Shown here: piece by piece, positions 1 to 53,254 of the stretch | How the letters are laid out: each line of letters starts with the position of its first letter | Position numbering within the stretch: position 1 is the first letter of the stretch | Position numbers and translations under genes: made by a program | Notes under the pieces: model-generated | Seen by the model: the letters and a program-made list of their open reading frames with translations, nothing else | Told to the model about the DNA's origin: nothing | Database searches by the model: none | Source: a virus | Lineage: Duplodnaviria > Heunggongvirae > Uroviricota > Caudoviricetes | Strand: one strand, 5' to 3' | Length of the DNA stretch: 53,254 bases | IMG/VR virus record: IMGVR_UViG_2563366998_000011 | Coordinates: 1-53,254 of that record

Positions 1-231
1 TTATGTGTTATCTTTGGCTGACGTTAAACCAATCCGATCAAAGAACTGCATTACGTCCTGATAGCGGTACATAACGCCACGCCCGGTCCCAAGTACGTCA
101 ACCGGGTCGGGGAACGGAGTTCCGTTCCGTTCCCATTTTTTACGCCATAAGTAAAACGTTCCCCTGCTAATTCCCCCAAGCATCCGGCAGATGGCAGGGC
201 GACTAAGAAGGATTGTCCCGGTTTTATCCAT
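1..231 (-). CDS. xis: Excisionase / AlpA-family winged-helix DNA-binding protein (Xis-like)
   Basis: 76 aa; pattern W..(K/R)....G.PFP.PV......G....Y resembles lambda Xis/AlpA winged helix; last gene of the minus-strand operon at the window edge, integrase expected just outside. Confidence 0.6.
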   Translation of the reverse strand: MDKTGTILLSRPAICRMLGGISRGTFYLWRKKWERNGTPFPDPVDVLGTGRGVMYRYQDVMQFFDRIGLTSAKDNT

Positions 232-893
232 TATTTATCCCCCGTGTATTCAACGTGTCCGATACATCCATCAATAATAGCTTGCGCCATATTGCGATAA
301 TCGCACGAAAAATCATTGTCGTGGTTAAAGTCAATCTCTTTTGCCGCGTCTTCACCCATAACATTGACAGCAAGTGCAAGCGCGATTTCAGCAAGTGCCT
401 TTTCTTTCGGATCTATATGCAGCTTGAAAGAGCATGTTGTCCATGATAGCGGCCTCTCGCCACAAAAATCTTCCTTGCTTTCACATATAGCCCATTTATC
501 ACCAACATATTTAAACCTGACGACATCAAGAATAGTTCCACTTGTCAAACCTACGCAATCAAGCCACACATTAACAGGAGGCTTATCACCTACGACCCAT
601 TCCGTTTTTTCTTGTTGTGTTTCGCAGTCACGGCGTTCATCTTCGATTAATCCATCAATAATTTCACTTTCTTTATTCATGCCGTCATCATCCTTGTTAG
701 ATAAATTAGCGTATTTATCAAATTTCCAGCTTGCCGCCATAACTGAATAAGTGCCGCGAGTATCAGCGCGGACGCCAACTAAATAGCATGATCCAAAATT
801 GTATTCCGTGCGGCATGTTGTTACCTCAAACGATGGGTAAACATCAGGGTTAGTGCGATGACGAATTATGCCAATTACTCTTGATTCACTCAT
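231..893 (-). CDS. Hypothetical protein
   Basis: ORF 231..908; likely start MSESRV at 893 preceded by GAGGA; no recognisable motif. Confidence 0.5.
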   Translation of the reverse strand: MSESRVIGIIRHRTNPDVYPSFEVTTCRTEYNFGSCYLVGVRADTRGTYSVMAASWKFDKYANLSNKDDDGMNKESEIIDGLIEDERRDCETQQEKTEWVVGDKPPVNVWLDCVGLTSGTILDVVRFKYVGDKWAICESKEDFCGERPLSWTTCSFKLHIDPKEKALAEIALALAVNVMGEDAAKEIDFNHDNDFSCDYRNMAQAIIDGCIGHVEYTGDK

Positions 894-908
894 TTTGTTT
901 ATCCTCAA

Positions 909-1070
909 TTACGCCACTGTTACATTGTCAACCTTAATAAAATATTCAGGATGATTTTCTATTTCGTGCTTAAAGTGCGCGTGACACAATCGCCACTCAC
1001 GCGCCTGGTTGTGAAAGTAATAAACGTATTCGCCATCAACCTTATACAAAATGCCTGTAGGTTTAGCCAT
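909..1070 (-). CDS. Small hypothetical protein (53 aa)
   Basis: ATG-initiated ORF MAKPTGILYKVDGEY... filling the gap upstream of ninB; below the track cutoff. Confidence 0.3.
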   Translation of the reverse strand: MAKPTGILYKVDGEYVYYFHNQAREWRLCHAHFKHEIENHPEYFIKVDNVTVA

Positions 1071-1084
1071 GTAATAACTAGCCA

Positions 1085-1516
1085 TTATTGCCCCCAGCGT
1101 TTTATAAATTCCTCGTTTAATTTCGTATCACCTGACCATTGAACATTATGTTCAGCACCGAACGAGTAGATCAGTTCGATTAATTCGCTAAATTCCGCTT
1201 TACTCATCCGGCTGGTTGATGTTCCCAGCACAACAAAGCCTGATTTGTCCAGGTTAGGGACAACGCCATATTTCTTAAGCCCGGCAGTGAATACCGCCTT
1301 CCAGTCTTCCGGCGACAGCCTCTTACCGTACCAATTAACCTGATCACTAATGTCGGTTAGCAACGCCCATAGAAGGCTATTTTGGCTTAGCGAGCGGGTT
1401 TTCTCCTGGATGGTGATTATCAGCGGGCTTTTGCTATCAGGCTGTATTTCCCTTATCTGCCTGATAGCATTTTCTTTCACGGCGTCGTTGACTATCTCAA
1501 ATCTAATTTGCCTCAT
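1085..1516 (-). CDS. ninB: Recombination protein NinB (Orf family)
   Basis: 143 aa; close match along full length to lambda NinB as recalled (VVTIQE..RSL.QN..LWA....S.QV.W.G..L....WK.VFTA.LK...VVPNL...GFVV.G.STSRM...EF.EL.ELI..FG). Confidence 0.85.
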   Translation of the reverse strand: MRQIRFEIVNDAVKENAIRQIREIQPDSKSPLIITIQEKTRSLSQNSLLWALLTDISDQVNWYGKRLSPEDWKAVFTAGLKKYGVVPNLDKSGFVVLGTSTSRMSKAEFSELIELIYSFGAEHNVQWSGDTKLNEEFIKRWGQ

Positions 1517-1710
1517 AATACACCGTTGCTATTTTTCCATTGCGCCCGCGCATACATGATCGCCCATAAAGAAATGAGCCTTGAACTAGCCATATGGTCG
1601 TTTTTTAGTTTTTTCATATCAACGACGACAGGACGATCAGGATCATCGTCGCGCATGTATTCCGCAATCGTGCTCAGGTCTTCAACTGTTAAATCTAATT
1701 CCTTATCCAT
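1513..1710 (-). CDS. Hypothetical protein
   Basis: 65 aa ORF; start overlaps ninB stop (translational coupling). Confidence 0.45.
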   Translation of the reverse strand: MDKELDLTVEDLSTIAEYMRDDDPDRPVVVDMKKLKNDHMASSRLISLWAIMYARAQWKNSNGVL

Positions 1711-1719
1711 AACGCCACC

Positions 1720-1926
1720 TCACACAATACGCATTGTGTTTCGTAATTCACCGCGCAGCGCGCGCAGTGCATCACGCATTGGTACAAAAAACCGGTTAAA
1801 TTTTACGTGTTTATATTTCCGCATTAGTGGCGGTGTATAAACCATCGCGCCGCAAGAATTGCATGGGAAACGGAAATGTGATTCATCAATGAATGTTTCA
1901 ACTGAATAAAAGATTACACGTCTCAT
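1720..1926 (-). CDS. Hypothetical small Cys-containing protein
   Basis: 68 aa ORF (CNSCG motif), coupled to flanking genes. Confidence 0.4.
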   Translation of the reverse strand: MRRVIFYSVETFIDESHFRFPCNSCGAMVYTPPLMRKYKHVKFNRFFVPMRDALRALRGELRNTMRIV

Positions 1927-2480
1927 AATTCCAATCCAGTTTCACCATTAAGTTTTTCGATCTCAAATACTGGTTTATCCGGCAGCAGGCCGTTATTTTT
2001 CCGGTATTCATTCAGGCGGCTGTCAAAATCAAATGCAAGATCATTAGCGTGACCGAAGCGCCCAGGTTTAAACAGTGAATAAAAATTAAGGCCATGTTTA
2101 TTTGTATCAATGCAAAGTGTCTCATCAAGCACCATTAAACGCAGGGTGCGCGAAAGATAATTCCACGGGATACCTGTTTCAGCGCTAATGTCACGCATAC
2201 GCTTTTTGACGCTGTAGTCACTAAATAACGCCGCCACACGATCGCGACGTTGTGCATACAAATATTTAATCCGATAACCAAGCAAGCGGCGGCGTGGTCC
2301 GAAATATGTATATACACGCTCGACAATGCCAGTGTCGATTAAGTGTTTAATTGTCTCAGGCAAGCATCCTGCTTCGTCATATTCCGCTGATAATCCTGTT
2401 TTCTGGCGTAACTGCTGCATTGTGTCGATGCCATCCAGTTCAAGGATGTTGATAATTTTTGTTTCAAGTTCAATGCTCAT
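1923..2480 (-). CDS. Hypothetical protein (possible N-terminal HTH)
   Basis: ORF 1923..2516; likely start MSIELET at 2480 with GAGG RBS. Confidence 0.5.
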   Translation of the reverse strand: MSIELETKIINILELDGIDTMQQLRQKTGLSAEYDEAGCLPETIKHLIDTGIVERVYTYFGPRRRLLGYRIKYLYAQRRDRVAALFSDYSVKKRMRDISAETGIPWNYLSRTLRLMVLDETLCIDTNKHGLNFYSLFKPGRFGHANDLAFDFDSRLNEYRKNNGLLPDKPVFEIEKLNGETGLEL

Positions 2481-2559
2481 TGTTTTTAGCCTCAATTTAA
2501 GCGCGAAAACAGCCACCAGAAAGCGGTAAACTTTCCGGTAAGCCGTTTGCTCAAGTTAA

Positions 2560-3981
2560 TTAAAAAGATGCTTTATTCTGGTTGTTTCGTGGCGAGAATC
2601 GGCTTACCGCCGGACGTTGTTGCATTGACTGGATGCAAGCTGACGCCGCGCGGGCCTGGTCACACGGTAATATGTTGCCGTTGTCGTCAAAACGCTGGTA
2701 AACAGTCCCGGTTTTTCCGTGACGGTTTTTTGAAACGATAATCTCCATGTATTCGCGTGCAACAGATTGTTCGTTGTAGTAGCCGTCGCGGTATACCATG
2801 ATGATCCGGTCTGCGTCCTGTTCAAGATTGCCGGAATCGCGCAGATCAGAATTGTTCGGTCGCTTGTTCGGTCGTTCCTCGACGCGGCGGGATAATTGCG
2901 CCAGCGCCGCCACTGGTACGCGCAATTCTTTCGCCATCATTTTCAATGACCACGACAATTGCCCTACAGCGAGATCGTGACGTTCTGCCTTAGCCAGCTT
3001 CATTAACCCGATGTAGTCAATCATTACCATACCCAGGTTGGGATAATCCTGCTTCATTCGTTCAGTTGTGGCGCGTATTTCCTCGACAGTTAACTGTGAT
3101 GCATCAACAATCCACACATCGAGATCAGCAAGTGCGCTCATTCCCTGGGCAACGTGCGCCCATCCTTCGTCATCCAGTTTTACCGGATTACGTAAGCAAT
3201 CCGTTGACAAATTCCCTGCGCCAGCGATAGCGCGTTCAGTCATCTGATCGAGCGACATTTCAAGCGTGAACAGCAAAACGCCGACCCGCTGACCTTCGCC
3301 TCCAGGGTATGGGCGTTCAGCCGCCGCGCGGGCAATTGCCAACGCCAACGCCGATTTACCAGACCCTGGGCGTCCGGCGATAAGCACCAGATCAGTAGCG
3401 TTAATGCCGCCTAACATTTCGTCGAGTGGGTCAATCCCTGTTTTGATGTTGTCAGAGTTCACGCCACACTCCATGCGTTTACTTAACACTTCCGTGTATT
3501 CCTGGACCGCATCGCGCAACAGCACCGGGATAATTTGATCTTTTGTTACCTTTAATTTTGAATACCGGGAATCAAAATCTTTCATCGTCTCCCTGACGAC
3601 TTCAAGCGTCCCTGTTTCCAGCTTGTAGCGAATGTCTTCCATTAGTTCCAGCATTTGCCGACGCTGGTGTTCTTCCTGTAGTAGTTGCGCATATCCTTTC
3701 AGGTTGGCAGCAGAAGGGCACGATCGTGCCGTTTGCATTAGCGGTACAAAGTTTTCATTGCCAATCTCATCGCCAACCAATAACGCGTCGATAAGATTTC
3801 TGTTTCTGGCTTGCGCCCGGATAACTTCAAACGCACGTTTATAAAGCGGGATCGTGAACACTTCAGGATCAAGTGTGGCGAGAACATCTTGCGCGTTAGG
3901 AGTAAGGCCACCTAACAGTAGCCCGCCGATAACTGACGCTTCACGTTCCTGCCGTAGTGAGTTTATTTGCTCAGTTACCAT
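2560..3981 (-). CDS. dnaB: Replicative DNA helicase, DnaB family
   Basis: 473 aa; Walker A GRPGSGKSALALAIA; C-terminal DnaB signature LRDSGNLEQDADRIIMVYRD...SKNRHGKTG; DnaB-like N-terminal domain; GGAGG RBS. Confidence 0.85.
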   Translation of the reverse strand: MVTEQINSLRQEREASVIGGLLLGGLTPNAQDVLATLDPEVFTIPLYKRAFEVIRAQARNRNLIDALLVGDEIGNENFVPLMQTARSCPSAANLKGYAQLLQEEHQRRQMLELMEDIRYKLETGTLEVVRETMKDFDSRYSKLKVTKDQIIPVLLRDAVQEYTEVLSKRMECGVNSDNIKTGIDPLDEMLGGINATDLVLIAGRPGSGKSALALAIARAAAERPYPGGEGQRVGVLLFTLEMSLDQMTERAIAGAGNLSTDCLRNPVKLDDEGWAHVAQGMSALADLDVWIVDASQLTVEEIRATTERMKQDYPNLGMVMIDYIGLMKLAKAERHDLAVGQLSWSLKMMAKELRVPVAALAQLSRRVEERPNKRPNNSDLRDSGNLEQDADRIIMVYRDGYYNEQSVAREYMEIIVSKNRHGKTGTVYQRFDDNGNILPCDQARAASACIQSMQQRPAVSRFSPRNNQNKASF

Positions 3982-3999
3982 TATGTTATTGCCTCCGGT

Positions 4000-5118
4000 T
4001 TACAAAATGGAATATTCAGGGTAATAAACAAAGCGCCCAATTTCCCCATGATCCGGGCTGTAAATAATCACCGCTGCCAGACGCCGCGACCGCCAGCCGC
4101 CATTAGTTGAATATGCGTCTTTGCCAGCTAATGTGCCGTGGTGCTCAACTATTCCAAGTGATGTTTCAACAACTGATTGATGGTGCAGATGTCCAGTGTG
4201 AGCGTAAACAGCCACAGACCTTCCGAAATCCTCCCGCCAGTCAGCTACGCAAGCAGACAATAAATTTTCCGGCTTTTTGATAGTGTGCCCGTGGTGGTAA
4301 GCAAGGAATGTTTTGCCATACTGTGTGTGGTGGACAATGGCAGGTGACACGTCAACAGTCACGCGCGGCTCATCTTCGTAAAAAGCCGCAAGCGCAGCAC
4401 GTAGCCAGATCATACCTGATTGGTCGTGATTACCGGATAATACCTGGATCTCGACATCCTTATGATTTAGTAACATCTTCCCGACCGCACGCCGGACCGA
4501 CCGGATCGCCACATAAACCAGTTTTGCGTAGCGTGAATCACAATCTAAAACGTGATTACTTGATGGCGTCACTGGTAACAGGCCGTCAGTGTGAAGCACA
4601 TCACCGCCGAGAAGTAAAACAGCTTTTTCAGACATCGGAGCAGCGCCAACAGCGTAGTCAAAGAAGTCATTCAACACGCGCTCAGCGATCCCAGTATCGT
4701 AGCTCTCACCGCATTCAGCTTTATGAGCAAGCGCCCCGATATGCAGATCAAACACCGGATAAAGTGCCAGGCTTTTTTGAAAATCAATTTCAGGCACTGG
4801 CACAGCCTCCGCGCGTGGTATTTCATCAGTGAAAGCGTCGCGGGCCGCTTCCATTAGCTGTTCCATTTCTTCGCGGTCACGGGCTGTTTTAATCCAGCGC
4901 ATGATAACATTGCCGTTCTTATCGACTAGCAACGACTCGCCATTGACGCCAAAACCAGGAGCGCGGCGTGTTGATAATAAACCACGTTTCGCCAGTTTTG
5001 CGCCCAGGCGCTCGACATTGCGTTTTGACATGCCATATTTTTCAGCAATCTGCTTGTACGTTAAACCGTTGTTATATTCAGCGATCAATTGCTCATCGCT
5101 GATTTTTCTTTGCGACAT
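4000..5118 (-). CDS. HTH-domain protein with metallophosphoesterase motifs (possibly replication-associated)
   Basis: 372 aa; N-terminal HTH (LTYKQIAEKYGMSKRNVERL); motifs DLHIG, GGDVLHTDG, SGNHDQ resembling SbcD/Mre11-type metallophosphoesterases; lies between replisome organizer and helicase. Confidence 0.6.
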   Translation of the reverse strand: MSQRKISDEQLIAEYNNGLTYKQIAEKYGMSKRNVERLGAKLAKRGLLSTRRAPGFGVNGESLLVDKNGNVIMRWIKTARDREEMEQLMEAARDAFTDEIPRAEAVPVPEIDFQKSLALYPVFDLHIGALAHKAECGESYDTGIAERVLNDFFDYAVGAAPMSEKAVLLLGGDVLHTDGLLPVTPSSNHVLDCDSRYAKLVYVAIRSVRRAVGKMLLNHKDVEIQVLSGNHDQSGMIWLRAALAAFYEDEPRVTVDVSPAIVHHTQYGKTFLAYHHGHTIKKPENLLSACVADWREDFGRSVAVYAHTGHLHHQSVVETSLGIVEHHGTLAGKDAYSTNGGWRSRRLAAVIIYSPDHGEIGRFVYYPEYSIL

Positions 5119-5152
5119 AATGTTAATTCCTCAGGTTTACATTTTGTATACA

Positions 5153-6208
5153 TCAGGATATAGCACAACGAAAAAACTTGCACCCCAAATAATCCTCAAT
5201 GCGTTTTTGTCTTATCGCATCGCTTTTTGCTTGCCGTTTGTGATGTGATTCATCAATTTCTACAGCAATATTATTCACAAGATCGTAGCCATCAATAAAA
5301 TACTTGTTGCCAGCAACATTAACAGGATATTGCCTTATTAATTTAACTCCTTTTAGTTTTTCGTACATAGTTAATCCAGCATGTTCATAACGCTTCCTAA
5401 TCATATTTTTACAATTATAACTCATTTCTGATAATTTCTCGTCACATTCCCTTTTTATTTCCTCAATTACATTCTTGTCGCTTTTTAATTCAATAAAGTT
5501 TTCTATGTCGTTATAATTACCGCATTCAAAATTATTACTAAGACCTTTATTTTGACCCCATGTATGATACTTTTCCGCTATCTTATCGCTAATATATCTT
5601 TCATATCCATAATTTGTTTTAACTGTAAAATATTCAATATTTAAATCAATGGTAAACTCATCATTATTAAGATGTTCATTTAAAAACGTATCTGGATCTG
5701 CAATATCGCTTGAATGAAACAACCTTACCCATAGTTTTTCTATTGATACTCCGCGAGTAACGAACAACCATTTTTTATACTTTTCAGCATCTTCCTTTGA
5801 CACATACACAGAGCATCGCCCGGGAGTATCACTAGTTTCAACATAGTTGTTACACCATAAAACATAATTATAAGCATAAGGACTATCTTTTCTGGTATTA
5901 TTTGAATATTTATTAAACACATCTTGTAAATCAACTAATCCACAAGATTCAATAACTGGCTTAACCCAATTTTCATTATATTCATAATGTCTATATTTAC
6001 CAGGTGTAACGAATCTAATAAACGTTATAGGTGTGATATACACATCATCACCATCAATAATAAAATCCTTGTATTCCTCAAATCCGTAAAGATCAGAGTA
6101 TTTAACAAATGATTTAAGCCTATCGATTTCAAGTTCAGAAACAAGATTATTAACAGATAGTAATTGCGTGTCCTTACAATTTAGTTTCACATGATAAGTG
6201 GCAATCAT
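5153..6208 (-). CDS. AT-rich moron protein with C-terminal restriction-endonuclease-like (DUF559/Vsr-like) domain
   Basis: ORF 5153..6289; likely start MIATYHV at 6208 with AAGAGG RBS; visibly AT-rich versus flanks; C-terminus YFIDGYDLVNNIAVEIDESHHK...DAIRQKRIEDYLGCKFFR fits the DUF559 endonuclease pattern. Confidence 0.55.
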   Translation of the reverse strand: MIATYHVKLNCKDTQLLSVNNLVSELEIDRLKSFVKYSDLYGFEEYKDFIIDGDDVYITPITFIRFVTPGKYRHYEYNENWVKPVIESCGLVDLQDVFNKYSNNTRKDSPYAYNYVLWCNNYVETSDTPGRCSVYVSKEDAEKYKKWLFVTRGVSIEKLWVRLFHSSDIADPDTFLNEHLNNDEFTIDLNIEYFTVKTNYGYERYISDKIAEKYHTWGQNKGLSNNFECGNYNDIENFIELKSDKNVIEEIKRECDEKLSEMSYNCKNMIRKRYEHAGLTMYEKLKGVKLIRQYPVNVAGNKYFIDGYDLVNNIAVEIDESHHKRQAKSDAIRQKRIEDYLGCKFFRCAIS

Positions 6209-6361
6209 ATGTACCTCTTTTCTTAATTTTATATATAACGCCTCAGACGTGCTACAACGCAAAAATCCCACCGCGTAACCCGTTTGCACAGGTTGCAGTG
6301 TCTTATTGCGTCAGAGGCGCTCTCAGGTGGCTAATTTTTGATTTACAGGCTGGTATGAAGG

Positions 6362-6463
6362 TTATGGATTGATAAGAAGGAACAAACCGCCGAACAAAGC
6401 GACGTTAACAGCGATTGCAGCAGCGATGGCAAAGGCCAGGGCGAAAACGTGTTTACCGTCCAT
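6362..6463 (-). CDS. Small hydrophobic membrane peptide (33 aa)
   Basis: MDGKHVFALAFAIAAAIAVNVALFGGLFLLINP; GAGAGGA RBS 7 nt upstream; below track cutoff. Confidence 0.35.
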   Translation of the reverse strand: MDGKHVFALAFAIAAAIAVNVALFGGLFLLINP

Positions 6464-6596
6464 TTTAAAATCCTCTCTAAAACGCTCTATAACGAGCTAA
6501 ATAGCTAAAGATATGCAATCGTAGCACCATGCGTGTTTTAGCTCGCTGGTGAGGTTGTTTTGTGGGTAATTTTGGATTTTTGCGAATCGTGGTTGG

Positions 6597-7649
6597 TCAA
6601 AGAGCGCCTGCGCGTGTGTCGCGTAGCGTTTTTGGTTTAAGCAGGAAATCAAGTGTCGCTGTGAAGCCATTGCCGAAGTAAAAATCTGAAGCCGTGTTTT
6701 TGAATGTTTCGAAGTAGGCGACAAAGCCGTTAATGCTTTTGTCTTTCAGGTAGTCAGTGAACGCATAGATCTTGCGTTCAAGATCCCGATCCAGTTCGAC
6801 AGGTGGTAACAGGCCGTCAAACGTGCTGTTAAATGCTTCCACCACGTCGGCAGCGTTTGCAGTGGCTGACAGTTTGCGCCATTGTTCAGCATCAGTCAGA
6901 TACCCATCAAATTTAGTTACCCGGCAAATATTGATAGGCTTAGGTGTTCCACCACGGCTACGCCATTGCGTTAAAGCCCACTCAATCACTAATGTGATCT
7001 CATCCTCCGTATACGCTTTACGTGTTTTTGTTTCTGTCAGTAGTTCGATGAATGGCTTCGCATCACGACATTTGCATCCTGCCTTGTCGTTGTAGAAGGC
7101 CAGGCAACGCAACGCCGCTTCGTTTACGCCATCATGATTGACCATTTTTTGTTCATTTTCGACAATACACGAAGTGTATATATCTTTTTCTCTTTCTTCT
7201 TCTACTTCTAATTCTAATTCATGACCCTTTCCTGACCCGGTCATGACCCTATCATGACCTTTTTGTGTTGGATTGATTAACTTTTCTAATTTTAATTGCT
7301 CCTTAGCTGTGTTTATGGCGGCCCTGTACGCGCTTTTAGAAGTCATTGATTGGTCAAGCCTTTTCAATAACTTTAAACAAGTTATGTGGCCTTGAGAACA
7401 TTCAAACAAACCAATTTCGATGAAGTATTTCATCATTTCTTCTATACGTTTTTCAGTCGATCCGACGTTTCGCGCAATGATTCTCGCGTCATGTCGTAGG
7501 TCAAAAGTCAGATTGTGCTGATCTACGTCATAAGTTATTAGTTCGAGGCAATACCAATAAAGCCCGTACCCTTCCAGGCCATAATCTAACAAAACGTTTT
7601 GAAGTTTTTCATCGCGGTTCGCATCGCTGTCATGCTTAAACCACTTCAT
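6597..7649 (-). CDS. Phage replication initiation / replisome organizer protein (DUF4373-like N-terminus)
   Basis: 350 aa; N-terminus MKWFKHDSDANRDEKL...YGLEGYGLYWYCLELI matches the Lin1244/DUF4373 pattern of phage replisome organizers. Confidence 0.65.
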   Translation of the reverse strand: MKWFKHDSDANRDEKLQNVLLDYGLEGYGLYWYCLELITYDVDQHNLTFDLRHDARIIARNVGSTEKRIEEMMKYFIEIGLFECSQGHITCLKLLKRLDQSMTSKSAYRAAINTAKEQLKLEKLINPTQKGHDRVMTGSGKGHELELEVEEEREKDIYTSCIVENEQKMVNHDGVNEAALRCLAFYNDKAGCKCRDAKPFIELLTETKTRKAYTEDEITLVIEWALTQWRSRGGTPKPINICRVTKFDGYLTDAEQWRKLSATANAADVVEAFNSTFDGLLPPVELDRDLERKIYAFTDYLKDKSINGFVAYFETFKNTASDFYFGNGFTATLDFLLKPKTLRDTRAGAL

Positions 7650-7652
7650 AGA

Positions 7653-7910
7653 TCATCCCTCCGGCAACATCACTACATAGACATCACTGAATGCATCAAG
7701 ACGACAAACAAATCCTTTATCCATTAACGCGGCGAAGGCATCATGTACCGTATGAACAGGAAGTTCACACATTGCGGCTACTTCTTTGCGTGATGCATCA
7801 TGTACCCGTCCTTTGTTATCTGCCTTTTCAGCCAGAGCCATTAAGACAAGTTTTTGAATCGGGCTATTAAGTTTTACGTTCCATGCTTTACTAATCATGT
7901 TTATACTCAT
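7653..7910 (-). CDS. HTH DNA-binding protein at the Cro position
   Basis: ORF 7653..7988; best start MSINMISK at 7910 with AGGAGAAAA RBS; KLVLMALAEKADNKG resembles HTH_36 winged helix; first gene divergent from the repressor. Confidence 0.5.
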   Translation of the reverse strand: MSINMISKAWNVKLNSPIQKLVLMALAEKADNKGRVHDASRKEVAAMCELPVHTVHDAFAALMDKGFVCRLDAFSDVYVVMLPEG

Positions 7911-8180
7911 CGCATTTTCTCCTATGGTTAGAGTGAACGCGCGGGCGGGCATCCCATTAGCATTAGATAGCAGTGACTGACCGCTCAACAGATCCCGCCG
8001 TTGCGTGATATTTGTTTTTCGCTTCGCAGCGACACCGGATTTTTAAAGAGCATAAGGTAAGTGCCTTTTTGTGCCTTCCGTTATCTTTTTCCTTGCGTCT
8101 TTGCAAGTATGGCCTTACCTTGTCTGCAAGTTTACAAAATGGAATTTTAAGATCAAGGCTTAAAATACACGTTTTGTGAC

Positions 8181-8216
8181 TTGCATCAAACTTTTTGAGG
8201 TTATAGGGTAGCGACA
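8181..8216 (+). promoter_or_regulatory. Candidate pRM-like promoter giving a leaderless cI mRNA
   Basis: TTGCAT (8181-8186), 17-bp spacer, TAGGGT (8204-8209); predicted start coincides with the cI ATG at 8216; no SD upstream. Confidence 0.35.
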
Positions 8217-8863
8217 TGAAAACAAAATGGTATGACTTAGCAAAGCAGCTCATGCGGGCGCAGGGCATGAGCCAGGATTCGCTCGCGGATCGTATGGGGA
8301 TAACTAAAGGCGGCCTGTCACACTGGCTGAACGGTCGCCGAGAGCCAAATCTTGAAGATATTGCGCGGATTATGCGCGAGCTTGGTCGTCGGCAGTTTAC
8401 TGTTACACATGATGGCATGGTCATTGATGATTCTGTTTCTAATACACTTCAGGCCGTGCCGCCGCGTGATTTAGGTAGTTACCCGGTTATTGACTGGAAG
8501 GACACAGTAAACAATATGGATGACGCAAGGCGTTCAGCATTACGACACGTTACGACTAGCGTTATTTGTTCAGATGACAGTTACTGGCTGGTTGCCAAAG
8601 GTGAATCAATGAACGCGCCGCAGGGGTTGAGCATCCCGGCGGGGACGATGATACTTGTGGACCCGCACGCGCCAGCTATTGACGGCAAACTGGTTATAGC
8701 CCAGCTTGAGGAAGGGCAGATACCGACGTTTAAACAGTTGATTATTGATGGAGGTCAAAGGCTTTTACGTTCGCTCAATCCGCTGTATCCGCCAATCCCT
8801 ATGAATCCAGAATCAAAAATTATAGGCGTGGTGGTTGATGCGAAGATCGTAAACCTGCCATAA
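8216..8863 (+). CDS. cI: CI-like repressor (HTH-XRE plus S24 LexA-like peptidase domain)
   Basis: 215 aa; N-terminal HTH (MSQDSLADRMGITKGGLSHWLNGRREP); C-terminal S24 domain with GESM serine and downstream lysine (TFKQL); divergent from the Cro-position gene. Confidence 0.85.
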   Translation: MKTKWYDLAKQLMRAQGMSQDSLADRMGITKGGLSHWLNGRREPNLEDIARIMRELGRRQFTVTHDGMVIDDSVSNTLQAVPPRDLGSYPVIDWKDTVNNMDDARRSALRHVTTSVICSDDSYWLVAKGESMNAPQGLSIPAGTMILVDPHAPAIDGKLVIAQLEEGQIPTFKQLIIDGGQRLLRSLNPLYPPIPMNPESKIIGVVVDAKIVNLP

Positions 8864-8867
8864 ACAT

Positions 8868-8893
8868 TAGCCGCCGAATGGCGGCTTTTCTTT
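8868..8893 (+). terminator. Intrinsic terminator downstream of cI
   Basis: hairpin GCCGCC-GAAT-GGCGGC followed by TTTTCTTT. Confidence 0.6.
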
Positions 8894-8987
8894 GCCTGGG
8901 AAACACCAAAACGTAAACAGAAAACGTTATTTATTATTTAAATATCAATGGCATATAAAATATTTTAAAAAAGTATACAAAATGGAT

Positions 8988-9016
8988 TGACTCGATGTTT
9001 TACGGGGCGTATATTG
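8988..9016 (+). promoter_or_regulatory. Candidate pL-like sigma70 promoter
   Basis: TTGACT, 17-bp spacer, TATATT; immediately preceded by the dispersed TACAAAATGGA motif (8976-8986). Confidence 0.4.
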
Positions 9017-9269
9017 CGAGTCAAAGGAAGGGCGCAGGTAACAAAAGCAACTTCCTGGCACTTTAAAAATCAGGCTTAACACCTTGTCAACCGTGGAGTA
9101 ACTCCCCGATGGGGGACCGAAAGCGGCACTGATAACAAGGCGCATGGGGTGTTTAAAGCGTTACATCCCCCACGAAACCGCACGCAAGGCGACGAGTCAG
9201 CTTGCTTGGAGTGAGCAAGGTCACGCCGGGAACGGCGATGATTGCGGGATTAGTTGAAAGATGTTAAGC

Positions 9270-9307
9270 CGCTCATTAACAATCTGGTCAGCCGCTGGAA
9301 GTGCGGC
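9270..9307 (+). promoter_or_regulatory. nutL-like site (boxA-like CGCTCATTA plus boxB-like hairpin)
   Basis: CGCTCATTA at 9270-9278 resembles boxA CGCTCTTA; hairpin GCCGC-UGGAAGU-GCGGC at 9291-9307; about 60 bp upstream of the N-like gene. Confidence 0.4.
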
Positions 9308-9363
9308 AATTAACGAAGATGATTTTTTATTAAGTATCATCAAGGATATACGGAGATCAGATT

Positions 9364-9654
9364 ATGAGCGTTACAATTATATATGGTAAATGTGATAGCA
9401 AAATGAATGCCAGGGAACGCAGAAGGATAAAAAGAGAAAACGAAAGAAAATCATCACCTGCAATCAATAAAACAGACAATGTGGATAAAGCTATTCGATT
9501 TGCAAACGAGGAAAGATGCAAACCAAATAGCATTAAAGAACGTCGCAAAGGATCAGTAAAATGGTATACGGAAAATGAAAGCGGCAGCTACTACCACGCA
9601 ACGCAACCACGCCATTTAGGGGAAAAACCCCTGGATAAAGTCCGCTACCATTAA
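9364..9654 (+). CDS. N: N-like transcription antiterminator (P22 gene 24 type)
   Basis: 96 aa; N-terminus MSVTIIYGK...NARERRRIKRENERK parallels the P22 N start and arginine-rich motif as recalled; first gene after cI. Confidence 0.7.
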   Translation: MSVTIIYGKCDSKMNARERRRIKRENERKSSPAINKTDNVDKAIRFANEERCKPNSIKERRKGSVKWYTENESGSYYHATQPRHLGEKPLDKVRYH

Positions 9655-9800
9655 TACAAAATGTAAACATCCGGAGATGACATTATGGTTATTCAGGCGC
9701 TTCAATTCAAACTGGCAGTAGCGGAAATGCTTCACGATGCCGAAATGTGGAGCGCCGCGAATAAAGCCTTATACATAGTGTTAACAGCACGGGAGATTAA

Positions 9801-10445
9801 ATGGTGAAAACAGAGTTACATAAAAAGCTATGGACGATTCAGCAAACGCTGAACGCGCCGAAAAATCAGCGTAATAATTTTGGTGGATATAATTACAGGT
9901 CGGCGGAGGATATTTTAGAGGCGGTTAAACCACTGCTTCAAAATATCACGCTGACTGTTAGTGATGAAATTGTCCTGATCGGCAATCGCTATTATGTGAA
10001 AGCAACGGCGACGCTAAGCGACGGTGAAGACGTAATAGCGGTAACTGCTTATGCCAGGGAGGAAGAAAACAAGAAGGGTATGGACGCCAGCCAGCTAACA
10101 GGAGCAACATCAAGTTACGCGCGTAAATATGCTTTGAACGGTTTATTCTGTATAGATGATGCTCGCGATCCTGATACTGATGCTTACGCGAAGCAGACAG
10201 GCCAGCAGCCGCGACAACAGAAAAACCCACCAAAACAACAACCGCAGCAGAAGAAAGCGCCGCCAAATCCTGATGAAGTATTAGCACGTTTCTGTGATGC
10301 AGCAGCGAAAGCGCAGGACGCTAACAAGCTGCGTGAAATATTTGGCAAATGCTGGAAATTACTACCGGAAGGATCGGAACATCGAATCAAGGCAAAAGAT
10401 GTTTATGACATCCGGGTCGCAGAGCTTAACGGGGAGATGGGTTAA
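9801..10445 (+). CDS. erf: ERF-family single-strand annealing protein
   Basis: 214 aa; NAPKNQ..FGGYNYRS.EDILE.VKPLL ... IGNRYYVKATATL.DGE ... GATSSYARKYALNGLF.IDD pattern consistent with P22 Erf-like proteins as recalled. Confidence 0.7.
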   Translation: MVKTELHKKLWTIQQTLNAPKNQRNNFGGYNYRSAEDILEAVKPLLQNITLTVSDEIVLIGNRYYVKATATLSDGEDVIAVTAYAREEENKKGMDASQLTGATSSYARKYALNGLFCIDDARDPDTDAYAKQTGQQPRQQKNPPKQQPQQKKAPPNPDEVLARFCDAAAKAQDANKLREIFGKCWKLLPEGSEHRIKAKDVYDIRVAELNGEMG

Positions 10446-10864
10446 TGAGTTTGAATTCAATTACGCTGGGCGGGAATATCGGAAACGACATGGAAGTTCG
10501 CTACACGCAAAACGGTAAAGCGATTGGTAGTTTTCCGTTAGCTGTAACGAATGGCTACGGTGATAACAAGCGGACAATGTGGATCACTTGCCTGGTATTT
10601 GGTGAGCGTGCGGAAAAATTAGCGCCACATATCCGCAAGGGTGGAAAAATAGTGGTAAGCGGTCGCCTGGATGTTCGGCAATATGACCGGAACGACGGCA
10701 CGAAGGGGACTGCGGTAGAAGTGGCGGTTAATGAATTTGAATTCATGAATGTTAACCAACAAGGCCAGCAGCAAGGACAGCAGCAGAAAGCGCCGCCGCA
10801 GCAGCAGAATAATAACGGGAATAATCCGCCTCCGATGGACTTCGACGACGATATTCCTTTTTAG
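10445..10864 (+). CDS. ssb: Single-stranded DNA-binding protein
   Basis: 139 aa; OB-fold N-terminus, Gln/Pro-rich linker and C-terminal acidic tail DFDDDIPF. Confidence 0.9.
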   Translation: MSLNSITLGGNIGNDMEVRYTQNGKAIGSFPLAVTNGYGDNKRTMWITCLVFGERAEKLAPHIRKGGKIVVSGRLDVRQYDRNDGTKGTAVEVAVNEFEFMNVNQQGQQQGQQQKAPPQQQNNNGNNPPPMDFDDDIPF

Positions 10865-10880
10865 AATCAATGTGTTAGCG

Positions 10881-11159
10881 ATGAGTGATTATCTAAAACC
10901 GCCGCCGCAACCACGAACAAAAGAGCAAGTATTAAAAGAAGCCCGCGATCAAATCGATCGCGGGCTTTTTTTATGCGGCACGGCAGCGGAACGGATGGCA
11001 AAAAGATTTAGTGACCTGTACGCAAAACAAATATGGTTCGACAACTGGCAGGCAAGTTTTTATCCGCTGCAAAGAAAACCGGATATGCATTGGCCTGAAT
11101 ATGTCGATCCGCGTATGCGCAAATATCGCGGGCGTATGGGCCAGGTTATTAACGATTAA
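10881..11159 (+). CDS. Hypothetical protein (boundaries uncertain)
   Basis: ORF 10749..11159 overlaps ssb; first ATG after ssb at 10881; contains the terminator hairpin in its 5' part. Confidence 0.35.
   Translation: MSDYLKPPPQPRTKEQVLKEARDQIDRGLFLCGTAAERMAKRFSDLYAKQIWFDNWQASFYPLQRKPDMHWPEYVDPRMRKYRGRMGQVIND
10941..10972 (+). terminator. Strong intrinsic terminator-like hairpin downstream of ssb
   Basis: perfect 10-bp stem GCCCGCGATC/GATCGCGGGC, 5-nt loop, then TTTTTTT; lies inside the next predicted ORF. Confidence 0.5.
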
Positions 11160-11173
11160 TGAGGTATTAAATC

Positions 11174-11398
11174 ATGATCGAAGATAAAGAAGTTGACAAT
11201 GAAATTCCTGACGGCGCTGATGAACTTATCACTTTCGGTGGCGGGCTGTACGAGTTTGAAACGTCGGCTGGGTGGACGGATAAGTGGCCTTTCCCAACGC
11301 GCCAGGAATTAAGCGTTCGTAAATCATTTGGCGAAGATGCCGAACGGCTGGCTAATAACAAGTGGCTTAATAAGTTTATTGCGGAGGGTGGCAAATGA
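11174..11398 (+). CDS. Hypothetical protein
   Basis: 74 aa ORF. Confidence 0.45.
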   Translation: MIEDKEVDNEIPDGADELITFGGGLYEFETSAGWTDKWPFPTRQELSVRKSFGEDAERLANNKWLNKFIAEGGK

Positions 11399-11508
11399 AC
11401 CTTGCAAAAATTGCCGCATTGCTTGCGGCTTTGTCTATCGCTGTGCTGTATCTCAGCGCATCTCTTTATATCACGGCAGCGATCATTAAACTCATTACTA
11501 ACATGTGA
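11395..11508 (+). CDS. Small hydrophobic membrane peptide (37 aa)
   Basis: MNLAKIAALLAALSIAVLYLSASLYITAAIIKLITNM; GGAGGGTGG RBS; ATGA overlap with upstream stop. Confidence 0.4.
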   Translation: MNLAKIAALLAALSIAVLYLSASLYITAAIIKLITNM

Positions 11509-11516
11509 GGCCAATT

Positions 11517-11636
11517 ATGAAAGTCGGTAAGGATATTGTGACTGTCGCGTTTTGCATTATTTGCTTCCTGTTTGTGTTTGTTTCTTGTGGCGCATTTGCT
11601 GCGCTGGTTAGCTTTATTTTCAGAGGGTTGCTGTGA
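11517..11636 (+). CDS. Small hydrophobic membrane peptide (39 aa)
   Basis: MKVGKDIVTVAFCIICFLFVFVSCGAFAALVSFIFRGLL; TGAGG RBS; stop overlaps next start. Confidence 0.4.
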   Translation: MKVGKDIVTVAFCIICFLFVFVSCGAFAALVSFIFRGLL

Positions 11637-11908
11637 TGAAAACATGGGATGCAAAGTCTGGTGATCTTGTCGTGTTGCCTGAATATCGTGATGACCCTGG
11701 CCTGGTTGTACTGAATAAGATGTATAACGATCTCGAGCGCCCGCTAGTGGTTAAATACCTGGACGGAACAATCATCGAACCGCGCTACTTTGATGATATT
11801 GAACTGAAGGCCCGCAATGTTCGCGTTAAGCCGTTCCGGGCTTATGCTGAAAACCACTGGCGGAAATTGTTCGCCGGACTGAATGGGATGTTCGGCGTAT
11901 GGCTATAA
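11636..11908 (+). CDS. Hypothetical protein
   Basis: ORF 11633..11908; ATG at 11636. Confidence 0.45.
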   Translation: MKTWDAKSGDLVVLPEYRDDPGLVVLNKMYNDLERPLVVKYLDGTIIEPRYFDDIELKARNVRVKPFRAYAENHWRKLFAGLNGMFGVWL

Positions 11909-12090
11909 AATTGGTGAAAGTTAAAGATTTAAAAGGCGGCGAAAAGATCCGAACGTGGTATGGGTATAAATTTATCATAGCTGCCTTTTCTTTTGGGCCT
12001 GGTGGTCAGGTAACATTATTTGACGAGGAAGATGATGAGGTGGGTCAATGGCATCTTGAACAATATGTTGAGGTGTTAAATGAAAATTAA
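11899..12090 (+). CDS. Hypothetical protein
   Basis: 63 aa ORF. Confidence 0.4.
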   Translation: MAIKLVKVKDLKGGEKIRTWYGYKFIIAAFSFGPGGQVTLFDEEDDEVGQWHLEQYVEVLNEN

Positions 12091-12412
12091 ATTCCATAAA
12101 GCATATGATAGCGAAACAAACAAGCTATCACTATTTATCGAATTCGAACGCCGGATCGTGGTTGTGCCCTGGGCGCGGCGCTTCAATGACGCTGGCGGAC
12201 GTAGACAATTCGCGGTCGATATGCTGTTACGCGGCTGCGGCCTTATGCGTCCGCTATCTGATTTAAAACGAATGATGCCGGGATCGTTCGGTCAGATTGA
12301 TGAAATAGAAATAAGCCCGGAAGAACTGAAACGGGAGCGTGATTTATTCCTTTCAAGCGAAGGAAACCCGTTTAATTCAGAAACTGAAATGAAATGGCAT
12401 CACCCACTATAA
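12080..12412 (+). CDS. Hypothetical protein
   Basis: 110 aa ORF. Confidence 0.45.
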   Translation: MKIKFHKAYDSETNKLSLFIEFERRIVVVPWARRFNDAGGRRQFAVDMLLRGCGLMRPLSDLKRMMPGSFGQIDEIEISPEELKRERDLFLSSEGNPFNSETEMKWHHPL

Positions 12413-12425
12413 AAGGATAAATATC

Positions 12426-13046
12426 ATGAACGACATCAAAACAGCTTACTCTCTCGGTAATGAAGGTATGTTGATCACTCGCTATACAGATGATGCAAAC
12501 TTTCACGAAGTGGAAATTAAAGATTATCACGAAGTATTGAAAGATATGGAAGCTGGCGCGTATGACGCTGATTTGAATCTGGCGCTACAGGTTGTTGATA
12601 TTGTGATGGGTGCGTCAATCCGCGATTACGTGTCTTTAAGTATGGAAGAAAAAACATCGGTAGCGCGTTATGTATTCTCTCTTACTTTTGTGAAGCGCAT
12701 GGAGGAAGAATTCGGACGCGTACCAGTGCCGGAAGAGGTTGATCCGCTCGCGTTCGGAAGTGCTGTCATTTTCCCGTTGAACAAGGAACAGCTTGGTAGT
12801 GTTTCACTGCATTCTATGCGCGTCCTGATGAAAAATATCTTTGAGGTTAAGATGTTGCAGAAATGCATTGAGGAAGGCCACAAAGAGGAAGAAGTAAAAG
12901 CGCTCATGCCATTGTTTTACGGTGAAATGGTTGGCAATGATATGCGTGCAAATGATTTCGGCGTACAGGCGGCTATCGCTGTGCTTAATTACGCACGGAA
13001 AAACGCACAGCCGACGCCTGAACAGGGAAAACGTGTACTGCATTAA
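12426..13046 (+). CDS. Hypothetical protein
   Basis: 206 aa ORF; no recognisable motif. Confidence 0.5.
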   Translation: MNDIKTAYSLGNEGMLITRYTDDANFHEVEIKDYHEVLKDMEAGAYDADLNLALQVVDIVMGASIRDYVSLSMEEKTSVARYVFSLTFVKRMEEEFGRVPVPEEVDPLAFGSAVIFPLNKEQLGSVSLHSMRVLMKNIFEVKMLQKCIEEGHKEEEVKALMPLFYGEMVGNDMRANDFGVQAAIAVLNYARKNAQPTPEQGKRVLH

Positions 13047-13145
13047 CCGAGTAATTCCGATCACATAAATATACATTTTGTATTGTGATTGTATATCCGT
13101 TTTGTAAGCCGAAATCAAAAGGTTTACGGTGCGGAGGAAGCAAAA

Positions 13146-13364
13146 ATGGAACGCGAATTGATGCTTTATTGCGTAGAAGGTGGCGTAGGTCACGATGCCT
13201 ACGTCGCCGGGAAAGACTATCCAGCCGATGAAGTGCTTTCTAATATGCACTTCAGAGAAAATGAAAGCCAGGTGTCTGTGTGGAAACGGTGTATTGATGG
13301 TATTGAGGTTGTAAGTATCGAACGGTATTTAGGCACGTTTGATTACGGTGTTATTGAGGCTTAA
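13146..13364 (+). CDS. Hypothetical protein
   Basis: ORF 13089..13364; likely start MERELML at 13146 after GGAGGAAG. Confidence 0.4.
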   Translation: MERELMLYCVEGGVGHDAYVAGKDYPADEVLSNMHFRENESQVSVWKRCIDGIEVVSIERYLGTFDYGVIEA

Positions 13365-13462
13365 TTATGGACGATACATTGTTTTATATGTGCTGTTTCT
13401 GGGGTTTTATTGCCTTATACCTGTTTATCAGGTGGTTTATTGAATACCATATGAGGTAATGT

Positions 13463-13657
13463 ATGGAACAAGAAACTGATTATCGAATACCTGATAGCCT
13501 AAAATTAGTTGGCATTGGTTTCGGGTGTAGATTTGTATCTGACGCAAAAGGAGCGATTTATTTAATACGTCTTATTGATGGCGTTCAACATATAAGGAGA
13601 TTAGGAATTTACATCAAAGCATTCAGAAGAGGTTATTTAAAAACTCATGAAATTTAA
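13463..13657 (+). CDS. Hypothetical protein
   Basis: 64 aa ORF. Confidence 0.35.
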   Translation: MEQETDYRIPDSLKLVGIGFGCRFVSDAKGAIYLIRLIDGVQHIRRLGIYIKAFRRGYLKTHEI

Positions 13658-13850
13658 ACATTACATGGAATGGAAAATTCCAGAAGCAGCAACAAAGGCA
13701 GCGCCAGGAAATTTTTCTGGCGTTTATTTTTATATGGATGGCAAATGGTATTTCGGCAGCAGGCCGGATCACTACTATCAAGAAATATGCAAGCCTCACG
13801 TATGGGATATTAAAGAGCGCGTGAAAGGCGGGGTAATTGAGGACGTTTAA
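13647..13850 (+). CDS. Hypothetical protein
   Basis: 67 aa ORF. Confidence 0.4.
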   Translation: MKFKHYMEWKIPEAATKAAPGNFSGVYFYMDGKWYFGSRPDHYYQEICKPHVWDIKERVKGGVIEDV

Positions 13851-14088
13851 AATGCTTAAGAGCTTTTTTAACTGGTTGGGGGCGTGGCTTTTGGCTACGC
13901 TTTTTGTTTTCCTGGCGGCCCTGACTGTTATCGGTGTTATTATGCTGGGGGCTATGTTTATTACGTGGTCGCTTCCTGAATTTAACGACATTGGGAATAT
14001 TCTTTTTGCAGCCCGCGCTTTATTGGCTGTTAGCGCATTCATTGGTTTTTGCTGGACTGCCGCGCCGGATTGGACTGACACATGGTGA
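13837..14088 (+). CDS. Hypothetical membrane protein (two predicted TM helices)
   Basis: 83 aa; two long hydrophobic stretches. Confidence 0.45.
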   Translation: MRTFKMLKSFFNWLGAWLLATLFVFLAALTVIGVIMLGAMFITWSLPEFNDIGNILFAARALLAVSAFIGFCWTAAPDWTDTW

Positions 14089-14092
14089 TCCT

Positions 14093-14326
14093 ATGGCCTT
14101 ATTCAATATGTCAGAGCCGCAATTTAACGCCGTAAAGACTGCCGCCCGCGCCGCGCTTTCGGCCTGCAAAGCGGAGGTAGAGAAGAACGGCTACAGCGAT
14201 AAAGCCACGCGGCTGATACTCGACAAGCATTATCGCAAGGTCGCCCCGCTAATCAGCATTGAGCGTTTTGTGTGGTTGGTGGGGTATCTGAATAACCGCT
14301 GGGGGACGGAGCAGGATTATTTCTAA
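14093..14326 (+). CDS. Hypothetical protein
   Basis: ORF 13934..14326; likely start MALFNMSEPQ at 14093. Confidence 0.4.
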   Translation: MALFNMSEPQFNAVKTAARAALSACKAEVEKNGYSDKATRLILDKHYRKVAPLISIERFVWLVGYLNNRWGTEQDYF

Positions 14327-14336
14327 GGGGGACGCA

Positions 14337-14876
14337 ATGAAAAATGATTACGGCGGCAGTCATACGCCGAAAGAAATAAAAGACCTATGGCAGACGCCGA
14401 AACCTGTTTTTAGAGGAATGGATCGGGAATTCGAATTCGTCGCGGACGTGGCGGCAAACAAGGCAAATGCATTAGTTCCGCGATATATAACCGAAGAAAT
14501 GAACACGCTTAATTACCCGTGGGGAGCGGTGGCGATGCCTGGTGAATATGTCTGGATGAATCCACCATATTCTAATCCGGGACCATTCGTTGATAAGGCG
14601 GCGTTTGAACACCACCGAAATCATATTGGCTGTGTAATGTTATTGCCAGCCGACACTTCTGTTAGTTGGTTTATGAACGGCGTGGAGACGGCAAATGAAT
14701 GCCGATTAATCACGCGCGGGCGGCTGGCGTTTATTAATGCCGCGACGGGTAAACCAGCAAGCGGAAACAATAAGGGGAGCTTGTTCTTGATCTGGCATCC
14801 ACGGTGCAGACATGAATGTATTTTCACGCAGATAACACGTAAAGAGCTATATGCAAGAGGTGCAGATAATGACTAA
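14337..14876 (+). CDS. dam: Phage-type DNA N6-adenine methyltransferase (Dam family)
   Basis: 179 aa; catalytic NPPY motif (WMNPPYSNPGPF); size and layout typical of small orphan phage Dam. Confidence 0.8.
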   Translation: MKNDYGGSHTPKEIKDLWQTPKPVFRGMDREFEFVADVAANKANALVPRYITEEMNTLNYPWGAVAMPGEYVWMNPPYSNPGPFVDKAAFEHHRNHIGCVMLLPADTSVSWFMNGVETANECRLITRGRLAFINAATGKPASGNNKGSLFLIWHPRCRHECIFTQITRKELYARGADND

Positions 14877-15201
14877 GGCAGCAGATTTATTGAGACTTGC
14901 AGCGGAAACCATAGAGCAAAGAGGTAAACAAAACGGCTACGACAAAAAAGAGGAAAAATCAGCGCCAAAAATAGCCACTATTTACAACGCTAAGAAGGGA
15001 GCAGATTTAACCCCGCTTGATGTATGGGATCTGCTAATTTGTCTCAAGGAGGCGCGTTTAGAGGCCATTTTAAGCAATAAATCAGATCCGACAGACACGC
15101 TAATTGATTTGATTAGCTATAACGCGCTAAAAGCGGAGCAAATATTAACGGAGCGGGAGGAAGCACAAAGAAAGAAACGGGCTGTTTTGATATACCGTTA
15201 A
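14869..15201 (+). CDS. Hypothetical protein
   Basis: ORF 14851..15201; likely start MTKAADLL at 14869 after AAGAGG. Confidence 0.4.
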   Translation: MTKAADLLRLAAETIEQRGKQNGYDKKEEKSAPKIATIYNAKKGADLTPLDVWDLLICLKEARLEAILSNKSDPTDTLIDLISYNALKAEQILTEREEAQRKKRAVLIYR

Positions 15202-15339
15202 ATTGCGGCTGTAAGAATGCCTCAATACCAGGCGACTTAATCGCCAGCAGCAAGGTAACGCTAAATAGTGTCCTTGCAAACAGGCTTGATGGTAAGTGTG
15301 ATAACGAATCACTACTACGCGCGGCGGGGTATCATAAAA

Positions 15340-15843
15340 ATGGAAAGGGTGACAATTGACAGGTTATTGGCCTGCATTTATGTCGCCGTTTTCGTGATCA
15401 TTAACCTTATTGTTAACCACTGCGGCCCGTGGGTAATTCCGATCACCACGGTAGCCGCCGTGTGCGTCAATATGATGATCCGTGACTTCCTGTTATATGA
15501 CGGCGGCCTGAAATGGTCGGCTACAACATGCGCCGCCGCTGGCGCAATCACGGTGCTGATAAACTACGATGCCGGGATGGTGGCGATCGCGTCATTCGTC
15601 GCGGTTGTTTCCGGTGCGCTTATTTCTGGCGGTGTTTACCGGATTTTACCTGGCGATTTCGATTCAAAACGCTGGCCTGCGAATATAGCGTCCGCCATTG
15701 GTGATGCGTTAATTTTTCCCACGCTATCGTTTATGGCATTTATGCCGGAAATATCAGCTATGCAATTCATCTCAAAAATGGCGGCTGTAACGGTGATCAC
15801 TATCATCATTCGTCGCTATTTTACGTTCGAGGGTAGGAAATGA
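15340..15843 (+). CDS. Multi-pass membrane protein, tentatively YhhQ/VUT-family (queuosine-precursor transporter-like)
   Basis: ORF 15268..15843 (start uncertain: 15289 or 15340); 4-5 hydrophobic helices; RWPANIASAIGDALIFPTLSFMAF resembles E. coli YhhQ RWWLAPTASTLFGNVSDTLAFFFIAF as recalled; stop overlaps next start. Confidence 0.45.
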   Translation: MERVTIDRLLACIYVAVFVIINLIVNHCGPWVIPITTVAAVCVNMMIRDFLLYDGGLKWSATTCAAAGAITVLINYDAGMVAIASFVAVVSGALISGGVYRILPGDFDSKRWPANIASAIGDALIFPTLSFMAFMPEISAMQFISKMAAVTVITIIIRRYFTFEGRK

Positions 15844-16604
15844 GTGGGCTTAGAAATTGGGTGGTGTGGTCGCTGTACGACGGCAGCGGGTACGCCGTTA
15901 AAGATTGGGCCGACGCTGGCTATAAGTGTTATTGTTTCAATTATGACGGCGCTAATCATGGCGATTATGAAGGCGTCAAGATCATTCATCCTAACATTGA
16001 ATATGTCAACGTATGGATTGACAGCCATTTCCTGGTAATGTTCTCCCCTGAATTGTCTGTTTATCCAGATCCTGACATTATCCTGGGCTTTCCTCCGTGC
16101 GACGATCTTGCGGTGTCCGGCGCTCGTTGGTTTTCAAGCAAGCGTGAAAAAGATCCTTACTTCCAGCAGAAGGCGGCATACAACGCAAAACTGGTAGAAA
16201 CGCTTGCTGACATGTACCACGTCCCGTGGATGGTGGAAAACCCGGTTGGAGCACTGTCAACGTTATGGCGTAAGCCGGATTTCATTTTTAATCCGTGCGC
16301 TTACGGTGGCTACCTGCCGGAAGATGATAAGCATCCAGCTTTCCCGGAATACATCGCCGACCGCGACGCCTACACGAAGAAAACTTGTATCTGGTGCGGC
16401 AACGGATTTAAACAGCCGCTATTTCGGCCTGTACCAATGCCTGATGAGTGGGAAGATAGTAAGCAGCACGCGAAGTTAGGCTGGAAGTCGAAGCGCACTA
16501 AGATGATCCGCTCACTCACGCCGCGAGGATTCGCCCGTGCTGTATTCCTGGCTAATGACCGGGCAATCACGCGGACTACTCTTAACCGCGTTTTACCGGA
16601 TTGA
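15840..16604 (+). CDS. Short DNA (cytosine-5)-methyltransferase-like protein
   Basis: 254 aa; motif I-like LYDGSGY, motif IV GFPPCDD, motif VI MVENPVG, motif IX-like IRSLTPRGFARAVF; unusually short variable region. Confidence 0.6.
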   Translation: MSGLRNWVVWSLYDGSGYAVKDWADAGYKCYCFNYDGANHGDYEGVKIIHPNIEYVNVWIDSHFLVMFSPELSVYPDPDIILGFPPCDDLAVSGARWFSSKREKDPYFQQKAAYNAKLVETLADMYHVPWMVENPVGALSTLWRKPDFIFNPCAYGGYLPEDDKHPAFPEYIADRDAYTKKTCIWCGNGFKQPLFRPVPMPDEWEDSKQHAKLGWKSKRTKMIRSLTPRGFARAVFLANDRAITRTTLNRVLPD

Positions 16605-16764
16605 TGTTTACAAAATGGCGTCATTGTGTGATGCGGATCACATAATGGCGCTTTATTGTTTGTTCGCATGTATCCGTTTTGTATACTTCAAACAAACAAA
16701 ATGCTCTTTAAAAATCCGGTAACGCTGAAATGCGTAAAAATCACCTGAAAAAGGAGAGAGCATT

Positions 16765-16941
16765 ATGTCTTTTGAGAATTACCAATGGCATGACGACTAT
16801 GAACGGGAAAGTGTCATGCGTGCAATGTGCAGTGTATGCAGCACGAAGAAGGGAGAATGTAACGAGTGCAACGAATGCGTAGATCGCTTGCTAAGGGCTG
16901 GACACGCCGAAAGGCTGAACGAAACAGAGAATCAAGAATAA
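16765..16941 (+). CDS. Small Cys-rich (zinc-ribbon-like) protein, 58 aa
   Basis: MSFENYQWHDDYERE...CSVCSTKKGECNECNEC; AAAGGAGAGAG RBS; below track cutoff. Confidence 0.4.
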   Translation: MSFENYQWHDDYERESVMRAMCSVCSTKKGECNECNECVDRLLRAGHAERLNETENQE

Positions 16942-16956
16942 TCGGGGTGGTTTTTA

Positions 16957-17561
16957 TGCAAAACCCTAAGAAACCAATAAGACGCCGTTGCAAATGCTGC
17001 GGCGTTTTTTTTGAGCCTAAATATCACAATCAAACGTGGTGCAGCGATGAATGTCTGGAAGAACTGAAGTTTGACCAGCTATGCCGCGACCGTGAGAAGG
17101 CTATGAAGGCTATGGAGCGGAAGAAACGCCGTGATAGCCAGAGGGAAGAACGCAACCGGAAGCGTAAACAGTTAAATCCGCGTAGTTATTGGATCAAACA
17201 AGTTCAAAATGTATTTAACGCCTATATTCGCGAACGTGACGCGCGCTTGCCGTGTATATCTTGCGGGACTTACTACGGTGAGCAATGCGGGTGGGATGCA
17301 GGTCATTACAGGACGGTAGCCGCCGCCGGACACCTTCGCTTCAACGAGGATAATTGCCATAAGCAATGTAGGCACTGCAACCAGACACTAGACGGCAGCA
17401 TCGGAGGGTATCGCCCGGCACTGATTCGAAAAATTGGCCTCGCAAGGGTGGTAGCACTGGAAAACAACAATGATACGCATAAATGGACGATCGCAGAATG
17501 TAAGGAGCTAATAAACATCTATCAGGCGAAATTGGACGCCTTAAGGAGAAAGGCAGCATGA
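16957..17561 (+). CDS. ninG: NinG / Rap recombination protein
   Basis: ORF 16866..17561; likely start MQNPKKPIRRRCKCCG at 16957; NinG-type Cys clusters (CKCCG, CISCG, CRHCN) and FNAYIRERD motif; about 200 aa as lambda NinG. Confidence 0.8.
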
Positions 17562-17965
17562 ATGAATATACTTTTAGCCTGCCTTACCCGCCATCGAATA
17601 ACCGCTATTACCGACATTCACGGGGTTTTCACTATATCAGCGAAGTGGGGAAGGAATACCGGGAACAAGTAAAAGACATCATCGAATTATTAAATCTAGA
17701 CATTAACCTGTCTTGCCGACTGGCAATCGCCATTTATGCCGCGCCGCCTGATAACCGGACCAGGGATCTTGATAATATCCCTAAATGCCTATTTGACAGC
17801 CTTACTTATGCCGGATTTTGGAAAGATGATGGACAAATTGACTCAATAAAAATTGTCCGCTGCCGGAAGGTAAAAGGCGGACGCTTGTTTATTAAGATCC
17901 GCGAACGCGGCGACCTACTACCGGATATTGACGAATACGCGACTAATATGTGGGGTGAGCAATGA
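17558..17965 (+). CDS. rusA: Holliday junction resolvase RusA
   Basis: 135 aa; LPYPPSNNRYYRH and RDLDN motifs match E. coli RusA closely. Confidence 0.9.
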   Translation: MNEYTFSLPYPPSNNRYYRHSRGFHYISEVGKEYREQVKDIIELLNLDINLSCRLAIAIYAAPPDNRTRDLDNIPKCLFDSLTYAGFWKDDGQIDSIKIVRCRKVKGGRLFIKIRERGDLLPDIDEYATNMWGEQ

Positions 17966-18144
17966 AAAACGAAGTTAAAGATCTGCAAATAGATATTCAG
18001 CGCGATGAGCATGATTTAGCTACAGTCCGACAAATCCGGGCTTTTCATATGCGCGAATTGCTTGCATTGAAAGAGCTTGAGAAAAAGTTAGTCCAGTCTA
18101 TTTCTGATCGTAAACAACTTATTGCTCGTTACGGGGGGAAATAA
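17962..18144 (+). CDS. Hypothetical protein
   Basis: 60 aa ORF coupled to flanking genes. Confidence 0.35.
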   Translation: MKNEVKDLQIDIQRDEHDLATVRQIRAFHMRELLALKELEKKLVQSISDRKQLIARYGGK

Positions 18145-18866
18145 TGAATTTAGAATCCATTCTGAAATTCCACTTTCCCAAATCACCGCGATTATCAGAC
18201 GAAAGCCGGGGCACATCCCCGGATGCGCTTAATACGACTGATGCGCTAACCGCTGCAGGTATGGCGCAATCGCGCGTAGAGCTTGGTTACAGCGCTTTTT
18301 TAGGGAAGATGGAACTATCGCAAGCCGAAAAACACAGGGCCGTAGTTTTGCTTACAGAGCGTTTAAGAGCTATGGCAAAAGATTACGAATACGTCATGGA
18401 GCTGGACGAGGACAAACGCAATGATCTTATTATTCTTGTTGCCGTTTTCGCGTTTCGGGATTACTGCCAGAGTGCCGCGACAGAAAAAACTTGTATGGAT
18501 TGCGGCGGATATAAATTTACGTTTGACGACTACGGAGAAAAACACCTTTGCAAAAAATGCAAGGGGCATGGAAAAGTTCGCAATCATTGTAAACGATGCA
18601 AAGGGCGCGGCGAGATACCGGATAAAGCAGCCAGTGAAGCAGCGGAAATGCCAGTGTTCAAAACGTGCCAGCATTGCGGCGGGCGCGGGTACTCGCGTTT
18701 CCCTGTAGATCTTGTCCGGCGTGCGGTTAATCAGCTTGTATTTCCGGTAAGCCGATCAACATGGTGGAAAAAATACCGGGTTTTCTATGAAGACGCCATC
18801 GCTGAATTGTTCAAGGAAGAGGCGCGGGCTGATAACGAAATTAAACGAGTTACGCGGGGTGAATGA
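18144..18866 (+). CDS. Q-like late antiterminator candidate with four CxxCxGxG zinc-finger repeats
   Basis: 240 aa; directly downstream of rusA (Q position in nin region); CMDCGGYK, CKKCKGHG, CKRCKGRG, CQHCGGRG repeats; assignment by position and zinc-finger content only. Confidence 0.45.
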   Translation: MNLESILKFHFPKSPRLSDESRGTSPDALNTTDALTAAGMAQSRVELGYSAFLGKMELSQAEKHRAVVLLTERLRAMAKDYEYVMELDEDKRNDLIILVAVFAFRDYCQSAATEKTCMDCGGYKFTFDDYGEKHLCKKCKGHGKVRNHCKRCKGRGEIPDKAASEAAEMPVFKTCQHCGGRGYSRFPVDLVRRAVNQLVFPVSRSTWWKKYRVFYEDAIAELFKEEARADNEIKRVTRGE

Positions 18867-19069
18867 TGGATAAACTGGAAATAAACGATCAGTTTGCCGT
18901 TATCTTGTTCGAAGATAAAACAGGCGGCGCATGGTGTAAGAAAGTCACTGGTGCTGAAGCACGCTTAATATTGGGTATGGCAAGCGCGTTAAATGATGGC
19001 GAATTGCCAGCCGTGCCAATTAAGCCAGTACATATTTACGGACGGAGTAACGACAATGAAAATACTTAA
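18863..19069 (+). CDS. Hypothetical protein
   Basis: 68 aa ORF, ATGATGG overlap with upstream stop. Confidence 0.4.
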   Translation: MMDKLEINDQFAVILFEDKTGGAWCKKVTGAEARLILGMASALNDGELPAVPIKPVHIYGRSNDNENT

Positions 19070-19403
19070 CATTGGGTGGCTGTATTGCGAAAACTGCGAC
19101 GACGATGGCATGGTCGTAAAAACCGAAAAAGGTTGCGGCCTCATGCTGTATCAAGGTGATAAATTCGTTTGTCCTCGCTGCGGCGGCGGTGGTGAGATAG
19201 AAATTGTTAATGATATTGCTACAGCATATAAGCCATCTCGCATTGCCCTTGATGAAAAAATAAAAATTCATCCTTATTTATTACAGCAAATTATCGATCA
19301 CGTATCGGCAGCCGCAATCTATAGCGGTAACAATTATCAGCGAGAAATGAACGTCAAACGTGCGATTGAGCAGTATTTCGAAGGTGACGACAATGAAGCC
19401 TAA
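19056..19403 (+). CDS. Hypothetical zinc-finger protein
   Basis: start MKILNIG at 19056 with GGAG RBS; CENC...CPRCGGGG. Confidence 0.45.
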   Translation: MKILNIGWLYCENCDDDGMVVKTEKGCGLMLYQGDKFVCPRCGGGGEIEIVNDIATAYKPSRIALDEKIKIHPYLLQQIIDHVSAAAIYSGNNYQREMNVKRAIEQYFEGDDNEA

Positions 19404-19662
19404 ATTAAAAGAGCATGAATTTAGGGATCTCATAAACGGAATAACCGATAAAGCTAGGATGTACTCAAATGCGCAACAGTTAAGGGCGGTTATAGTTACG
19501 GAATTAATGAAATACATTGAGCCATGCGGACCAGGCGACGAAATGACTATGGATAAGGCCATCAAGCGCCGTTCGGCTGATTGGTCGGTTAGTAACACTG
19601 GATTAACCGGATACATTGAAGGCTATAACGACTGTTTACAGGATCATGGCAATGAAAAGTAA
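19393..19662 (+). CDS. Hypothetical protein
   Basis: ORF 19360..19662, ATG at 19393. Confidence 0.4.
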   Translation: MKPKLKEHEFRDLINGITDKARMYSNAQQLRAVIVTELMKYIEPCGPGDEMTMDKAIKRRSADWSVSNTGLTGYIEGYNDCLQDHGNEK

Positions 19663-19867
19663 CCGCAAGCGCCTTGTAAGGGCATACGATAAAGCATTAA
19701 AGGCTTTTGATGATCTGCGACACAATAAGCGCCAGCGCCGCAAATGGGCGCGTATGCTTGTTTATGAGTGGCATTATTCTGATGCTTTCATGGAAAGTGC
19801 GCCGCTATTAACACAGGAACAAGCCGACGAAGTAGCTAACGATAACGTTTATTATATGATGTGGTGA
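19646..19867 (+). CDS. Hypothetical basic protein
   Basis: ORF 19616..19867, ATG at 19646. Confidence 0.4.
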   Translation: MAMKSNRKRLVRAYDKALKAFDDLRHNKRQRRKWARMLVYEWHYSDAFMESAPLLTQEQADEVANDNVYYMMW

Positions 19868-19871
19868 TAAT

Positions 19872-20237
19872 ATGCAAATAATCATTGATTATCTTTGCCA
19901 TGCTGCAAATACGCTTTTTGGTTTTTATCAACAACCATTCCTCAAAGAATGGGACGAAATGCTTAATGACATCATTGATAAAGGGTTAATAGTTGAGGTT
20001 GGCGAGCTAACGATAAAATTTAATTACGAAGGCAAAGAATATGATATATGGGTAGGTAACAGATGGTACGCATACGGGCATATTTATTCAATTGGCGGCA
20101 AATACATTAAACGTAGCCAGGAGTTCAGGCCGCGATTCCGCACAATGCGCCGCCTGCGTGACCTGCATATGAATATATTTGAAAATCAGGAAGCGTGTGA
20201 ACTATTCAAAATCTACGGAGATAAATCATGGAACTAA
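19872..20237 (+). CDS. Hypothetical protein
   Basis: 121 aa ORF. Confidence 0.45.
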   Translation: MQIIIDYLCHAANTLFGFYQQPFLKEWDEMLNDIIDKGLIVEVGELTIKFNYEGKEYDIWVGNRWYAYGHIYSIGGKYIKRSQEFRPRFRTMRRLRDLHMNIFENQEACELFKIYGDKSWN

Positions 20238-20458
20238 AAATCTGGCAGGGTATCGACGTAGTTGATAATGAATTGTCTATGTTCGCCACTAACGGGAAAC
20301 GCGTGGTGATCGCTACATGGACGCGCAACCATGATGATATAGCTTTTCGTCGCAAGGCTGCGGAGTGGCTTTTCTCTGATGAAGGCTACACGATGAATAT
20401 CTCCCAGCTTGCCAGAATGAAGGATGAAAAGCTGGTTGATAGTTACACAACTGCATAG
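20228..20458 (+). CDS. Hypothetical protein
   Basis: 76 aa ORF. Confidence 0.4.
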   Translation: MELKIWQGIDVVDNELSMFATNGKRVVIATWTRNHDDIAFRRKAAEWLFSDEGYTMNISQLARMKDEKLVDSYTTA

Positions 20459-20468
20459 TGGGGCAAAT

Positions 20469-20702
20469 ATGTGTATCTATGAACACAAGCGGGATAAAAC
20501 CCGCTTTTTTGTTCGTGCTGGCGTGGCTTACCAGTATCACGACTGCGGATATATCGAGGCGCTTGCTTACGATCTGGACTTCGAACAAGAAAAAGAATGG
20601 TTCGATTTCAAAATTTACCGGAAGCGTAAACCGACGCGCGACGAGCGACACGCTATCCGGGACTTTTTAATCAGCATAGACCGCTGGGAGACAGAGGAAT
20701 GA
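20469..20702 (+). CDS. Hypothetical protein
   Basis: ORF 20424..20702, ATG at 20469. Confidence 0.4.
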   Translation: MCIYEHKRDKTRFFVRAGVAYQYHDCGYIEALAYDLDFEQEKEWFDFKIYRKRKPTRDERHAIRDFLISIDRWETEE

Positions 20703-20986
20703 GAGCGAAGAAAACAGCAGATCAGAAAGCGTTAGTTATCACTACAACTGATGTGTCGTTATTCACGAAGGGTGAAGAAATAGATCTTAAATTACTTTTC
20801 GGCATGTTTGAGCCACACGAAAAGCCGTGGTTCGTGCATGAAGACAAACAGGGAAATATGCGCGTAGTAGTGCCGGACAAAAACAGCGACATATTTTTTG
20901 CTATTCCAGACCCGTTACATGACGGTGAATTGCTGGCGGTATTGTTGATCGCTGATGCTGTTACTTATAAAGGGAAAGAAATATGA
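20699..20986 (+). CDS. Hypothetical protein
   Basis: 95 aa ORF. Confidence 0.4.
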   Translation: MRAKKTADQKALVITTTDVSLFTKGEEIDLKLLFGMFEPHEKPWFVHEDKQGNMRVVVPDKNSDIFFAIPDPLHDGELLAVLLIADAVTYKGKEI

Positions 20987-21210
20987 AAGTTAAATTCTTG
21001 CACGATCACGGCTACCCATCATTAAAACGCGTGGTAGGGGAAACGGTAGACGTTGTTCATTCTGATGATGTGACCTGCGTCATTTTGGGTAAAGACCTTA
21101 TCGCTCACGGTGCTGATGATTACTACATTAACCCGGCGTGGTCATATACGTTTAGCCTGGGCGACTTCGTAGGCGATAAGGGGCGCGGCTTGCAAGTAGT
21201 CGAGGGTTAA
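20983..21210 (+). CDS. Hypothetical protein
   Basis: 75 aa ORF. Confidence 0.4.
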   Translation: MKVKFLHDHGYPSLKRVVGETVDVVHSDDVTCVILGKDLIAHGADDYYINPAWSYTFSLGDFVGDKGRGLQVVEG

Positions 21211-21214
21211 TATC

Positions 21215-21463
21215 ATGGACGTTTACGAAGATTTATACCTTCAAACAAATACCAGCACTTTTTATTTTTTGAAAAACGGCGTCGTATATCGCAGCGACAA
21301 CGGGGTGATAATGAAAGAGTGTTTATTTAAGCGTAAAGACCTACTCGAAGATCTGGTTTTTGCCGGGATATTTCGTAAACGTCCGGCTAACCTGGAAGAA
21401 GAAATGTTGATTGAGGTTATTAAACATGAAAATCAGGGTAAGTTATTTCCGGGCGAAAGATAA
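21215..21463 (+). CDS. Hypothetical protein
   Basis: 82 aa ORF. Confidence 0.4.
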   Translation: MDVYEDLYLQTNTSTFYFLKNGVVYRSDNGVIMKECLFKRKDLLEDLVFAGIFRKRPANLEEEMLIEVIKHENQGKLFPGER

Positions 21464-21677
21464 GGCAACAGGAAAGCGGATGGCGATCCTGGTTAATGAA
21501 GCTAATTATATGTTTGTGCTTCAGCCGTGGTGCATAGCTGACTATAACGATGATTATCGCCGTCACGGTGCGCGGGGTGCTGTAGGGATGAAGGGATGGC
21601 AACCGCGTGACATGGAAAACTATTGTGAATGGAAATTGATAGCAAAATATACGGTCGATTATAAAGGTGTTTTCTAA
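21426..21677 (+). CDS. Hypothetical protein
   Basis: ORF 21411..21677, ATG at 21426. Confidence 0.4.
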   Translation: MKIRVSYFRAKDKATGKRMAILVNEANYMFVLQPWCIADYNDDYRRHGARGAVGMKGWQPRDMENYCEWKLIAKYTVDYKGVF

Positions 21678-21883
21678 TGTACGTCAGATGCACTGAATCA
21701 AAATCATCATGCTTTGAGGTTGGCGGAATATATACCGTAGATCACCTGACTGGTGATGAACTTAACACCCAATACATTAAAGACGACCTCGGCGACGCGT
21801 GGCGCTATTGGGATTGCTACGCGCGTGGACACGTTACCAGTCAGTTTGGTACGGAACCGATCGCGCGTTTTGTTAAGTGGTGA
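21677..21883 (+). CDS. Hypothetical protein
   Basis: 68 aa ORF. Confidence 0.4.
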   Translation: MYVRCTESKSSCFEVGGIYTVDHLTGDELNTQYIKDDLGDAWRYWDCYARGHVTSQFGTEPIARFVKW

Positions 21884-21997
21884 GGCGTTGGACAACCATA
21901 AATGTGATCTGTATCACAATGTATACGAAATGGCATTGTTTCGACAGTGCCATTTTGTTATATATAAGCCACGGAAAGACGGAGGGGAGGCAAGAAG

Positions 21998-22138
21998 ATG
22001 AGCGCTAACGCTAAATATCCGGCATGGGTTTTTGAGTTATACGCCCGCTACTTTGAATTGCTGGCACAAGGTGAAGAAGCATTAAGCATTGACGAGTACG
22101 CGGAGTGCTTAGGGTTTAAAGGAGACGAAGAAGCATAA
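21998..22138 (+). CDS. Small hypothetical protein (46 aa)
   Basis: GGAGGGGAGG RBS then ATG at 21998; below track cutoff. Confidence 0.35.
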   Translation: MSANAKYPAWVFELYARYFELLAQGEEALSIDEYAECLGFKGDEEA

Positions 22139-22181
22139 AACACGGGGCCGGATGGCCCCATCAAATCAGAAGGGTGTAATC

Positions 22182-22475
22182 ATGAAAAGCGCTAAATTTA
22201 TTGCTTGCTGTTTTGTTGAAGTTCCCTATAACGATGCGTTCTATCACGCTACTTTTACCGATAAGAATGGGAATGATCACGTTATTGTCGGCAAGCGTGG
22301 TGACTGGCTTTATATAACTGATGATGATTGCATTTTCACTAAAAATCAGTTGCAAAAACTGGTTATCGGTAAACAGGAACAGGAAGGCTATCAAATCATC
22401 CCGGTGGAAAGACTGAAAAGGGAGCAGAGAATTAAACGCGCTCAAGAGGAATTAAATAACATAAAGGGTATGTGA
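22182..22475 (+). CDS. Hypothetical protein
   Basis: ORF 22152..22475, ATG at 22182. Confidence 0.4.
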   Translation: MKSAKFIACCFVEVPYNDAFYHATFTDKNGNDHVIVGKRGDWLYITDDDCIFTKNQLQKLVIGKQEQEGYQIIPVERLKREQRIKRAQEELNNIKGM

Positions 22476-22476
22476 T

Positions 22477-22731
22477 ATGAAAACAATCAGACTATGGCGC
22501 GGCAATAGCCGACTTGATGGTGAGTACATCCGCGTGATTGAAGATGTTAATCGTGGTCGGTTTTATGAATTGGCATACAGCGAAAAAAGGGAGAAAGAAT
22601 ATCTGAACGAATCGACCCCTATGTGGCGTAAAGTGGCTGGCCTTGCCTCAATTCTGCGCCACGGGTTTTATGCAGATCATAACACGCTAATTGATGCCGA
22701 ACTGGTGACAACTCTTTACGAAGGAGAATAA
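22477..22731 (+). CDS. Hypothetical protein
   Basis: 84 aa ORF. Confidence 0.4.
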   Translation: MKTIRLWRGNSRLDGEYIRVIEDVNRGRFYELAYSEKREKEYLNESTPMWRKVAGLASILRHGFYADHNTLIDAELVTTLYEGE

Positions 22732-22734
22732 ACA

Positions 22735-23058
22735 ATGAGTAAATTTATCAGCGTTAAGGTTTTCCGTGGCAATTTTCCAGAAGATAAAGAAATTGGACAA
22801 TTCGCAGGTGAACGTGGCGTATGTTTCCGTGTAGCTACTGAAGACGATGCGCACGTTAAATGCTTTCACGTATCTGAACCGCCTTTTAATGCAGACCATC
22901 TTGAAGACCTGAATAGAATTAAAAGCCTTATTTTTGCCTATCTGGCGTTCCCTGGCATAGCTGATGCTGATGTTGAATTGGTTGGGGCCGAACTGGTGGC
23001 AGAATACAAAATGACTGAAGGCGAAAACGGAGGGGTGGAAATTGAGCGCATCAAATAA
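22735..23058 (+). CDS. Hypothetical protein
   Basis: 107 aa ORF. Confidence 0.4.
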   Translation: MSKFISVKVFRGNFPEDKEIGQFAGERGVCFRVATEDDAHVKCFHVSEPPFNADHLEDLNRIKSLIFAYLAFPGIADADVELVGAELVAEYKMTEGENGGVEIERIK

Positions 23059-23293
23059 GCTGTATAAAGTCAGGTGTAAAGGCGAATACCCTGGCTTTAC
23101 GGTTGGTTGCGAATATCTGGGCCACATTGGGTACGGCCCTTTCGGTGAGTTGGGAATGAATACGATTGACGACGACGGCGACAGCAGGACGCTTGATCTT
23201 GATAGCGATGATTTCGAATACATCCCGCCAGTCACTTACCGCGTCGTCGATGATTTCCTGGCTGAACATGAAGACGAGGATGATGATGATTGA
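23042..23293 (+). CDS. Hypothetical acidic protein
   Basis: 83 aa; C-terminal EHEDEDDDD. Confidence 0.4.
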   Translation: MSASNKLYKVRCKGEYPGFTVGCEYLGHIGYGPFGELGMNTIDDDGDSRTLDLDSDDFEYIPPVTYRVVDDFLAEHEDEDDDD

Positions 23294-23480
23294 ATGCCTT
23301 ATCGCTGTGATTGTTTTGCTTTATATCGCTGGCGCGATCCTGATGTCATGTTTTATTAAGTTTAGCGGCGCTGAACCTGGTGGCCTTGAGATTCCTTTTT
23401 GGCCTGTGACTGTGTTTATCGCTTTCTTCGACGCTACGGCAGAGCAGATCAATCGAGCTATTAAGGAGCGCAAGAAATGA
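23286..23480 (+). CDS. Small membrane protein
   Basis: ORF 23166..23480; ATG cluster at 23280-23286; two hydrophobic helices. Confidence 0.4.
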   Translation: MIECLIAVIVLLYIAGAILMSCFIKFSGAEPGGLEIPFWPVTVFIAFFDATAEQINRAIKERKK

Positions 23481-23656
23481 TTGAAGATGGGGTGTACGCA
23501 ACAGTAGTAGACGGGCTGTTTTACCGCGTAGAAGGTGATGATATTCGCATCCGCGTTGGCGGTGGTGAGTGGGTAGCGCCAATCATTAAGACGACGCGAG
23601 AAACAATTAAAATATTTCTTGATGCTGGTGAACTGGTGAGGGTTAGCGACCTATGA
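23477..23656 (+). CDS. Hypothetical protein (59 aa)
   Basis: MIEDGVYATVVDG...; paralogous N-terminus with next gene. Confidence 0.35.
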   Translation: MIEDGVYATVVDGLFYRVEGDDIRIRVGGGEWVAPIIKTTRETIKIFLDAGELVRVSDL

Positions 23657-23829
23657 ACGAGATCGAAGATGGTATCTATTTACATAAGGTATTTAACATC
23701 GTCTATTTGGTTAGAGGTGAATCGGTGATGATAAGACCTGATGATGATCCTTATTGGGAATTAAGCGACATGGATCGGTGGCATATGCAAACATTGCTTG
23801 ATAATGGCCTGATATATAGAAAGCCGTAA
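23653..23829 (+). CDS. Hypothetical protein (58 aa)
   Basis: MNEIEDGIYLHK...; shares IEDG(V/I)Y start with previous gene. Confidence 0.35.
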   Translation: MNEIEDGIYLHKVFNIVYLVRGESVMIRPDDDPYWELSDMDRWHMQTLLDNGLIYRKP

Positions 23830-23851
23830 AGCCGTATTTGTTGGGGGGAAT

Positions 23852-24079
23852 ATGGAAGAAATGGTTTTACTGTCATCAATATGGCATCGGTTCGGAACTG
23901 AAAAAGGATACTCACCTGCTTGCTGGCTGGATAGTAAAAGCGGAAAGGAGTATCAAAACGAGTGCGAATTTAGAAGGGAGTGGCGAGGTGGTAAGGAAGT
24001 GCAAGGATATTTTGCACCAAAACACGTTGCCGCCAAATACAAAGAATGGCTTGTGCGTTTGCTTGGCCCTTATCGTTAA
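23852..24079 (+). CDS. Hypothetical protein
   Basis: 75 aa ORF flanked by 15-bp direct repeats TAAAGCCGTATTTGT. Confidence 0.4.
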   Translation: MEEMVLLSSIWHRFGTEKGYSPACWLDSKSGKEYQNECEFRREWRGGKEVQGYFAPKHVAAKYKEWLVRLLGPYR

Positions 24080-24087
24080 AGCCGTAT

Positions 24088-24116
24088 TTGTAGGGCGTAA
24101 ACAAACAGATTAAAAT
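24088..24116 (+). promoter_or_regulatory. Candidate late promoter (pR'-like)
   Basis: TTGTAG, 17-bp spacer, TAAAAT; upstream of tR'-like terminator and lysis cassette. Confidence 0.3.
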
Positions 24117-24144
24117 ATTCTCTAACAATGCGAAACTGTAACTA

Positions 24145-24172
24145 CCCGGCCCAGCGCCGGGTTTTTGCTTTG
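24145..24172 (+). terminator. tR'-like intrinsic terminator immediately upstream of the holin gene
   Basis: hairpin CCCGGC-CCAGC-GCCGGG followed by TTTTTGCTTTG; 15 nt before holin RBS. Confidence 0.55.
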
Positions 24173-24186
24173 TTGGAGGTAAATCT

Positions 24187-24387
24187 ATGTTCGACAAAAT
24201 ACGGGCGGCGTGCGCTTATGTAACAGGGACCGTAACCGCTTTTTTTGGTGCGATAACCATTAATGACGTTGCCGTCTTTGTGGGTATCTTATCAACCATT
24301 GGCACATTTGCCGTTAACTATTACTTCAAATCACAGGAGAACAAGCGAGCGCAAGAGGAACACGACGCACGAATGGGGAATAAGTAA
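24187..24387 (+). CDS. Holin, pinholin-like (phage 21 S type)
   Basis: 66 aa; two TM segments then YFK and charged tail; GGAGG RBS; directly precedes SAR endolysin. Confidence 0.7.
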
Positions 24388-24388
24388 C

Positions 24389-24880
24389 ATGATTAGCCAA
24401 TCGCTAAAGAATAAAATTATTGCTGCGGCGGCTGGTGGGGCTATCGCTATTGCGGCTGTGATGGTTAAACCATTGGAAGGCGTGGAATATGATCCTTATC
24501 GTGATGTTGTCGGTGTATGGACTGTTTGCCACGGTCACACCGGAAAGGACATCATGCTTGGTAAGACTTACACGCAATTTGAATGCGATGCTTTGTTGAA
24601 CAAAGATCTACACAAAACCGCAAAAGCGATTGACCCATATATCAAAGTCGAAATATCAGATTTTACCCGCGCAGCACTTTATTCATTCGCCTATAACGTA
24701 GGCGCAACCAACTTCAAAACATCAACCTTATTAAAGCTACTTAATGACGGCAAGAAATCGGAAGCGTGCGCACAGCTTAAACGCTGGGTATACGCTGGCG
24801 GTAAGAAGTGGCAAGGCCTGGTTAACCGCCGTGATATTGAATATGCCGTTTGCGAATGGGGTGAAACATGGACAAGGTGA
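24389..24880 (+). CDS. R: SAR endolysin (lysozyme, phage 21 R type)
   Basis: ORF 24263..24880, ATG at 24389; N-terminal signal-anchor-release segment [15 protein letters not shown]; [33 protein letters not shown] matches phage 21 lysozyme as recalled. Confidence 0.9.
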
Positions 24881-25338
24881 AGACGTTAATCATCGCCGTT
24901 GTTGTTTGCATTATTGCCGGGCTTACCGCCGTAACGTGTTATTACCAGGGTGAGGCGGCAAGGTTACAGGAAGAAGTCACGGTGACGAAAGGCGCACTAA
25001 AAACAGCAAGTAACACTATCCAGCAGATGAAGGAGCGAAACGCCGAACTGTCAAAACTTGATAAGAGGTATCACGATGAGATTAAAGCTATCAGATCTGA
25101 CATTGCCGATCTTCGCGCTGGCATTGATAGCGGTGCTATCAGGTTGCACGTCAACGCCGAGCCAGTGTACGTGCACGACGCCACCGGAACCGCCAGCAGC
25201 ATTAATGGAGCCACCTGTAGACTTACTGCCAGTGCTCAATCAAATTATCTATCCCTCAGAGAACAACTAAAAGAGAAAGACGCGAAGATCACCGGATTAC
25301 AGGACTACATCAAAACGCAGTGCATACGCAAAGAATAA
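24868..25338 (+). CDS. Rz: Rz-like inner-membrane spanin
   Basis: 156 aa; N-terminal TM helix then coiled-coil periplasmic domain; follows endolysin. Confidence 0.8.
25076..25270 (+). CDS. Rz1: Rz1-like outer-membrane lipoprotein spanin embedded in Rz
   Basis: ORF 25058..25270 in alternate frame inside Rz; start MRLKLSDL at 25076 with AAGAGG; lipobox LSGC; Pro-rich. Confidence 0.75.
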   Translation: MRLKLSDLTLPIFALALIAVLSGCTSTPSQCTCTTPPEPPAALMEPPVDLLPVLNQIIYPSENN

Positions 25339-25606
25339 CAGCGCGCGGACGTGTCGCCGTTTCCGCCAGCCAGCCATAACCGGGCCAATCCTTCCCGCGA
25401 GCGACAGCGGAAATTCAAAAACACGTAATACCGGATCAACAGTCCCATTAACAGGTCGGGCGCTACCTGGGTAGAAGAAAGCGCCATTCACCAATTTTAT
25501 AAAATTCTGGAAACGGTACTGATGAAGCGCCGTTCTCAGTGTTTTATGTCATTCCTGCCGCTGTATAAACAGGAAGTAAAAGCAAACCAGACAGGAGATT
25601 ATTCTG

Positions 25607-26179
25607 ATGGCTAAGGCTAAAGGCATTAAGTTGCCTCAATTCAAAGTCCCGCTCTTTGAGCATACAACCGTTTTCTTTTGCCCGACCCGCGAGATGTTCT
25701 ATGAATTTTGCGAAAAGGCCGGAATACCAATCGAACCTGATTTCGAACTAGCTGGCGGTCTGACGTTAACCTGTACTGGTGAGACCGGCGGTAATTTCTA
25801 CGTGATCGCAGTATTCAACAATGAGACTGGAACGCTGGTCCATGAATGCGCTCACACTACATTCCACGTTTTAAGTGATGTAGGCGTCGTGGCGACCACT
25901 GATCCTACTCATCCTGCGAATGAGACTTACGCTTACATGGTTGGACGTATCTTTGACGCATTCTTCCCAATCCTGGCTGAATCAAACGAAGCACAGATCA
26001 CAGCGATGCAGGCGGCTGAAGTCGTTGAGCAGGCGTTAGAAAAGGCAGAGCAGGCGACTGATGCAGCAGAACAGGCAGAGGAGCCGAAAGAAGAGAAAAA
26101 ACCAGCTAAGAAAGGCAAACGTAAGCCGAAAGCAAAAGAGGCGCTTGTACCGCGCGTTATGAGCTTTAAGAGAGGGTAA
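25607..26179 (+). CDS. Hypothetical protein with HExxH motif and Lys-rich tail
   Basis: 190 aa; VHECAHTTFH (HExxH); C-terminal KEEKKPAKKGKRKPKAK. Confidence 0.5.
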   Translation: MAKAKGIKLPQFKVPLFEHTTVFFCPTREMFYEFCEKAGIPIEPDFELAGGLTLTCTGETGGNFYVIAVFNNETGTLVHECAHTTFHVLSDVGVVATTDPTHPANETYAYMVGRIFDAFFPILAESNEAQITAMQAAEVVEQALEKAEQATDAAEQAEEPKEEKKPAKKGKRKPKAKEALVPRVMSFKRG

Positions 26180-26181
26180 TT

Positions 26182-26250
26182 ATGTTTACTTTTCTGTTAG
26201 GCGTATTTGTTGGCATAGCTGCCGCTGTGATCTTGATATACGGACATTGA
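26182..26250 (+). CDS. Mini-ORF a (22 aa) hydrophobic peptide
   Basis: MFTFLLGVFVGIAAAVILIYGH; AGAGGG RBS 6 nt upstream. Confidence 0.4.
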   Translation: MFTFLLGVFVGIAAAVILIYGH

Positions 26251-26254
26251 TATT

Positions 26255-26359
26255 ATGGATGCTTACATCATCGCCGGATTAATCGGCGTTTCTGTGTTTC
26301 TTGTGGGTTCTATTATAGTTGCGCTGATAAACGTATATATCAAGTATTTGGTGGGGTGA
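26255..26359 (+). CDS. Mini-ORF b (34 aa) hydrophobic peptide
   Basis: MDAYIIAGLIGVSVFLVGSIIVALINVYIKYLVG. Confidence 0.4.
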   Translation: MDAYIIAGLIGVSVFLVGSIIVALINVYIKYLVG

Positions 26360-26364
26360 AAAAT

Positions 26365-26439
26365 ATGATTGACCCGCTAATTATCCTTTCTGCCTGCGTC
26401 GCTGTATGGCTGGCGATCATGATATTCATTGAAAGCTGA
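26365..26439 (+). CDS. Mini-ORF c (24 aa) hydrophobic peptide
   Basis: MIDPLIILSACVAVWLAIMIFIES. Confidence 0.4.
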   Translation: MIDPLIILSACVAVWLAIMIFIES

Positions 26440-26450
26440 AGGTATCCACA

Positions 26451-26531
26451 ATGAACGCATACGAAATGCTATTGCTGGTGGCTGTTATTACAGTTATTGC
26501 CGTAGATGTTTATCGGGAGTTTAAAAAATGA
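26451..26531 (+). CDS. Mini-ORF d (26 aa) hydrophobic peptide
   Basis: MNAYEMLLLVAVITVIAVDVYREFKK; stop overlaps next start (ATGA). Confidence 0.4.
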   Translation: MNAYEMLLLVAVITVIAVDVYREFKK

Positions 26532-26596
26532 AATGGCTTGATTTCTTTTTCCTGATCGTTGCGATTGTTCTCACTATGACAGCGCTTGCTCAATAG
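26528..26596 (+). CDS. Mini-ORF e (22 aa) hydrophobic peptide
   Basis: MKWLDFFFLIVAIVLTMTALAQ. Confidence 0.4.
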   Translation: MKWLDFFFLIVAIVLTMTALAQ

Positions 26597-26604
26597 GTGA
26601 AAGC

Positions 26605-26679
26605 ATGAACGCTATTGATATTATGTTGATCGTGTGTACCGTTGCATTAGTTATTATTGGGGTGATTATCAATGTCTGA
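26605..26679 (+). CDS. Mini-ORF f (24 aa) hydrophobic peptide
   Basis: MNAIDIMLIVCTVALVIIGVIINV; AGGTGA RBS. Confidence 0.4.
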   Translation: MNAIDIMLIVCTVALVIIGVIINV

Positions 26680-26740
26680 TGGTGATTTCTTAATCATGGC
26701 TATATGCACGCTGTTAACTGTTATTGTTTTCTTCGCGTAA
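26672..26740 (+). CDS. Mini-ORF g (22 aa) hydrophobic peptide
   Basis: MSDGDFLIMAICTLLTVIVFFA; overlaps ORF f by 8 nt. Confidence 0.35.
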   Translation: MSDGDFLIMAICTLLTVIVFFA

Positions 26741-26749
26741 AGGTAAACA

Positions 26750-26833
26750 ATGAAAGAATTATTCGATTGGTTGGAAGTATTAACATACTGTGCAAGTTTT
26801 GTTGCTTGCGTATATATCATCAATAAATATTGA
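26750..26833 (+). CDS. Mini-ORF h (27 aa) hydrophobic peptide
   Basis: MKELFDWLEVLTYCASFVACVYIINKY; AAGGT RBS. Confidence 0.4.
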   Translation: MKELFDWLEVLTYCASFVACVYIINKY

Positions 26834-26843
26834 GAGGTGAATT

Positions 26844-27359
26844 ATGGCCCGCACTAAAAAGGCAAAAGCTGACGACAAAAAGCCAGCCGCAAAAAGGGTG
26901 GGCCGTCCGCATGGTTATACCGAAGAAAAGGCGTTAGAAATCTGTGAACTGGTGGCGGACGGTCAGAGCGTTAACAAAATTTCGAAGATGCCTGGTATGC
27001 CTACCCGTTCAACAATCCTGAAATGGTTTAGAGACGTGCCGGAATTCTCGGACATGTACATGCGCGCGAAGGAAATCGGCTTCGAGGTATTAGCTGATGA
27101 GATCCTCGATATAGCTGATGATGCTAAGAACGTTGATAAAGACCAACTACGCCGCCACCAATTAATGATTGAAACGCGTAAATGGTTATTGGCTAAGCTA
27201 CAACCGCGCAAATACGGCGAACGCGTCACACAGGAGATCGTCGGTAACAAGGAAGAAGCACCCGTCCAGGTAGAAGTAAATCAGACTACTGTCCTTGAGA
27301 TAATCGATAACCTGAATAAGGAGTACAATACTCATGGAGACTGCGACGACAAAGATTGA
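26844..27359 (+). CDS. Terminase small subunit
   Basis: 171 aa; basic N-terminus with HTH-like segment; GAGAGGTGA RBS; immediately precedes large terminase. Confidence 0.7.
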   Translation: MARTKKAKADDKKPAAKRVGRPHGYTEEKALEICELVADGQSVNKISKMPGMPTRSTILKWFRDVPEFSDMYMRAKEIGFEVLADEILDIADDAKNVDKDQLRRHQLMIETRKWLLAKLQPRKYGERVTQEIVGNKEEAPVQVEVNQTTVLEIIDNLNKEYNTHGDCDDKD

Positions 27360-28848
27360 CAGAGAGGTTCTAAGGGGGTTGTGTGTTAAAGGTTGTGCTC
27401 CCAAAGACATATCAGCACCTTTGTTTTTTAGTTCCTACTTTTATAAGCAACAGGTTGGCAAGGACTTTTTGGTTGGGCGTCATCACAGAATAATTGCCGA
27501 TACGCTACAACGAGTTATTAATGGTGAAATCACCAGGTTGATAATCAACATCCCACCGGGCTATGGCAAAACAATGATTGCCACAATTCACATGATGGCC
27601 CGCTGCCTCGCAATAGAACCCCGCACCAGATTCCTGCATGTATCGTATTCACACGGACTCGCCTTGCTTAATTCCTCAGAGACAAGAAACATAATCACGA
27701 TGCCGCAATATCAGGAATTGTGGCCTATGCAAATGCGCAACGATTCGAACGCGAAAAACCTGTGGTGGACCACTCAGGGTGGCGGCGTGTATGCGACGTC
27801 ATCGCTTGGACAGGTGACAGGGTTCCGCGCCGGGTACATGGAACCTGGGTTTAACGGCGCAATGATTATTGATGACCCCCTGAAACCAGCTGACGCTTAT
27901 TCTGATGTGGTGCGAAAGCAGGTTAATACCAATTACAACGACACGCTTTCTTCGCGCCTGGCTGTGCAAACAACGCCAGTGATCGTCATCATGCAGCGTA
28001 TCCACTACGATGATTTATCCGGCTACCTGTTACGTGGCGGTAGTGGTGAGAAATGGCATCACCTTTGCCTGCCAGTGAAGATCGACAACAGTCTTGACTA
28101 TTGGGATCTGTACCCGGAAAACAAATTCGCTATTCCTGTTCCTCACAACCTGCCGGATGGCTGGCTATGGTTGCATAAGCATAGTGATAAAGATGAATCA
28201 ACTCTTAAATCACATCGCCGAACATTCGAAGCTCAATATATGCAGTGTCCGCGCAAGTTCGATCAAGAGGGCGCATTGTGGACTGAAGCGATGATAACCG
28301 CCGCGCACATGATGCAGATAACGCGGGAGAAAATTCGCACGGTGATAGCCATCGACCCGGCGACAACATCATCTGATGAGTCAGACGAAACAGGGATTGT
28401 AGCCTGTTCCGCTTATGGTGGTGGCAAGAATGCTCAGTATTCAGTAGACGGTGACTACTCAGGCCGCATGTCACCTAATGACTGGGCGCAAGCAGCAATG
28501 AACGCCTACAACATCCATGAAGCTGACGCGATGGTTATCGAAACCAACCAGGGTGGTGATATGGCAGAGGCCACACTACGCAATGCAGGATTTAAGGGCC
28601 GCATTGTTAAGGTGCACGCAAGCAAGGGTAAATTTGCCCGCGCCGAACCAATATCTGCATTGTATGCACAGGGTAGGGTAGCCCACACTGGCAGCCTGTA
28701 CACGCTGGAAAATCAAATGATGGAATATGTGCCAGCTACCGCTAAAAAATCCCCTGACCGTATGGATGCGATGGTATGGGGGATCACTGAATTAAGCCAA
28801 CCACAGGCGATGGGGCTTATGTTACCTAAACGCCTGCGCGGATTTTAA
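27334..28848 (+). CDS. Terminase large subunit
   Basis: 504 aa; Walker A-like INIPPGYGKTMIA; acidic nuclease-type motifs downstream (IIDDP, AIDPA); overlaps small subunit. Confidence 0.8.
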   Translation: METATTKIDREVLRGLCVKGCAPKDISAPLFFSSYFYKQQVGKDFLVGRHHRIIADTLQRVINGEITRLIINIPPGYGKTMIATIHMMARCLAIEPRTRFLHVSYSHGLALLNSSETRNIITMPQYQELWPMQMRNDSNAKNLWWTTQGGGVYATSSLGQVTGFRAGYMEPGFNGAMIIDDPLKPADAYSDVVRKQVNTNYNDTLSSRLAVQTTPVIVIMQRIHYDDLSGYLLRGGSGEKWHHLCLPVKIDNSLDYWDLYPENKFAIPVPHNLPDGWLWLHKHSDKDESTLKSHRRTFEAQYMQCPRKFDQEGALWTEAMITAAHMMQITREKIRTVIAIDPATTSSDESDETGIVACSAYGGGKNAQYSVDGDYSGRMSPNDWAQAAMNAYNIHEADAMVIETNQGGDMAEATLRNAGFKGRIVKVHASKGKFARAEPISALYAQGRVAHTGSLYTLENQMMEYVPATAKKSPDRMDAMVWGITELSQPQAMGLMLPKRLRGF

Positions 28849-28975
28849 GTTATTGATTATTATCAACTTCGAAAAATTTTCGAAGATGAACAAGAATAAT
28901 TCTCAATTGGCTACATAAAATCTGTCTCACAATCCCCCACAAGTTTTTCTATTTTTCGCGTAGCAACGCGTAAAC

Positions 28976-30382
28976 ATGTATTCAGGAGTAAACATTATGC
29001 CATCCAATTTAGAATTGGCGGTTAATGCTGCCTTGTCACAACGCAAGGCGGCCTTTGCCCGCTATGCAGCCGCTAACCCATTCTCAATGGGTATTGATGC
29101 AAAACGTGATGCTGCGTGGAGTGAATACGGATTCAAAGAAGAAATCACCTATGACGATTTATACAAACTGTATCGTCGCGGTGGTATCGCTCACGGTGCT
29201 ATTGAGAAGATCATCACTACGTGCTGGCGCACCAGGCCAACGCTGATCGAAGGTACGGAAGACGAGAAAGCAGAAAAGGAAACGCCGTGGGAAAGAGAAA
29301 TCAAAAAACAATTTGATAATCGTTTCTGGCGCGTCATAGCTGAATGTGATCGCCGCCGCCTCATTGGTCGTTATGCTGGCCTGTTGATTCATGTCAGAGA
29401 TAACCAGCCGTGGGATCAGCCAGTAACAAAAGGCGTAGGCATTGCCAAATTTACTCCAGTATGGGCTGGTGCTCTGACGCCGAAGGACTTCGAAGAAAAC
29501 CCGGATAAAGAAAACTATGGCCTGCCTACATGGTGGGAATACAAGGAGCGCATCAATAGTAAGACCATAGCAAGAAAGATACATCCAGACCGGATATTCA
29601 TCTTCGGTGACTATTCTGATGATGCTATCGCTTTCCTTGAGCCGTCCTATAACGCTTTTGTATCGCTGGAGAAAGTGGAAGGAGGTAGCGGTGAATCCTT
29701 TCTAAAAAACGCCGCACGTCAACTGGCTATCTCGTTCGATAAAGAGATTGATTTCCGTTCCCTGGCTGCAACATACGGTTGCGACGTTACAGAGCTACGC
29801 GAAAAATTCAATGAAGCGGCAGAGGATATAAACAAAGGGAATGATGTGATGATGGCATTACAGGGAGCCACCGTTAGCCCGCTGGTCACTGCCGTAGCAG
29901 ATCCGTCCGCAACCTATGACGTCAACCTGCAAACCGCCGCCGCTGGTATCGACATTCCAACGCGTATCCTGGTTGGGAATCAGCAGGGCGAACGCGCATC
30001 AACTGAAGACCTCCGCTACTTCAATAATCGCTGTATGACCCGCCGTGAGGAAATAGGAGGCGAGCTTGAGGAACTATTCCGCAAGATGGCAGATCTCCGC
30101 CTTATCAGTATGCCAGTCGATGTATCAGTGTTATGGGATGACCTTAACGCCATGACAAAAGCCGAACTACTGGAAGCGGCACACAAGATGGCGCAAATCA
30201 ATCAGGCATGTCTCGCTACTGGTGAGGAAATATTTAGCGGCGATGAGATCCGCGAAGCTGCCGGATATGAAGGGCCAACGCAGGAAGTAGAAGTGGAAGA
30301 CGAGGACGATAAAGATGAAGATGAAGATGAAAGTAAAGAGAATAATCAAAAAGATTCCGCCGTCCGCGATAATGCCATCTAA
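28976..30382 (+). CDS. Portal protein (putative)
   Basis: 468 aa; position between terminase and MuF-like head protein; acidic C-terminal tail. Confidence 0.6.
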   Translation: MYSGVNIMPSNLELAVNAALSQRKAAFARYAAANPFSMGIDAKRDAAWSEYGFKEEITYDDLYKLYRRGGIAHGAIEKIITTCWRTRPTLIEGTEDEKAEKETPWEREIKKQFDNRFWRVIAECDRRRLIGRYAGLLIHVRDNQPWDQPVTKGVGIAKFTPVWAGALTPKDFEENPDKENYGLPTWWEYKERINSKTIARKIHPDRIFIFGDYSDDAIAFLEPSYNAFVSLEKVEGGSGESFLKNAARQLAISFDKEIDFRSLAATYGCDVTELREKFNEAAEDINKGNDVMMALQGATVSPLVTAVADPSATYDVNLQTAAAGIDIPTRILVGNQQGERASTEDLRYFNNRCMTRREEIGGELEELFRKMADLRLISMPVDVSVLWDDLNAMTKAELLEAAHKMAQINQACLATGEEIFSGDEIREAAGYEGPTQEVEVEDEDDKDEDEDESKENNQKDSAVRDNAI

Positions 30383-31268
30383 CACCGAAGACCCGACCAT
30401 GACAGGTAAGTTGCGGTCTGGAGCTATTAAGCGTTTTAAATCCTGCCTGAAGAAAATAGCCGATCCATATATCGCCATACTGGACAAAATACAATATAGC
30501 CTGGCTGTTAATAAGAAATATACCTTCCAGATTTACATGGATGAATTGCACGACATGCTGGAGGACGCCAGCGACATGATTGATGATATATTCGAGCTAA
30601 CCGACCCGGAAAGTTTTTGGTTCTGGCAGGAATACGTGAAGGTCGCGTATCTGCGAGGCACGGCACAGGAATACGCCAACCTTGCTAACCAGTCTGTCAC
30701 GTACTCAAGCGTTTATCCCGATGTATCTGCCGTACTATCAAGCACAACCTACCGCACGCGCCTTGCCCTGGTCCGTACCCGTGTATTTGAGGAAATGCGC
30801 GGGCTGACAGCACAGATCAAAAAGGATATGGCCCGCCGACTAACTGAAGGCATGGCCCGTGGCTTAAACCCACTTGAAATAGCGCGCACATTGCAGCAGG
30901 AAACGCAATTGCCGCTATACAGGTGCAAACGTATTGCTCGAACTGAAATATGCACAGCGTTGCGCACAGCGCGTATGGATGAGGCAGAAGCAGCGTCAGA
31001 AGAGCTTAATTTGCGCACCATGCAAATGCATATTTCGGCATTATCACCGACTACCAGGTTATCACACGCACAGCGGCACGGGAAAACATACACCATAGAA
31101 GAGCAGCGCGAATGGTGGAGCAGATCCCCTAATTCAATTAACTGCAAATGTAGCACGATTACCGTATTAGTTGACGAAGACGGTAATATATTAAACAAAC
31201 GAATATTAGATCGGGCGCAAGAAAACTATAAGGTTGCGCACGCTAAATATGGCGAAGATTGGGAGTAA
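30372..31268 (+). CDS. Minor head / head morphogenesis protein (Mu F / SPP1 gp7-like)
   Basis: ORF 30315..31268, likely ATG at 30372 overlapping portal stop; position and size typical of MuF-like proteins. Confidence 0.55.
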   Translation: MPSNTEDPTMTGKLRSGAIKRFKSCLKKIADPYIAILDKIQYSLAVNKKYTFQIYMDELHDMLEDASDMIDDIFELTDPESFWFWQEYVKVAYLRGTAQEYANLANQSVTYSSVYPDVSAVLSSTTYRTRLALVRTRVFEEMRGLTAQIKKDMARRLTEGMARGLNPLEIARTLQQETQLPLYRCKRIARTEICTALRTARMDEAEAASEELNLRTMQMHISALSPTTRLSHAQRHGKTYTIEEQREWWSRSPNSINCKCSTITVLVDEDGNILNKRILDRAQENYKVAHAKYGEDWE

Positions 31269-31273
31269 AAATC

Positions 31274-32563
31274 GTGAGTAAAGAACTGATTCAGGTTAAT
31301 ACCAAATTAACCGCTAATACCATCCGCCGGGAAACATATAACGGGCGTGAACACATTGTAGTCCCGTCGTATACGTTGCCCTTCAATATCGTTATGAATC
31401 GTGAATATTACCCGGAAGCCGAAATCATTGCTAATTATCAATCTCTGGAAGGCACGCTCGCACCGCTGGGCCATCCTACGGTTGACGGCGAATTTGTTTC
31501 CGCATTTAGCCCTGAAGGTCTGAATATTGGCTTTTGTGGCGCATGGAACAGGAATGTAGAATTACGCGGGAACCGTGTTTATGTGGAAAAGTGGGTGGAT
31601 GTTGAAACCGCCAGCCATTCAGAACAAGGCCGCGAATTATTAAGCCGACTGGAAGCACTGGAAAAAGGCGAAAGCAAATATCCGATCTGGTCATCTGTTG
31701 CCGTATATCGTCAGCGTATGCCAGCTACTGAAGAAATGAAAGCCCAGGGCGCTGACAGCGTTGTCAAAATCATGTCGATTGACCATGACGCCATCTTACT
31801 GCATGAACCGCCAGCCGCATCGCCTGAACAGGGCGTTGGCCTGATGGTTAACACTGACCAGGCGAAACCGTTAATGGCGGTGGCAATGAAAGAAAACAGT
31901 TACCGTACGCTTGAGAAACAATTAACCGACGCGGCGCGTGAATTATTTCCTGATGCCGATTACGTGTATGTTGTGGACTTCACTGATAAAGAAGTGACGA
32001 TTGCCACTAATACCGAAAGTGCTCAAGTTTGCGCATATGAAAAACAGGCTGATAAAATTATTCTCAATAATGGCGAGCTTGCAACCAATGAGGAAAGTAA
32101 ATCATGGTTCGCTCAGTTCGCTGAACACCTGTCTAATCTTTTCTCCCTGAATGAAAAAATTAAGGCCAATAAATCGGAGGACGATCCCATGCCTTTGACC
32201 AAAGAAGAACGCGCCGAACTGGTAAAAGAAATTAACGAAGGCTTATCCGCCAATATCGCTAATGCAGTAGCAGAGGCATTAAAACCAGTACAGGCAAGCG
32301 TTGAAGAATTACAGACCAACCAAGAAGAATTACAGACCAACCAGAAAGCAATTAAAGAAGAAATTGCAGCAAACGCAAATAAAGAAGTAGCAGAAAAACG
32401 CGCCGCAGTAGCAAAAGTTCACGGAGAAATTGTTGCTAACGCATTAAGCGGTGAAGCATTAGAGGCAATGTTTAAATCCCTGGGTAAAGCAACTCCGCTA
32501 GCCGCCAACACAGCAAGTGAAGACAAAAAAGGTGAAGTCCCTGACTTTAACACTTATTTCTAA
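31274..32563 (+). CDS. Scaffolding protein (putative)
   Basis: ORF 31259..32563, probable GTG start at 31274 after GGGAG; C-terminal half coiled-coil-like (EELQTNQEELQTNQKAIKEEI); precedes capsid genes. Confidence 0.5.
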   Translation: MSKELIQVNTKLTANTIRRETYNGREHIVVPSYTLPFNIVMNREYYPEAEIIANYQSLEGTLAPLGHPTVDGEFVSAFSPEGLNIGFCGAWNRNVELRGNRVYVEKWVDVETASHSEQGRELLSRLEALEKGESKYPIWSSVAVYRQRMPATEEMKAQGADSVVKIMSIDHDAILLHEPPAASPEQGVGLMVNTDQAKPLMAVAMKENSYRTLEKQLTDAARELFPDADYVYVVDFTDKEVTIATNTESAQVCAYEKQADKIILNNGELATNEESKSWFAQFAEHLSNLFSLNEKIKANKSEDDPMPLTKEERAELVKEINEGLSANIANAVAEALKPVQASVEELQTNQEELQTNQKAIKEEIAANANKEVAEKRAAVAKVHGEIVANALSGEALEAMFKSLGKATPLAANTASEDKKGEVPDFNTYF

Positions 32564-32577
32564 CTGGAGGGAATACA

Positions 32578-33006
32578 ATGTCTCGTTTTCGTCGTGTAAA
32601 TATTGATGGTAAATCCATTACCGAAACCTACACTGCTAAGGTCGCAGTAAAACCAGGTGAACTGGTAAAACTGGACGGAGGTAAGTTTGCAAAAGCAACC
32701 AGTGCTGATGTCGGTGCAGCTCAGTTGTACATCGTCAACCCGGCATTCCACGAAGGCAAAACCATTACTGATGCAATCGCTGCAAATGAAACTGTTGTTG
32801 CTGATTATGTGGAACAGGGCCGAGAGTTTGCTCTCCTTGTTCCTGCAGCCGCTTATGTTAAGGGTGCAGCTATTGCTCTCGCAGCTGACGGGGTGAAACT
32901 GTTTGTTGCGCCAAGTGAACAGGCAGCGCCAGATCCGATCATCGCATACTGCCAGGAAGACGTAACCCTGGAAGCGGAAGATTTTATCCGCGTTCGCGTG
33001 GCTTAA
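32578..33006 (+). CDS. Head decoration / structural protein (putative)
   Basis: 142 aa; strong GGAGG RBS; immediately upstream of major capsid gene. Confidence 0.5.
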   Translation: MSRFRRVNIDGKSITETYTAKVAVKPGELVKLDGGKFAKATSADVGAAQLYIVNPAFHEGKTITDAIAANETVVADYVEQGREFALLVPAAAYVKGAAIALAADGVKLFVAPSEQAAPDPIIAYCQEDVTLEAEDFIRVRVA

Positions 33007-33023
33007 TTTAAAAGGGGAATAAC

Positions 33024-34088
33024 ATGTACTTTACTAAAGAAAACCTTGTCGCCAACTCCCGGATGCAGAGCCATTGGAAAGAACTGTGGGCGCAACGCAA
33101 TATCTTCAACGAGCAGCACAACGCCATGATTGCAGCAAATCAGGCAAATATGACCGCTGAAATGTTGACCTGTAACGCCGTCGGCGGCTTCGCAAAAGAA
33201 TTCTGGAAAGAAATCGATAACCAAATCATTGAACTGAACACCGAAGAGGTCGGTATCGAGATCGTAAACGACCTGATGGGTGTACAGACCGTATTACCAA
33301 TCGGTAAAACGCTGAAAATGTACAACGTATCCGGCGACATTAACGATGAGGTCGTAATGTCTATGGATGGTCAAGCGCCACACAGCTTTGATCACACCGA
33401 ATACGGCAGCGATGGCGACCCGATCCCGATGTTCGCAGCGGGTTACGGTGTTAACTGGCGTTTAGCTCAGGGCTTAAATACTGTAGGTATCGACCTTGCA
33501 TTAGACAGCCAGCGCCTTAAACTGAAAAAATTCAACAAAGCACGCGTCCAGTTCTACCTGAATGGTAACGATCGCATCGTGGTTGATGATCATAAAGCAA
33601 TGGGTATTAAAAACCACAAAAACACCCAGCAACTTAAACTGAAAACTGTTGCTAAAATCGACCTTACCACTGCGGCTTTCGATAAGATTATTGAATTCTT
33701 TACCACTGGTGAGTTCGGGAAACTGGCCCGCGCCAACTTCGTAGCTAAATACGATGTAATGTGGGTATCGCCAGAAATCATGGCTAACCTGGCACGCCCA
33801 CACATCGTTAATGGCGCAATTGTTGGTAGTGTGCTGGATGTTATCAAGCCGTTTGTCCCGGTTGGTGATATTCGCCAGACCTATGCGCTGACTGGCAACG
33901 AATTTATCGCTTATCAGCGTAGCCGCAGCGTCATCACCCCGCTGATTGGCATGACCACTGGCGTAGTTCCGTTACCGCGCATGATGCCGACTGATAACTA
34001 CAACTTCCGCATCATGTCCGCTGAGGGTCTGCAAATCACCCGTGACATGGAAGGTCGTTCAGGAGTGGTCTACGGCAGCAATACCTGA
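33024..34088 (+). CDS. Major capsid protein (putative)
   Basis: 354 aa; strong RBS; followed by strong terminator as typical for coat genes. Confidence 0.65.
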   Translation: MYFTKENLVANSRMQSHWKELWAQRNIFNEQHNAMIAANQANMTAEMLTCNAVGGFAKEFWKEIDNQIIELNTEEVGIEIVNDLMGVQTVLPIGKTLKMYNVSGDINDEVVMSMDGQAPHSFDHTEYGSDGDPIPMFAAGYGVNWRLAQGLNTVGIDLALDSQRLKLKKFNKARVQFYLNGNDRIVVDDHKAMGIKNHKNTQQLKLKTVAKIDLTTAAFDKIIEFFTTGEFGKLARANFVAKYDVMWVSPEIMANLARPHIVNGAIVGSVLDVIKPFVPVGDIRQTYALTGNEFIAYQRSRSVITPLIGMTTGVVPLPRMMPTDNYNFRIMSAEGLQITRDMEGRSGVVYGSNT

Positions 34089-34105
34089 TTGATATGTTTC
34101 TGTAG

Positions 34106-34136
34106 CTCCCCGGCGCAATGCCGGGGATTTTTTTTG
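34106..34136 (+). terminator. Intrinsic terminator after major capsid gene
   Basis: hairpin CCCCGGCGCAATGCCGGGG followed by T8. Confidence 0.7.
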
Positions 34137-34153
34137 TATGTGGAGAAAACAAA

Positions 34154-34540
34154 ATGGTTACCACACAACAGGCGCGGGAATATCTCGAAAGCCAGGGGAT
34201 TGAAATACCAGACGTGGTTTTATCTTTGCTGGTGGAGCAGGCAAATAGCGTTAATGAATGCCTTGATGCCAATTATCCGTCCTCCACTGCAACATTGATT
34301 CAGCTTTATCTCATTGGCCTGTTAGGACTCAGCCAGGCTGATAAATACGTTTCCTCGCAGACTGGTCCGAACGGTGCAAGCCAGTCTTACCGCTATGTCG
34401 ATTTTAATAAGCGATGGAAGGCGGCCTATTCGTTGCTTTACTCACTGGACAAACACCATTGTACAGCCGAACTAATTCCACCAGATCCAGAAAACACCGC
34501 GCACGCCGGGCTGTGGATTGGTAAGAGCAGGAGGATGTGA
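34154..34540 (+). CDS. Head completion / head-tail connector protein (putative)
   Basis: ORF 34118..34540, ATG at 34154 after GGAG; position. Confidence 0.45.
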   Translation: MVTTQQAREYLESQGIEIPDVVLSLLVEQANSVNECLDANYPSSTATLIQLYLIGLLGLSQADKYVSSQTGPNGASQSYRYVDFNKRWKAAYSLLYSLDKHHCTAELIPPDPENTAHAGLWIGKSRRM

Positions 34541-34728
34541 CAATGTGGAACGACCTGACATTACCAAATCCAGTATTGCCGAAACCATTTACCCGCGTGT
34601 GGGTTAAAACGGATAGCGGACGCCAGGTGGCGGCCTACCTCAATGATGCTGGCTTATGGGTAATTCTTTGCCCGCGCGTGGCGAAAACTCATCCAAAGGT
34701 CATTAGCTGGAGTTACGGCTATGAGTAA
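34537..34728 (+). CDS. Hypothetical structural protein
   Basis: 63 aa ORF, coupled. Confidence 0.4.
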   Translation: MTMWNDLTLPNPVLPKPFTRVWVKTDSGRQVAAYLNDAGLWVILCPRVAKTHPKVISWSYGYE

Positions 34729-35089
34729 GATTGCGCGATTCAGTTACAAGGCATTAGCCACCATCTACCCCGTAACGCATGACGACTGGACAAACGCCGA
34801 CGTATACGGCGCACCATACCTGATTAACTGCGCATGGGAGCGCACCGACGGCACTGCAACAGACACAAACGGTAATGAGGTTAGCAATACAATAACCGTA
34901 TTTACCGAACTGCTTCATAATATGCAGCCAGTGCAGCGCCCGAAAAACGGCTGGATGATTGCCACTGGCGACACCACTAATATTTCCGACCCGCTGGTGG
35001 CTGGGGCCAACGTTATTACCGGGATCGTTGAATGGGATATGAGCATGTTTAACGACACGCCGGATTATAAGATCGTGACAGGGGGTTAA
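34721..35089 (+). CDS. Head-tail adaptor (putative)
   Basis: 122 aa ORF; position. Confidence 0.4.
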   Translation: MSKIARFSYKALATIYPVTHDDWTNADVYGAPYLINCAWERTDGTATDTNGNEVSNTITVFTELLHNMQPVQRPKNGWMIATGDTTNISDPLVAGANVITGIVEWDMSMFNDTPDYKIVTGG

Positions 35090-35091
35090 TC

Positions 35092-35556
35092 ATGCCTATC
35101 AAGGGGGTTAAACGCGTCCGTGAGAGATTAAAGCAGGAACTAAAGGAAATCACCGATAAAAAGACGCACGAAGTTTTATGGCGCGTCGGTATGCTGGCTG
35201 GTGGCTTCGCGGCAAACATGACACCAGTTGATACGGGTTTTTTAATTAACAGCCAATTTCAATATATAGGTAACACGGCGGACGGTATGCAATTACGCCT
35301 GGGATATACGGCCCGCTACGCTGAATGGGTGCACAATATGCCGGGTACATTAAAAGGCCAGCCGCGCGAAGATTTCGGCAAAACGAATAACCTTTCAGAT
35401 TTCGGACCGAAACAGGTAATTAGTTTTGGTGGTGGTACTGGAAAGGGTAATTATTGGGATCCAAATGCGGAGCCTGGATTCTTGCGTAAGGCATTCGAAG
35501 ATCCTAACCACGCCGATGATATTTATAAAGAAATTGTAGAAGGTTACAAAGTATGA
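35092..35556 (+). CDS. Head-tail joining protein (HK97 gp10-like, putative)
   Basis: 154 aa; position and size. Confidence 0.45.
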   Translation: MPIKGVKRVRERLKQELKEITDKKTHEVLWRVGMLAGGFAANMTPVDTGFLINSQFQYIGNTADGMQLRLGYTARYAEWVHNMPGTLKGQPREDFGKTNNLSDFGPKQVISFGGGTGKGNYWDPNAEPGFLRKAFEDPNHADDIYKEIVEGYKV

Positions 35557-35939
35557 AACGCAGCGAAGTTTACGACGAAATAAGGGATTGGATTCAATCC
35601 CACGGATACGATGAAGGCTATATTTTGCAGGCCCGTTTCTGGAATGAGCGAAGTAATTCGAATAATGACAGATACATCGTGATCCAGCAAAACGGCGGCG
35701 CGGCTGGTGAGGAAGCAATAACCCGTGATTATTTCCGCATCCTGGTTATTTCAGCGCGTAATGATGCAAATATCAGTGAGGTGGAAGACCTTGCCGATGC
35801 CATCCGTCAAAGTATGTTAACAGAATATAAAACTGATAAAATTACACACATGAAGCCAGTTGGCGCTATTCCTGCAATACAGACAAGAGAAGGGCGCTTT
35901 ATTTTTACCGTAGCCTTTCAAACCATCATATCAAGATAA
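35553..35939 (+). CDS. Tail completion protein (putative)
   Basis: 128 aa; position before major tail gene. Confidence 0.4.
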   Translation: MKRSEVYDEIRDWIQSHGYDEGYILQARFWNERSNSNNDRYIVIQQNGGAAGEEAITRDYFRILVISARNDANISEVEDLADAIRQSMLTEYKTDKITHMKPVGAIPAIQTREGRFIFTVAFQTIISR

Positions 35940-35952
35940 GAGGTAAATTAAC

Positions 35953-36429
35953 ATGTCTCAGACTTGCGAAAAAGGCACGTTTACAGGCCGTGACGTTGCT
36001 GTATTCTTCGCTATCGCTTGTCCAAATGCGAAGCCGGAAGCTGAAGCGTACAAAGCGTTAGGCATGATGCGTGGTAAAACACTTTCCGTTGAATGGGAAA
36101 CCGCTGACGCCACCGCCGATAAATCAGCCGATTACACGAAAGAATCAATGGTTACTTACAAATCCGTTTCTTTCTCCGGCGACGGTGTGTCCCGCACTGA
36201 AGAAATCCATAATCAGAAAGCGCTGAAACGCCACGTAATTACGCCAGGTGAAACCACCGGATCACAACCTTATGTATGGCTGAAGATCGTTTCTCCTGTA
36301 GACGTAACTGAAGGCCCATTCCTTTGCACTTCCTTTAAAGAAGAAGATCCGCATGATGATGTTTCCACCTGGTCTATTGAGTGCGAAAGCGCTGGCAAGG
36401 TAACGGTAGGCGACGTTCCGCCAGCATAA
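35953..36429 (+). CDS. Major tail protein (putative)
   Basis: 158 aa; position before chaperone and tape measure. Confidence 0.5.
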   Translation: MSQTCEKGTFTGRDVAVFFAIACPNAKPEAEAYKALGMMRGKTLSVEWETADATADKSADYTKESMVTYKSVSFSGDGVSRTEEIHNQKALKRHVITPGETTGSQPYVWLKIVSPVDVTEGPFLCTSFKEEDPHDDVSTWSIECESAGKVTVGDVPPA

Positions 36430-36475
36430 CAGCCAATATTAACAATCGGGGCCATTTGGCCCCTTTTCTTTTAAG

Positions 36476-37183
36476 GTGAATACTATGATCCATGTTCGTA
36501 CAGGACAATTTGCTGCCGTGGTGAACGGTAAGCGCTATGAGTTTAATCCTTGCTTTGCTGCGATGGCTAAAATCGGCAACGATAGTGAGCTTGTCGAATA
36601 TTTCGCACTTATCCACGGCGGCAAATATCCATCACGATTGCCAGCAGATCCAGACCTACGCAATCGCATTCTGGCGCGGTGTTATGGTGAAATAGTTCAG
36701 ACATCAATGCACATCCTGAAATGTTGCTCAGACGACGAAATAGGCCCGTTATTGGGCGAATGCTGGTTTACTCCTTCGGGTAAGTTAAAGTTAAAGCCCG
36801 GATTAATGCCGATCGAGGATATCATCACGCTTGCGCAGCACTGCATGTACCACGGTCTTATTGGTGATGGCCCGGAAGAAGAGTCCGGGGAAATTCCGGA
36901 AGGGGAATATAAGCCGACTTTTAACGTCCTTGAATTCGTCTATTCTGCCGTTGCTCACCTGGGCTTGTCAGAATCGGAAGCATGGAATATGACAATGACC
37001 GGATATAGGGCCGCTGTACGCGCTAAAACGCCGCCAGACGAAAGAAACGAGAAAAGCAAGCCAAACATTCACATAAATAAACGTGCTTATGACGAGCAAA
37101 TGGAGGCCGCTAAAAAGGCACTAGAAAGAATGAAAAATCGTGAGCAAGAAAAGCCCGGTAGATCCGGGCGTTTTGCTAATTGA
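36476..37183 (+). CDS. Tail assembly chaperone (putative)
   Basis: 235 aa; position upstream of tape measure. Confidence 0.45.
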   Translation: MNTMIHVRTGQFAAVVNGKRYEFNPCFAAMAKIGNDSELVEYFALIHGGKYPSRLPADPDLRNRILARCYGEIVQTSMHILKCCSDDEIGPLLGECWFTPSGKLKLKPGLMPIEDIITLAQHCMYHGLIGDGPEEESGEIPEGEYKPTFNVLEFVYSAVAHLGLSESEAWNMTMTGYRAAVRAKTPPDERNEKSKPNIHINKRAYDEQMEAAKKALERMKNREQEKPGRSGRFAN

Positions 37184-37550
37184 AATCTTTAATTGCTGTA
37201 CCTGGTGAACTGTGTGTGATTGTATTGTATACAGACTTTGCCTTACTGCGATCTTTCCATTCTTTTAGGATGCAGTTATCAAACTTTGCGATAACCCTTG
37301 AAGGGGATAATTCTTCAACATCCATGTAAGTAAATCCTATCGTGCTGGTTACTGAATACCATACGTGATAACTATAATTACCGTCATGCTCGATTCTTTG
37401 TGGTTCCCCCATTATTTTATTCACTTGCTCACAAGTCATTCCAACTTGCAAATTTTTATCAGCTAACTTAACGAAATCAGTTGATCTTGCGCACCCTGTA
37501 AGAGCTAAAGCCATAACACCAATGAGAACCGCTTTGATTATTTTTTTCAT
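37176..37550 (-). CDS. Lipoprotein (antisense moron in tail cluster)
   Basis: 124 aa; signal peptide and lipobox LTGC; opposite strand to tail genes. Confidence 0.7.
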   Translation of the reverse strand: MKKIIKAVLIGVMALALTGCARSTDFVKLADKNLQVGMTCEQVNKIMGEPQRIEHDGNYSYHVWYSVTSTIGFTYMDVEELSPSRVIAKFDNCILKEWKDRSKAKSVYNTITHSSPGTAIKDFN

Positions 37551-37560
37551 GATTTACCCC

Positions 37561-38220
37561 TTAATTCCAGTTGCAAGCGTTTTTCACTTTGTCGATGTGG
37601 TTATAAAGACCATCAATGTTAAACACTGCTTTCTCAATGTCGCCAGCTTCCGGCACTACTTCAATGATGAATTGTTTTTCGTTAACCAGTTTTTTAATCA
37701 TTGGGATGGCTTTTTTGCCGTCCCATAATCCAAGAGCTTTATAATTAGTTGACCGCCACCACTCAGTAGCTACAGCTTTGTGAACGCCGATCCGGTAGTT
37801 AATATAAGTAGTGTCCCCGGCGTCAGTTACATGGTGTGACCATGCTACGAACATTTTTGTTTTATTACCCTGGCAAGCGATTGTTAATACCGGTTTATTC
37901 TTATCCTGTGCCTTCAGTGTCGGGAAAGCATCAAGACTTCCGCTGAATTGTTCTGCTTTCACAAAAAGGAATACGTTTTTTGCGTCCTGCATATCATCTT
38001 TTCTTTCAACTACAAGCCACTGTTTACCAGCATTTTCTTTTTCTAACTGTGCATCGTATGCGGCTTGTTTTGCTTGTTGTTCTGCAAGCCATTTAGCATT
38101 TTTCTCTGCTAATGCTTGTTGCTCTTGATTGGTCACTATAGGCGCTTTTTCATTATCCTCATTGCAACCAACCAGACCCAATACCGCCGCAATCATTGCC
38201 ACTTTTGCTAACCGTTTCAT
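37561..38220 (-). CDS. Lipoprotein (antisense moron in tail cluster)
   Basis: 219 aa; signal peptide and lipobox LVGC. Confidence 0.7.
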   Translation of the reverse strand: MKRLAKVAMIAAVLGLVGCNEDNEKAPIVTNQEQQALAEKNAKWLAEQQAKQAAYDAQLEKENAGKQWLVVERKDDMQDAKNVFLFVKAEQFSGSLDAFPTLKAQDKNKPVLTIACQGNKTKMFVAWSHHVTDAGDTTYINYRIGVHKAVATEWWRSTNYKALGLWDGKKAIPMIKKLVNEKQFIIEVVPEAGDIEKAVFNIDGLYNHIDKVKNACNWN

Positions 38221-38347
38221 AACCCACCACGCTAACTTGATTTACTGACCATTCCCTTTAGCTTCCTTATACAAAATGGAGTCGTTGAAGTAAAGCCATT
38301 TTGTATAAAATAGATACACAGATCACATTTTTGCATGAGGTTAAATC

Positions 38348-40690
38348 ATGGCTACCAGTGTAGGTACAATTTATTACGAAGTTGATGCGAAAACTGGTCA
38401 ACTTCTCGTTGCACAACGACAGGCAGACCAGGCCTTTGATCGTATAGAGCGCGGCGCAAAACAGGCTGACCGCCAGGTAAACACCCTGAAAACATCCATC
38501 AAGGCACTGACCAGGGTTATCCATCTGCTAATTGCTGCGGAGGCTGTGCGCCAATTTATGGATATGGCGGAGCAAGCAAAAATGCTTCGCGTAAAAATCA
38601 AAATGCTTACGGGCGATGCGGAGTCCGCCGGACGGGTTTTCGACGGCCTGAAAGCAATATCCAGGGAGACGGGGCAGAGCCTGAAAGATACTGGCGAATT
38701 ATGGCAAGGCCTGGCTATCTCACTAAAAAACACCTCCGCTACGGAAGGGCAATTGCTTAACCTGGTTGGCACTATTCAGAAAATGGGTGCATTAGGCGGC
38801 GCGTCAGCGGAACAGATGTCTAACTCAATGCGTCAATTCCGTCAGTCTATCGACGGCGGTGTTCTTCGTGCCGAAGAATTTAACAGCCTGCTTGAAAATA
38901 CGCCGACCATCGTACAAACAATGGCCCGCCATATGGGATTATCAATGGGCCAGTTCCGCGCCGAAATGCTGGACGGCAAGATCACGGCTGAAAGGATGGT
39001 TAACGCAATACAGGCGGCTACGCAGGAAACAAACGATAAGTTTGCTCAGTTGCCGCGCACATCCGGCATGGCTATCAATGAGCTTAAAGTAGAAATTATG
39101 GGCCTTGTTGAGCAGTTGGATGATCTTTTTGGCGTGTCAGATGGCGTTGTTTCAGCTATCGACTTGATCACGAAAGGCGTTAAAGGGCTTGGCGATGGCG
39201 CTAAATTCGCTAAAACCTGCTTCGACACACTCAAAACGGCTGGTAGCGAATTTATCGACATGTTTGATGATGTGGCTGTTAAGGCTGGAGAGGTGGCAGA
39301 GAAGATCATCGCAATGGTGACGCCAATCAAGGCGCTAATGGATGGCTATAAATGGATGAAGGAGGTAGTAGGAGAGCAAACCGACGAATATAACAGCAAC
39401 TACGAGAAGAAATACGGGAAGACCGTTGGCAAGGTCATGCAACTACAGGATGATCTGACCGCAGCAATCCAGGCTACAGAAGAAGCAAGGAAAAATGAAC
39501 AGAATGCTGCCAATGACGGAGCGATTACCGGATTCGACAAGCCAGTAGACAAGCCGAAAAAACAGAAAAAAGAGAAGAAATCGGAAGCTGATCGGCTTGG
39601 TGACAAAGGTATAAGCGTTTCTGATCAGTACAACAAAGACGCCGCCGCCATGCGCAAAGCGTTGGAGAACGGCAAGGCCATTGATGCTGCATTTGCCCAG
39701 GGTAAAATCACGCTCCTTGAGTACCGCGCCGCGCAAAAAGGGATCGGCAAGGAACTGAAAGAAGAATTAGCACAAATTCCGGTAGATGAATTGCGTGATA
39801 AATGGTCACAAATAGTAAGCCCGATGGATCAGCTAAAAGGCGAAGTTGACCCCATCCAGCAGGCGCAAAATGAATGGGCCATCCGTAAGCAAATGCTTAT
39901 AGACCTGGGCGCTACTGAAGCGCAACAGAAACAGGAATTGTTAGCCTATGAGCAACAGATCCGCGATCTGAAATGGGAACAATGGCAGGCGCAAAGCGAC
40001 ACAAACGGCCTTATCGGTGATTGTGTTAATGGCCTTAAAGGCGGAATGAGTAATGCGCTTGTTGGCCTGTTAAACGGCACTCAATCATTGAGTGATGTTT
40101 TTGCTAACTTAGGAAGCAATATACTCGGCAATATCGGTAACAGACTCTCAGACATAGCTGCAAACTGGATAGCAGATCAGATCATGATGGAGACACAAAG
40201 CAAGGCCACGCAAACAAGTACAACAGCAAGCGCGGTAGCAGCTCAGGGAAGCATTGCTGCGGCGGCGGCCCCAGCAGCGGCGGCAACTGCGGCGTCAACT
40301 GGCGGTAGCTGGGCGGCGGCTGGTTCGGCGGCGCTCACTGCGATCATGTCGCTGGCTACGTCAATTTTCGGCGGCGGTCGCTTTAATGGTGGTAGCGTCA
40401 TTGGTGGTAATATGTACCGCGTAGGGGAACACAACAGGCCGGAGCTATTCCAGACATCTAACGGCAATCAATATATGATCCCTGGCGAGAACGGCAGAGT
40501 TATTCCGGGCCGTGATATTGGCGGCGGTGGCGGTATTAGTATGCCTGTCAGTATCAGCATTCAGACCACGAACGGATTCAGCGACGAAGACAGCCGCAGA
40601 CTTGAATTAACAATGGAACGTGTAGCCATGAAAATGATAACAAGGGAATCTCAAAGACCAGGCGGAATGTTGCAACCTCGCCGCAAATAA
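38348..40690 (+). CDS. H: Tail tape measure protein (lambda H-like)
   Basis: 780 aa; alpha-helical with Gly/Ala-rich C-terminal region; precedes M-L-K-I-J. Confidence 0.85.
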   Translation: MATSVGTIYYEVDAKTGQLLVAQRQADQAFDRIERGAKQADRQVNTLKTSIKALTRVIHLLIAAEAVRQFMDMAEQAKMLRVKIKMLTGDAESAGRVFDGLKAISRETGQSLKDTGELWQGLAISLKNTSATEGQLLNLVGTIQKMGALGGASAEQMSNSMRQFRQSIDGGVLRAEEFNSLLENTPTIVQTMARHMGLSMGQFRAEMLDGKITAERMVNAIQAATQETNDKFAQLPRTSGMAINELKVEIMGLVEQLDDLFGVSDGVVSAIDLITKGVKGLGDGAKFAKTCFDTLKTAGSEFIDMFDDVAVKAGEVAEKIIAMVTPIKALMDGYKWMKEVVGEQTDEYNSNYEKKYGKTVGKVMQLQDDLTAAIQATEEARKNEQNAANDGAITGFDKPVDKPKKQKKEKKSEADRLGDKGISVSDQYNKDAAAMRKALENGKAIDAAFAQGKITLLEYRAAQKGIGKELKEELAQIPVDELRDKWSQIVSPMDQLKGEVDPIQQAQNEWAIRKQMLIDLGATEAQQKQELLAYEQQIRDLKWEQWQAQSDTNGLIGDCVNGLKGGMSNALVGLLNGTQSLSDVFANLGSNILGNIGNRLSDIAANWIADQIMMETQSKATQTSTTASAVAAQGSIAAAAAPAAAATAASTGGSWAAAGSAALTAIMSLATSIFGGGRFNGGSVIGGNMYRVGEHNRPELFQTSNGNQYMIPGENGRVIPGRDIGGGGGISMPVSISIQTTNGFSDEDSRRLELTMERVAMKMITRESQRPGGMLQPRRK

Positions 40691-41400
40691 ACTAAACCCC
40701 GGTGCAATGCCGGGGTTATTTTTGTGCACAGAAAACCCCCAGCTAGGCTGGGGGTTCCGGAAAGCTTTCAGCTTTAAGCCAGTTATTAAAACCCCTTTTG
40801 ATTTGTTAAAACACCTTGCGGTCTGGCAACTGCAAGTGTCAAACAAGAAATCAAAAGGGGGTCCCAATGGGGAACGAAAAGAGCTTAGCGCACACCCGAT
40901 GGAACTGTAAATATCACATAGTTTTTGCGCCAAAATACCGAAGACAGGTGTTCTACAGAGAGAAGCGTAGAGCAATAGGCAGTATTTTGAGAAAGCTGTG
41001 TGAGTGGAAAAGTGTACGGATTCTGGAAGCTGAATGCTGTGCAGATCATATCCATATGCTTGTGGAGATCCCGCCCAAAATGAGCGTATCCGGGTTTATG
41101 GGATATCTGAAAGGGAAAAGCAGTCTGATGCTTTACGAGCAGTTTGGTGATTTGAAATTCAAATACAGGAACAGGGAGTTCTGGTGCAGAGGGTACTACG
41201 TCGATACAGTGGGTAAGAACACGGCGAAGATACAGGATTACATAAAGCACCAGCTTGAAGAGGATAAAATGGGAGAGCAGTTATCGATTCCCTATCCGGG
41301 CAGCCCGTTTACGGGCCGTAAGTAACGAAGTTGGATGCAAATGTCAGATCGTGTGCGCCTGTTAGGGCGCGGCTGGTAAGAGAGCCTTATAGGCGCATTT
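40691..41400 (+). mobile_element. IS200 insertion sequence (boundaries approximate)
   Basis: contains IS200-type tnpA; left-end hairpins at 40697-40715 and 40733-40756; about 0.7 kb; inserted between tape measure and gene M. Confidence 0.65.
40867..41325 (+). CDS. tnpA: IS200/IS605-family transposase TnpA
   Basis: ORF 40816..41325, likely start MGNEKSLAHTRWNCKYHIVF; HxH motif (HIHMLVEIPP) and catalytic Tyr region (GYYVDTVG); matches Salmonella IS200 TnpA as recalled. Confidence 0.9.
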   Translation: MGNEKSLAHTRWNCKYHIVFAPKYRRQVFYREKRRAIGSILRKLCEWKSVRILEAECCADHIHMLVEIPPKMSVSGFMGYLKGKSSLMLYEQFGDLKFKYRNREFWCRGYYVDTVGKNTAKIQDYIKHQLEEDKMGEQLSIPYPGSPFTGRK

Positions 41401-41425
41401 GAAAAACCTCCGGCTATGCCGGAGG
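41399..41425 (-). terminator. Minus-strand intrinsic terminator
   Basis: hairpin CCTCCGGCATAGCCGGAGG followed by TTTTTC on minus strand. Confidence 0.5.
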
Positions 41426-41488
41426 ATATTTATTTCGTATTTATAAACGACCATTCCGCGCGATATATCCCCTTTCGAATATCTCGAC

Positions 41489-41743
41489 TCACTTATGAGT
41501 GCCTTTCACGCCACATAACTTGTTATAGGCATGGTGCTCAACAATTAACCAAACCTTCAAATCTTCGCTAAACAGCCTCCAATCAAGATTGATATCCATT
41601 TTGTATCCGTAACCGTCGCGTAACTTTTTGGGGTAAACTTCTTTTCTCAGAAAGGCTTTAAGTAATTCCTTACCTTTCTTGATGATCCGGTCCTGTGCGT
41701 TTTTCTGTGCTTTCAGATTTCTGTCAATCGCTACCAGTTTCAT
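41489..41743 (-). CDS. Hypothetical protein, possible RelE/YafQ-like toxin
   Basis: 84 aa; basic; C-terminal ...VKGTHK loosely resembles the YafQ/RelE C-terminus; second gene of a two-gene antisense operon. Confidence 0.3.
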   Translation of the reverse strand: MKLVAIDRNLKAQKNAQDRIIKKGKELLKAFLRKEVYPKKLRDGYGYKMDINLDWRLFSEDLKVWLIVEHHAYNKLCGVKGTHK

Positions 41744-41760
41744 AACTCACCCCATCATCC

Positions 41761-41916
41761 TTAGTTAAGTGCCTTCAGGAAGAAGTCCCGGTATTCATCT
41801 TCTTTCGCATTCATCATGAATTGACCGTATTTGAATGCGTCGTCGAAACCCTTAACGATTGCTATTTCCACTTGTTCGAATGCGTTATTTAGCATTACTA
41901 CTACATAGCGTTTCAT
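41761..41916 (-). CDS. Small hypothetical protein (51 aa), possible antitoxin partner
   Basis: MKRYVVVMLNNAFEQ...; strong GAAGGAGG RBS; 18 nt upstream of the 84-aa gene. Confidence 0.35.
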   Translation of the reverse strand: MKRYVVVMLNNAFEQVEIAIVKGFDDAFKYGQFMMNAKEDEYRDFFLKALN

Positions 41917-42083
41917 TTTGGGCCTCCTTCGTTGGTACTACTTTCTTCTTGCTTTCTATATACATCTTGTTGCGTGCTATGTGAAGCCATTTTGTAAACT
42001 AGCTATAATCATTGTGACAATGATCTTATTTTTCGCGTAGAAGCGCGTAAAGATATATACAAAATGTAACTTGTGGGGGGTTT

Positions 42084-42437
42084 ATGCCGGAAGTGTTCAG
42101 ATGGACGCCGCAAAGAAGCTACAGCGTGACCAGGAAGCCAGACGTATCTGTTGTTAAGCTGGGCGATGGTTATGAGCAAAGACAGGTAAAAGGTATCAAT
42201 CCATTGCTTGATAGCTACACCCTGGTGTTTAAAGGCAGTAGCGCCGGATGTGGTGATGGTGGAAACGTAGCAATCCAGGCGGAAGCATTCTTGAGGGCGC
42301 GCGGCGCGGTCGAGGCTTTTTACTGGTCGCCGTCAATGGATAACGTGCAAAGGCTTTTTGTCTGTCGGCAATGGAGCATGACTAAAGACGGGCCTTTGTA
42401 CACGCTAAACGCAACGTTTGAGCAAGTTGTTGGCTAA
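42084..42437 (+). CDS. M: Minor tail protein M
   Basis: 117 aa; FRW...KLGDGYEQR...EAFL...WSP...FEQVVG matches lambda gpM. Confidence 0.85.
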   Translation: MPEVFRWTPQRSYSVTRKPDVSVVKLGDGYEQRQVKGINPLLDSYTLVFKGSSAGCGDGGNVAIQAEAFLRARGAVEAFYWSPSMDNVQRLFVCRQWSMTKDGPLYTLNATFEQVVG

Positions 42438-42634
42438 TGGGGGTTGTTATGTACGGGACTTGTGTAGTTGACAAAACTTACGCTTTTACATTGTTTGACG
42501 ACTATGAGATCAACGACCTTACTGTAAAAGCTGACAACGGCGATATATGGTATCTTCACGACGTTGGTGATGGGTACGTTGGGTGTAGATCCCGGGAAGG
42601 GAAGGAGGTTTTATTTTTGGTTGATGGCGTATAA
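42437..42634 (+). CDS. Hypothetical protein
   Basis: 65 aa ORF coupled to M stop; followed by terminator. Confidence 0.4.
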   Translation: MGVVMYGTCVVDKTYAFTLFDDYEINDLTVKADNGDIWYLHDVGDGYVGCRSREGKEVLFLVDGV

Positions 42635-42638
42635 ACAC

Positions 42639-42668
42639 GACCCCGCGCGAAGCGGGGTTATTTTTATT
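42639..42668 (+). terminator. Intrinsic terminator within tail cluster
   Basis: hairpin CCCCGC-GCGAA-GCGGGG followed by TTATTTTTATT. Confidence 0.55.
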
Positions 42669-42790
42669 CTATTTCCATTAATGCTATATTTTCTGCTATC
42701 GTTTTCCAGTCCAGATCTACAGCATGAACGCCAAATACTATCAACCACATTATTATTAGCGCCAAAACTTCTATTTTTATAATCAGTCAC

Positions 42791-43039
42791 CTATAAGTTA
42801 TCACGCAGATAATTAACGCCCTTATCAGTGACGAATGAATGGTTAACCTGGTTTTCATCCGTCATGATGATGAATAACTTTTCATGTAGGTATTTCGCTT
42901 TCGGGTACAGCGTTAAACAGACCTGGTACAGTATCCCGCGCTCAATCAGCAAATCAATAAATTCGTGTTCATGATAACCGATGAGGCGGGCGGCCTGTTT
43001 CAACGTGTACACATAATCACCGTGATTGCGCCGCCCCAT
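42791..43039 (-). CDS. Hypothetical protein (possible HTH), antisense moron
   Basis: 82 aa ORF on opposite strand between M and L. Confidence 0.4.
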   Translation of the reverse strand: MGRRNHGDYVYTLKQAARLIGYHEHEFIDLLIERGILYQVCLTLYPKAKYLHEKLFIIMTDENQVNHSFVTDKGVNYLRDNL

Positions 43040-43048
43040 GTTGCCGCC

Positions 43049-43396
43049 TTATTTATCGAATGCTGAAAGGTTATCGATACAGAAATCTTTCGCCGCTTTT
43101 TCGTATTCGCGTTTTGCTTCTGGATCGTCAGCCGGGAAACCTTTTGCGTGTATTTCACCAGGGCAAGACTGGTCCATAGAATCTGCATAATAAGCAGTGA
43201 AGCTACCATTAATATCTTTCGGGTTCATATCTTCCACCTCATCAACTATATGTACCGGATTAGCAGCATATTTCACTGGATGGCCTAAACTACATTCAAG
43301 AATCCTGCCTTCTTCCAGGGCTACTTCTTCGCTATCAAATAATCCGAAACACTCCTTGCTACCACTTAACCACACATCAAGACTGTATTTTTTCAT
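43049..43396 (-). CDS. Hypothetical protein, antisense moron
   Basis: ORF 43049..43498; likely start MKKYSLDV at 43396 with GAGG RBS. Confidence 0.4.
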   Translation of the reverse strand: MKKYSLDVWLSGSKECFGLFDSEEVALEEGRILECSLGHPVKYAANPVHIVDEVEDMNPKDINGSFTAYYADSMDQSCPGEIHAKGFPADDPEAKREYEKAAKDFCIDNLSAFDK

Positions 43397-43565
43397 TTTT
43401 GTTAGCCTCATATTTGACAGGTTCGATCTGGTATCCCAAAAGGCGGTCATCCTCAGCAAGTAAAAGCGCGTCAACCAATGCTTCACCCTCGTCGTCATAC
43501 AGGGCGATAACCTTTTCCCTACCGTCTGTCATGAATACCGTCAACTTCCATAGCTTTTCAGTCAT
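43377..43565 (-). CDS. Hypothetical protein (62 aa), antisense moron
   Basis: ORF 43377..43685; likely start MTEKLWK at 43565 with GGAGGTG RBS. Confidence 0.4.
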   Translation of the reverse strand: MTEKLWKLTVFMTDGREKVIALYDDEGEALVDALLLAEDDRLLGYQIEPVKYEANKNEKIQS

Positions 43566-43694
43566 AACGCACCTCCGCGCCATTTTGTTAACTATGCTTC
43601 CGTTTGAGTAAAATATACATATTGTAAAAACCGCGATCAATCCATTTTGGTATGATTTAGCGTGACGCAGATCACAGAATGACAAGGTGAGAAA

Positions 43695-44399
43695 ATGCGC
43701 AATATTCCGAGAGAAATGATTATTGATTCCGTCGATGCCGGAGTCGGCGCGGTAATTGACTTGTTTGAATTAGACCTCACGCCCCTGGGTGGCGAGGTTA
43801 TCCGCTTCCATTCCGGCGTGAATGGCTATTACGGCCCGGTTATCTGGAAGGGGGTGGCTTACAACAGCTACCCTATCGAGGCCACTGGCTTCGAAATGAA
43901 AAACGAGGGTGTCTATTCACGCCCGCAAATGGTTGTAGCCAACATTGGCGGCCTAATCACCGGGATGAATAACGATTTCAACGACCTGCGAGGAATGAAA
44001 GTTACACGCCGCCAGGTGGAAGTAAAATACCTGGACGCCATCAACTTCCCCAACGGCAACCCGGATGCAGATCCGTCTATCGAGGCGGTGTCTTTTTACG
44101 TCGTTGAGGCGATGAGCGAAGAAACAGCCGACCAGGTGCAATATGAGCTGTCAACGCCAATTGATGCTGACAAGGCGGTTATCCCAGGGCGCACAATCCT
44201 TGCTGACGTTTGCCAATGGCAATATCGCGGCGACGGTTGCGGATACAGTGGCGGCCCTGTAGCTACTGATAAAGACGAATCGACCAGCGATCCAAAGCTG
44301 GATAAATGCAGCCACCGCCTGAGCGGTTGCCGTTTACGTTTCCCGCGCCCGAATCCGTTACCAATTTCATGTTTCCCAGGATCGAGCAAGGTGGGTTGA
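43695..44399 (+). CDS. L: Minor tail protein L
   Basis: 234 aa; LDLT..GGE...WQG..Y..YPI...GFE ... FPGR...A..C.W.YRGD.CGYSG ... DKCS..LSGC matches lambda gpL. Confidence 0.9.
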   Translation: MRNIPREMIIDSVDAGVGAVIDLFELDLTPLGGEVIRFHSGVNGYYGPVIWKGVAYNSYPIEATGFEMKNEGVYSRPQMVVANIGGLITGMNNDFNDLRGMKVTRRQVEVKYLDAINFPNGNPDADPSIEAVSFYVVEAMSEETADQVQYELSTPIDADKAVIPGRTILADVCQWQYRGDGCGYSGGPVATDKDESTSDPKLDKCSHRLSGCRLRFPRPNPLPISCFPGSSKVG

Positions 44400-44401
44400 T
44401 T

Positions 44402-45133
44402 ATGGCACTTGAAGATAAAATGATTCGCTATGCAGCAGCCCACCCGCGCGAGGAAGTGTGCGGGCTGGTGATAGATAACGATTATTTTTACCCGTGCGCT
44501 AACGTGTCTGAAACGCCGCACAACAGCTTTAAAATCTCGCCTGACGATTATATCAAAGCTGACGAATTGGGCGTTATAACAGCCGTTTTCCACTCTCACG
44601 TTGAAGATATTCCGGTATTGTCGGCACGGGATCGACAACAGCAGGTTATTTCCGGCCTGCCGTGGTTTTTATGTTCCGGTGGCATGGTGAGGAAATTCCG
44701 CCCGGTGGCGCACCTGTTAGGCCGTAAATTTGAACACGGGAAAACAGATTGCTACTCGCTTTTTCGTGACGCCTATCACCTTTGCGGCGTGGATCTGCCT
44801 GACTTTGAACGCCACGATGGGTGGTGGCTGCGTGGGGAAAACCTGTACATAAAAAACCTGCCATTGAACGGGTTTTTCATGGTTGATGCGCAAAGCATTC
44901 AGCCTGGTGACGTGATTATTCGCCAGCCGTTCAAGGGTGCTGACCCATGTCACGCGATGATTTACCTGGGCGATAACACTGTTTTGCATCATGACAATGC
45001 CGGACTGCTAAGCCGCCGCGAGCAAATGCGGCCCGCGTATGTTCGACAAACGCATTCAATATGGAGATCTGACAAATGCTCAAATTTAGATTTACGGGCA
45101 ATCTTCGAAGATATTACGGCAAAGTGTGTTTAA
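44402..45133 (+). CDS. K: Tail assembly protein K (JAB/MPN plus NlpC/P60-like)
   Basis: ORF 44306..45133; start MALEDK at 44402 right after L stop; AVFHSHV MPN-type motif; position between L and I. Confidence 0.8.
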   Translation: MALEDKMIRYAAAHPREEVCGLVIDNDYFYPCANVSETPHNSFKISPDDYIKADELGVITAVFHSHVEDIPVLSARDRQQQVISGLPWFLCSGGMVRKFRPVAHLLGRKFEHGKTDCYSLFRDAYHLCGVDLPDFERHDGWWLRGENLYIKNLPLNGFFMVDAQSIQPGDVIIRQPFKGADPCHAMIYLGDNTVLHHDNAGLLSRREQMRPAYVRQTHSIWRSDKCSNLDLRAIFEDITAKCV

Positions 45134-45606
45134 ACGTTGATACGCCAGCACAAGGACTTAGCCTATTGACCGCGCAGAATCAGGAGTTCAAGAAGGCTTT
45201 TTTAAATACACCTTTGCGGTTACGGATTGCCGGGAAAGATTATAACGAAAAGACGGCCCCGGCAGCGGTTAATAGTAAATACCCTGACGGAACTACCGTC
45301 ATTATTGCGCCAGTAGTTGAAGGCGGTATTGCTGGGATTGGTGTTGTAGGCTGGATCCTGATTGGTGTTTCGGTGGTTAGCGTTGCGTTCTCAATCTTTA
45401 TGTCCCGCAACATGAAGATAAAAACATCGGCAGAAAGCGCACAAGATAACACCATAACGAACAACACCTACACCAGCATTGAAAACAAGGTGGGCCAGGG
45501 TAGACCAGTGCCAATACTATTAGGTGAAATGAAAATAGGTTCAAACGTCGGATCGTTAGGCATAGACACAAGCAACAATAGAGACGCCTTAGACGTTGTA
45601 AGTTAA
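45076..45606 (+). CDS. I: Tail assembly protein I
   Basis: 176 aa; overlaps K end; hydrophobic GIGVVGWILIGV segment; position before J. Confidence 0.75.
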   Translation: MLKFRFTGNLRRYYGKVCLNVDTPAQGLSLLTAQNQEFKKAFLNTPLRLRIAGKDYNEKTAPAAVNSKYPDGTTVIIAPVVEGGIAGIGVVGWILIGVSVVSVAFSIFMSRNMKIKTSAESAQDNTITNNTYTSIENKVGQGRPVPILLGEMKIGSNVGSLGIDTSNNRDALDVVS

Positions 45607-45619
45607 CAGGAGAAAAACC

Positions 45620-48600
45620 ATGAGTAGCGGCGGCGGCAAAGCCAAAACACCAACATTATTGAACGATAACCTGTATCACAAACAGTTTTATCGTGTTTTA
45701 GATATTCTCAGCGAAGGGCCGATATACGGTCCGGTAAACCAGAAAGCGCCATTGAATGACGTGATGCTTAATGACACTCCTGTTACTGACGCAAACGGGA
45801 ATACATCAATTCCGGGGATTAGTATAGCCTGGCGCAACGGCACGGCTGACCAATCGCCGATTAATGGTTTTAACGCCATTGAGTCAACCGTTATTGTCAA
45901 CGCAAAGGTAACTCACGACACACCAATAATCAGGACTGTTTCAGATCCAAACGTTACCCGCGTCAGGTTGAATCTTGGTGTTGATGCTCTCGTTCAGTCA
46001 GATGAAAAGGGCAATCAATATAATACATCCGTCATGTTGATGGTTGATGTTAAACCGTCATCATCTTCTACGTGGTCGCTGATTAAAGACATACACATTG
46101 GCCCTGGTAAACAAAGCGGTGAATACCTGGAAGCTCACATCATTAAAGCGCCGGATGAAAAACCGTTTGATATTCGCGTTCGTCGCATAACACCAGACAG
46201 CAACGGCGATCTATTGCGGAATGATACGCGGTGGAGTAGTTACAGCGAAATAATAGATGATAATCTGTCTTATCCTCATACCGCTGTAGCTGGCGCCGTA
46301 ATTGACCATGATCAGTATACTGATACGCCTACCCGCACCTATCACCTTCGCGGCCTGATTGTTGATGTGCCTGACAACTACAACCCTGAAACGCGCACAT
46401 ATTCAGGTTTATGGCTTGGTGGATTTAAAAAGGCGTATACCAATAACCCTGCATGGCTTTTCCGGTATCTGGTTAAAAACGAGCGCTTTGGACTTGCTCG
46501 ACATGCTGGTTACATTGATGTTGATGATGGCGCTTTGTACGTGCTTTCTCAATACTGCGATCAGTTGGTTGATGATGGCTATGGTGGCCTTGAACCTCGC
46601 ATGACGCTTAACGCTTACATTACGGAGCAAATGAGCGCCCGCGACCTACTGGATAACATCGCAGGTATGTTCCGTGGTATCGCGTTATGGGACGGACAAC
46701 GTCTTACCGTGATGATTGATGCGCCACAAGATCCAATCGCCACCATCACAAATGCAAACGTCGTTGATGGCGCGTTTACTCGTTCAAGTATCGCACGCGC
46801 AGAATGCTACAACGCCGTGATCGTATCCTGGACTGACCCTGAAAACGGCTGGGAGCAATCAAAAGAATATGTCGCAGATGATAAACTAATCGCCCGTGAT
46901 GGTTATAACGAAACCACGTTGGAGGCGTTCGGTTGCACTTCACGCGGGCAAGCGCACCGCGCTGGTAAATGGCTGATCGAAACAGCGAAACGCGAGCCGT
47001 CAAAATTCACATTTAAAATGGCCCGTGACGCCATTCACTTTACGCCGGGGGATATAATCGAGATCCTCGATAATAATCGCGCAGGCGCTCGTTTAGGCGG
47101 TCGCATCGTGGCGAACAATGGCAGAGCGATCACGGTCGACAAGGTTGATTCTGAATATATCGCGGCTGGCGACACCATCAGCTTACTTGATAGCGATGGT
47201 AAATTTAAAAAACACCAGATCATCGGAGTTAACGGGAACATTATCACCCTTGCAGCCGCCCCGGCGTGGATTCGTAACGGCACTGTTTTTGCTGTATCAA
47301 CCAACGCAGCAAAACCCGTTTTATGTCGAATCACCAGTGTAGCAGAAACAGAAAATAACAGCGTATACACCATCGAGGCCGCACAGCATGATCCACATAA
47401 GCAGGCCGTAGTCGATAATGGCGCAATCTTCGAGATCAATAACGACACGCTTAATCACTTCCGCGTGCCGAACATTGAAAATCTGAAGGTGTTAAACGTT
47501 GGATCTGAAACGGTTCAATGTCGCGCAACATGGGAAACACAGACGACAACGCGTCGCCTGACCTTTGAGATTCGCGTGTATAACGCCGAAGGCGCTGTAG
47601 TTAAAAGCTACGAAACCACGAATTACAGTTATGATTTTTATGGCATTGATGCTGGCAACTACTCATTAGGCATTCGTGGCAGAAATGACACGGGCATGAA
47701 GGGTGCGGAAAGCATTGTCGATCTGGTTATTGGCGCACCAGCGGCCCCAGTTGGCGTTAATTGGGTTCCCGGTGTATTCCAGGCTACAGTTTACCCGATC
47801 AGCAGAACAACGCTCACCACTGATACCAGTTACGAGTTTTATTACTCAGGTGAAACGCAGATCACTGATCCGGCATCAATAACCACTAAAGCACAATATA
47901 CCGGGCGTGGTCATCAGTGGACGTTTGGCGGCATGAATACAGGTCACACATATTACGTTTATGTGCGCGCGCGTAACGCTTTTGGTGTGTCTGACTTTGT
48001 GGAAGCGTCAGGTAAGCCAACAGAAAACTTTGATGAAATTACCGATTACGTCACCAAAGACGTAATGAATTCCAAACAATTTAAAGAAATGGTTGGTGAC
48101 ATTAAAGATCTAGGCGACCGCACTGATCTTATCGAAAGCGCTACGAATGACCTTAAAACTGCTACTGACAACCTCAAAACTGCAACTGATAATCTGACCA
48201 ACATAACTGACGATTTAAGGACTGAAACTGACAACCTAACCATAGAAACAGGATCAATAAAAGCTGATACTGATACGCTCAAAAAAGAAACGGAAGATCT
48301 TTATAAAAAAGTTAAGGAAAACGCCGATGATATTGGACAGCATGAGTCGAGAATCGACTCGCTGGAGGTGTCTAGCGAAAAAGTTGGCAGCGAACTGGCG
48401 CAAGCAAAAGCAAGTCTGCAAAACGCCTCACTTGCTCTTATTAATAACTCGCTTGCACAGACTAACACTCGCGTAACTCTTACCGCTCAGTACAAGAAAG
48501 GCAGGACAGAGACGAAAGCGGAAATTGACCGCATTGACAACGTTATCGCTGAAGAGAAAAAAGCGACAGCGGAATCACTGGAAACCATCACGGCAGAAAT

Positions 48601-50698
48601 GAATGTGATGGACACAAACCTTAAAGGTCAGATCTCTAATGTGCAACGCGCAGTAGCTGACGAGGCCAGCGCCCGCGCTGAAGCTATTAACGGTGTAAAT
48701 GCCTCAATAAGCAATCTTGACAAGAAAACTGACGCCAGCGTAAACCGTCTTGATCAGGCAATTGCAGACGAAACAAGTGCGCGTACTCAGGCTATCAGCG
48801 ACGTGAACGCAAGTATCTCAACACTTGACAAGAAAACTGACGCCAGCGTTAAGCGCCTCGATAATGCAATATCAGATGAAACGCAGGCAAGAAGCGACGC
48901 AATAACAGTGGTTAAAGCTGATTTAACAACGCTTGAAAATAACACAAATGCCAGTGTTAGCCGTCTTGATCAAGCTATCGCTGATGAATCAAGCGCACGT
49001 GCTCAGGCGATATCAGGTATCAGCGCGACGCTTGGCGGCGTTAAAAGTGAGGTTGATAAAAACAGCGACGAGATAGATCAGGCGAAAGCAAGTCTGCAAA
49101 ACGCATCTCTGGCGCTTATTAATAACTCAATGGCGCAAAGCAAGATGAGCACTGTTATTGAGGCGAAATACAGGAAAGGACAAACAAAAACAAAAGCGGA
49201 AATAGCAAGGGTAGACACAGCAATCGCAGATGAGGCGAGCGCACGCGCAGAAGCTATTAGCAACGTTAACGCCAGCGTCAGTAGTCTTGAAAGCAAAACC
49301 GACGCGAGCGTTTCCCGTCTTGATAAAGCAATCGCAGATGAGGCGAGCGCACGCGCAGAAGCTATTAGCAACGTTAACGCCAGCGTCAGTAGTCTTGAAA
49401 GCAAAACCGACGCGAGCGTTTCCCGTCTTGATAAAGCAATCGCAGATGAGGCGAGCGCACGCGCAGAAGCTATTAGCGGGGTTAATGCGTCAATTTCCAC
49501 GCTCGATAGCAAGGTGACAAGCAACGTAACCAGGATGGATAAAGCGATCGCAGATGAGAAGAATGCACGCACTGACGCAATCAGCAGCCTTAACTCATCG
49601 CTTACCAGTACGATTAATTCGAAAGTATCCGAAGTGTCAACTGCACTTTCTACGCATGAAACATCAAGCGCGGAAAAATTTGGCCAGATCTCGGCATCTT
49701 TCGACGATGTAAACTCAAGCATCACGGAATGGTCACAGGCTATGGCAACGGCAGACGAGGCATTGTCAACCAGAATCGACCAGTTGAAAGTAACTATTAA
49801 CGGAAACACAACGGCGATAGAAACGACATCAAAAGCACTGACTGACTTCAAAGGTAACGTTGATGCGTCATATTCAATTAAGATTGCCACTGATAAAAAC
49901 GGTATGAAATACGCTACAGGAATGTCGCTCGGCCTTACTGGTAGCGGGACTAACGTTCAATCGCAGTGTATTTTCCTCGTTGACCGTTTCGTGCTTATGA
50001 CTGCGGCAGGTGGCTCCTATCAGACCCCGTTCTATGTTACTAACGGTGCTTGCTACATCCGTGATGCGTGGATCAGAGACGCATCAATCACTACCGCGAA
50101 GATTGCGCAGCAAATTCAGTCAACCAACTATAAAGCTGGTTCGGCTGGCTGGATGCTAAATAAAAACGGCAATGCGGAGTTCAACAACGTCACTGTACGC
50201 GGTACGGTGTACGCAACATCTGGTAAATTCACTGGTGAGATTCAGGCCACAAGCGGGAAGTTTAAAGGTACAGTAGAGGCAAAGTCATTTGTCGGTGACG
50301 TTGCTAACATGGGGGTTGGTCCAGATCGAGTGCTTGGGCATAACGGAAGTTATAGCGCAACCATCACATATAAAGACAGCACGGATAATGCATTGACGAA
50401 ATCAGTTATGCTTATGGCGACTATTTCATTAATGTCTGGTGAATATAGATCCACTTATAACGTAACGTTTAGTTGCGGAGATAAAAACAAAACAATTTCA
50501 TATTACGTGCCTTATGGTGGATGCACATTAACAGTGCAATGCGCTTTTTCTGGTTTAAAAGCATCAGATATTATCGGGAAAATATATTGTCCTCAAACAT
50601 CATCATCTGAAGGATACGCATATTGTACCGCGTTGTATTCTCCAACAATGATAGTAGCAAGAGGCACCGGATCATTTAGAACATCAACGACAGCATAA
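45620..50698 (+). CDS. J: Host specificity / central tail fiber protein J with expanded repetitive central region
   Basis: 1692 aa; N-terminal 900 aa and C-terminal domain colinear with lambda J (AISEGPI, FGCTSRGQAHRAG, AVQH.P.K.A.VDNGA); about 460 aa of 36-aa repeats inserted (lambda J is 1132 aa). Confidence 0.9.
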   Translation: MSSGGGKAKTPTLLNDNLYHKQFYRVLDILSEGPIYGPVNQKAPLNDVMLNDTPVTDANGNTSIPGISIAWRNGTADQSPINGFNAIESTVIVNAKVTHDTPIIRTVSDPNVTRVRLNLGVDALVQSDEKGNQYNTSVMLMVDVKPSSSSTWSLIKDIHIGPGKQSGEYLEAHIIKAPDEKPFDIRVRRITPDSNGDLLRNDTRWSSYSEIIDDNLSYPHTAVAGAVIDHDQYTDTPTRTYHLRGLIVDVPDNYNPETRTYSGLWLGGFKKAYTNNPAWLFRYLVKNERFGLARHAGYIDVDDGALYVLSQYCDQLVDDGYGGLEPRMTLNAYITEQMSARDLLDNIAGMFRGIALWDGQRLTVMIDAPQDPIATITNANVVDGAFTRSSIARAECYNAVIVSWTDPENGWEQSKEYVADDKLIARDGYNETTLEAFGCTSRGQAHRAGKWLIETAKREPSKFTFKMARDAIHFTPGDIIEILDNNRAGARLGGRIVANNGRAITVDKVDSEYIAAGDTISLLDSDGKFKKHQIIGVNGNIITLAAAPAWIRNGTVFAVSTNAAKPVLCRITSVAETENNSVYTIEAAQHDPHKQAVVDNGAIFEINNDTLNHFRVPNIENLKVLNVGSETVQCRATWETQTTTRRLTFEIRVYNAEGAVVKSYETTNYSYDFYGIDAGNYSLGIRGRNDTGMKGAESIVDLVIGAPAAPVGVNWVPGVFQATVYPISRTTLTTDTSYEFYYSGETQITDPASITTKAQYTGRGHQWTFGGMNTGHTYYVYVRARNAFGVSDFVEASGKPTENFDEITDYVTKDVMNSKQFKEMVGDIKDLGDRTDLIESATNDLKTATDNLKTATDNLTNITDDLRTETDNLTIETGSIKADTDTLKKETEDLYKKVKENADDIGQHESRIDSLEVSSEKVGSELAQAKASLQNASLALINNSLAQTNTRVTLTAQYKKGRTETKAEIDRIDNVIAEEKKATAESLETITAEMNVMDTNLKGQISNVQRAVADEASARAEAINGVNASISNLDKKTDASVNRLDQAIADETSARTQAISDVNASISTLDKKTDASVKRLDNAISDETQARSDAITVVKADLTTLENNTNASVSRLDQAIADESSARAQAISGISATLGGVKSEVDKNSDEIDQAKASLQNASLALINNSMAQSKMSTVIEAKYRKGQTKTKAEIARVDTAIADEASARAEAISNVNASVSSLESKTDASVSRLDKAIADEASARAEAISNVNASVSSLESKTDASVSRLDKAIADEASARAEAISGVNASISTLDSKVTSNVTRMDKAIADEKNARTDAISSLNSSLTSTINSKVSEVSTALSTHETSSAEKFGQISASFDDVNSSITEWSQAMATADEALSTRIDQLKVTINGNTTAIETTSKALTDFKGNVDASYSIKIATDKNGMKYATGMSLGLTGSGTNVQSQCIFLVDRFVLMTAAGGSYQTPFYVTNGACYIRDAWIRDASITTAKIAQQIQSTNYKAGSAGWMLNKNGNAEFNNVTVRGTVYATSGKFTGEIQATSGKFKGTVEAKSFVGDVANMGVGPDRVLGHNGSYSATITYKDSTDNALTKSVMLMATISLMSGEYRSTYNVTFSCGDKNKTISYYVPYGGCTLTVQCAFSGLKASDIIGKIYCPQTSSSEGYAYCTALYSPTMIVARGTGSFRTSTTA
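49220..49477 (+). repeat. Perfect 108-bp tandem duplication (2 exact copies plus partial third) inside J
   Basis: 49220-49327 and 49328-49435 identical; encodes 36-aa unit ...AIADEASARAEAISNVNASVSSLESKTDASVSRLDK; degenerate copies upstream 48640-49030. Confidence 0.9.
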
Positions 50699-50727
50699 AA
50701 AAACGGGGCATAAGCCCCGTTTTTTTA
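50697..50727. terminator. Bidirectional intrinsic terminator after J
   Basis: AAAAAAACGGGGC-ATAA-GCCCCGTTTTTTT. Confidence 0.75.
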
Positions 50728-50737
50728 TGCATTGTTT

Positions 50738-50983
50738 TTATTTTTTACACCCATCATTTACACCAGAAAAATGGATAGGTAAATTACATTCACTGTCAAT
50801 AATTTTACCTTGTAGTTGTTTTTCTTTCCATGAGTCAGTATTGAAATAACTCGAACGTTGGTTATCAAGGCCAGTATCACCATATTGAGCAGTGCCAGCA
50901 TCACTCTTATCTGTCGAATTTACAGAAGCAAAAGCACCAAAAGACAGAGCTGATAAGATGCAAGCAACAATTAGTTTTTTCAT
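50738..50983 (-). CDS. Small secreted protein (lom-position antisense moron)
   Basis: ORF 50738..51040; likely start MKKLIVACILSALSFGAFA at 50983 with AAGGTGA RBS; signal peptide; between J and side tail fiber. Confidence 0.5.
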   Translation of the reverse strand: MKKLIVACILSALSFGAFASVNSTDKSDAGTAQYGDTGLDNQRSSYFNTDSWKEKQLQGKIIDSECNLPIHFSGVNDGCKK

Positions 50984-51180
50984 TGTATTCACCTTACTGT
51001 TTGTTTTACTGTCATTTGTTGTTCGTGATGATCCACCCATCCGATGAGCAAATCACCGCAGAAGCTATCATTTCGTATGTTGATATAGATCAAAAAATAC
51101 ATTATGTATAAGCCCAAAGTGTAACACAGATTACAAAATGGTAGAATTGTTTAGTTAATTAACAAAACGGAGTTATTGCG

Positions 51181-52977
51181 ATGATTTACACAACAGGCAC
51201 TATAGCTGTTAGCGGAAACACAGTTACCGGGGCAGGGACTGAATTCAACGCCGCATTATCTCTGATCAGAGTGGGTTGCACTCTTATTGCCATTAGCGAT
51301 CCGGTGCAGATTTTTTCAATCACAAAGGTAAAAAGCGCAACAAGTTTGTCGGTAACTCCTGCGGCAAGTCCGGCTATTCCGGCTGGAACTAAATTTAGCA
51401 TCCTGCTTTCAGATTCGATCTCTGTGGATGGTCTTGCTCAGGATGTCGCCGAAACACTGCGTTACTATCAGGGCAAAGAATCAGAAATAGCGGACGCAGT
51501 TGAATTTTTTAGCGACAACAAAGATGTGATTTCAGCCTCAAAATTAGCATCACAATCAGCTACCACTGCAACCAACGCTGCAACAACAGCGACAAGCGCA
51601 GCCGATTCAGCTAAGACATACAGAGACGAAGCCCACGAATACGCCAATCAGACGGCGCAGCCTTACGCGTATGTTTTACAGCCGCTGCCGGATGTGTGGA
51701 TGCCCTTTAATGATTCGCTGGATATGATTACGGGCTATTCTCCGGGTTATAAAAAAGTGAAGATTGGCGATAATGTGGTTCAGGTTGCCAGTGATAAACA
51801 GGTTAATTTCAGTCGCGCATCAACGGCAACATATATCAACAAATCTGGCGAACTGAAAACGGCGGAAATTAATGAGCCGCGATTTGAGTGTGATGGCCTG
51901 CTTATTGAGGGACAAAGAACGAACTTCTTCCAGAACAGTACAGACCCTTCGAAGTGGAATAAGTCAACTTCACTGGACGTTACAGAAACAGGCGCAGATA
52001 GTTTCGGGTTTAATTATGGCCGGTTTGTCGTACAGGATTCGATTGTTGGTACAAGTAAAGCGCATACCATTATCGGACTGTATTCGAGTGCCGGAGGGGT
52101 TGATACTTCAGGGGACGAAAAGCATGTAACTATATCCTGTCGGGTAAAAAGTGAAGTTGATAATATCGCCGTTCGTATTTTATTTGAACATTATGATGGG
52201 GAGGTAAGGACATCAATAGGAGCAGCAAACCTGAACCTTACCACCCGCATAATTAGCAAGACAGGTCAGACAAGCCGTGTTACAGCAAGGTCTGTTAAGG
52301 ATGATGCAACTGGCTGGATATTTTTTGAGGCTACATTAAAAGCAGATACAACAGAAAATACGGTTGGTGGTTTTGTCCAGTATTCTCCGGATACAGGGCA
52401 GATGGTTACATCAGGGGATTATCTCGATGTAACCACTCCACAGATTGAGGCTGGTACAGGCGCATCATCTTTTATTGTTACGGGGACGGCACCGGCAACG
52501 CGGGCAAGCGATATGGTGACAGTCCCAATCAAGAATAACCTTTATAATCTTCCTTTTACGGTTCTTTGTGAGGTACATAAGAACTGGTATAAAACGCCAA
52601 ATGCAGCACCGCGTGTTTTTAATATCAGCGGTCATCAAACCGGAGCGGGGATCGAAATGGGGTTTGGTTCATCAGGTGGGTACGACGGTTTTCCGTATTG
52701 CAATATAAGTGGTTCAGACCGACGAATAAATGAAAATGCCGGGCTGGAAAAAATGGTTATGGGGATGCGTGTAAAAGCAGATCAATTGACATGTGCAATA
52801 AGTAACGGACGTATATCCAGCGAAATAAAAACAACCTGGACTTATATTCAAAGCTCCGCAACTATTCGTATCGGTGGTCAGACAACGACAGGACAACGTC
52901 ATTTATTTGGTCATATCAGAAATTTTCGAGTATGGCATAAGGCATTAACTGATGCGCAATTAAGCGAAATTGTTTAA
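51181..52977 (+). CDS. Side tail fiber protein (putative)
   Basis: 598 aa; Ala/Thr/Ser-rich collar SASKLASQSATTATNAATTATSAADSAKTYRDEA as in lambdoid side fibers; follows J. Confidence 0.6.
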   Translation: MIYTTGTIAVSGNTVTGAGTEFNAALSLIRVGCTLIAISDPVQIFSITKVKSATSLSVTPAASPAIPAGTKFSILLSDSISVDGLAQDVAETLRYYQGKESEIADAVEFFSDNKDVISASKLASQSATTATNAATTATSAADSAKTYRDEAHEYANQTAQPYAYVLQPLPDVWMPFNDSLDMITGYSPGYKKVKIGDNVVQVASDKQVNFSRASTATYINKSGELKTAEINEPRFECDGLLIEGQRTNFFQNSTDPSKWNKSTSLDVTETGADSFGFNYGRFVVQDSIVGTSKAHTIIGLYSSAGGVDTSGDEKHVTISCRVKSEVDNIAVRILFEHYDGEVRTSIGAANLNLTTRIISKTGQTSRVTARSVKDDATGWIFFEATLKADTTENTVGGFVQYSPDTGQMVTSGDYLDVTTPQIEAGTGASSFIVTGTAPATRASDMVTVPIKNNLYNLPFTVLCEVHKNWYKTPNAAPRVFNISGHQTGAGIEMGFGSSGGYDGFPYCNISGSDRRINENAGLEKMVMGMRVKADQLTCAISNGRISSEIKTTWTYIQSSATIRIGGQTTTGQRHLFGHIRNFRVWHKALTDAQLSEIV

Positions 52978-53254
52978 GGTGGTTAACATGAAAGACGTTA
53001 GCTTGCAATTTACTGACAAACAGCAATACAACGACATTGTGATTAATAGCGGCTTGCTGGATGCCAATTGGTCAACCGTGTTTATTGATGATATCGGTTT
53101 TGTCCTTGTATTCGACGATCCAGAAAGCGAGACACCTGTACTTATTGGGAAAAAAGGTTATTACGTCAACGTGCGTATAACTGGTGACGATGTTGATATT
53201 TCTCAGCTTGAGCCTTTCATTGTTCCAGATCCAGGCGTCCGCGCATGGGCTTAA
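52970..53254 (+). CDS. Hypothetical protein (possibly fiber-associated)
   Basis: 94 aa ORF coupled to fiber gene stop; ends at window edge with TAA. Confidence 0.4.
   Translation: MFKVVNMKDVSLQFTDKQQYNDIVINSGLLDANWSTVFIDDIGFVLVFDDPESETPVLIGKKGYYVNVRITGDDVDISQLEPFIVPDPGVRAWA

Follow-up and report, generated by a model that had tools for sequence, protein, structure and literature searches.

A two-gene operon that encodes predicted lipoproteins lies antisense to the tail genes of an mEp021-like (mEpimmI) prophage of E. coli, and we read it as a moron, an exchangeable and self-contained unit in the slot that holds the archetypal moron, gene 15, in HK97, with products that most likely act in the envelope to protect the lysogen. 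We put the probability of this reading as a whole at about 0.5. Its parts differ in strength: the anatomy of a moron is highly probable, expression from the prophage is somewhat favoured, and a role in excluding other phages is a tentative proposal. The features on which the reading rests, given as positions in the window (the whole stretch analysed, 53,254 nucleotides), are as follows.

36485 to 37183, plus strand: DUF6246 gene, left flank (Pfam DUF6246, E 2e-54; phrog_791; RefSeq annotation of an identical prophage)
37153 to 37169: predicted terminator, a GC-rich hairpin (GCCCGG-N5-CCGGGC); the T-run is on the minus strand (terminator scan)
37176 to 37550, minus strand: ORF of 124 aa, second gene of the operon, lipobox LTGC, Cys20, Ala at +2; MKKIIKAVLIGVMALALTGC
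37561 to 38220, minus strand: ORF of 219 aa, first gene of the antisense operon, lipobox LVGC, Cys19, Asn at +2; MKRLAKVAMIAAVLGLVGC
38249 to 38347: conserved stretch of backbone ahead of the tape measure gene, defined by alignments, holding the promoter, palindrome and CRP-like site
38266 to 38294, minus strand: predicted sigma-70 promoter, read by eye, with -35 TTTACT (38294-38289), a 17-nt spacer and -10 TATAAG (38271-38266)
38267 to 38279 (TTATACAAAATGG) and 38296 to 38308 (CCATTTTGTATAA): palindrome, a perfect inverted repeat with 13-nt arms and a 16-nt loop
38312 to 38327, minus strand: CRP-like site, read on that strand as TGTGATCTGTGTATCT, centred about 60-62 nt upstream of the predicted start
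38348 to 40690, plus strand: tape measure protein gene, right flank (Pfam TMP_3, E 1e-49; phrog_1538)

The ORF calls agree exactly with the two antisense lipoprotein ORFs and the lipoboxes LTGC and LVGC given in the preliminary description, and its 8-nt overlap with the end of the neighbouring tail gene was confirmed, the 124-aa ORF ending within the plus-strand DUF6246 ORF (stop end 37183). Its name for that neighbour, tail chaperone, holds by position only: the gene, assigned to DUF6246/phrog_791, lies between the tube and tape measure genes, in the position of a tail assembly chaperone. A G/GT-type frameshift product overlapping the cassette was rejected, as neither an alternative-frame ORF nor a slippery heptamer was found. 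Within the cassette, 10 nt separate the stop of the 219-aa gene from the start of the 124-aa gene, whose Shine-Dalgarno sequence (AAGGGG) overlaps that stop. The GC content of the cassette is 0.37-0.42, compared with 0.47-0.52 in the flanks, and its GC and AT skews are inverted. A spanin role for the lipoproteins was rejected: at 24868-25338 there is already an Rz ORF within which an Rz1-like lipobox ORF (LSGC) is nested. This pair was read by eye from the ORF list, and RefSeq annotates a "lysis protein" there, immediately following the genes for holin and lysozyme. For the left part of the window, the RefSeq annotation of NZ_CP030768 (L008) was out of line and was left unused.

Both ORFs match the lipobox pattern [LVI][ASTVI][GAS]C with a conserved Cys, and each begins with a basic n-region and a hydrophobic core of about 12 residues. 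Across homologues of both proteins, the Gly-Cys of the lipobox is invariant or nearly so. We infer from these signals that both products are exported, lipid-anchored periplasmic proteins, and by the E. coli +2 rule both should be destined for the outer membrane. For the 219-aa protein the membrane is uncertain, because the +2 residue varies in the family (N, R, D, G or E in close homologues).

The slot between the DUF6246 and tape measure genes holds differing cargo in six sequenced relatives and several prophages. In mEp013 it carries a homologue of the 124-aa protein and a 59-aa membrane ORF, in mEp021, mEp010 and MagusPhagus a secreted protein of about 138 aa, and in mEp044 two membrane ORFs; one phage has a VasI-like gene alone, and strain M1/5 a VasI-like gene with a different partner. 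Every cargo seen is envelope-targeted, and the slot looks like a hotspot for such cargo. That the genes are AT-rich, run antisense to the tail operon and lie in a variable slot supports the earlier interpretation in part. At this one backbone position some relatives have the cassette while others lack it or carry something else, and it has the base composition and the predicted terminator of its own that are expected of a moron; on this anatomy it is, to all appearances, a well-formed but ordinary one. With dN/dS of 0.07-0.26, the two predicted lipoprotein genes are evidently real and under purifying selection. In the same genome pairs, dS is 0.01-0.13 for the cassette and about 0.4 for the adjacent tape measure gene, and a value so far below that of its neighbour indicates recent transfer between diverged backbones. 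Rows for DUF6246 against four genomes in this comparison were out of register and are disregarded. The genes were carried by 14-15 of 5,426 complete E. coli genomes, and the carrier isolates include human, food and STEC isolates.

The right boundary of the exchangeable cargo is the backbone block at 38249-38347. Here the predicted promoter would place the transcription start near 38258, leaving about 38 nt up to the ATG at 38220. The layout TTTACT-17-TATAAG also occurs in STEC308, the P0010 phage and mEp021-type relatives. A consensus promoter scanner did not call it, because the scanner demands T as the final -10 base. The CRP-like site matches the TGTGA-N6-TCACA consensus in five of five positions of the left half and in the spacer, with a poor right half, and GATCACA at this site is retained in six of six relatives. 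Its centre, at -60 to -62 from the predicted start, compares with -61.5 for class I CRP spacing. At the other end of the cassette, the predicted terminator hairpin lies 7 nt beyond the stop codon of the 124-aa gene and thus within the DUF6246 gene, at its 3' end. Its fold z-scores are -4.4 (minus strand) and -5.3 (plus strand), so it is terminator-like on both strands, and mEp013, mEp021 and mEp010 have annotated minus-strand terminators at the corresponding position. A promoter-like element upstream, a hairpin with a T-run downstream and the low dN/dS are together in keeping with the suggestion that these are candidate lysogenic-conversion genes.

The palindrome calls for a different account from the one first given. 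The left arm overlaps the predicted -10, and the right arm abuts the -35 and contains the 10-mer TACAAAATGG, which was observed 24 times against an expected 6.2 +/- 2.5. With arms of 13 nt or more and a loop of at most 40 nt, the window contains only two perfect inverted repeats, of which the palindrome is one; first-order Markov simulations give 0.06 per window. It is conserved in six phages. The exact 13-nt arms and N16 loop of the preliminary description stand, and its coordinates (38266-38310) were off by 1-2 nt. The palindrome does not belong to the lipoprotein genes in particular, however; since relatives share the block whatever fills the slot, the alignments place it in the conserved phage backbone and not in the cargo. 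A relative with a VasI-like gene in a different slot lacks the palindrome, but the gene there retains its own 5'UTR and ribosome-binding site. An intrinsic terminator at the palindrome was rejected in view of its AT-rich stem, its loop of 16 nt and the absence of a following T-run on both strands. A reading of TACAAAATGG as a CI operator was likewise rejected because the immunity region has other repeats (TCATGACC..., 7219-7259).

The palindrome could instead work mainly on the plus strand, as an RNA hairpin or protein-binding site that controls translation or transcription of the tape measure gene, in which case it would neighbour the lipoprotein genes by chance. Its distance to the tape measure start is 40-80 nt, it accompanies that gene in all the relatives regardless of cargo, and in the plus-strand RNA fold the arms pair while an outer helix covers the tape measure Shine-Dalgarno sequence (z -2.3). 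Against this, the 27 predicted pairs show no compensatory change, mEp013 disrupts four of the nine outer pairs, and mEp044, mEp021 and mEp010 share an uncompensated G-to-T change in the left arm; for want of covariation, the RNA-structure reading was rejected. Moreover, a paralogous copy at 21899-21965 does not adjoin a tail gene, and single arms are found again at a constant spacing from -35/-10-like hexamers of the antisense strand. We therefore consider a mainly plus-strand role unlikely.

The promoter elements recur elsewhere in these genomes. TGTRATCTRYR occurs five times in the window against 0.38 expected, and paralogous modules with near-perfect or perfect CRP-like sites are found at 43661-43676 and 21903-21918. 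The antisense island at the L gene is preceded by the same order of elements (CRP-like site, TAC(A/C)AAAATGG, -35, -10). Reduced modules stand upstream of the M-gene island (motif, -35 and -10, with the CRP-like site absent) and of the post-J ORF (CRP-like dyad and degenerate motif only). A similar CRP-like/TACAAAATG module precedes gp81 of mEp021, the gene for the exclusion lipoprotein Lpp021, where the CRP-like site and motif were read but a clear -35 was not. This repetition suggests that the antisense islands of mEpimmI phages may be regulated together, possibly via cAMP-CRP. The islands belong to a common gut coliphage group.

The 219-aa protein consists of a linker, a long Ala/Gln/Lys-rich helix (residues ~31-63) and a C-terminal beta-rich VasI/TagO module (55-218) with two invariant cysteines, C116 and C216. 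It matched Pfam PF11319 (VasI) over residues 55-218 with 58.1 bits, above the gathering threshold of 26.5, whereas its score against the TagO/VasI equivalog TIGR03360 was 47.4 bits and did not reach the cutoff of 124.2. Its gene sits in a prophage tail operon, outside any T6SS gene cluster, and its best structural match is IalB, an invasion-associated protein. Hence, the protein is a PF11319 domain protein with an IalB-like fold and not a TagO equivalog. It shares with TagO/VasI proteins (VC_A0118, EvfG) a periplasmic location, predicted here, and a C-terminal domain of about 160 residues that includes the conserved ACNW motif. Other phage VasI proteins have N-terminal RLxCYD-type repeats in place of the lipobox and helical stalk. 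In an exhaustive profile search the VasI superfamily proved large and the clade of the 219-aa protein small and isolated (6 of 2,070 family matches at E<=1e-30); a second homologue search with the family alignment returned nothing beyond the same ~12 clusters, and a fold search of BFVD returned uncharacterised proteins only. A 2026 review of T6SS accessory factors lists the function of VasI/TagO as unknown even inside T6SS loci (PMC13584744), and in the literature found, no function was reported for a phage-encoded TagO/VasI protein.

The 124-aa protein is predicted to have a small alpha/beta fold like that of BamE, OsmE and BLIP, a generic fold for which housekeeping lipoproteins score equally well and which often serves to bind other envelope proteins. 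Its profile matches stayed below the family cutoffs for SmpA_OmlA/BamE (PF04355; 18.9 bits against 23.2), OsmE (NF008423; 17.8 against 65) and DUF7738, and unlike BamE/OsmE/BLIP lipoproteins it extends at the C-terminus by a tail of about 25 residues. The homologues found all came from E. coli/Shigella records or from metagenome or read-assembly contigs, and the contexts examined were phage or prophage. The PADLOC defence models matched neither of the two proteins, nor the alternative cargoes or the other phage VasI proteins, and a sequence search of the PDB gave nothing at E<=10.

Under the moron reading, transcription would start near 38258 from the backbone sigma-70-type promoter, bracketed by the palindrome arms and with the CRP-like site near -61, run leftward over the 219-aa and then the 124-aa gene, probably with translational coupling, and end at the hairpin at 37153-37169. 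The products, a VasI/IalB-fold domain on a helical stalk of ~30 residues and a small BamE/OsmE/BLIP-fold module, would then act in the envelope of the lysogen as a protection. Our leading guess is superinfection exclusion after receptor recognition, in which the products would interfere with penetration of the periplasm by the tail tip or tape measure protein, in the manner of HK97 gp15 or Ltp. The latter, from Streptococcus phage TP-J34, is a prophage lipoprotein that reportedly has been proposed to block DNA entry via the tape measure protein; it differs from the proteins here in its Gram-positive host, its unrelated fold and its place in the lysogeny module instead of the tail operon. HK97 gene 15 occupies the slot between tail chaperone and tape measure genes; the prophage expresses it, and DNA entry is blocked in a way that depends on the tail (PMC3594210). 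Like the cassette, gene 15 forms an accessory transcription unit within the tail operon, in the same slot, with a composition unlike that of its flanks and a product for the lysogen envelope. HK97 gp15, for which exclusion was shown, is no lipoprotein but a small inner-membrane protein of YebO-like type, and is unrelated in sequence, whereas the unit here, for which exclusion is proposed, comprises two genes and is antisense to the tail operon. The exclusion reading carries the caveats that neither protein resembles one with a demonstrated exclusion function and that the usual site of the exclusion lipoprotein gene in this phage group is after J.

Closer at hand are exclusion lipoproteins of the same phage group. 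Lpp021 (mEp021 gp81) experimentally excludes mEp021 and mEp515 and excludes OmpA-using phages, and Lpp010 excludes users of LamB, including lambda (PMC11893012). As mEpimmI phages use lipoproteins in this way, and as Cor, Llp, Lpp021 and Lpp010 are, like the proteins here, prophage lipoproteins of the tail gene region, one or both of the predicted outer-membrane lipoproteins might bind the outer-membrane receptor of the phage's own tail tip and so prevent adsorption or triggering by related phages, which was the main idea of the preliminary description. The post-J slot of this prophage, where mEpimmI phages normally place the exclusion lipoprotein, encodes a secreted protein of 81-100 aa without a canonical lipobox, so the mask might be encoded elsewhere. 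A relationship to Cor, Llp or Bor, which the preliminary description named as models, was not supported, as no such Pfam family was found for either protein at E<=1, and BLASTP against Lpp021 gave no alignment or E 5.8. Lpp021 is a Cys-rich protein of 72 aa encoded after the J gene; the size of the proteins here is 2-3 times greater, and their folds are unrelated. In mEp013 the 124-aa homologue is found alongside a type-C Lpp. The full cassette is also combined with three or more other tail-tip C-termini (STEC306-308, MLI107, GF66.2), and the tail-tip type of the window occurs without the cassette in GN05505 and with the VasI-like gene only in M1/5. Cassette and J C-terminus thus assort independently, which makes Cor-style masking of the phage's own receptor less likely than exclusion after receptor recognition, and we regard it as improbable.

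Two further readings take the proteins out of phage-phage conflict. Lipoproteins of VasI/TagO and BLIP/BtiO fold could serve in competition between bacteria, protecting against T6SS as orphan immunity-like factors or by interfering with penetration, or modulating the T6SS of the host. The low equivalog score, the position outside a T6SS locus, a TagO function that is itself unknown, the generic fold of the 124-aa protein and the lack of any effector gene nearby all speak against this, and it seems the least probable of the alternatives. Alternatively, the proteins could bring about a general conversion of host fitness or virulence, as with Bor or OsmE/BamE, through effects on outer-membrane homeostasis, tolerance of stress, resistance to serum or interaction with the host, and play no anti-phage role. 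This would fit the BamE/OsmE-like fold with its weak profile matches, the invasion-associated IalB as best structural match of the 219-aa protein, the human, food and STEC isolates among the carriers, and the CRP-like site, which suggests nutritional regulation. However, those profile matches all fall below the family cutoffs, the genes are rare among complete E. coli genomes, and the alternative cargoes and the HK97 precedent point to phage-phage conflict, so we hold this reading to be doubtful. Were the moron's products instead exclusion or protection factors, they would add two new folds to envelope-level prophage defence, one VasI/IalB-like on a helical stalk and one BamE/BLIP-like, and give the VasI/TagO domain a testable function.

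VasI-domain genes also occupy lysogeny-type slots in unrelated temperate phages, which counts in favour of the moron reading. In Brucella phage BiPBO1 the gene lies directly downstream of a CI-like repressor gene, and in Labrenzia phage vB_LagS-V1 in the immunity region. It is conceivable, if improbable, that phage proteins of VasI/TagO (IalB-like) fold form a widespread, uncharacterised class of lysogen envelope factors that could keep phage tails or T6SS spikes from penetrating the periplasm, with the antisense islands of mEpimmI phages as one regulon through their shared CRP-like/TACAAAATGG promoter module; such a class would provide the first functional handle on the TagO/VasI domain. P2-like phages carry a VasI-domain gene between ogr and int, and in Pasteurella phage Pmp14 the gene is found in an accessory island after the tail chaperone, where it adjoins a GHKL-ATPase/PD-(D/E)XK nuclease gene.

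The preliminary description had placed two antisense lipoprotein genes in the tail region, overlapping the end of their neighbor by 8 nt, with a palindromic motif pair on their promoter side. Both open reading frames (ORFs; here, the cassette) were found between a DUF6246 gene and the tape measure gene, in an interval referred to as the slot:

36485-37183, plus strand: DUF6246 gene, left flank of the cassette
37153-37169: predicted GC-rich terminator hairpin, T-run on minus strand, 7 nt past the last stop codon of the cassette
37176-37550, minus strand: 124-aa lipoprotein ORF
37561-38220, minus strand: 219-aa lipoprotein ORF
38267-38279 and 38296-38308: arms of the palindrome, TTATACAAAATGG and its complement, 16 nt apart
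38348-40690, plus strand: tape measure gene, right flank of the cassette

The N-termini of the 219-aa and 124-aa ORFs (MKRLAKVAMIAAVLGLVGC and MKKIIKAVLIGVMALALTGC) are typical lipoprotein signal peptides, and in all homologues found, the Gly-Cys of the lipobox varies hardly or not at all. As the ORFs, the lipoboxes, the 8-nt overlap of the 124-aa ORF with the end of the DUF6246 ORF, and the palindrome (originally placed 1–2 nt off) are all exact, the initial observation is confirmed. The neighbor had been termed a tail chaperone, a label that reflects only the position of the gene; a G/GT-type frameshift ORF was looked for but not found. Because only 10 nt separate the two cassette genes and the Shine-Dalgarno sequence of the 124-aa gene overlaps the stop codon of the 219-aa gene, the pair is probably a single operon. 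AT-richness (GC 0.37–0.42 versus 0.47–0.52) and inverted skews mark the cassette, both genes are under purifying selection (dN/dS 0.18–0.26 and 0.07), and minus-strand terminators are annotated at the equivalent place in mEp013, mEp021, and mEp010. With high confidence, we read this anatomy as a classical moron operon (an exchangeable accessory transcription unit).

The window prophage belongs to the mEp021-like "mEpimmI" group of temperate coliphages, and a genome with 100% identity across the cassette has the prophage next to a truncated abgT gene, which is a known mEpimmI insertion site. The complete cassette is rare, with 14 records (12 distinct assemblies) among 5,426 complete E. coli genomes. 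Relatives carry other cargo in the slot:

mEp013: 124-aa homologue (82% identical) and a 59-aa membrane ORF
mEp021, mEp010, and MagusPhagus: secreted protein of ~138 aa
mEp044: pair of small membrane ORFs
One E. coli prophage: VasI-like gene (219-aa type) alone
Strain M1/5: VasI-like gene and an unrelated 106-aa partner

Given these differing combinations, the 219-aa and 124-aa genes are independent modules. Almost all alternative cargo is likewise envelope-targeted; the exception is the 106-aa partner in M1/5, with neither a signal peptide nor a membrane segment evident in it. Synonymous divergence of the window from STEC308, GF66.2, or M1/5 is 0.01–0.13 in the cassette, far below the ~0.4 of the adjacent tape measure gene, which indicates that the cassette moved recently between diverged backbones.

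The palindrome itself is a backbone feature and not cargo, since all six sequenced relatives conserve the segment between ~38249 and the start of the tape measure gene, whatever cargo each carries, and a relative that has its VasI-like gene in a different slot keeps that gene's own 5′ UTR and ribosome-binding site but not the palindrome. The window has only one other perfect inverted repeat of at least 13 nt (simulations expect 0.06 per window). Compensatory substitutions supporting an RNA structure at the palindrome were looked for, and none were found. On the minus strand, the block reads TGTGATCTGTGTATCT (a CRP-like site), ATTTTA, TACAAAATGG, C, TTTACT, 17 nt, and TATAAG. The consensus scanner demanded a T at the last −10 position and so omitted TTTACT-17 nt-TATAAG; hence, we infer this sigma-70 promoter, with a predicted start near 38258. 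The predicted −35 comes just after the right palindrome arm, the left arm overlaps the predicted −10, and the center of the CRP-like site is ~60–62 nt upstream of the predicted start (class I geometry). STEC308 has a conserved antisense 29-aa ORF (MKNVNYRPNEHERYADFIEEMLKSLKNKN; in L014 2623-2882) that directly follows the backbone promoter and precedes the cargo. We also read this ORF from the aligned backbone in the slot of mEp021, mEp010, mEp044, and MagusPhagus; it is missing from the window and mEp013. Small opposite-strand ORFs annotated in GenBank at this site are probably spurious.

Elements of this promoter module recur across the window, where several further antisense islands of the tail region follow the tape measure, M-like, and J genes:

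21899-21965, plus strand: paralogue of the slot element, order and spacing as in the slot (intergenic, early/middle region)
41489-41916, minus strand: island with a ParE-like toxin-like gene and a 51-aa ORF
Upstream of the M-gene island: module without a CRP-like site
42791-43569, minus strand: island with a KilAC antirepressor fragment and two ORFs
43661-43676: nearly perfect CRP-like site TGTGATCTGCGTCACG of the module upstream of the L-gene antisense island, order and spacing as in the slot
50738-51040, minus strand: post-J island, 81-100 aa secreted protein
51120-51135: TGTAATCTGTGTTACA, module upstream of the post-J antisense ORF

The 10-mer TACAAAATGG (≤1 mismatch) has 24 copies versus 6.2 ± 2.5 expected, spread over the whole window (e.g., 4001, 8133, 8976, 16609, 41987, 42058, 43580, and 51132); many carry a G/T-T-A/T prefix, and the motif is found wherever an antisense island gives way to the next tail gene. 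TGTRATCTRYR occurs 5 times (0.38 expected). The paralogue at 21899-21965 has a perfect CRP consensus, TGTGATCTGTATCACA (21903-21918), then a second palindrome, GTATACGAAATGG-N16-CCATTTTGTTATA (21921-21962), and a small plus-strand gene starting at 21999 sits just downstream. A role for TACAAAATGG as repressor operator is probably ruled out, since the immunity region holds different, unrelated repeats; at 7219-7259, three 11-bp-spaced repeats of the type TCATGACC(N)...GGTCATGA are candidate repressor operators. Just after the tape measure gene lies an IS200/IS605-type TnpA ORF (MGNEKSLAHTRWNCKYHIVFAPKYRRQ..., 40816-41325, plus strand); this ~712-bp insertion is absent from an otherwise identical prophage in NZ_CP030768. 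The second perfect inverted repeat (50693-50730), running from the last J codons to just past the J stop, is probably a terminator common to J and the convergent antisense ORF.

The gp81 gene of mEp021 is preceded by a CRP-like site (TGTGATCTATGTTGCA) and the motif (TTATACAAAATG), with no clear −35 read there; experiments have shown that the gp81 product, Lpp021, excludes mEp021 and mEp515 (PMC11893012). Because the module is thus common to a proven exclusion gene, it is reasonable to infer that the cassette would be expressed from the prophage, possibly in a CRP-dependent manner. mEp021 places Lpp021 in the post-J slot, whereas the window has the 81-100 aa secreted protein there.

The 219-aa protein matches Pfam VasI (PF11319) above threshold (residues 55–218). 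Its score against the TagO/VasI equivalog model is 47 bits (cutoff 124), so its RefSeq name, "TagO", overstates what is known; in a 2026 review, the function of TagO/VasI is given as unknown (PMC13584744). The AF2 model (pLDDT 70.8) comprises a disordered linker, a ~33-residue helix, and a beta-rich domain. Of the 2,070 family representatives found in an exhaustive profile search, only six reach E ≤1e-30; the clade is small and isolated. The 124-aa protein belongs to phrog_18614; its BamE, OsmE, and DUF7738 matches are all below threshold, and among the matches of its AF2 model (pLDDT 75) are several small proteins with an alpha-beta fold. Under the E. coli +2 rule, Ala or Asn at +2 directs lipoproteins to the outer membrane, as predicted for the 219-aa (Asn) and 124-aa (Ala) proteins. 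This placement is not firm because close 219-aa homologues carry N, R, G, E, or D (the D with an E after it) at +2; with such variation, some variants should be kept in the inner membrane and others go to the outer.

Unrelated temperate phages also carry VasI-domain genes, each time where lysogen-expressed genes typically lie:

Brucella phage BiPBO1: directly downstream of a CI-like repressor, same orientation
Labrenzia phage vB_LagS-V1: lone opposite-strand gene adjoining repressor genes
P2-like phages: between ogr and int, with a zinc-ribbon membrane partner
Pasteurella phage Pmp14 (L019): in an accessory island (1497-5540) that follows the tail assembly chaperone

All VasI proteins of these phages have signal peptides. 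The Pmp14 island encodes three secreted or membrane proteins, the VasI-domain protein, and, adjoining its gene, a 652-aa defense-like protein (GHKL-ATPase and PD-(D/E)XK nuclease). The repeated recruitment of a VasI/TagO-domain protein by temperate phages is the one mildly unusual element here.

We propose that the cassette proteins would protect the lysogen at its envelope, most likely through superinfection exclusion, acting at penetration or DNA entry. The original "moron", HK97 gene 15, occupies the equivalent slot, flanked by the tail chaperone and tape measure genes; it is prophage-expressed, and its block of DNA entry depends on the tail of the incoming phage (PMC3594210). The suggestion that these are Cor-, Llp-, or Bor-type lipoproteins was not borne out, as neither protein matches those Pfam families or resembles Lpp021. 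PADLOC models also gave no match to either protein.

Among three rival explanations, masking of the phage's own receptor, which had also been suggested, ranks as the likeliest. However, the full cassette co-occurs with J C-termini other than that of the window (STEC306–308, MLI107, and GF66.2), and GN05505 has the J type of the window but not the cassette, while M1/5 has that J type with only the VasI-like gene; this lack of linkage argues against putative Cor-type masking. T6SS-related protection follows in likelihood, and a general contribution to envelope fitness ranks third. Elsewhere in the window (~29036-30406; L004 11937-13307), a 456-aa gene product labeled "anti-CBASS protein Acb1 family protein" in RefSeq is encoded between the genes for a 504-aa hypothetical protein and a minor head protein.

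Follow-up and report, generated by a model that had tools for sequence, protein, structure and literature searches.

The stretch of viral DNA analysed in this study (53,254 nt, hereafter the window) carries a recently acquired insertion sequence in a transcription terminator within the tail region of a prophage. From the comparisons below, one intact IS200C copy appears to have moved recently into a mEpimmI-type (mEp021/mEp554-like) E. coli prophage, and it would have inserted at the 3' end of the T-tract in a terminator that stands between the tape-measure gene and a small antisense cassette, which are transcribed toward each other. Taken as a whole, the account that we consider likely is that of a recent IS200C insertion in a terminator, in a prophage that is probably still tail-proficient, next to a cassette encoding a RelE-type toxin with a 51-aa antitoxin. 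Nothing in this account is categorically new, as it combines ordinary mobile-element biology with an uncharacterised candidate toxin-antitoxin (TA) pair whose partner protein is unclassified.

Identity and boundaries of the insertion sequence

The element is a plain member of the IS200 group of the IS200/IS605 family, with every testable defining feature present. Its transposase gene, tnpA (40867..41325, plus strand), is intact and encodes a 152-aa Y1 HUH transposase that matches Pfam Y1_Tnp (PF01797, 3.8e-38) and NCBIfam transpos_IS200 (NF033573, 1.9e-43) and is identical at 152/152 residues to WP_000526135.1, the RefSeq IS200C transposase of the E. coli reference. The protein contains H61-I-H63 and Y125, the latter being the residue that Ellis et al. 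2015 mutated to obtain a catalytically dead control (PMC4513863). The sole Rfam match in the window was to STnc490, the model of the IS200 left-end RNA (146 bits, 40734-40857). Folding identified a left-end hairpin (40734..40756, plus strand, equivalent to nt 12-34 of IS200), a stem-loop in the tnpA 5'UTR that is predicted to hide the Shine-Dalgarno sequence AAGGGGGU (40792..40860, plus strand, nt 69/70-138 of IS200; -55.4 kcal/mol, z = -3.95), and a right-end hairpin (41407..41425, no strand assigned; -15.6 kcal/mol) that is followed on the minus strand by TTTTTC. An initial annotation made from the sequence alone had described a clear IS200 tnpA with terminal hairpins; the gene is confirmed by Pfam, NCBIfam, Rfam and the identity to WP_000526135.1, and both subterminal hairpins exist, but the left "terminal hairpin" of that description, at 40695-40717, is phage DNA that is also found in IS-free relatives.

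Alignment with an empty site places the element at 40723..41434 (plus strand), from T40723 to a last nucleotide at 41434, a length of 712 bp with an ambiguity of 1-3 nt because both junctions are T-rich. In the alignment with E. coli M1/5, the empty site reads ...CCGGGGTTATTTTT|CGTATTTATAAACG..., and 9 more loci, whose 84-aa protein is identical to that of the adjacent cassette (see below), have the same empty site. Comparison of the empty site, TTATTTTT|CGTA, with the occupied site shows that a target-site duplication is absent, and the two ends of the element (TGTGCAC... and ...TATTTATT) are not inverted repeats. With nucleotide 1 set at 40723, the positions of the IS hairpin and stem-loop fit the published IS200 coordinates (PMC4513863), and at the right 7 independent IS200 copies all end in ...GGAGGATATTTATT, after which the base varies. 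The ends and target site that the initial annotation had left to alignment with an IS200 reference are thereby fixed, and its placement of the element directly after the tape-measure stop codon, from 40691 onward, is revised to a start at the end of the phage terminator T-tract.

Compared to known IS200 (IS200C of E. coli), the element has the same transposase, left-end terminator hairpin, SD-sequestering 5'UTR stem-loop and right-end hairpin, likewise has neither inverted repeats nor a target duplication, and likewise lies 3' of a T-rich target. Its length is 712 bp, compared to 707-710 bp published. The element itself is not different from known copies, and it is particular only in its location, a prophage tape-measure terminator.

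Choice of the insertion target

The target is an intrinsic, bidirectional terminator that is native to the phage, with its hairpin at 40695..40717 (no strand assigned) and its T-tract at 40719-40723. The hairpin is terminator-like on both strands (-17.2 kcal/mol, z = -3.0) and is unchanged in 10 IS-free loci. IS200C targets were surveyed with the exact 35-nt left end as query in a single genome of each species, and the 50 nt upstream of every distinct copy were read; the scan gave copies from Kluyvera, Citrobacter, Phytobacter, Brenneria, Entomohabitans, Yersinia, Enterobacter and Kosakonia, to which copies in E. coli loci were added. Every one of the 51 distinct left flanks (51/51) ended in TT preceded by a T-rich run, with T at positions -1 and -2 in 51/51 flanks and at positions -4 to -6 in 45-50 of 51, and inspection by eye found a GC-rich hairpin immediately 5' of the T-run in nearly all of them. 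Under a strict test, which required a perfectly paired stem of 5 bp or more including 3 or more GC pairs, a loop of 3-8 nt and, directly adjoining the IS, a tail of 4-12 nt with a T content of 70% or more, 38 of the 51 flanks passed, compared to 5 of 5000 random positions from the same loci. IS200C thus inserts almost exclusively just 3' of a terminator hairpin and T-tract. Consistent with this pattern, a recent survey reported that terminator-like sequences are strongly over-represented directly upstream of ISs, with the strongest signal for IS200/IS605 (PMC13548323). The position of the element at 40723 is explained by this ordinary target choice and is unrelated to the tail genes. As for the flanks that failed the strict test, most are scoring artefacts, in which the stem is extended by A/T pairs into the T-run or contains one mismatch.

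Distribution and age of the insertion

IS200 is often described as nearly or essentially immobile. When positions 40600-42100 were used as a megablast query against 5,426 complete E. coli genomes, no record reached a query coverage of at least 80%, and approximately 10 prophages matched both flanks with the IS missing. The antisense cassette was found in 31 of the 5,426 genomes and the IS at the site in 0/31, while the junction patterns in IMG/VR comprised 1 occupied and 9 empty contigs. The occupied site was also found in GCA_003074495.1 (L003), where the IS is identical at 712/712 positions and, over the 6.2 kb compared, the only difference from the window is a single G in the poly-G run before the minor tail gene M; a contig look-up reported five further similar places. 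A different E. coli strain has an IS200C copy in its dsbA-yihF interval, which the IS of the window matches at 710/712 positions, and the flank at 41489-41916 is 100% identical to the IS-free M1/5 prophage. Judged from these comparisons, the insertion is a recent, lineage-restricted transposition, and the presence/absence polymorphism with identical flanks indirectly suggests that the element is competent to transpose. The exact empty and occupied sites would therefore document a recent transposition of IS200 in E. coli.

The interval between the tape-measure and M genes

The prophage is a member of the mEpimmI group, and the phages nearest to it are mEp554, mEp021, mEp010, mEp044, mEp013, mEp515 and MagusPhagus. 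The mEp phages came from human faeces, with E. coli K-12 as the isolation host (PMC11893012). Both tail genes that border the interval are intact, the upstream one encoding a tape measure protein (38348..40690, plus strand; 780 aa; Pfam TMP_3, 1.1e-49) that is also 780 aa long in IS-free relatives, and the downstream one encoding minor tail protein M (42084..42437, plus strand; Pfam Phage_min_tail, 1.2e-27). Contrary to the expectation in the initial annotation that H and M are normally adjacent, the cassette lies between them in the viable phages mEp021, mEp554, mEp515 and MagusPhagus, and the IS sits not at an H/M junction but where the tape-measure gene meets the cassette. In lambda, the H-M junction of the tail operon is uninterrupted, whereas in the mEpimmI group an antisense island and a bidirectional terminator are inserted there. 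All relatives examined have a predicted terminator after the tape-measure gene followed by the antisense island, and in no IS-free relative examined are the tape-measure and M genes contiguous on one strand. From the promoter-proximal side, the island consists of the 51-aa homolog, the 84-aa homolog, 0 to 5 further genes and a terminator, with 2 genes in the lineage of the window, 4 in MagusPhagus, 5 in mEp554 and 7 in mEp515, including an HNH endonuclease. By this comparison of genomes, the antisense cassette and the strong terminator after the tape-measure gene are ancestral.

Two more antisense islands occur in the same operon, at 37176-38220 and 42791-43685, the latter bounded on the M side by a bidirectional terminator-like hairpin (42639-42659). 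The cassette resembles phage morons such as those of HK97 and lambda in being an antisense unit between tail genes with its own promoter-like element and terminator, and in its variable gene content among related phages. It differs from them in its location between the tape-measure and M genes and in that this group has three antisense islands within the tail operon. Overall, the cassette behaves like a conserved phage moron.

Organization of the antisense cassette

In the window, the cassette consists of two minus-strand genes, a promoter-proximal gene for a 51-aa acidic orphan protein (41761..41916, pI 5.1), which is a putative antitoxin, and, 17 nt downstream on the same strand, a gene for an 84-aa basic protein (41489..41743, pI 9.9) with a predicted RelE/ParE-superfamily fold, which is a putative toxin. 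Each of the two genes has an SD-like sequence (GAAGGAGG and GGGGTGAG). A candidate promoter (TTCACA, 17 nt, TATATA; 41957..41985, minus strand) was recognized by eye from its sequence in a region that is conserved in 4 phages. The two genes occur together in all close relatives, always with the 51-aa gene 5'. Differences in the 51-aa gene at codon positions 1/2/3 number 3/2/18 relative to mEp554 and 3/2/20 relative to mEp515, and both cassette ORFs are considered real genes because substitutions are biased to the third codon position, a pattern that indicates purifying selection on both the 84-aa and the 51-aa ORF. The initial description of minus-strand 51-aa and 84-aa genes with ribosome binding sites thus holds.

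The cassette had also been credited with a terminator of its own. A terminator-like site is indeed present, but it is now the right-end hairpin of IS200, and in IS-free relatives the hairpin is shared with the tape-measure gene. For leftward transcription, the right-end hairpin and TTTTTC lie approximately 65 nt after the stop codon of the 84-aa gene; they would replace the displaced native terminator for the cassette and would leave a 3'UTR of about the same length.

Family and predicted fold of the 84-aa protein

The 84-aa protein scores 45.3 bits (E = 9e-12) with Pfam PF24732 (ParE_like), above the gathering threshold of 24.4, and the match takes in positions 2-67 of the 67 in the profile. 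It carries the RefSeq name "ParE family toxin-like protein", and corresponds to PHROG 1525, in which its function is unassigned. A profile search of 1.84 billion representatives returned 10 proteins at E <= 1e-3, indicating a very narrow subfamily, and a literature search on PF24732 found nothing. In a diverse alignment of the protein, K40, L41, R56 and H70 are invariant, K23 and N74 are nearly so, and Y/F73 is conserved. AlphaFold modelling from this alignment gave a pLDDT of 86.9 and a pTM of 0.74, with the elements in the order strand, strand, helix, three strands and C-terminal helix. This model was used in place of a first one built from only 17 close homologs (at least 69% identical; pLDDT 63.8), which was dropped when its Foldseek matches proved meaningless. 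Foldseek placed YoeB and YafQ first for the diverse-alignment model (probability up to 0.97, TM about 0.45-0.49, E = 0.07), and the top structural matches, YoeB, YafQ, RelE and HigB, form a homogeneous list with modest scores.

Together, the Pfam match and the predicted alpha/beta fold, in which a helical element toward the N-terminus packs against an antiparallel sheet, support membership of the 84-aa protein in the RelE/ParE toxin superfamily. The loose resemblance to RelE/YafQ-type toxins that had been noticed from the sequence is therefore borne out at the level of the fold. PDB sequence searches with the protein and its profiles yielded nothing relevant, and hhalign of its profile against an approximate E. 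coli YoeB sequence aligned 16 columns with a probability of 1%; we accordingly make no claim of sequence homology to YoeB, and the modelled resemblance is one of fold. Like the toxins of the YefM-YoeB, DinJ-YafQ, RelBE and HigBA modules, the 84-aa protein is small and basic and is predicted to be of the same fold class, and its conserved Arg, His and aromatic residues near the C-terminus may be counterparts of theirs. Compared to YoeB, YafQ, RelE and HigB, however, it has no significant sequence similarity, and its model has an N-terminal beta-hairpin and one helix rather than the usual two helices. The protein is thus an uncharacterised member of the RelE/ParE superfamily that has already been catalogued by Pfam and RefSeq. 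Another toxin of this superfamily on E. coli prophages is that of PaaR2-PaaA2-ParE2, from the prophages of E. coli O157:H7.

Is the gene pair a toxin-antitoxin module?

Several features of the pair are those of type II TA systems, namely a small gene in first position, a 17-nt spacer, a shared strand and opposite charge (pI 5.1 compared to 9.9), and a small acidic gene likewise comes first in the two-gene operons of YefM-YoeB, DinJ-YafQ, RelBE and HigBA. In such a module, the acidic, co-transcribed 51-aa protein would neutralise the 84-aa toxin in type II style and would be expressed from the lysogen. The 51-aa protein matches phrog_29810 (9.4e-40), a PHROG family without known function, and has close homologs only (at least 76% identical). 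It has no match in Pfam, NCBIfam, PADLOC or the PDB, NCBIfam and PADLOC giving none for the 84-aa protein either. Unlike the YefM, DinJ, RelB and HigA antitoxins, the 51-aa partner has no match to Phd/YefM, RHH, HTH or any other antitoxin family. It also evolves more slowly than the putative toxin; in MagusPhagus, the 51-aa protein is 100% identical to that of the window, while 28/84 codons of the 84-aa gene are changed non-synonymously. Such slower evolution, with an identical 51-aa protein beside a diverged 84-aa protein, is, as judged from these substitution patterns, atypical for a tightly co-evolving TA pair.

It is possible, therefore, that the pair does not form a self-neutralising TA module, and that the 84-aa protein is a RelE-fold phage effector (either a host-shutoff or superinfection-exclusion RNase, or a non-catalytic binder of RNA or the ribosome), with the 51-aa gene as an independent, co-transcribed moron gene. 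The genes of distant PF24732 members are grouped with other small phage genes on the same strand, in arrays where some neighbours belong to PHROG families of unknown function and one lies near a T7 gp0.4-like gene; a search near these members for a 51-aa homolog found none, and neither is there a recognisable antitoxin. In contrast to known type II TA systems, the pairing is thus not kept in distant members of the family. The effector explanation also accommodates a 51-aa protein that has no antitoxin or DNA-binding signature, the occurrence of one and the same 51-aa protein beside 84-aa variants with about a third of their residues changed, and the absence of a PADLOC hit. However, the small-gene-first order, the 17-nt spacer and the strict co-occurrence in close relatives are classic for type II TA, the complementary charge and the toxin-superfamily fold also fit such a module, and a lysogen that expresses a free RelE-type RNase would presumably require an inhibitor of it. 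On this evidence, an effector without a dedicated antitoxin is plausible but falls short of probable, while the sequence features tip the balance just past even toward a type II TA module, in which the 51-aa protein would presumably act as the antitoxin.

If the 84-aa protein is a toxin, its model and conserved residues suggest a ribosome-dependent mRNA endonuclease. An mRNA interferase is favoured over gyrase poisoning because RNase-type members outrank ParE in both searches and because the Arg, the His and the C-terminal H-x-x-Y/F-N are conserved. The names given by Pfam and NCBI would suggest a true ParE-type gyrase poison instead, which we consider unlikely in view of these rankings and residues. 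A broader scenario, offered tentatively and with considerable doubt, is that PF24732 represents a phage-specific branch of RelE/YoeB-type interferases marked by the N-terminal beta-hairpin. In the temperate mEpimmI phages, this branch would be restrained by a new, unclassified 51-aa antitoxin, in an abortive-infection or exclusion module that works from the lysogen and heads the variable moron island, while the solitary homologs in lytic-type early regions would be unneutralised host-shutoff RNases. The coliphages that carry this small and clean candidate TA pair are reportedly a prevalent group in the human gut, and if validated the pair would provide a new type of antitoxin and a phage-borne YoeB/YafQ-like branch of the RelE/ParE superfamily.

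Late transcription and the effect of the insertion

No ORF is interrupted by the IS and all tail ORFs are intact. The initial annotation had considered that the IS boundaries might reveal a disrupted tail function and a defective prophage; the insertion proves to be intergenic. Since the IS begins with T, the native hairpin and its five-T run are kept for rightward transcription, to which the IS adds two hairpins and 0.7 kb. The terminator and cassette precede M in plaque-forming IS-free relatives, so expression of M-L-K-I-J must already cope with termination and with transcription converging on it, and it would rely on terminator-resistant late transcription, on a promoter-like element upstream of M, or on both. 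The prophage encodes a Q-type late antiterminator (18144..18866, plus strand; Pfam PF03589 Antiterm, 1.6e-29). In lambda, Q makes late transcription terminator-resistant, and by analogy of family the protein encoded here may act in the same way on the late operon of this prophage. A candidate M promoter (weak -35 GTGAAG, 17 nt, perfect TATAAT; 41981..42009, plus strand) was matched by eye. Its TATAAT occupies 42004-42009, with 74 nt between it and M, and does not vary among the window, mEp554, mEp515 and MagusPhagus. The candidate M promoter and the cassette promoter stand back-to-back, and the intergenic region that contains them shows 90% conservation across the 4 phages. A stringent promoter scan of the intergenic region (41917-42083) returned no site. 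A perfect 17-bp palindrome at 42008-42024 was also considered as a possible operator and dropped, as it is not conserved in relatives. The initial annotation had proposed that an internal promoter may be needed because of the IS; the TATAAT upstream of M is a plausible answer alongside Q, but the question applies to the whole phage group and not to the IS.

Because late transcription must already cross the native terminator, the IS represents no qualitatively new barrier, and the IS-bearing prophage is probably still tail-proficient. A strongly polar IS200 that stops late transcription before M-L-K-I-J and leaves a tail-defective prophage is distinctly improbable, since viable phages already have in this place a terminator that is no weaker (-17.2 kcal/mol, 5-T tail), along with further predicted terminators inside the late region, and since the prophage has a Q antiterminator gene, a conserved -10 element upstream of M and every tail ORF intact, although the right-end hairpin resembles a terminator when read on the plus strand, the IS-bearing form is in the minority (0/31 complete genomes, 1/10 IMG/VR contigs), and the left-end hairpin (nt 12-34) was reported, from work in Salmonella, to be a bidirectional Rho-independent terminator that blocks impinging transcription (PMC4513863). 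Since experiments on Salmonella IS200 showed that this left-end hairpin terminates transcription, the IS may make expression of M-J somewhat more polar. The IS200 copy thus follows its usual preference for terminator T-tracts and leaves the tail operon unbroken; it should therefore not be taken to show that the prophage is defective or regulated in a special way. In addition, tnpA is co-oriented with the late operon, so prophage induction could drive sense transcription into tnpA, and the SD-sequestering stem would remain in such late read-through transcripts.

IS200 target preference

The left end of IS200 lay directly 3' of a T-tract at all 51 distinct sites surveyed, which represent at least nine genera of Enterobacterales (contig loci L018-L071, together with 40695-40723 in the window). 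The consensus of the left flank was TTTT[T/A/C]TT, usually with a GC-rich terminator hairpin located 5' of the T-tract, and a strict test for the hairpin and T-tract was satisfied by 38 of the 51 left flanks compared to only 5 of 5000 controls. In addition, the right end of the element (TTATT) is similar to its target sequence.

Divergence of the antisense cassette and its flanking region

When the cassette of phage MagusPhagus (L076, 1293-1720) was compared to that of the window (41489-41916), the two genes displayed very different levels of conservation. The 51-aa proteins are identical, with three synonymous changes in the gene, while 48 codons differ in the 84-aa gene, 28 of them non-synonymously. 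This pattern implies either that the two genes are separated by a recombination breakpoint or that they evolve at very different rates.

A perfect 17-bp palindrome, ATCATTGTGACAATGAT (42008-42024), is situated in the cassette-M intergenic region, just downstream of the conserved TATAAT. The palindrome is found in the lineage of the window, including the IS-free prophage of E. coli M1/5, and is degenerate in mEp554, mEp515, and MagusPhagus. Over 6.2 kb, the sole difference between the window and L003, a genome with the same occupied IS200 site, is the length of the poly-G run (about 42075-42081) that makes up the Shine-Dalgarno region of M (GTGGGGGGTTTATG); this run could be prone to slippage, producing length variation that acts on translation of M.

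Distant proteins of the PF24732 (ParE_like) family, to which the 84-aa product belongs, were identified at L013, L073/L074, L075, L016, and L072 (26-52% identical). The genes for these proteins belong to series of small genes that share one orientation; their contigs are phage-like, one being 101 kb in length, and one gene is located near a T7 gp0.4-like gene. Two lineages share a conserved upstream neighbor encoding 116-118 aa (phrog_8127; 57% identical between lineages), which may be an alternative partner.

Other antisense islands in the tail operon

The first antisense island (37176-38220, minus strand) lies between the tape-measure gene and a 235-aa ORF of unknown function (36476-37183, phrog_791) found 3' of the major tail protein gene. 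It encodes two proteins, one of 124 aa that matches DUF7738 weakly and one of 219 aa that carries a VasI/TagO-like type VI secretion domain (PF11319, 1.2e-15), placing a domain associated with type VI secretion inside a prophage tail operon.

The third antisense island (42639-43685), whose gene content differs between relatives, separates M and a 65-aa ORF from L and is bounded on the M side by a bidirectional terminator-like hairpin (42639-42659). Its antisense genes encode an 82-aa KilAC/antirepressor-domain protein (42791-43039), a protein of about 115 aa within ORF 43049-43498 (phrog_38567, matching residues 35-149), and one of about 62 aa within ORF 43377-43685 (phrog_29559).

Follow-up and report, generated by a model that had tools for sequence, protein, structure and literature searches.

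The window (the whole 53,254-nt stretch of phage DNA that was analysed) represents an mEp021-like (mEpimmI) E. coli prophage. The tail genes of lambda follow the order V-G-T-H-M-L-K-I-J, in which M and L are adjacent. In the window, a short plus-strand gene, a terminator and an antisense cassette lie between these two genes, arranged as follows.

42084..42437, plus strand: tail gene M, minor tail protein, left flank (PF05939, E=1.2e-27)
42437..42634, plus strand: orf65, 65 aa (from the ORF list; phrog_3249, E=1.5e-22)
42639..42659, both strands: predicted bidirectional intrinsic terminator, hairpin GACCCCGCGCGAAGCGGGGTT then ATTTTTATTC
42664..42780, minus strand: remnant of gene D, between gene A and the terminator, its frame open to a TAA at 42666-42664
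42791..43039, minus strand: gene A, 82 aa (PF03374; phrog_5689, E=6e-22)
43049..43396, minus strand: gene B, 115 aa (from the ORF list; phrog_38567)
43377..43565, minus strand: gene C, 62 aa (from the ORF list)
43580..43587, plus strand: dispersed-motif copy 2, CCATTTTG, with the minus-strand reading AACAAAATGG
43612..43640, minus strand: predicted sigma-70 promoter of the C-B-A operon (-35 TTGATC 43640-43635, 17-nt spacer, -10 TATATT 43617-43612)
43642..43649, plus strand: dispersed-motif copy 1, with the minus-strand reading CAAAATGG, 1 nt upstream of the -35 hexamer
43661..43676, no strand assigned: CRP-type palindrome, TGTGATCTGCGTCACG
43695..44399, plus strand: tail gene L, minor tail protein, right flank (PF05100, E=9e-72)

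The counterpart of M is annotated as 'phage tail protein' in GN04592 and CB7286. The ATG of orf65 overlaps the stop codon of M (TAATG), and orf65 is translationally coupled to M; its product is acidic (pI 4.2), its dN/dS is 0.11 and it is the final plus-strand gene ahead of the terminator. The first-pass annotation had placed a small plus-strand ORF and a terminator after M, as orf65 and the hairpin at 42639-42659 bear out, and the three minus-strand genes of 82, 115 and 62 aa that it listed before L lie where it located them. Within the minus-strand operon the order is C, B, A, followed in relatives by gene D. The ATG of B is situated 20 nt inside the 3' end of C, and A starts 9 nt past the stop codon of B; this overlap and short gap point to a single tightly coupled operon. 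A, B and C are real genes, all under purifying selection, with dN/dS values (about 40 unique alleles each) of 0.10, 0.21 and 0.23, respectively, compared with 0.07 for M and 0.04 for L. The GC content is 0.40-0.45 over 42400-43600, versus 0.48-0.49 in M and 0.53-0.55 in L.

The terminator hairpin is predicted on both strands, with folding energies of -16.6 kcal/mol (plus) and -16.3 kcal/mol (minus) and z-scores of -3.65 and -2.76, and no shuffled sequence folds as well. Its minus-strand U-tract is weaker (CGUGUUUAUA). The same terminator is annotated as TERM_11/12 (both strands) in mEp021 and as T18 in mEp554. The hairpin is predicted to end M-orf65 transcription on the plus strand and that of the C-B-A(-D) operon on the minus strand.

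Transcription of the cassette is predicted to start near 43605, and a strong Shine-Dalgarno sequence (GGAGGTG) precedes C. Across 37 unique relatives, TTGAT and TATATT of this near-consensus promoter are invariant. Both copies of the dispersed motif reported earlier on the L side were recovered (43580-43587 and 43642-43649); they form an 11-nt direct repeat, 62 nt apart, that flanks the promoter. Copy 2 falls within the predicted 5' UTR, 15 nt before the ATG of C, is nearly invariant in the 37 unique variants (one has a single substitution, AAAACGG) and is lost at the junction of the deletion in strain MS 21-1 (see below). Copy 1, which may be either a UP-element-like sequence or an activator site, varies, with about half of the 37 unique relatives reading CAAAACGG in place of CAAAATGG. 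In the window as a whole, CCATTTTG occurs 14 times against 3.7 +/- 1.9 expected, a count that no shuffle reached. A composite, AAATGG-N-TT-N20-22-TATA, occurs four times (0.08 expected): each of the three antisense islands of the tail operon has it at its head, and the fourth copy is at an early promoter at 8980. This promoter signature is kept in relatives.

In class I CRP-dependent promoters, a TGTGA-N6-TCACA site precedes the sigma-70 promoter, with its centre near -61.5 (or -71.5, -82.5, -92.5). The palindrome upstream of C has its midpoint at 43668.5, roughly -62 to -64 relative to the predicted start and 1-2 bp off the canonical -61.5, and its distance to the -35 hexamer differs by 1 nt among relatives. 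Its core GTGAT and TCAC are invariant in the 37 unique relatives and its central spacer is variable, and TGTGA-N6-TCAC gives six strand-hits in the window against 0.36 expected. CRP may bind at 43661-43676. A single composite element made up of the CRP-type palindromes and CCATTTTG was considered and rejected, as spacing and orientation differ between sites. The palindrome at 16627-42 forms the tip of a terminator-like hairpin. A search of Rfam gave no match.

The tail operon contains two further antisense islands, which share this architecture with the cassette; one of them is a ParE-like pair. The promoter signature common to the three islands, together with the CRP-type sites, suggests that they may be prophage accessory genes co-regulated by host physiology. 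The signature also stands at the early promoter at 8980, so the antisense islands could be early-lytic and not lysogenic. The only cluster of a candidate repressor half-site, TGCRAGT, is at 8102-9021, and the island promoters lack it; this and the signature shared with the ParE-like island indirectly favour expression of the cassette from the repressed prophage.

The first-pass annotation described the cassette as an insert between tail genes. It does split M from L, but it is not peculiar to this prophage, as 50 of 51 related loci carry C-B-A. The exception is strain MS 21-1, in which M and L are 125 bp apart and the cassette and orf65 have been removed together. The proposed comparison with a relative lacking the insert thus led to a secondary deletion, not an empty site, and the C-B-A cassette is an ancestral, near-universal part of the mEpimmI backbone. 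In mEp021 (MH706966.1), gp71-gp74 occupy the same site between gp69-70 (M-orf) and gp75 (L), on the same strand and with the bidirectional terminator; gp74 corresponds to C, gp73 to B and gp71 to A (98% identical). By contrast, C and the N-terminal domain of B in mEp021 are only 61-69% identical to those of the window, and mEp021 has an intact D and an extra 75-77-aa gene, gp72, between B and A, both of which the window lacks. The MS-mapped mEp021 record labels gp69 and gp75 as structural, and not gp70-74. The mEpimmI group is reported to equal lambdoid phages in frequency in E. coli of the human gut, is Nus/Q-dependent and has a KilAC-like protein among the genes present in all 48 genomes; no function is described there for the mEp021 cassette genes (PMC11893012). 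Prophages of this type have an annotated Q antiterminator. UV does not induce most mEpimmI lysogens, which the authors attribute to a missing repressor cleavage site (PMC11893012). We also considered whether gp72, which can be read as 77 aa, is Ipe, the haemolysis-inducing lysogenic-conversion protein of mEp021 encoded by a 77-aa ORF (PMC6379469). This identification was discarded: GenBank places ipe at mEp021_29 in the early region, and the window holds no matching ORF.

The account of the cassette as a three-gene unit is right for C, B and A and incomplete for the group, since relatives carry a fourth conserved minus-strand gene, D. In these relatives D encodes a single-pass hydrophobic peptide of 38-45 aa (MKIEVLALIIMGLIVFGVHA...), predicted to be a small membrane peptide. 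Its frame was found in 30 loci (20 unique sequences) and has a pN/pS of 0.23, versus 0.70 and 0.66 in the other two frames; about 15 loci lack it but retain intact C, B and A. In the window, the initiator ATG has mutated to ATA (42780-42778), a variant confined to the window's clade. An overlapping 59-aa GTG ORF (42790..42611) was rejected as a gene, as it is not in the conserved frame (pN/pS 0.66-0.70 versus 0.23 for D). Among relatives, slots with variable genes lie on both sides of A, towards B and downstream.

A moron is an independent accessory transcription unit in a phage late operon (PMC3594210). The cassette lies between genes that are adjacent in lambda and has its own predicted promoter, its own terminator and a deviant GC content. 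Its opposite strand means that it cannot be read with the tail operon. The first-pass annotation had called the cassette a moron, and every sequence-level hallmark of one was found: promoter, terminator, lower GC, antisense strand and natural deletion. It had named co-transcription of structural genes with the tail operon as the finding that would overturn this reading; the cassette is antisense, and gp70-74 are unlabelled as structural. The cassette does not belong to the tail; it is a conserved accessory unit of a single known phage group and, judged by its sequence, is probably expressed in the lysogen. It is a well-formed moron whose proteins are hypothetical and whose phages have been sequenced before, which makes it a useful and unsurprising find.

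Gene A is the most conserved element of the cassette, and its domain match identifies it as a stand-alone KilAC (ANT) domain protein. Residues 10-82 align with positions 23-105 of the 108 in PF03374 (29.4 bits against a cut-off of 25.3; E=1e-6), and PGAP names it 'phage antirepressor KilAC domain-containing protein'. The 82 residues comprise KilAC only; an N-terminal regulatory domain (AntA/B, Bro-N or pRha) is absent. The family forms only seven clusters at 90% identity, all of 82 aa, and DNA identity among relatives is 0.92-0.95. Its nearest relatives outside the group, and the only ones found, are the C-terminal domains of pRha+KilAC proteins of 206-233 aa (Cronobacter and Vibrio phages). 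A also has a weak, sub-threshold match to the UPF0175 antitoxin family (E=0.005; 16.9 bits against a cut-off of 27.9). Searches with A gave no match in one-genome-per-species contigs and, by sequence, no solved structure.

B and C are acidic, cytoplasmic orphan proteins of one phage group, and their variability exceeds that of A, M or L by a factor of 5-10. B (pI 4.5, net charge -12) combines a hypervariable N-terminal beta-beta-alpha-beta domain (residues 1-50) with a highly conserved C-terminal half (approximately residues 69-115), the two halves having dN values of 0.31 and 0.066, respectively. In the alignment of the conserved half, Cys78 and Cys106 are invariant and His83 is nearly so. 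The AF2 model has a pLDDT of about 90 for residues 1-50 and below 50 for residues 61-88; low confidence in a conserved half would fit a segment that takes up its fold upon binding a partner. At the DNA level, the C-terminal half of B and gene A form one contiguous block of highest conservation (0.90-0.95). The B family has 58 clusters, all from E. coli or mEp-like, and a profile search of 1.84 billion representatives returned only this family and fragments of it.

C has 62 residues in the window and 51 in most relatives (20 clusters), with a pI of 4.4 and a GRAVY of -0.42 (hydrophilic overall). Its model predicts a soluble beta-beta-alpha-beta fold with the same topology as the N-terminal domain of B, and the PGAP name 'transporter' for the family was set aside as unsupported for a hydrophilic protein of pI 4.4 predicted to be soluble. 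The identical predicted topology, and not sequence, is the basis for regarding C and the B N-terminal domain as probable paralogues; hhalign gives E=0.0046 and a probability of only 7.6%. These two elements fall into four (C) and five (B) deeply divergent allele classes, which reassort. Distance matrices correlate at r=0.33 for C and the B N-terminal domain and at r=0.12 for the B C-terminal half and A, both of which are nearly invariant, and lend no support either way. Searches of Pfam, NCBIfam, PHROGs and PADLOC gave no function-giving match for B or C. Fold searches with both gave no function-specific match, structural matches being below significance, and a search of BFVD with C returned only uncharacterised small phage proteins.

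Our best guess is a module for regulation or protein binding, expressed from the prophage and centred on a split Ant-like KilAC protein; that the cassette is an autonomous moron ancestral to mEp021/mEpimmI and such a module we regard as an even call. Leftward transcription by host RNA polymerase would begin at about 43605 and would not depend on the phage late operon, occurring both in the repressed prophage and immediately after DNA entry, with cAMP-CRP probably enhancing transcription. The hairpin would stop this transcription, and hence any antisense run into M. During lytic growth, Q-antiterminated late transcription would pass the same hairpin and, being convergent, damp the cassette. The products would act in the cytoplasm by binding proteins (possibly DNA), and not in the virion. 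A most likely contributes the KilAC regulatory module, which in Rha/Ant/AriS-type regulators normally forms the C-terminal half; B may dock to it via its conserved tail and so replace the interchangeable N-terminal domain non-covalently, and the hypervariable N-terminal domain of B and its paralogue C would set target specificity. The 9-nt gap between B and A, the conservation block shared by the B tail and A, and the non-UV-inducible lysogens speak for a split Ant-like module; the modest Pfam match of A (E=1e-6) and the lack of co-variation between B and A distances count against it.

The main rival is an acr-aca anti-defence operon. In this reading, the small acidic products of C, B and the optional genes would inhibit immune proteins of the host or proteins of competitors and would be produced as soon as the DNA enters, the promoter being strong and of host type, whereas A would be an Aca-like DNA-binding autorepressor acting at the repeats or the palindrome. 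The order of elements fits well, with a promoter flanked by conserved repeats, then variable small acidic proteins, then a conserved regulator of about 80 aa at the 3' end; so do the cluster counts (58 for B and 20 for C against 7 for A), the reassorting, deeply divergent allele classes of the B N-terminal domain (5) and C (4), the variable gene slots on either side of A, and the restriction of the orphans B and C to one phage group. Aca proteins are diverse and regulate anti-defence operons, but KilAC is absent from the Aca families described (PMC13551039). Moreover, every member of the group has the same B and C families, whereas Acr loci typically swap unrelated ones; a CRP-type, possibly starvation-linked promoter is atypical of acr loci; structural matches fall below significance; and no positive homology to Acr or Aca emerged from Pfam, NCBIfam, PHROGs or PADLOC. 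We consider this reading unlikely.

Prophage superinfection exclusion or abortive infection would make D the effector, as HK97 gp15 is, with A, B and C regulating or sensing. In 30 loci, purifying selection acts on D, a conserved hydrophobic peptide with a single membrane pass, the hypervariable B and C might serve as sensors, the neighbouring antisense island is a ParE-like toxin pair and tail-operon morons are known to encode small inner-membrane exclusion proteins (PMC3594210). This proposal nevertheless appears very unlikely, given that D is missing from about 15 loci and has lost its start codon in the window's clade with C-B-A intact, that no PADLOC defence model matches A, B or C, that these three lack enzymatic or NTPase domains and that the experimentally studied exclusion function of the group belongs to a lipoprotein, gp81, encoded elsewhere. 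A toxin-antitoxin or addiction module stabilising the prophage is highly improbable: the genes are small and tightly coupled, one is HTH-like (A, with its UPF0175 match at E=0.005), D resembles small membrane toxins in size and hydrophobicity and the adjacent island is a ParE-like pair, but no toxin family of Pfam, NCBIfam or PADLOC matches A, B or C, the acidic binders B and C lack catalytic motifs and MS 21-1 has lost the whole cassette cleanly. That the genes are tail assembly or structural accessories, functionally part of the tail operon, is scarcely credible despite their group-wide conservation between M and L and the KilAC-like protein in all 48 genomes (PMC11893012), given the opposite strand, the separate promoter and terminator, a GC content below that of the tail genes, the regulator domain family of A, the absence of a virion label on gp71-74 in the mEp021 record, the far greater variability of B and C than of M and L and the natural deletion in MS 21-1.

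Returning to the prophage-expressed module around a split Ant-like KilAC protein, a more specific conjecture would have A as a KilAC module recruited by the adaptors B and C under cAMP-CRP control, as a split antirepressor switch, or, alternatively, as the first KilAC-type Aca regulator, controlling two new anti-defence families; we consider this quite unlikely. Were the split switch real, it would imply SOS-independent, nutrient-linked modulation of repressor or RecA activity in non-UV-inducible phages, and would affect the stability of the lysogen and of co-resident prophages. If it is expressed in the prophage, the cassette would constitute a conserved lysogenic-conversion or regulatory unit in a common group of gut E. 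coli phages. It would then also make testable both the role of a lone KilAC domain in a Gram-negative host and the reason why B and C diversify 5-10 times faster than the surrounding genome.

To our knowledge, functional data on a lone KilAC domain are so far limited to SOS suppression by Listeria AriS and to growth inhibition, reportedly, by phi11 Gp07. In Rha/Ant-type regulators KilAC is the C-terminal module, whereas in A it is free-standing; regulators of the Rha/Ant/AriS type, such as Listeria AriS and Cronobacter ENT47670 Ant, share with A a near full-length KilAC. The KilAC domain of AriS inhibits SOS by itself, and members of its family exchange N-terminal domains (PMC9043618). That family joins a constant KilAC to interchangeable N-terminal domains (PMC9043618), whereas the variable partner in the cassette, if any, is a separate polypeptide, B. 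AriS comes from a Firmicute phage and its function was established in a Firmicute; its homology to A is at the domain level only.

HK97 gene 15 and other lambdoid morons are likewise independent units of deviant GC between adjacent tail genes, meant for expression from the repressed prophage (PMC3594210). HK97 gp15 is, however, a single inner-membrane exclusion protein, whereas the cassette is a multi-gene antisense operon of cytoplasmic proteins that include a KilAC protein, and it is fixed throughout its phage group where lambdoid morons are sporadic. The immI region of P22 (mnt-arc-ant) is a secondary regulatory island in the late region with its own promoters, encoding the full-length antirepressor Ant and two small ribbon-helix-helix repressors, Arc and Mnt. 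The cassette resembles it as a regulatory-type island in the late region around an antirepressor-family protein, but A consists of KilAC only, and B and C are predicted to be beta-beta-alpha-beta, not ribbon-helix-helix, proteins. Acr-aca operons share with the cassette the succession from promoter to small acidic variable proteins to a conserved small regulator in last place (PMC9410906, PMC13551039), and both lie inside the structural-gene region of temperate phages; the cassette differs from them in its constant B and C families, its CRP-type promoter and its orientation antisense to the flanking genes.

Between tail genes M and L the window has the following layout, in which the three minus-strand genes lie as the first-pass annotation described them.

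Features of the M–L interval
42084..42437, plus strand: tail gene M (Pfam PF05939, E=1e-27)
42437..42634, plus strand: orf65, its ATG overlapping the M stop codon
42639-42659, both strands: GC-rich hairpin scored as a terminator
43039..42791, minus strand: gene A, 82 aa
43396..43049, minus strand: gene B, 115 aa
43565..43377, minus strand: gene C, 62 aa
43695..44399, plus strand: tail gene L (Pfam PF05100, E=9e-72)

A strong ribosome-binding site (GGAGGTG) precedes C, B starts 20 nt inside C, and 9 nt separate the B stop from the A start; C, B and A form a single compact operon. The terminator placed after M and a small ORF was borne out on both strands, as the hairpin folds at -16.6 kcal/mol (plus) and -16.3 kcal/mol (minus) and all shuffled sequences fold worse. 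Since the group to which this prophage belongs carries a Q antiterminator (PMC11893012; prophage annotation), late transcription would pass the hairpin after orf65.

The M–L stretch is 100% identical to that of a prophage found in several E. coli strains, GN04592 among them, and ~85-89% identical to that of phages mEp021, mEp554, mEp013, mEp010, mEp044, mEp515 and MagusPhagus. These phages constitute the Nus-dependent, non-lambdoid 'mEpimmI' group (PMC11893012), in the description of which the cassette genes go undiscussed except for a 'KilAC-like antirepressor' listed, from manual analysis, as present in all 48 genomes. Of 51 loci from relatives, taken from two mEp phage records, 43 IMG/VR contigs and a number of E. 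coli prophages, 50 show the layout M-orf65-terminator-A-B-C-L; the mEp021 orthologues of C, B and A are gp74, gp73 and gp71. The cassette is therefore ancestral to the group rather than an insertion confined to this prophage. Only E. coli MS 21-1 lacks it, in a prophage that is otherwise nearly identical and whose tape-measure and M proteins are the same. There, a natural deletion of 1.13 kb (junction at 4354-4479 of the locus from NZ_CP146670.1, equivalent to window 42446-43577) has removed orf65, the D gene described below, A, B and C; its junction lies 9 nt into orf65 on the left and at 43578 on the right, retains the whole minus-strand promoter region, and has 2 bp (AT) of microhomology. 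The comparison with a cassette-less relative that had been suggested thus did yield one, but its sequence indicates a secondary deletion. It shows that a resident prophage can lose orf65 along with the cassette, and has no bearing on virion production.

Other elements are also variable in the tail region. An IS200-family transposase gene (40816..41325, plus strand; PF01797, E=5e-38), flanked by hairpins at 40695-40717 and 41407-41425, lies between the tape-measure gene and a ParE-like gene pair; it is missing from the otherwise identical prophages of GN04592, CB7286 and MS 21-1, and the insertion is therefore recent. HNH homing-endonuclease genes occupy differing points, between I and J in mEp021 (gp78, 7415-7981 of the compared locus) and between B and A in IMGVR_UViG_3300029816_000005 (~3030-3500 of the locus). 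In a further relative (L049), the gene at the portal position (29806-31176; window ~28976..30382) is named 'anti-CBASS protein Acb1 family protein' by PGAP, while the orthologous gp52 is 'portal protein' in the mEp021 record; the family is either fused or mis-named.

The 129-nt region between C and L is ~89% conserved over 37 unique variants, whereas the adjoining C gene is highly variable. It contains a predicted minus-strand promoter at 43640-43612 (-35 TTGAT(C/A), 17-nt spacer, -10 TATATT) that is invariant or nearly so among these variants. The two copies of a dispersed motif reported on the L side were recovered as the octamer CCATTTTG at 43580-87 and 43642-49, of which the window has 14 copies where 3.7 would be expected. 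One copy, CAAAATGG, lies 1 nt upstream of the -35 element and reads CAAAACGG in about half of the 37 variants; the second, AACAAAATGG, sits 62 nt from the first in the predicted 5' UTR and is invariant or nearly so. Equally constant is the core GTGAT-N5-TCAC of a palindrome, TGTGAT-N4-(G/A)TCACG, with a variable spacer, as expected of a dimer binding site. Relative to the predicted start its centre is ~62-64 nt upstream, near the position of class I CRP sites, and its core is as good as that of the lac CRP site. The window has four sites of the form TGTGA-N6-TCAC (six strand-hits, with 0.36 expected), and we infer that CRP may bind the cassette palindrome. Perfect CRP-type palindromes, TGTGAT-N4-ATCACA, are also present elsewhere in the prophage: at 16627-16642, where the palindrome caps a terminator-like hairpin of 16 bp (16617-16652) upstream of ninG, and at 21903-21918, with a TATATA box and a CCATTTTG copy ~60 nt downstream of it; 4590-4604 is a further such site.

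The cassette is one of three antisense islands in the tail operon that have a common promoter signature, AAAATGG-N-(-35)-17-TATA(A/T)N; the window has four copies of the composite AAATGG-N-TT-N20-22-TATA, versus 0.08 expected, and the signature is kept in relatives.

Antisense islands and copies of the promoter signature
37176..38220, minus strand: TagO-like protein and 124-aa ORF, between the tail chaperone gene and H; promoter ~38301-38268
41489..41916, minus strand: ParE-like gene pair, between H and M; promoter ~41992-41959
42791..43565, minus strand: C-B-A, between M and L; promoter ~43647-43614
8980-9013, plus strand: fourth signature copy, at the early promoter that follows the repressor gene

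In each island GC dips to 0.38-0.45, versus 0.47-0.59 in the tail genes. The 84-aa ParE-like protein (41489..41743, minus strand; PF24732, E=9e-12), named 'ParE family toxin-like protein' by PGAP, and its upstream 51-aa partner (41761..41916, minus strand; phrog_29810) are kept in relatives and are a probable toxin-antitoxin pair. A candidate repressor half-site, TGC(A/G)AGT, clusters in the immunity region (8102-9021) only, with four of its ten window copies around the LexA-family repressor gene (8102-8185 and 8990-9024), where an inverted pair, TTGACTCG...CGAGTCAA, encloses the early promoter from its -35 to its -10 element; a scan of the window found none at the three island promoters. For the cassette, conserved promoter-like elements, terminator and GC dip together match the definition of a moron (PMC3594210), in agreement with the first-pass annotation.

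Substitution rates differ widely within the interval.

Substitution rates in the cassette and flanking genes
A: dN/dS 0.10, dN 0.034
B, whole: dN/dS 0.21
B, N-terminal half: dN 0.31
B, C-terminal half: dN 0.066
C: dN/dS 0.23, dN 0.21
M: dN/dS 0.07, dN 0.059
L: dN/dS 0.04, dN 0.032

These estimates indicate that A, B and C are all under purifying selection, at very different rates. DNA conservation peaks, above that of the tail genes, at 0.92-0.95 in A and 0.90-0.94 in the 3' half of B; the least conserved segments are C (0.64-0.78), the 5' half of B (0.57-0.68) and the slot that follows A (0.47-0.56). In an index of 5.8 billion proteins, B falls into 58 clusters at 90% identity, C into 20 and A into seven, all from E. 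coli or mEp-like sources. At >25% amino-acid distance the B N-domain has five allele classes and C four; matrix correlations of 0.08-0.33 for the former and 0.18-0.53 for the latter (the maximum being C with L) imply that the classes reassort almost freely. The dS of A (42834-43033) is unusually low, 0.36 versus 0.76-0.92 in M, L and B, possibly through a recent sweep, a role as recombination anchor or extra nucleotide-level constraint.

Gene content varies at two points. The slot between B and A is empty (13 nt) in some relatives and in others holds either an HNH endonuclease gene or one of gp72 type, 75-81 aa long, and that downstream of A measures 107-792 nt. Directly after A, 30 loci carry D, a 38-45 aa hydrophobic peptide (MKIEVLALIIMGLIVFGVHA...), whose frame has a pN/pS of 0.23 versus 0.70 and 0.66 in the other two frames and is thus a real gene. 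In the window, as in the relatives nearest to it, the D start is changed from ATG to ATA (42780-42778), the remaining frame being open to 42664, and D is probably inactive or shortened here. A 59-aa GTG ORF mechanically called in this space is in a different frame from the conserved one.

Protein A consists of a KilAC/ANT domain alone (PF03374, 29.4 bits versus a cut-off of 25.3; model positions 23-105 of 108). Its only relatives detected outside the group (30-38% identity) are proteins of 206-233 aa, named 'Rha family' or 'antirepressor', from Vibrio, Cronobacter, Hafnia and Stx phages, which it matches over their C-terminal halves, and both of the two checked are pRha+KilAC; searches of solved structures and of one-genome-per-species contigs found no relative. 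B (pI 4.5, net charge -12, negative GRAVY) and C (pI 4.4, net charge -6.5, GRAVY -0.42) matched no family beyond their own PHROGs and nothing in PADLOC or NCBIfam, and a profile search with B of 1.84 billion representative proteins found no relative. AlphaFold2 predicts similar folds, with strands 2-10, 13-20 and 42-49 and helix 23-37 in B (pLDDT ~90 to residue 50) and strands 3-12, 17-23 and 42-52 and helix 26-37 in C (pLDDT ~90). Fold searches gave no function-specific match, and many uncharacterised 55-65 aa phage proteins in BFVD share the C fold. The C-terminal half of B, with C78 and C106 invariant and H83 nearly so, is predicted to be unfolded but for one helix, which is typical of a segment folding on a partner. 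The PGAP/NCBI name 'transporter' for the 51-62 aa C family (e.g., 4326-4481 of locus L005) looks like an annotation artefact, these proteins being acidic, hydrophilic overall and predicted to be soluble with a beta-beta-alpha-beta order. Ipe, the haemolysis-inducing mEp021 protein, is encoded elsewhere (mEp021_29), and Rfam gave no match.

We consider it likely that the cassette is an autonomous, non-structural accessory operon. Without depending on the late operon, host RNA polymerase would start at ~43605 and read C-B-A(-D) as far as the hairpin; it would do so in the lysogen, and probably also right after DNA entry, aided by cAMP-CRP. Convergent antiterminated late transcription would dampen the cassette in lytic growth. 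The function we favour is a split Ant-like regulatory module in which A would be the KilAC part, B would dock onto A via its conserved partner-dependent tail, and specificity would come from the variable N-domain of B and from C, the paralogue of that domain; the contiguity of the conserved B C-terminal half and A fits this arrangement. Operon and function taken together have at best an even chance of being right, the specific function being much the less certain. The architecture also fits well an anti-defence operon of acr-aca type, in that small, acidic, variable proteins precede a small conserved regulator, the alleles fall into discrete classes that reassort, and some slots vary in gene content, but the B and C families persist in all group members and KilAC is not among the described Aca types (PMC13551039). 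An exclusion or abortive-infection unit acting via D is weakened by the lack of D from ~15 loci and of its start in the window, while C, B and A are intact, and against a toxin-antitoxin module stands the lack of any toxin domain in A, B or C (Pfam, NCBIfam, PADLOC). A structural or assembly role, the alternative raised at the outset, is contradicted by the opposite strand, own predicted promoter and terminator, composition, domain content and mEp021 annotation.

The cassette has textbook-quality moron architecture, yet is ancestral and group-wide in already sequenced, published phages, its proteins annotated as hypothetical. Its interest lies in three things: the pairing of a KilAC protein that stands alone with two paralogous, hypervariable mini-proteins, the promoter signature that three antisense islands in one tail operon have in common, and the CRP-type sites. 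Most mEpimmI lysogens are not UV-inducible, which is compatible with a split Ant-like module and which the authors of that study ascribe to a repressor without a cleavage site (PMC11893012). In Listeria AriS, KilAC by itself is enough for SOS suppression, with RecA as the probable route, and across the AriS family KilAC is combined with interchangeable N-terminal domains (PMC9043618).
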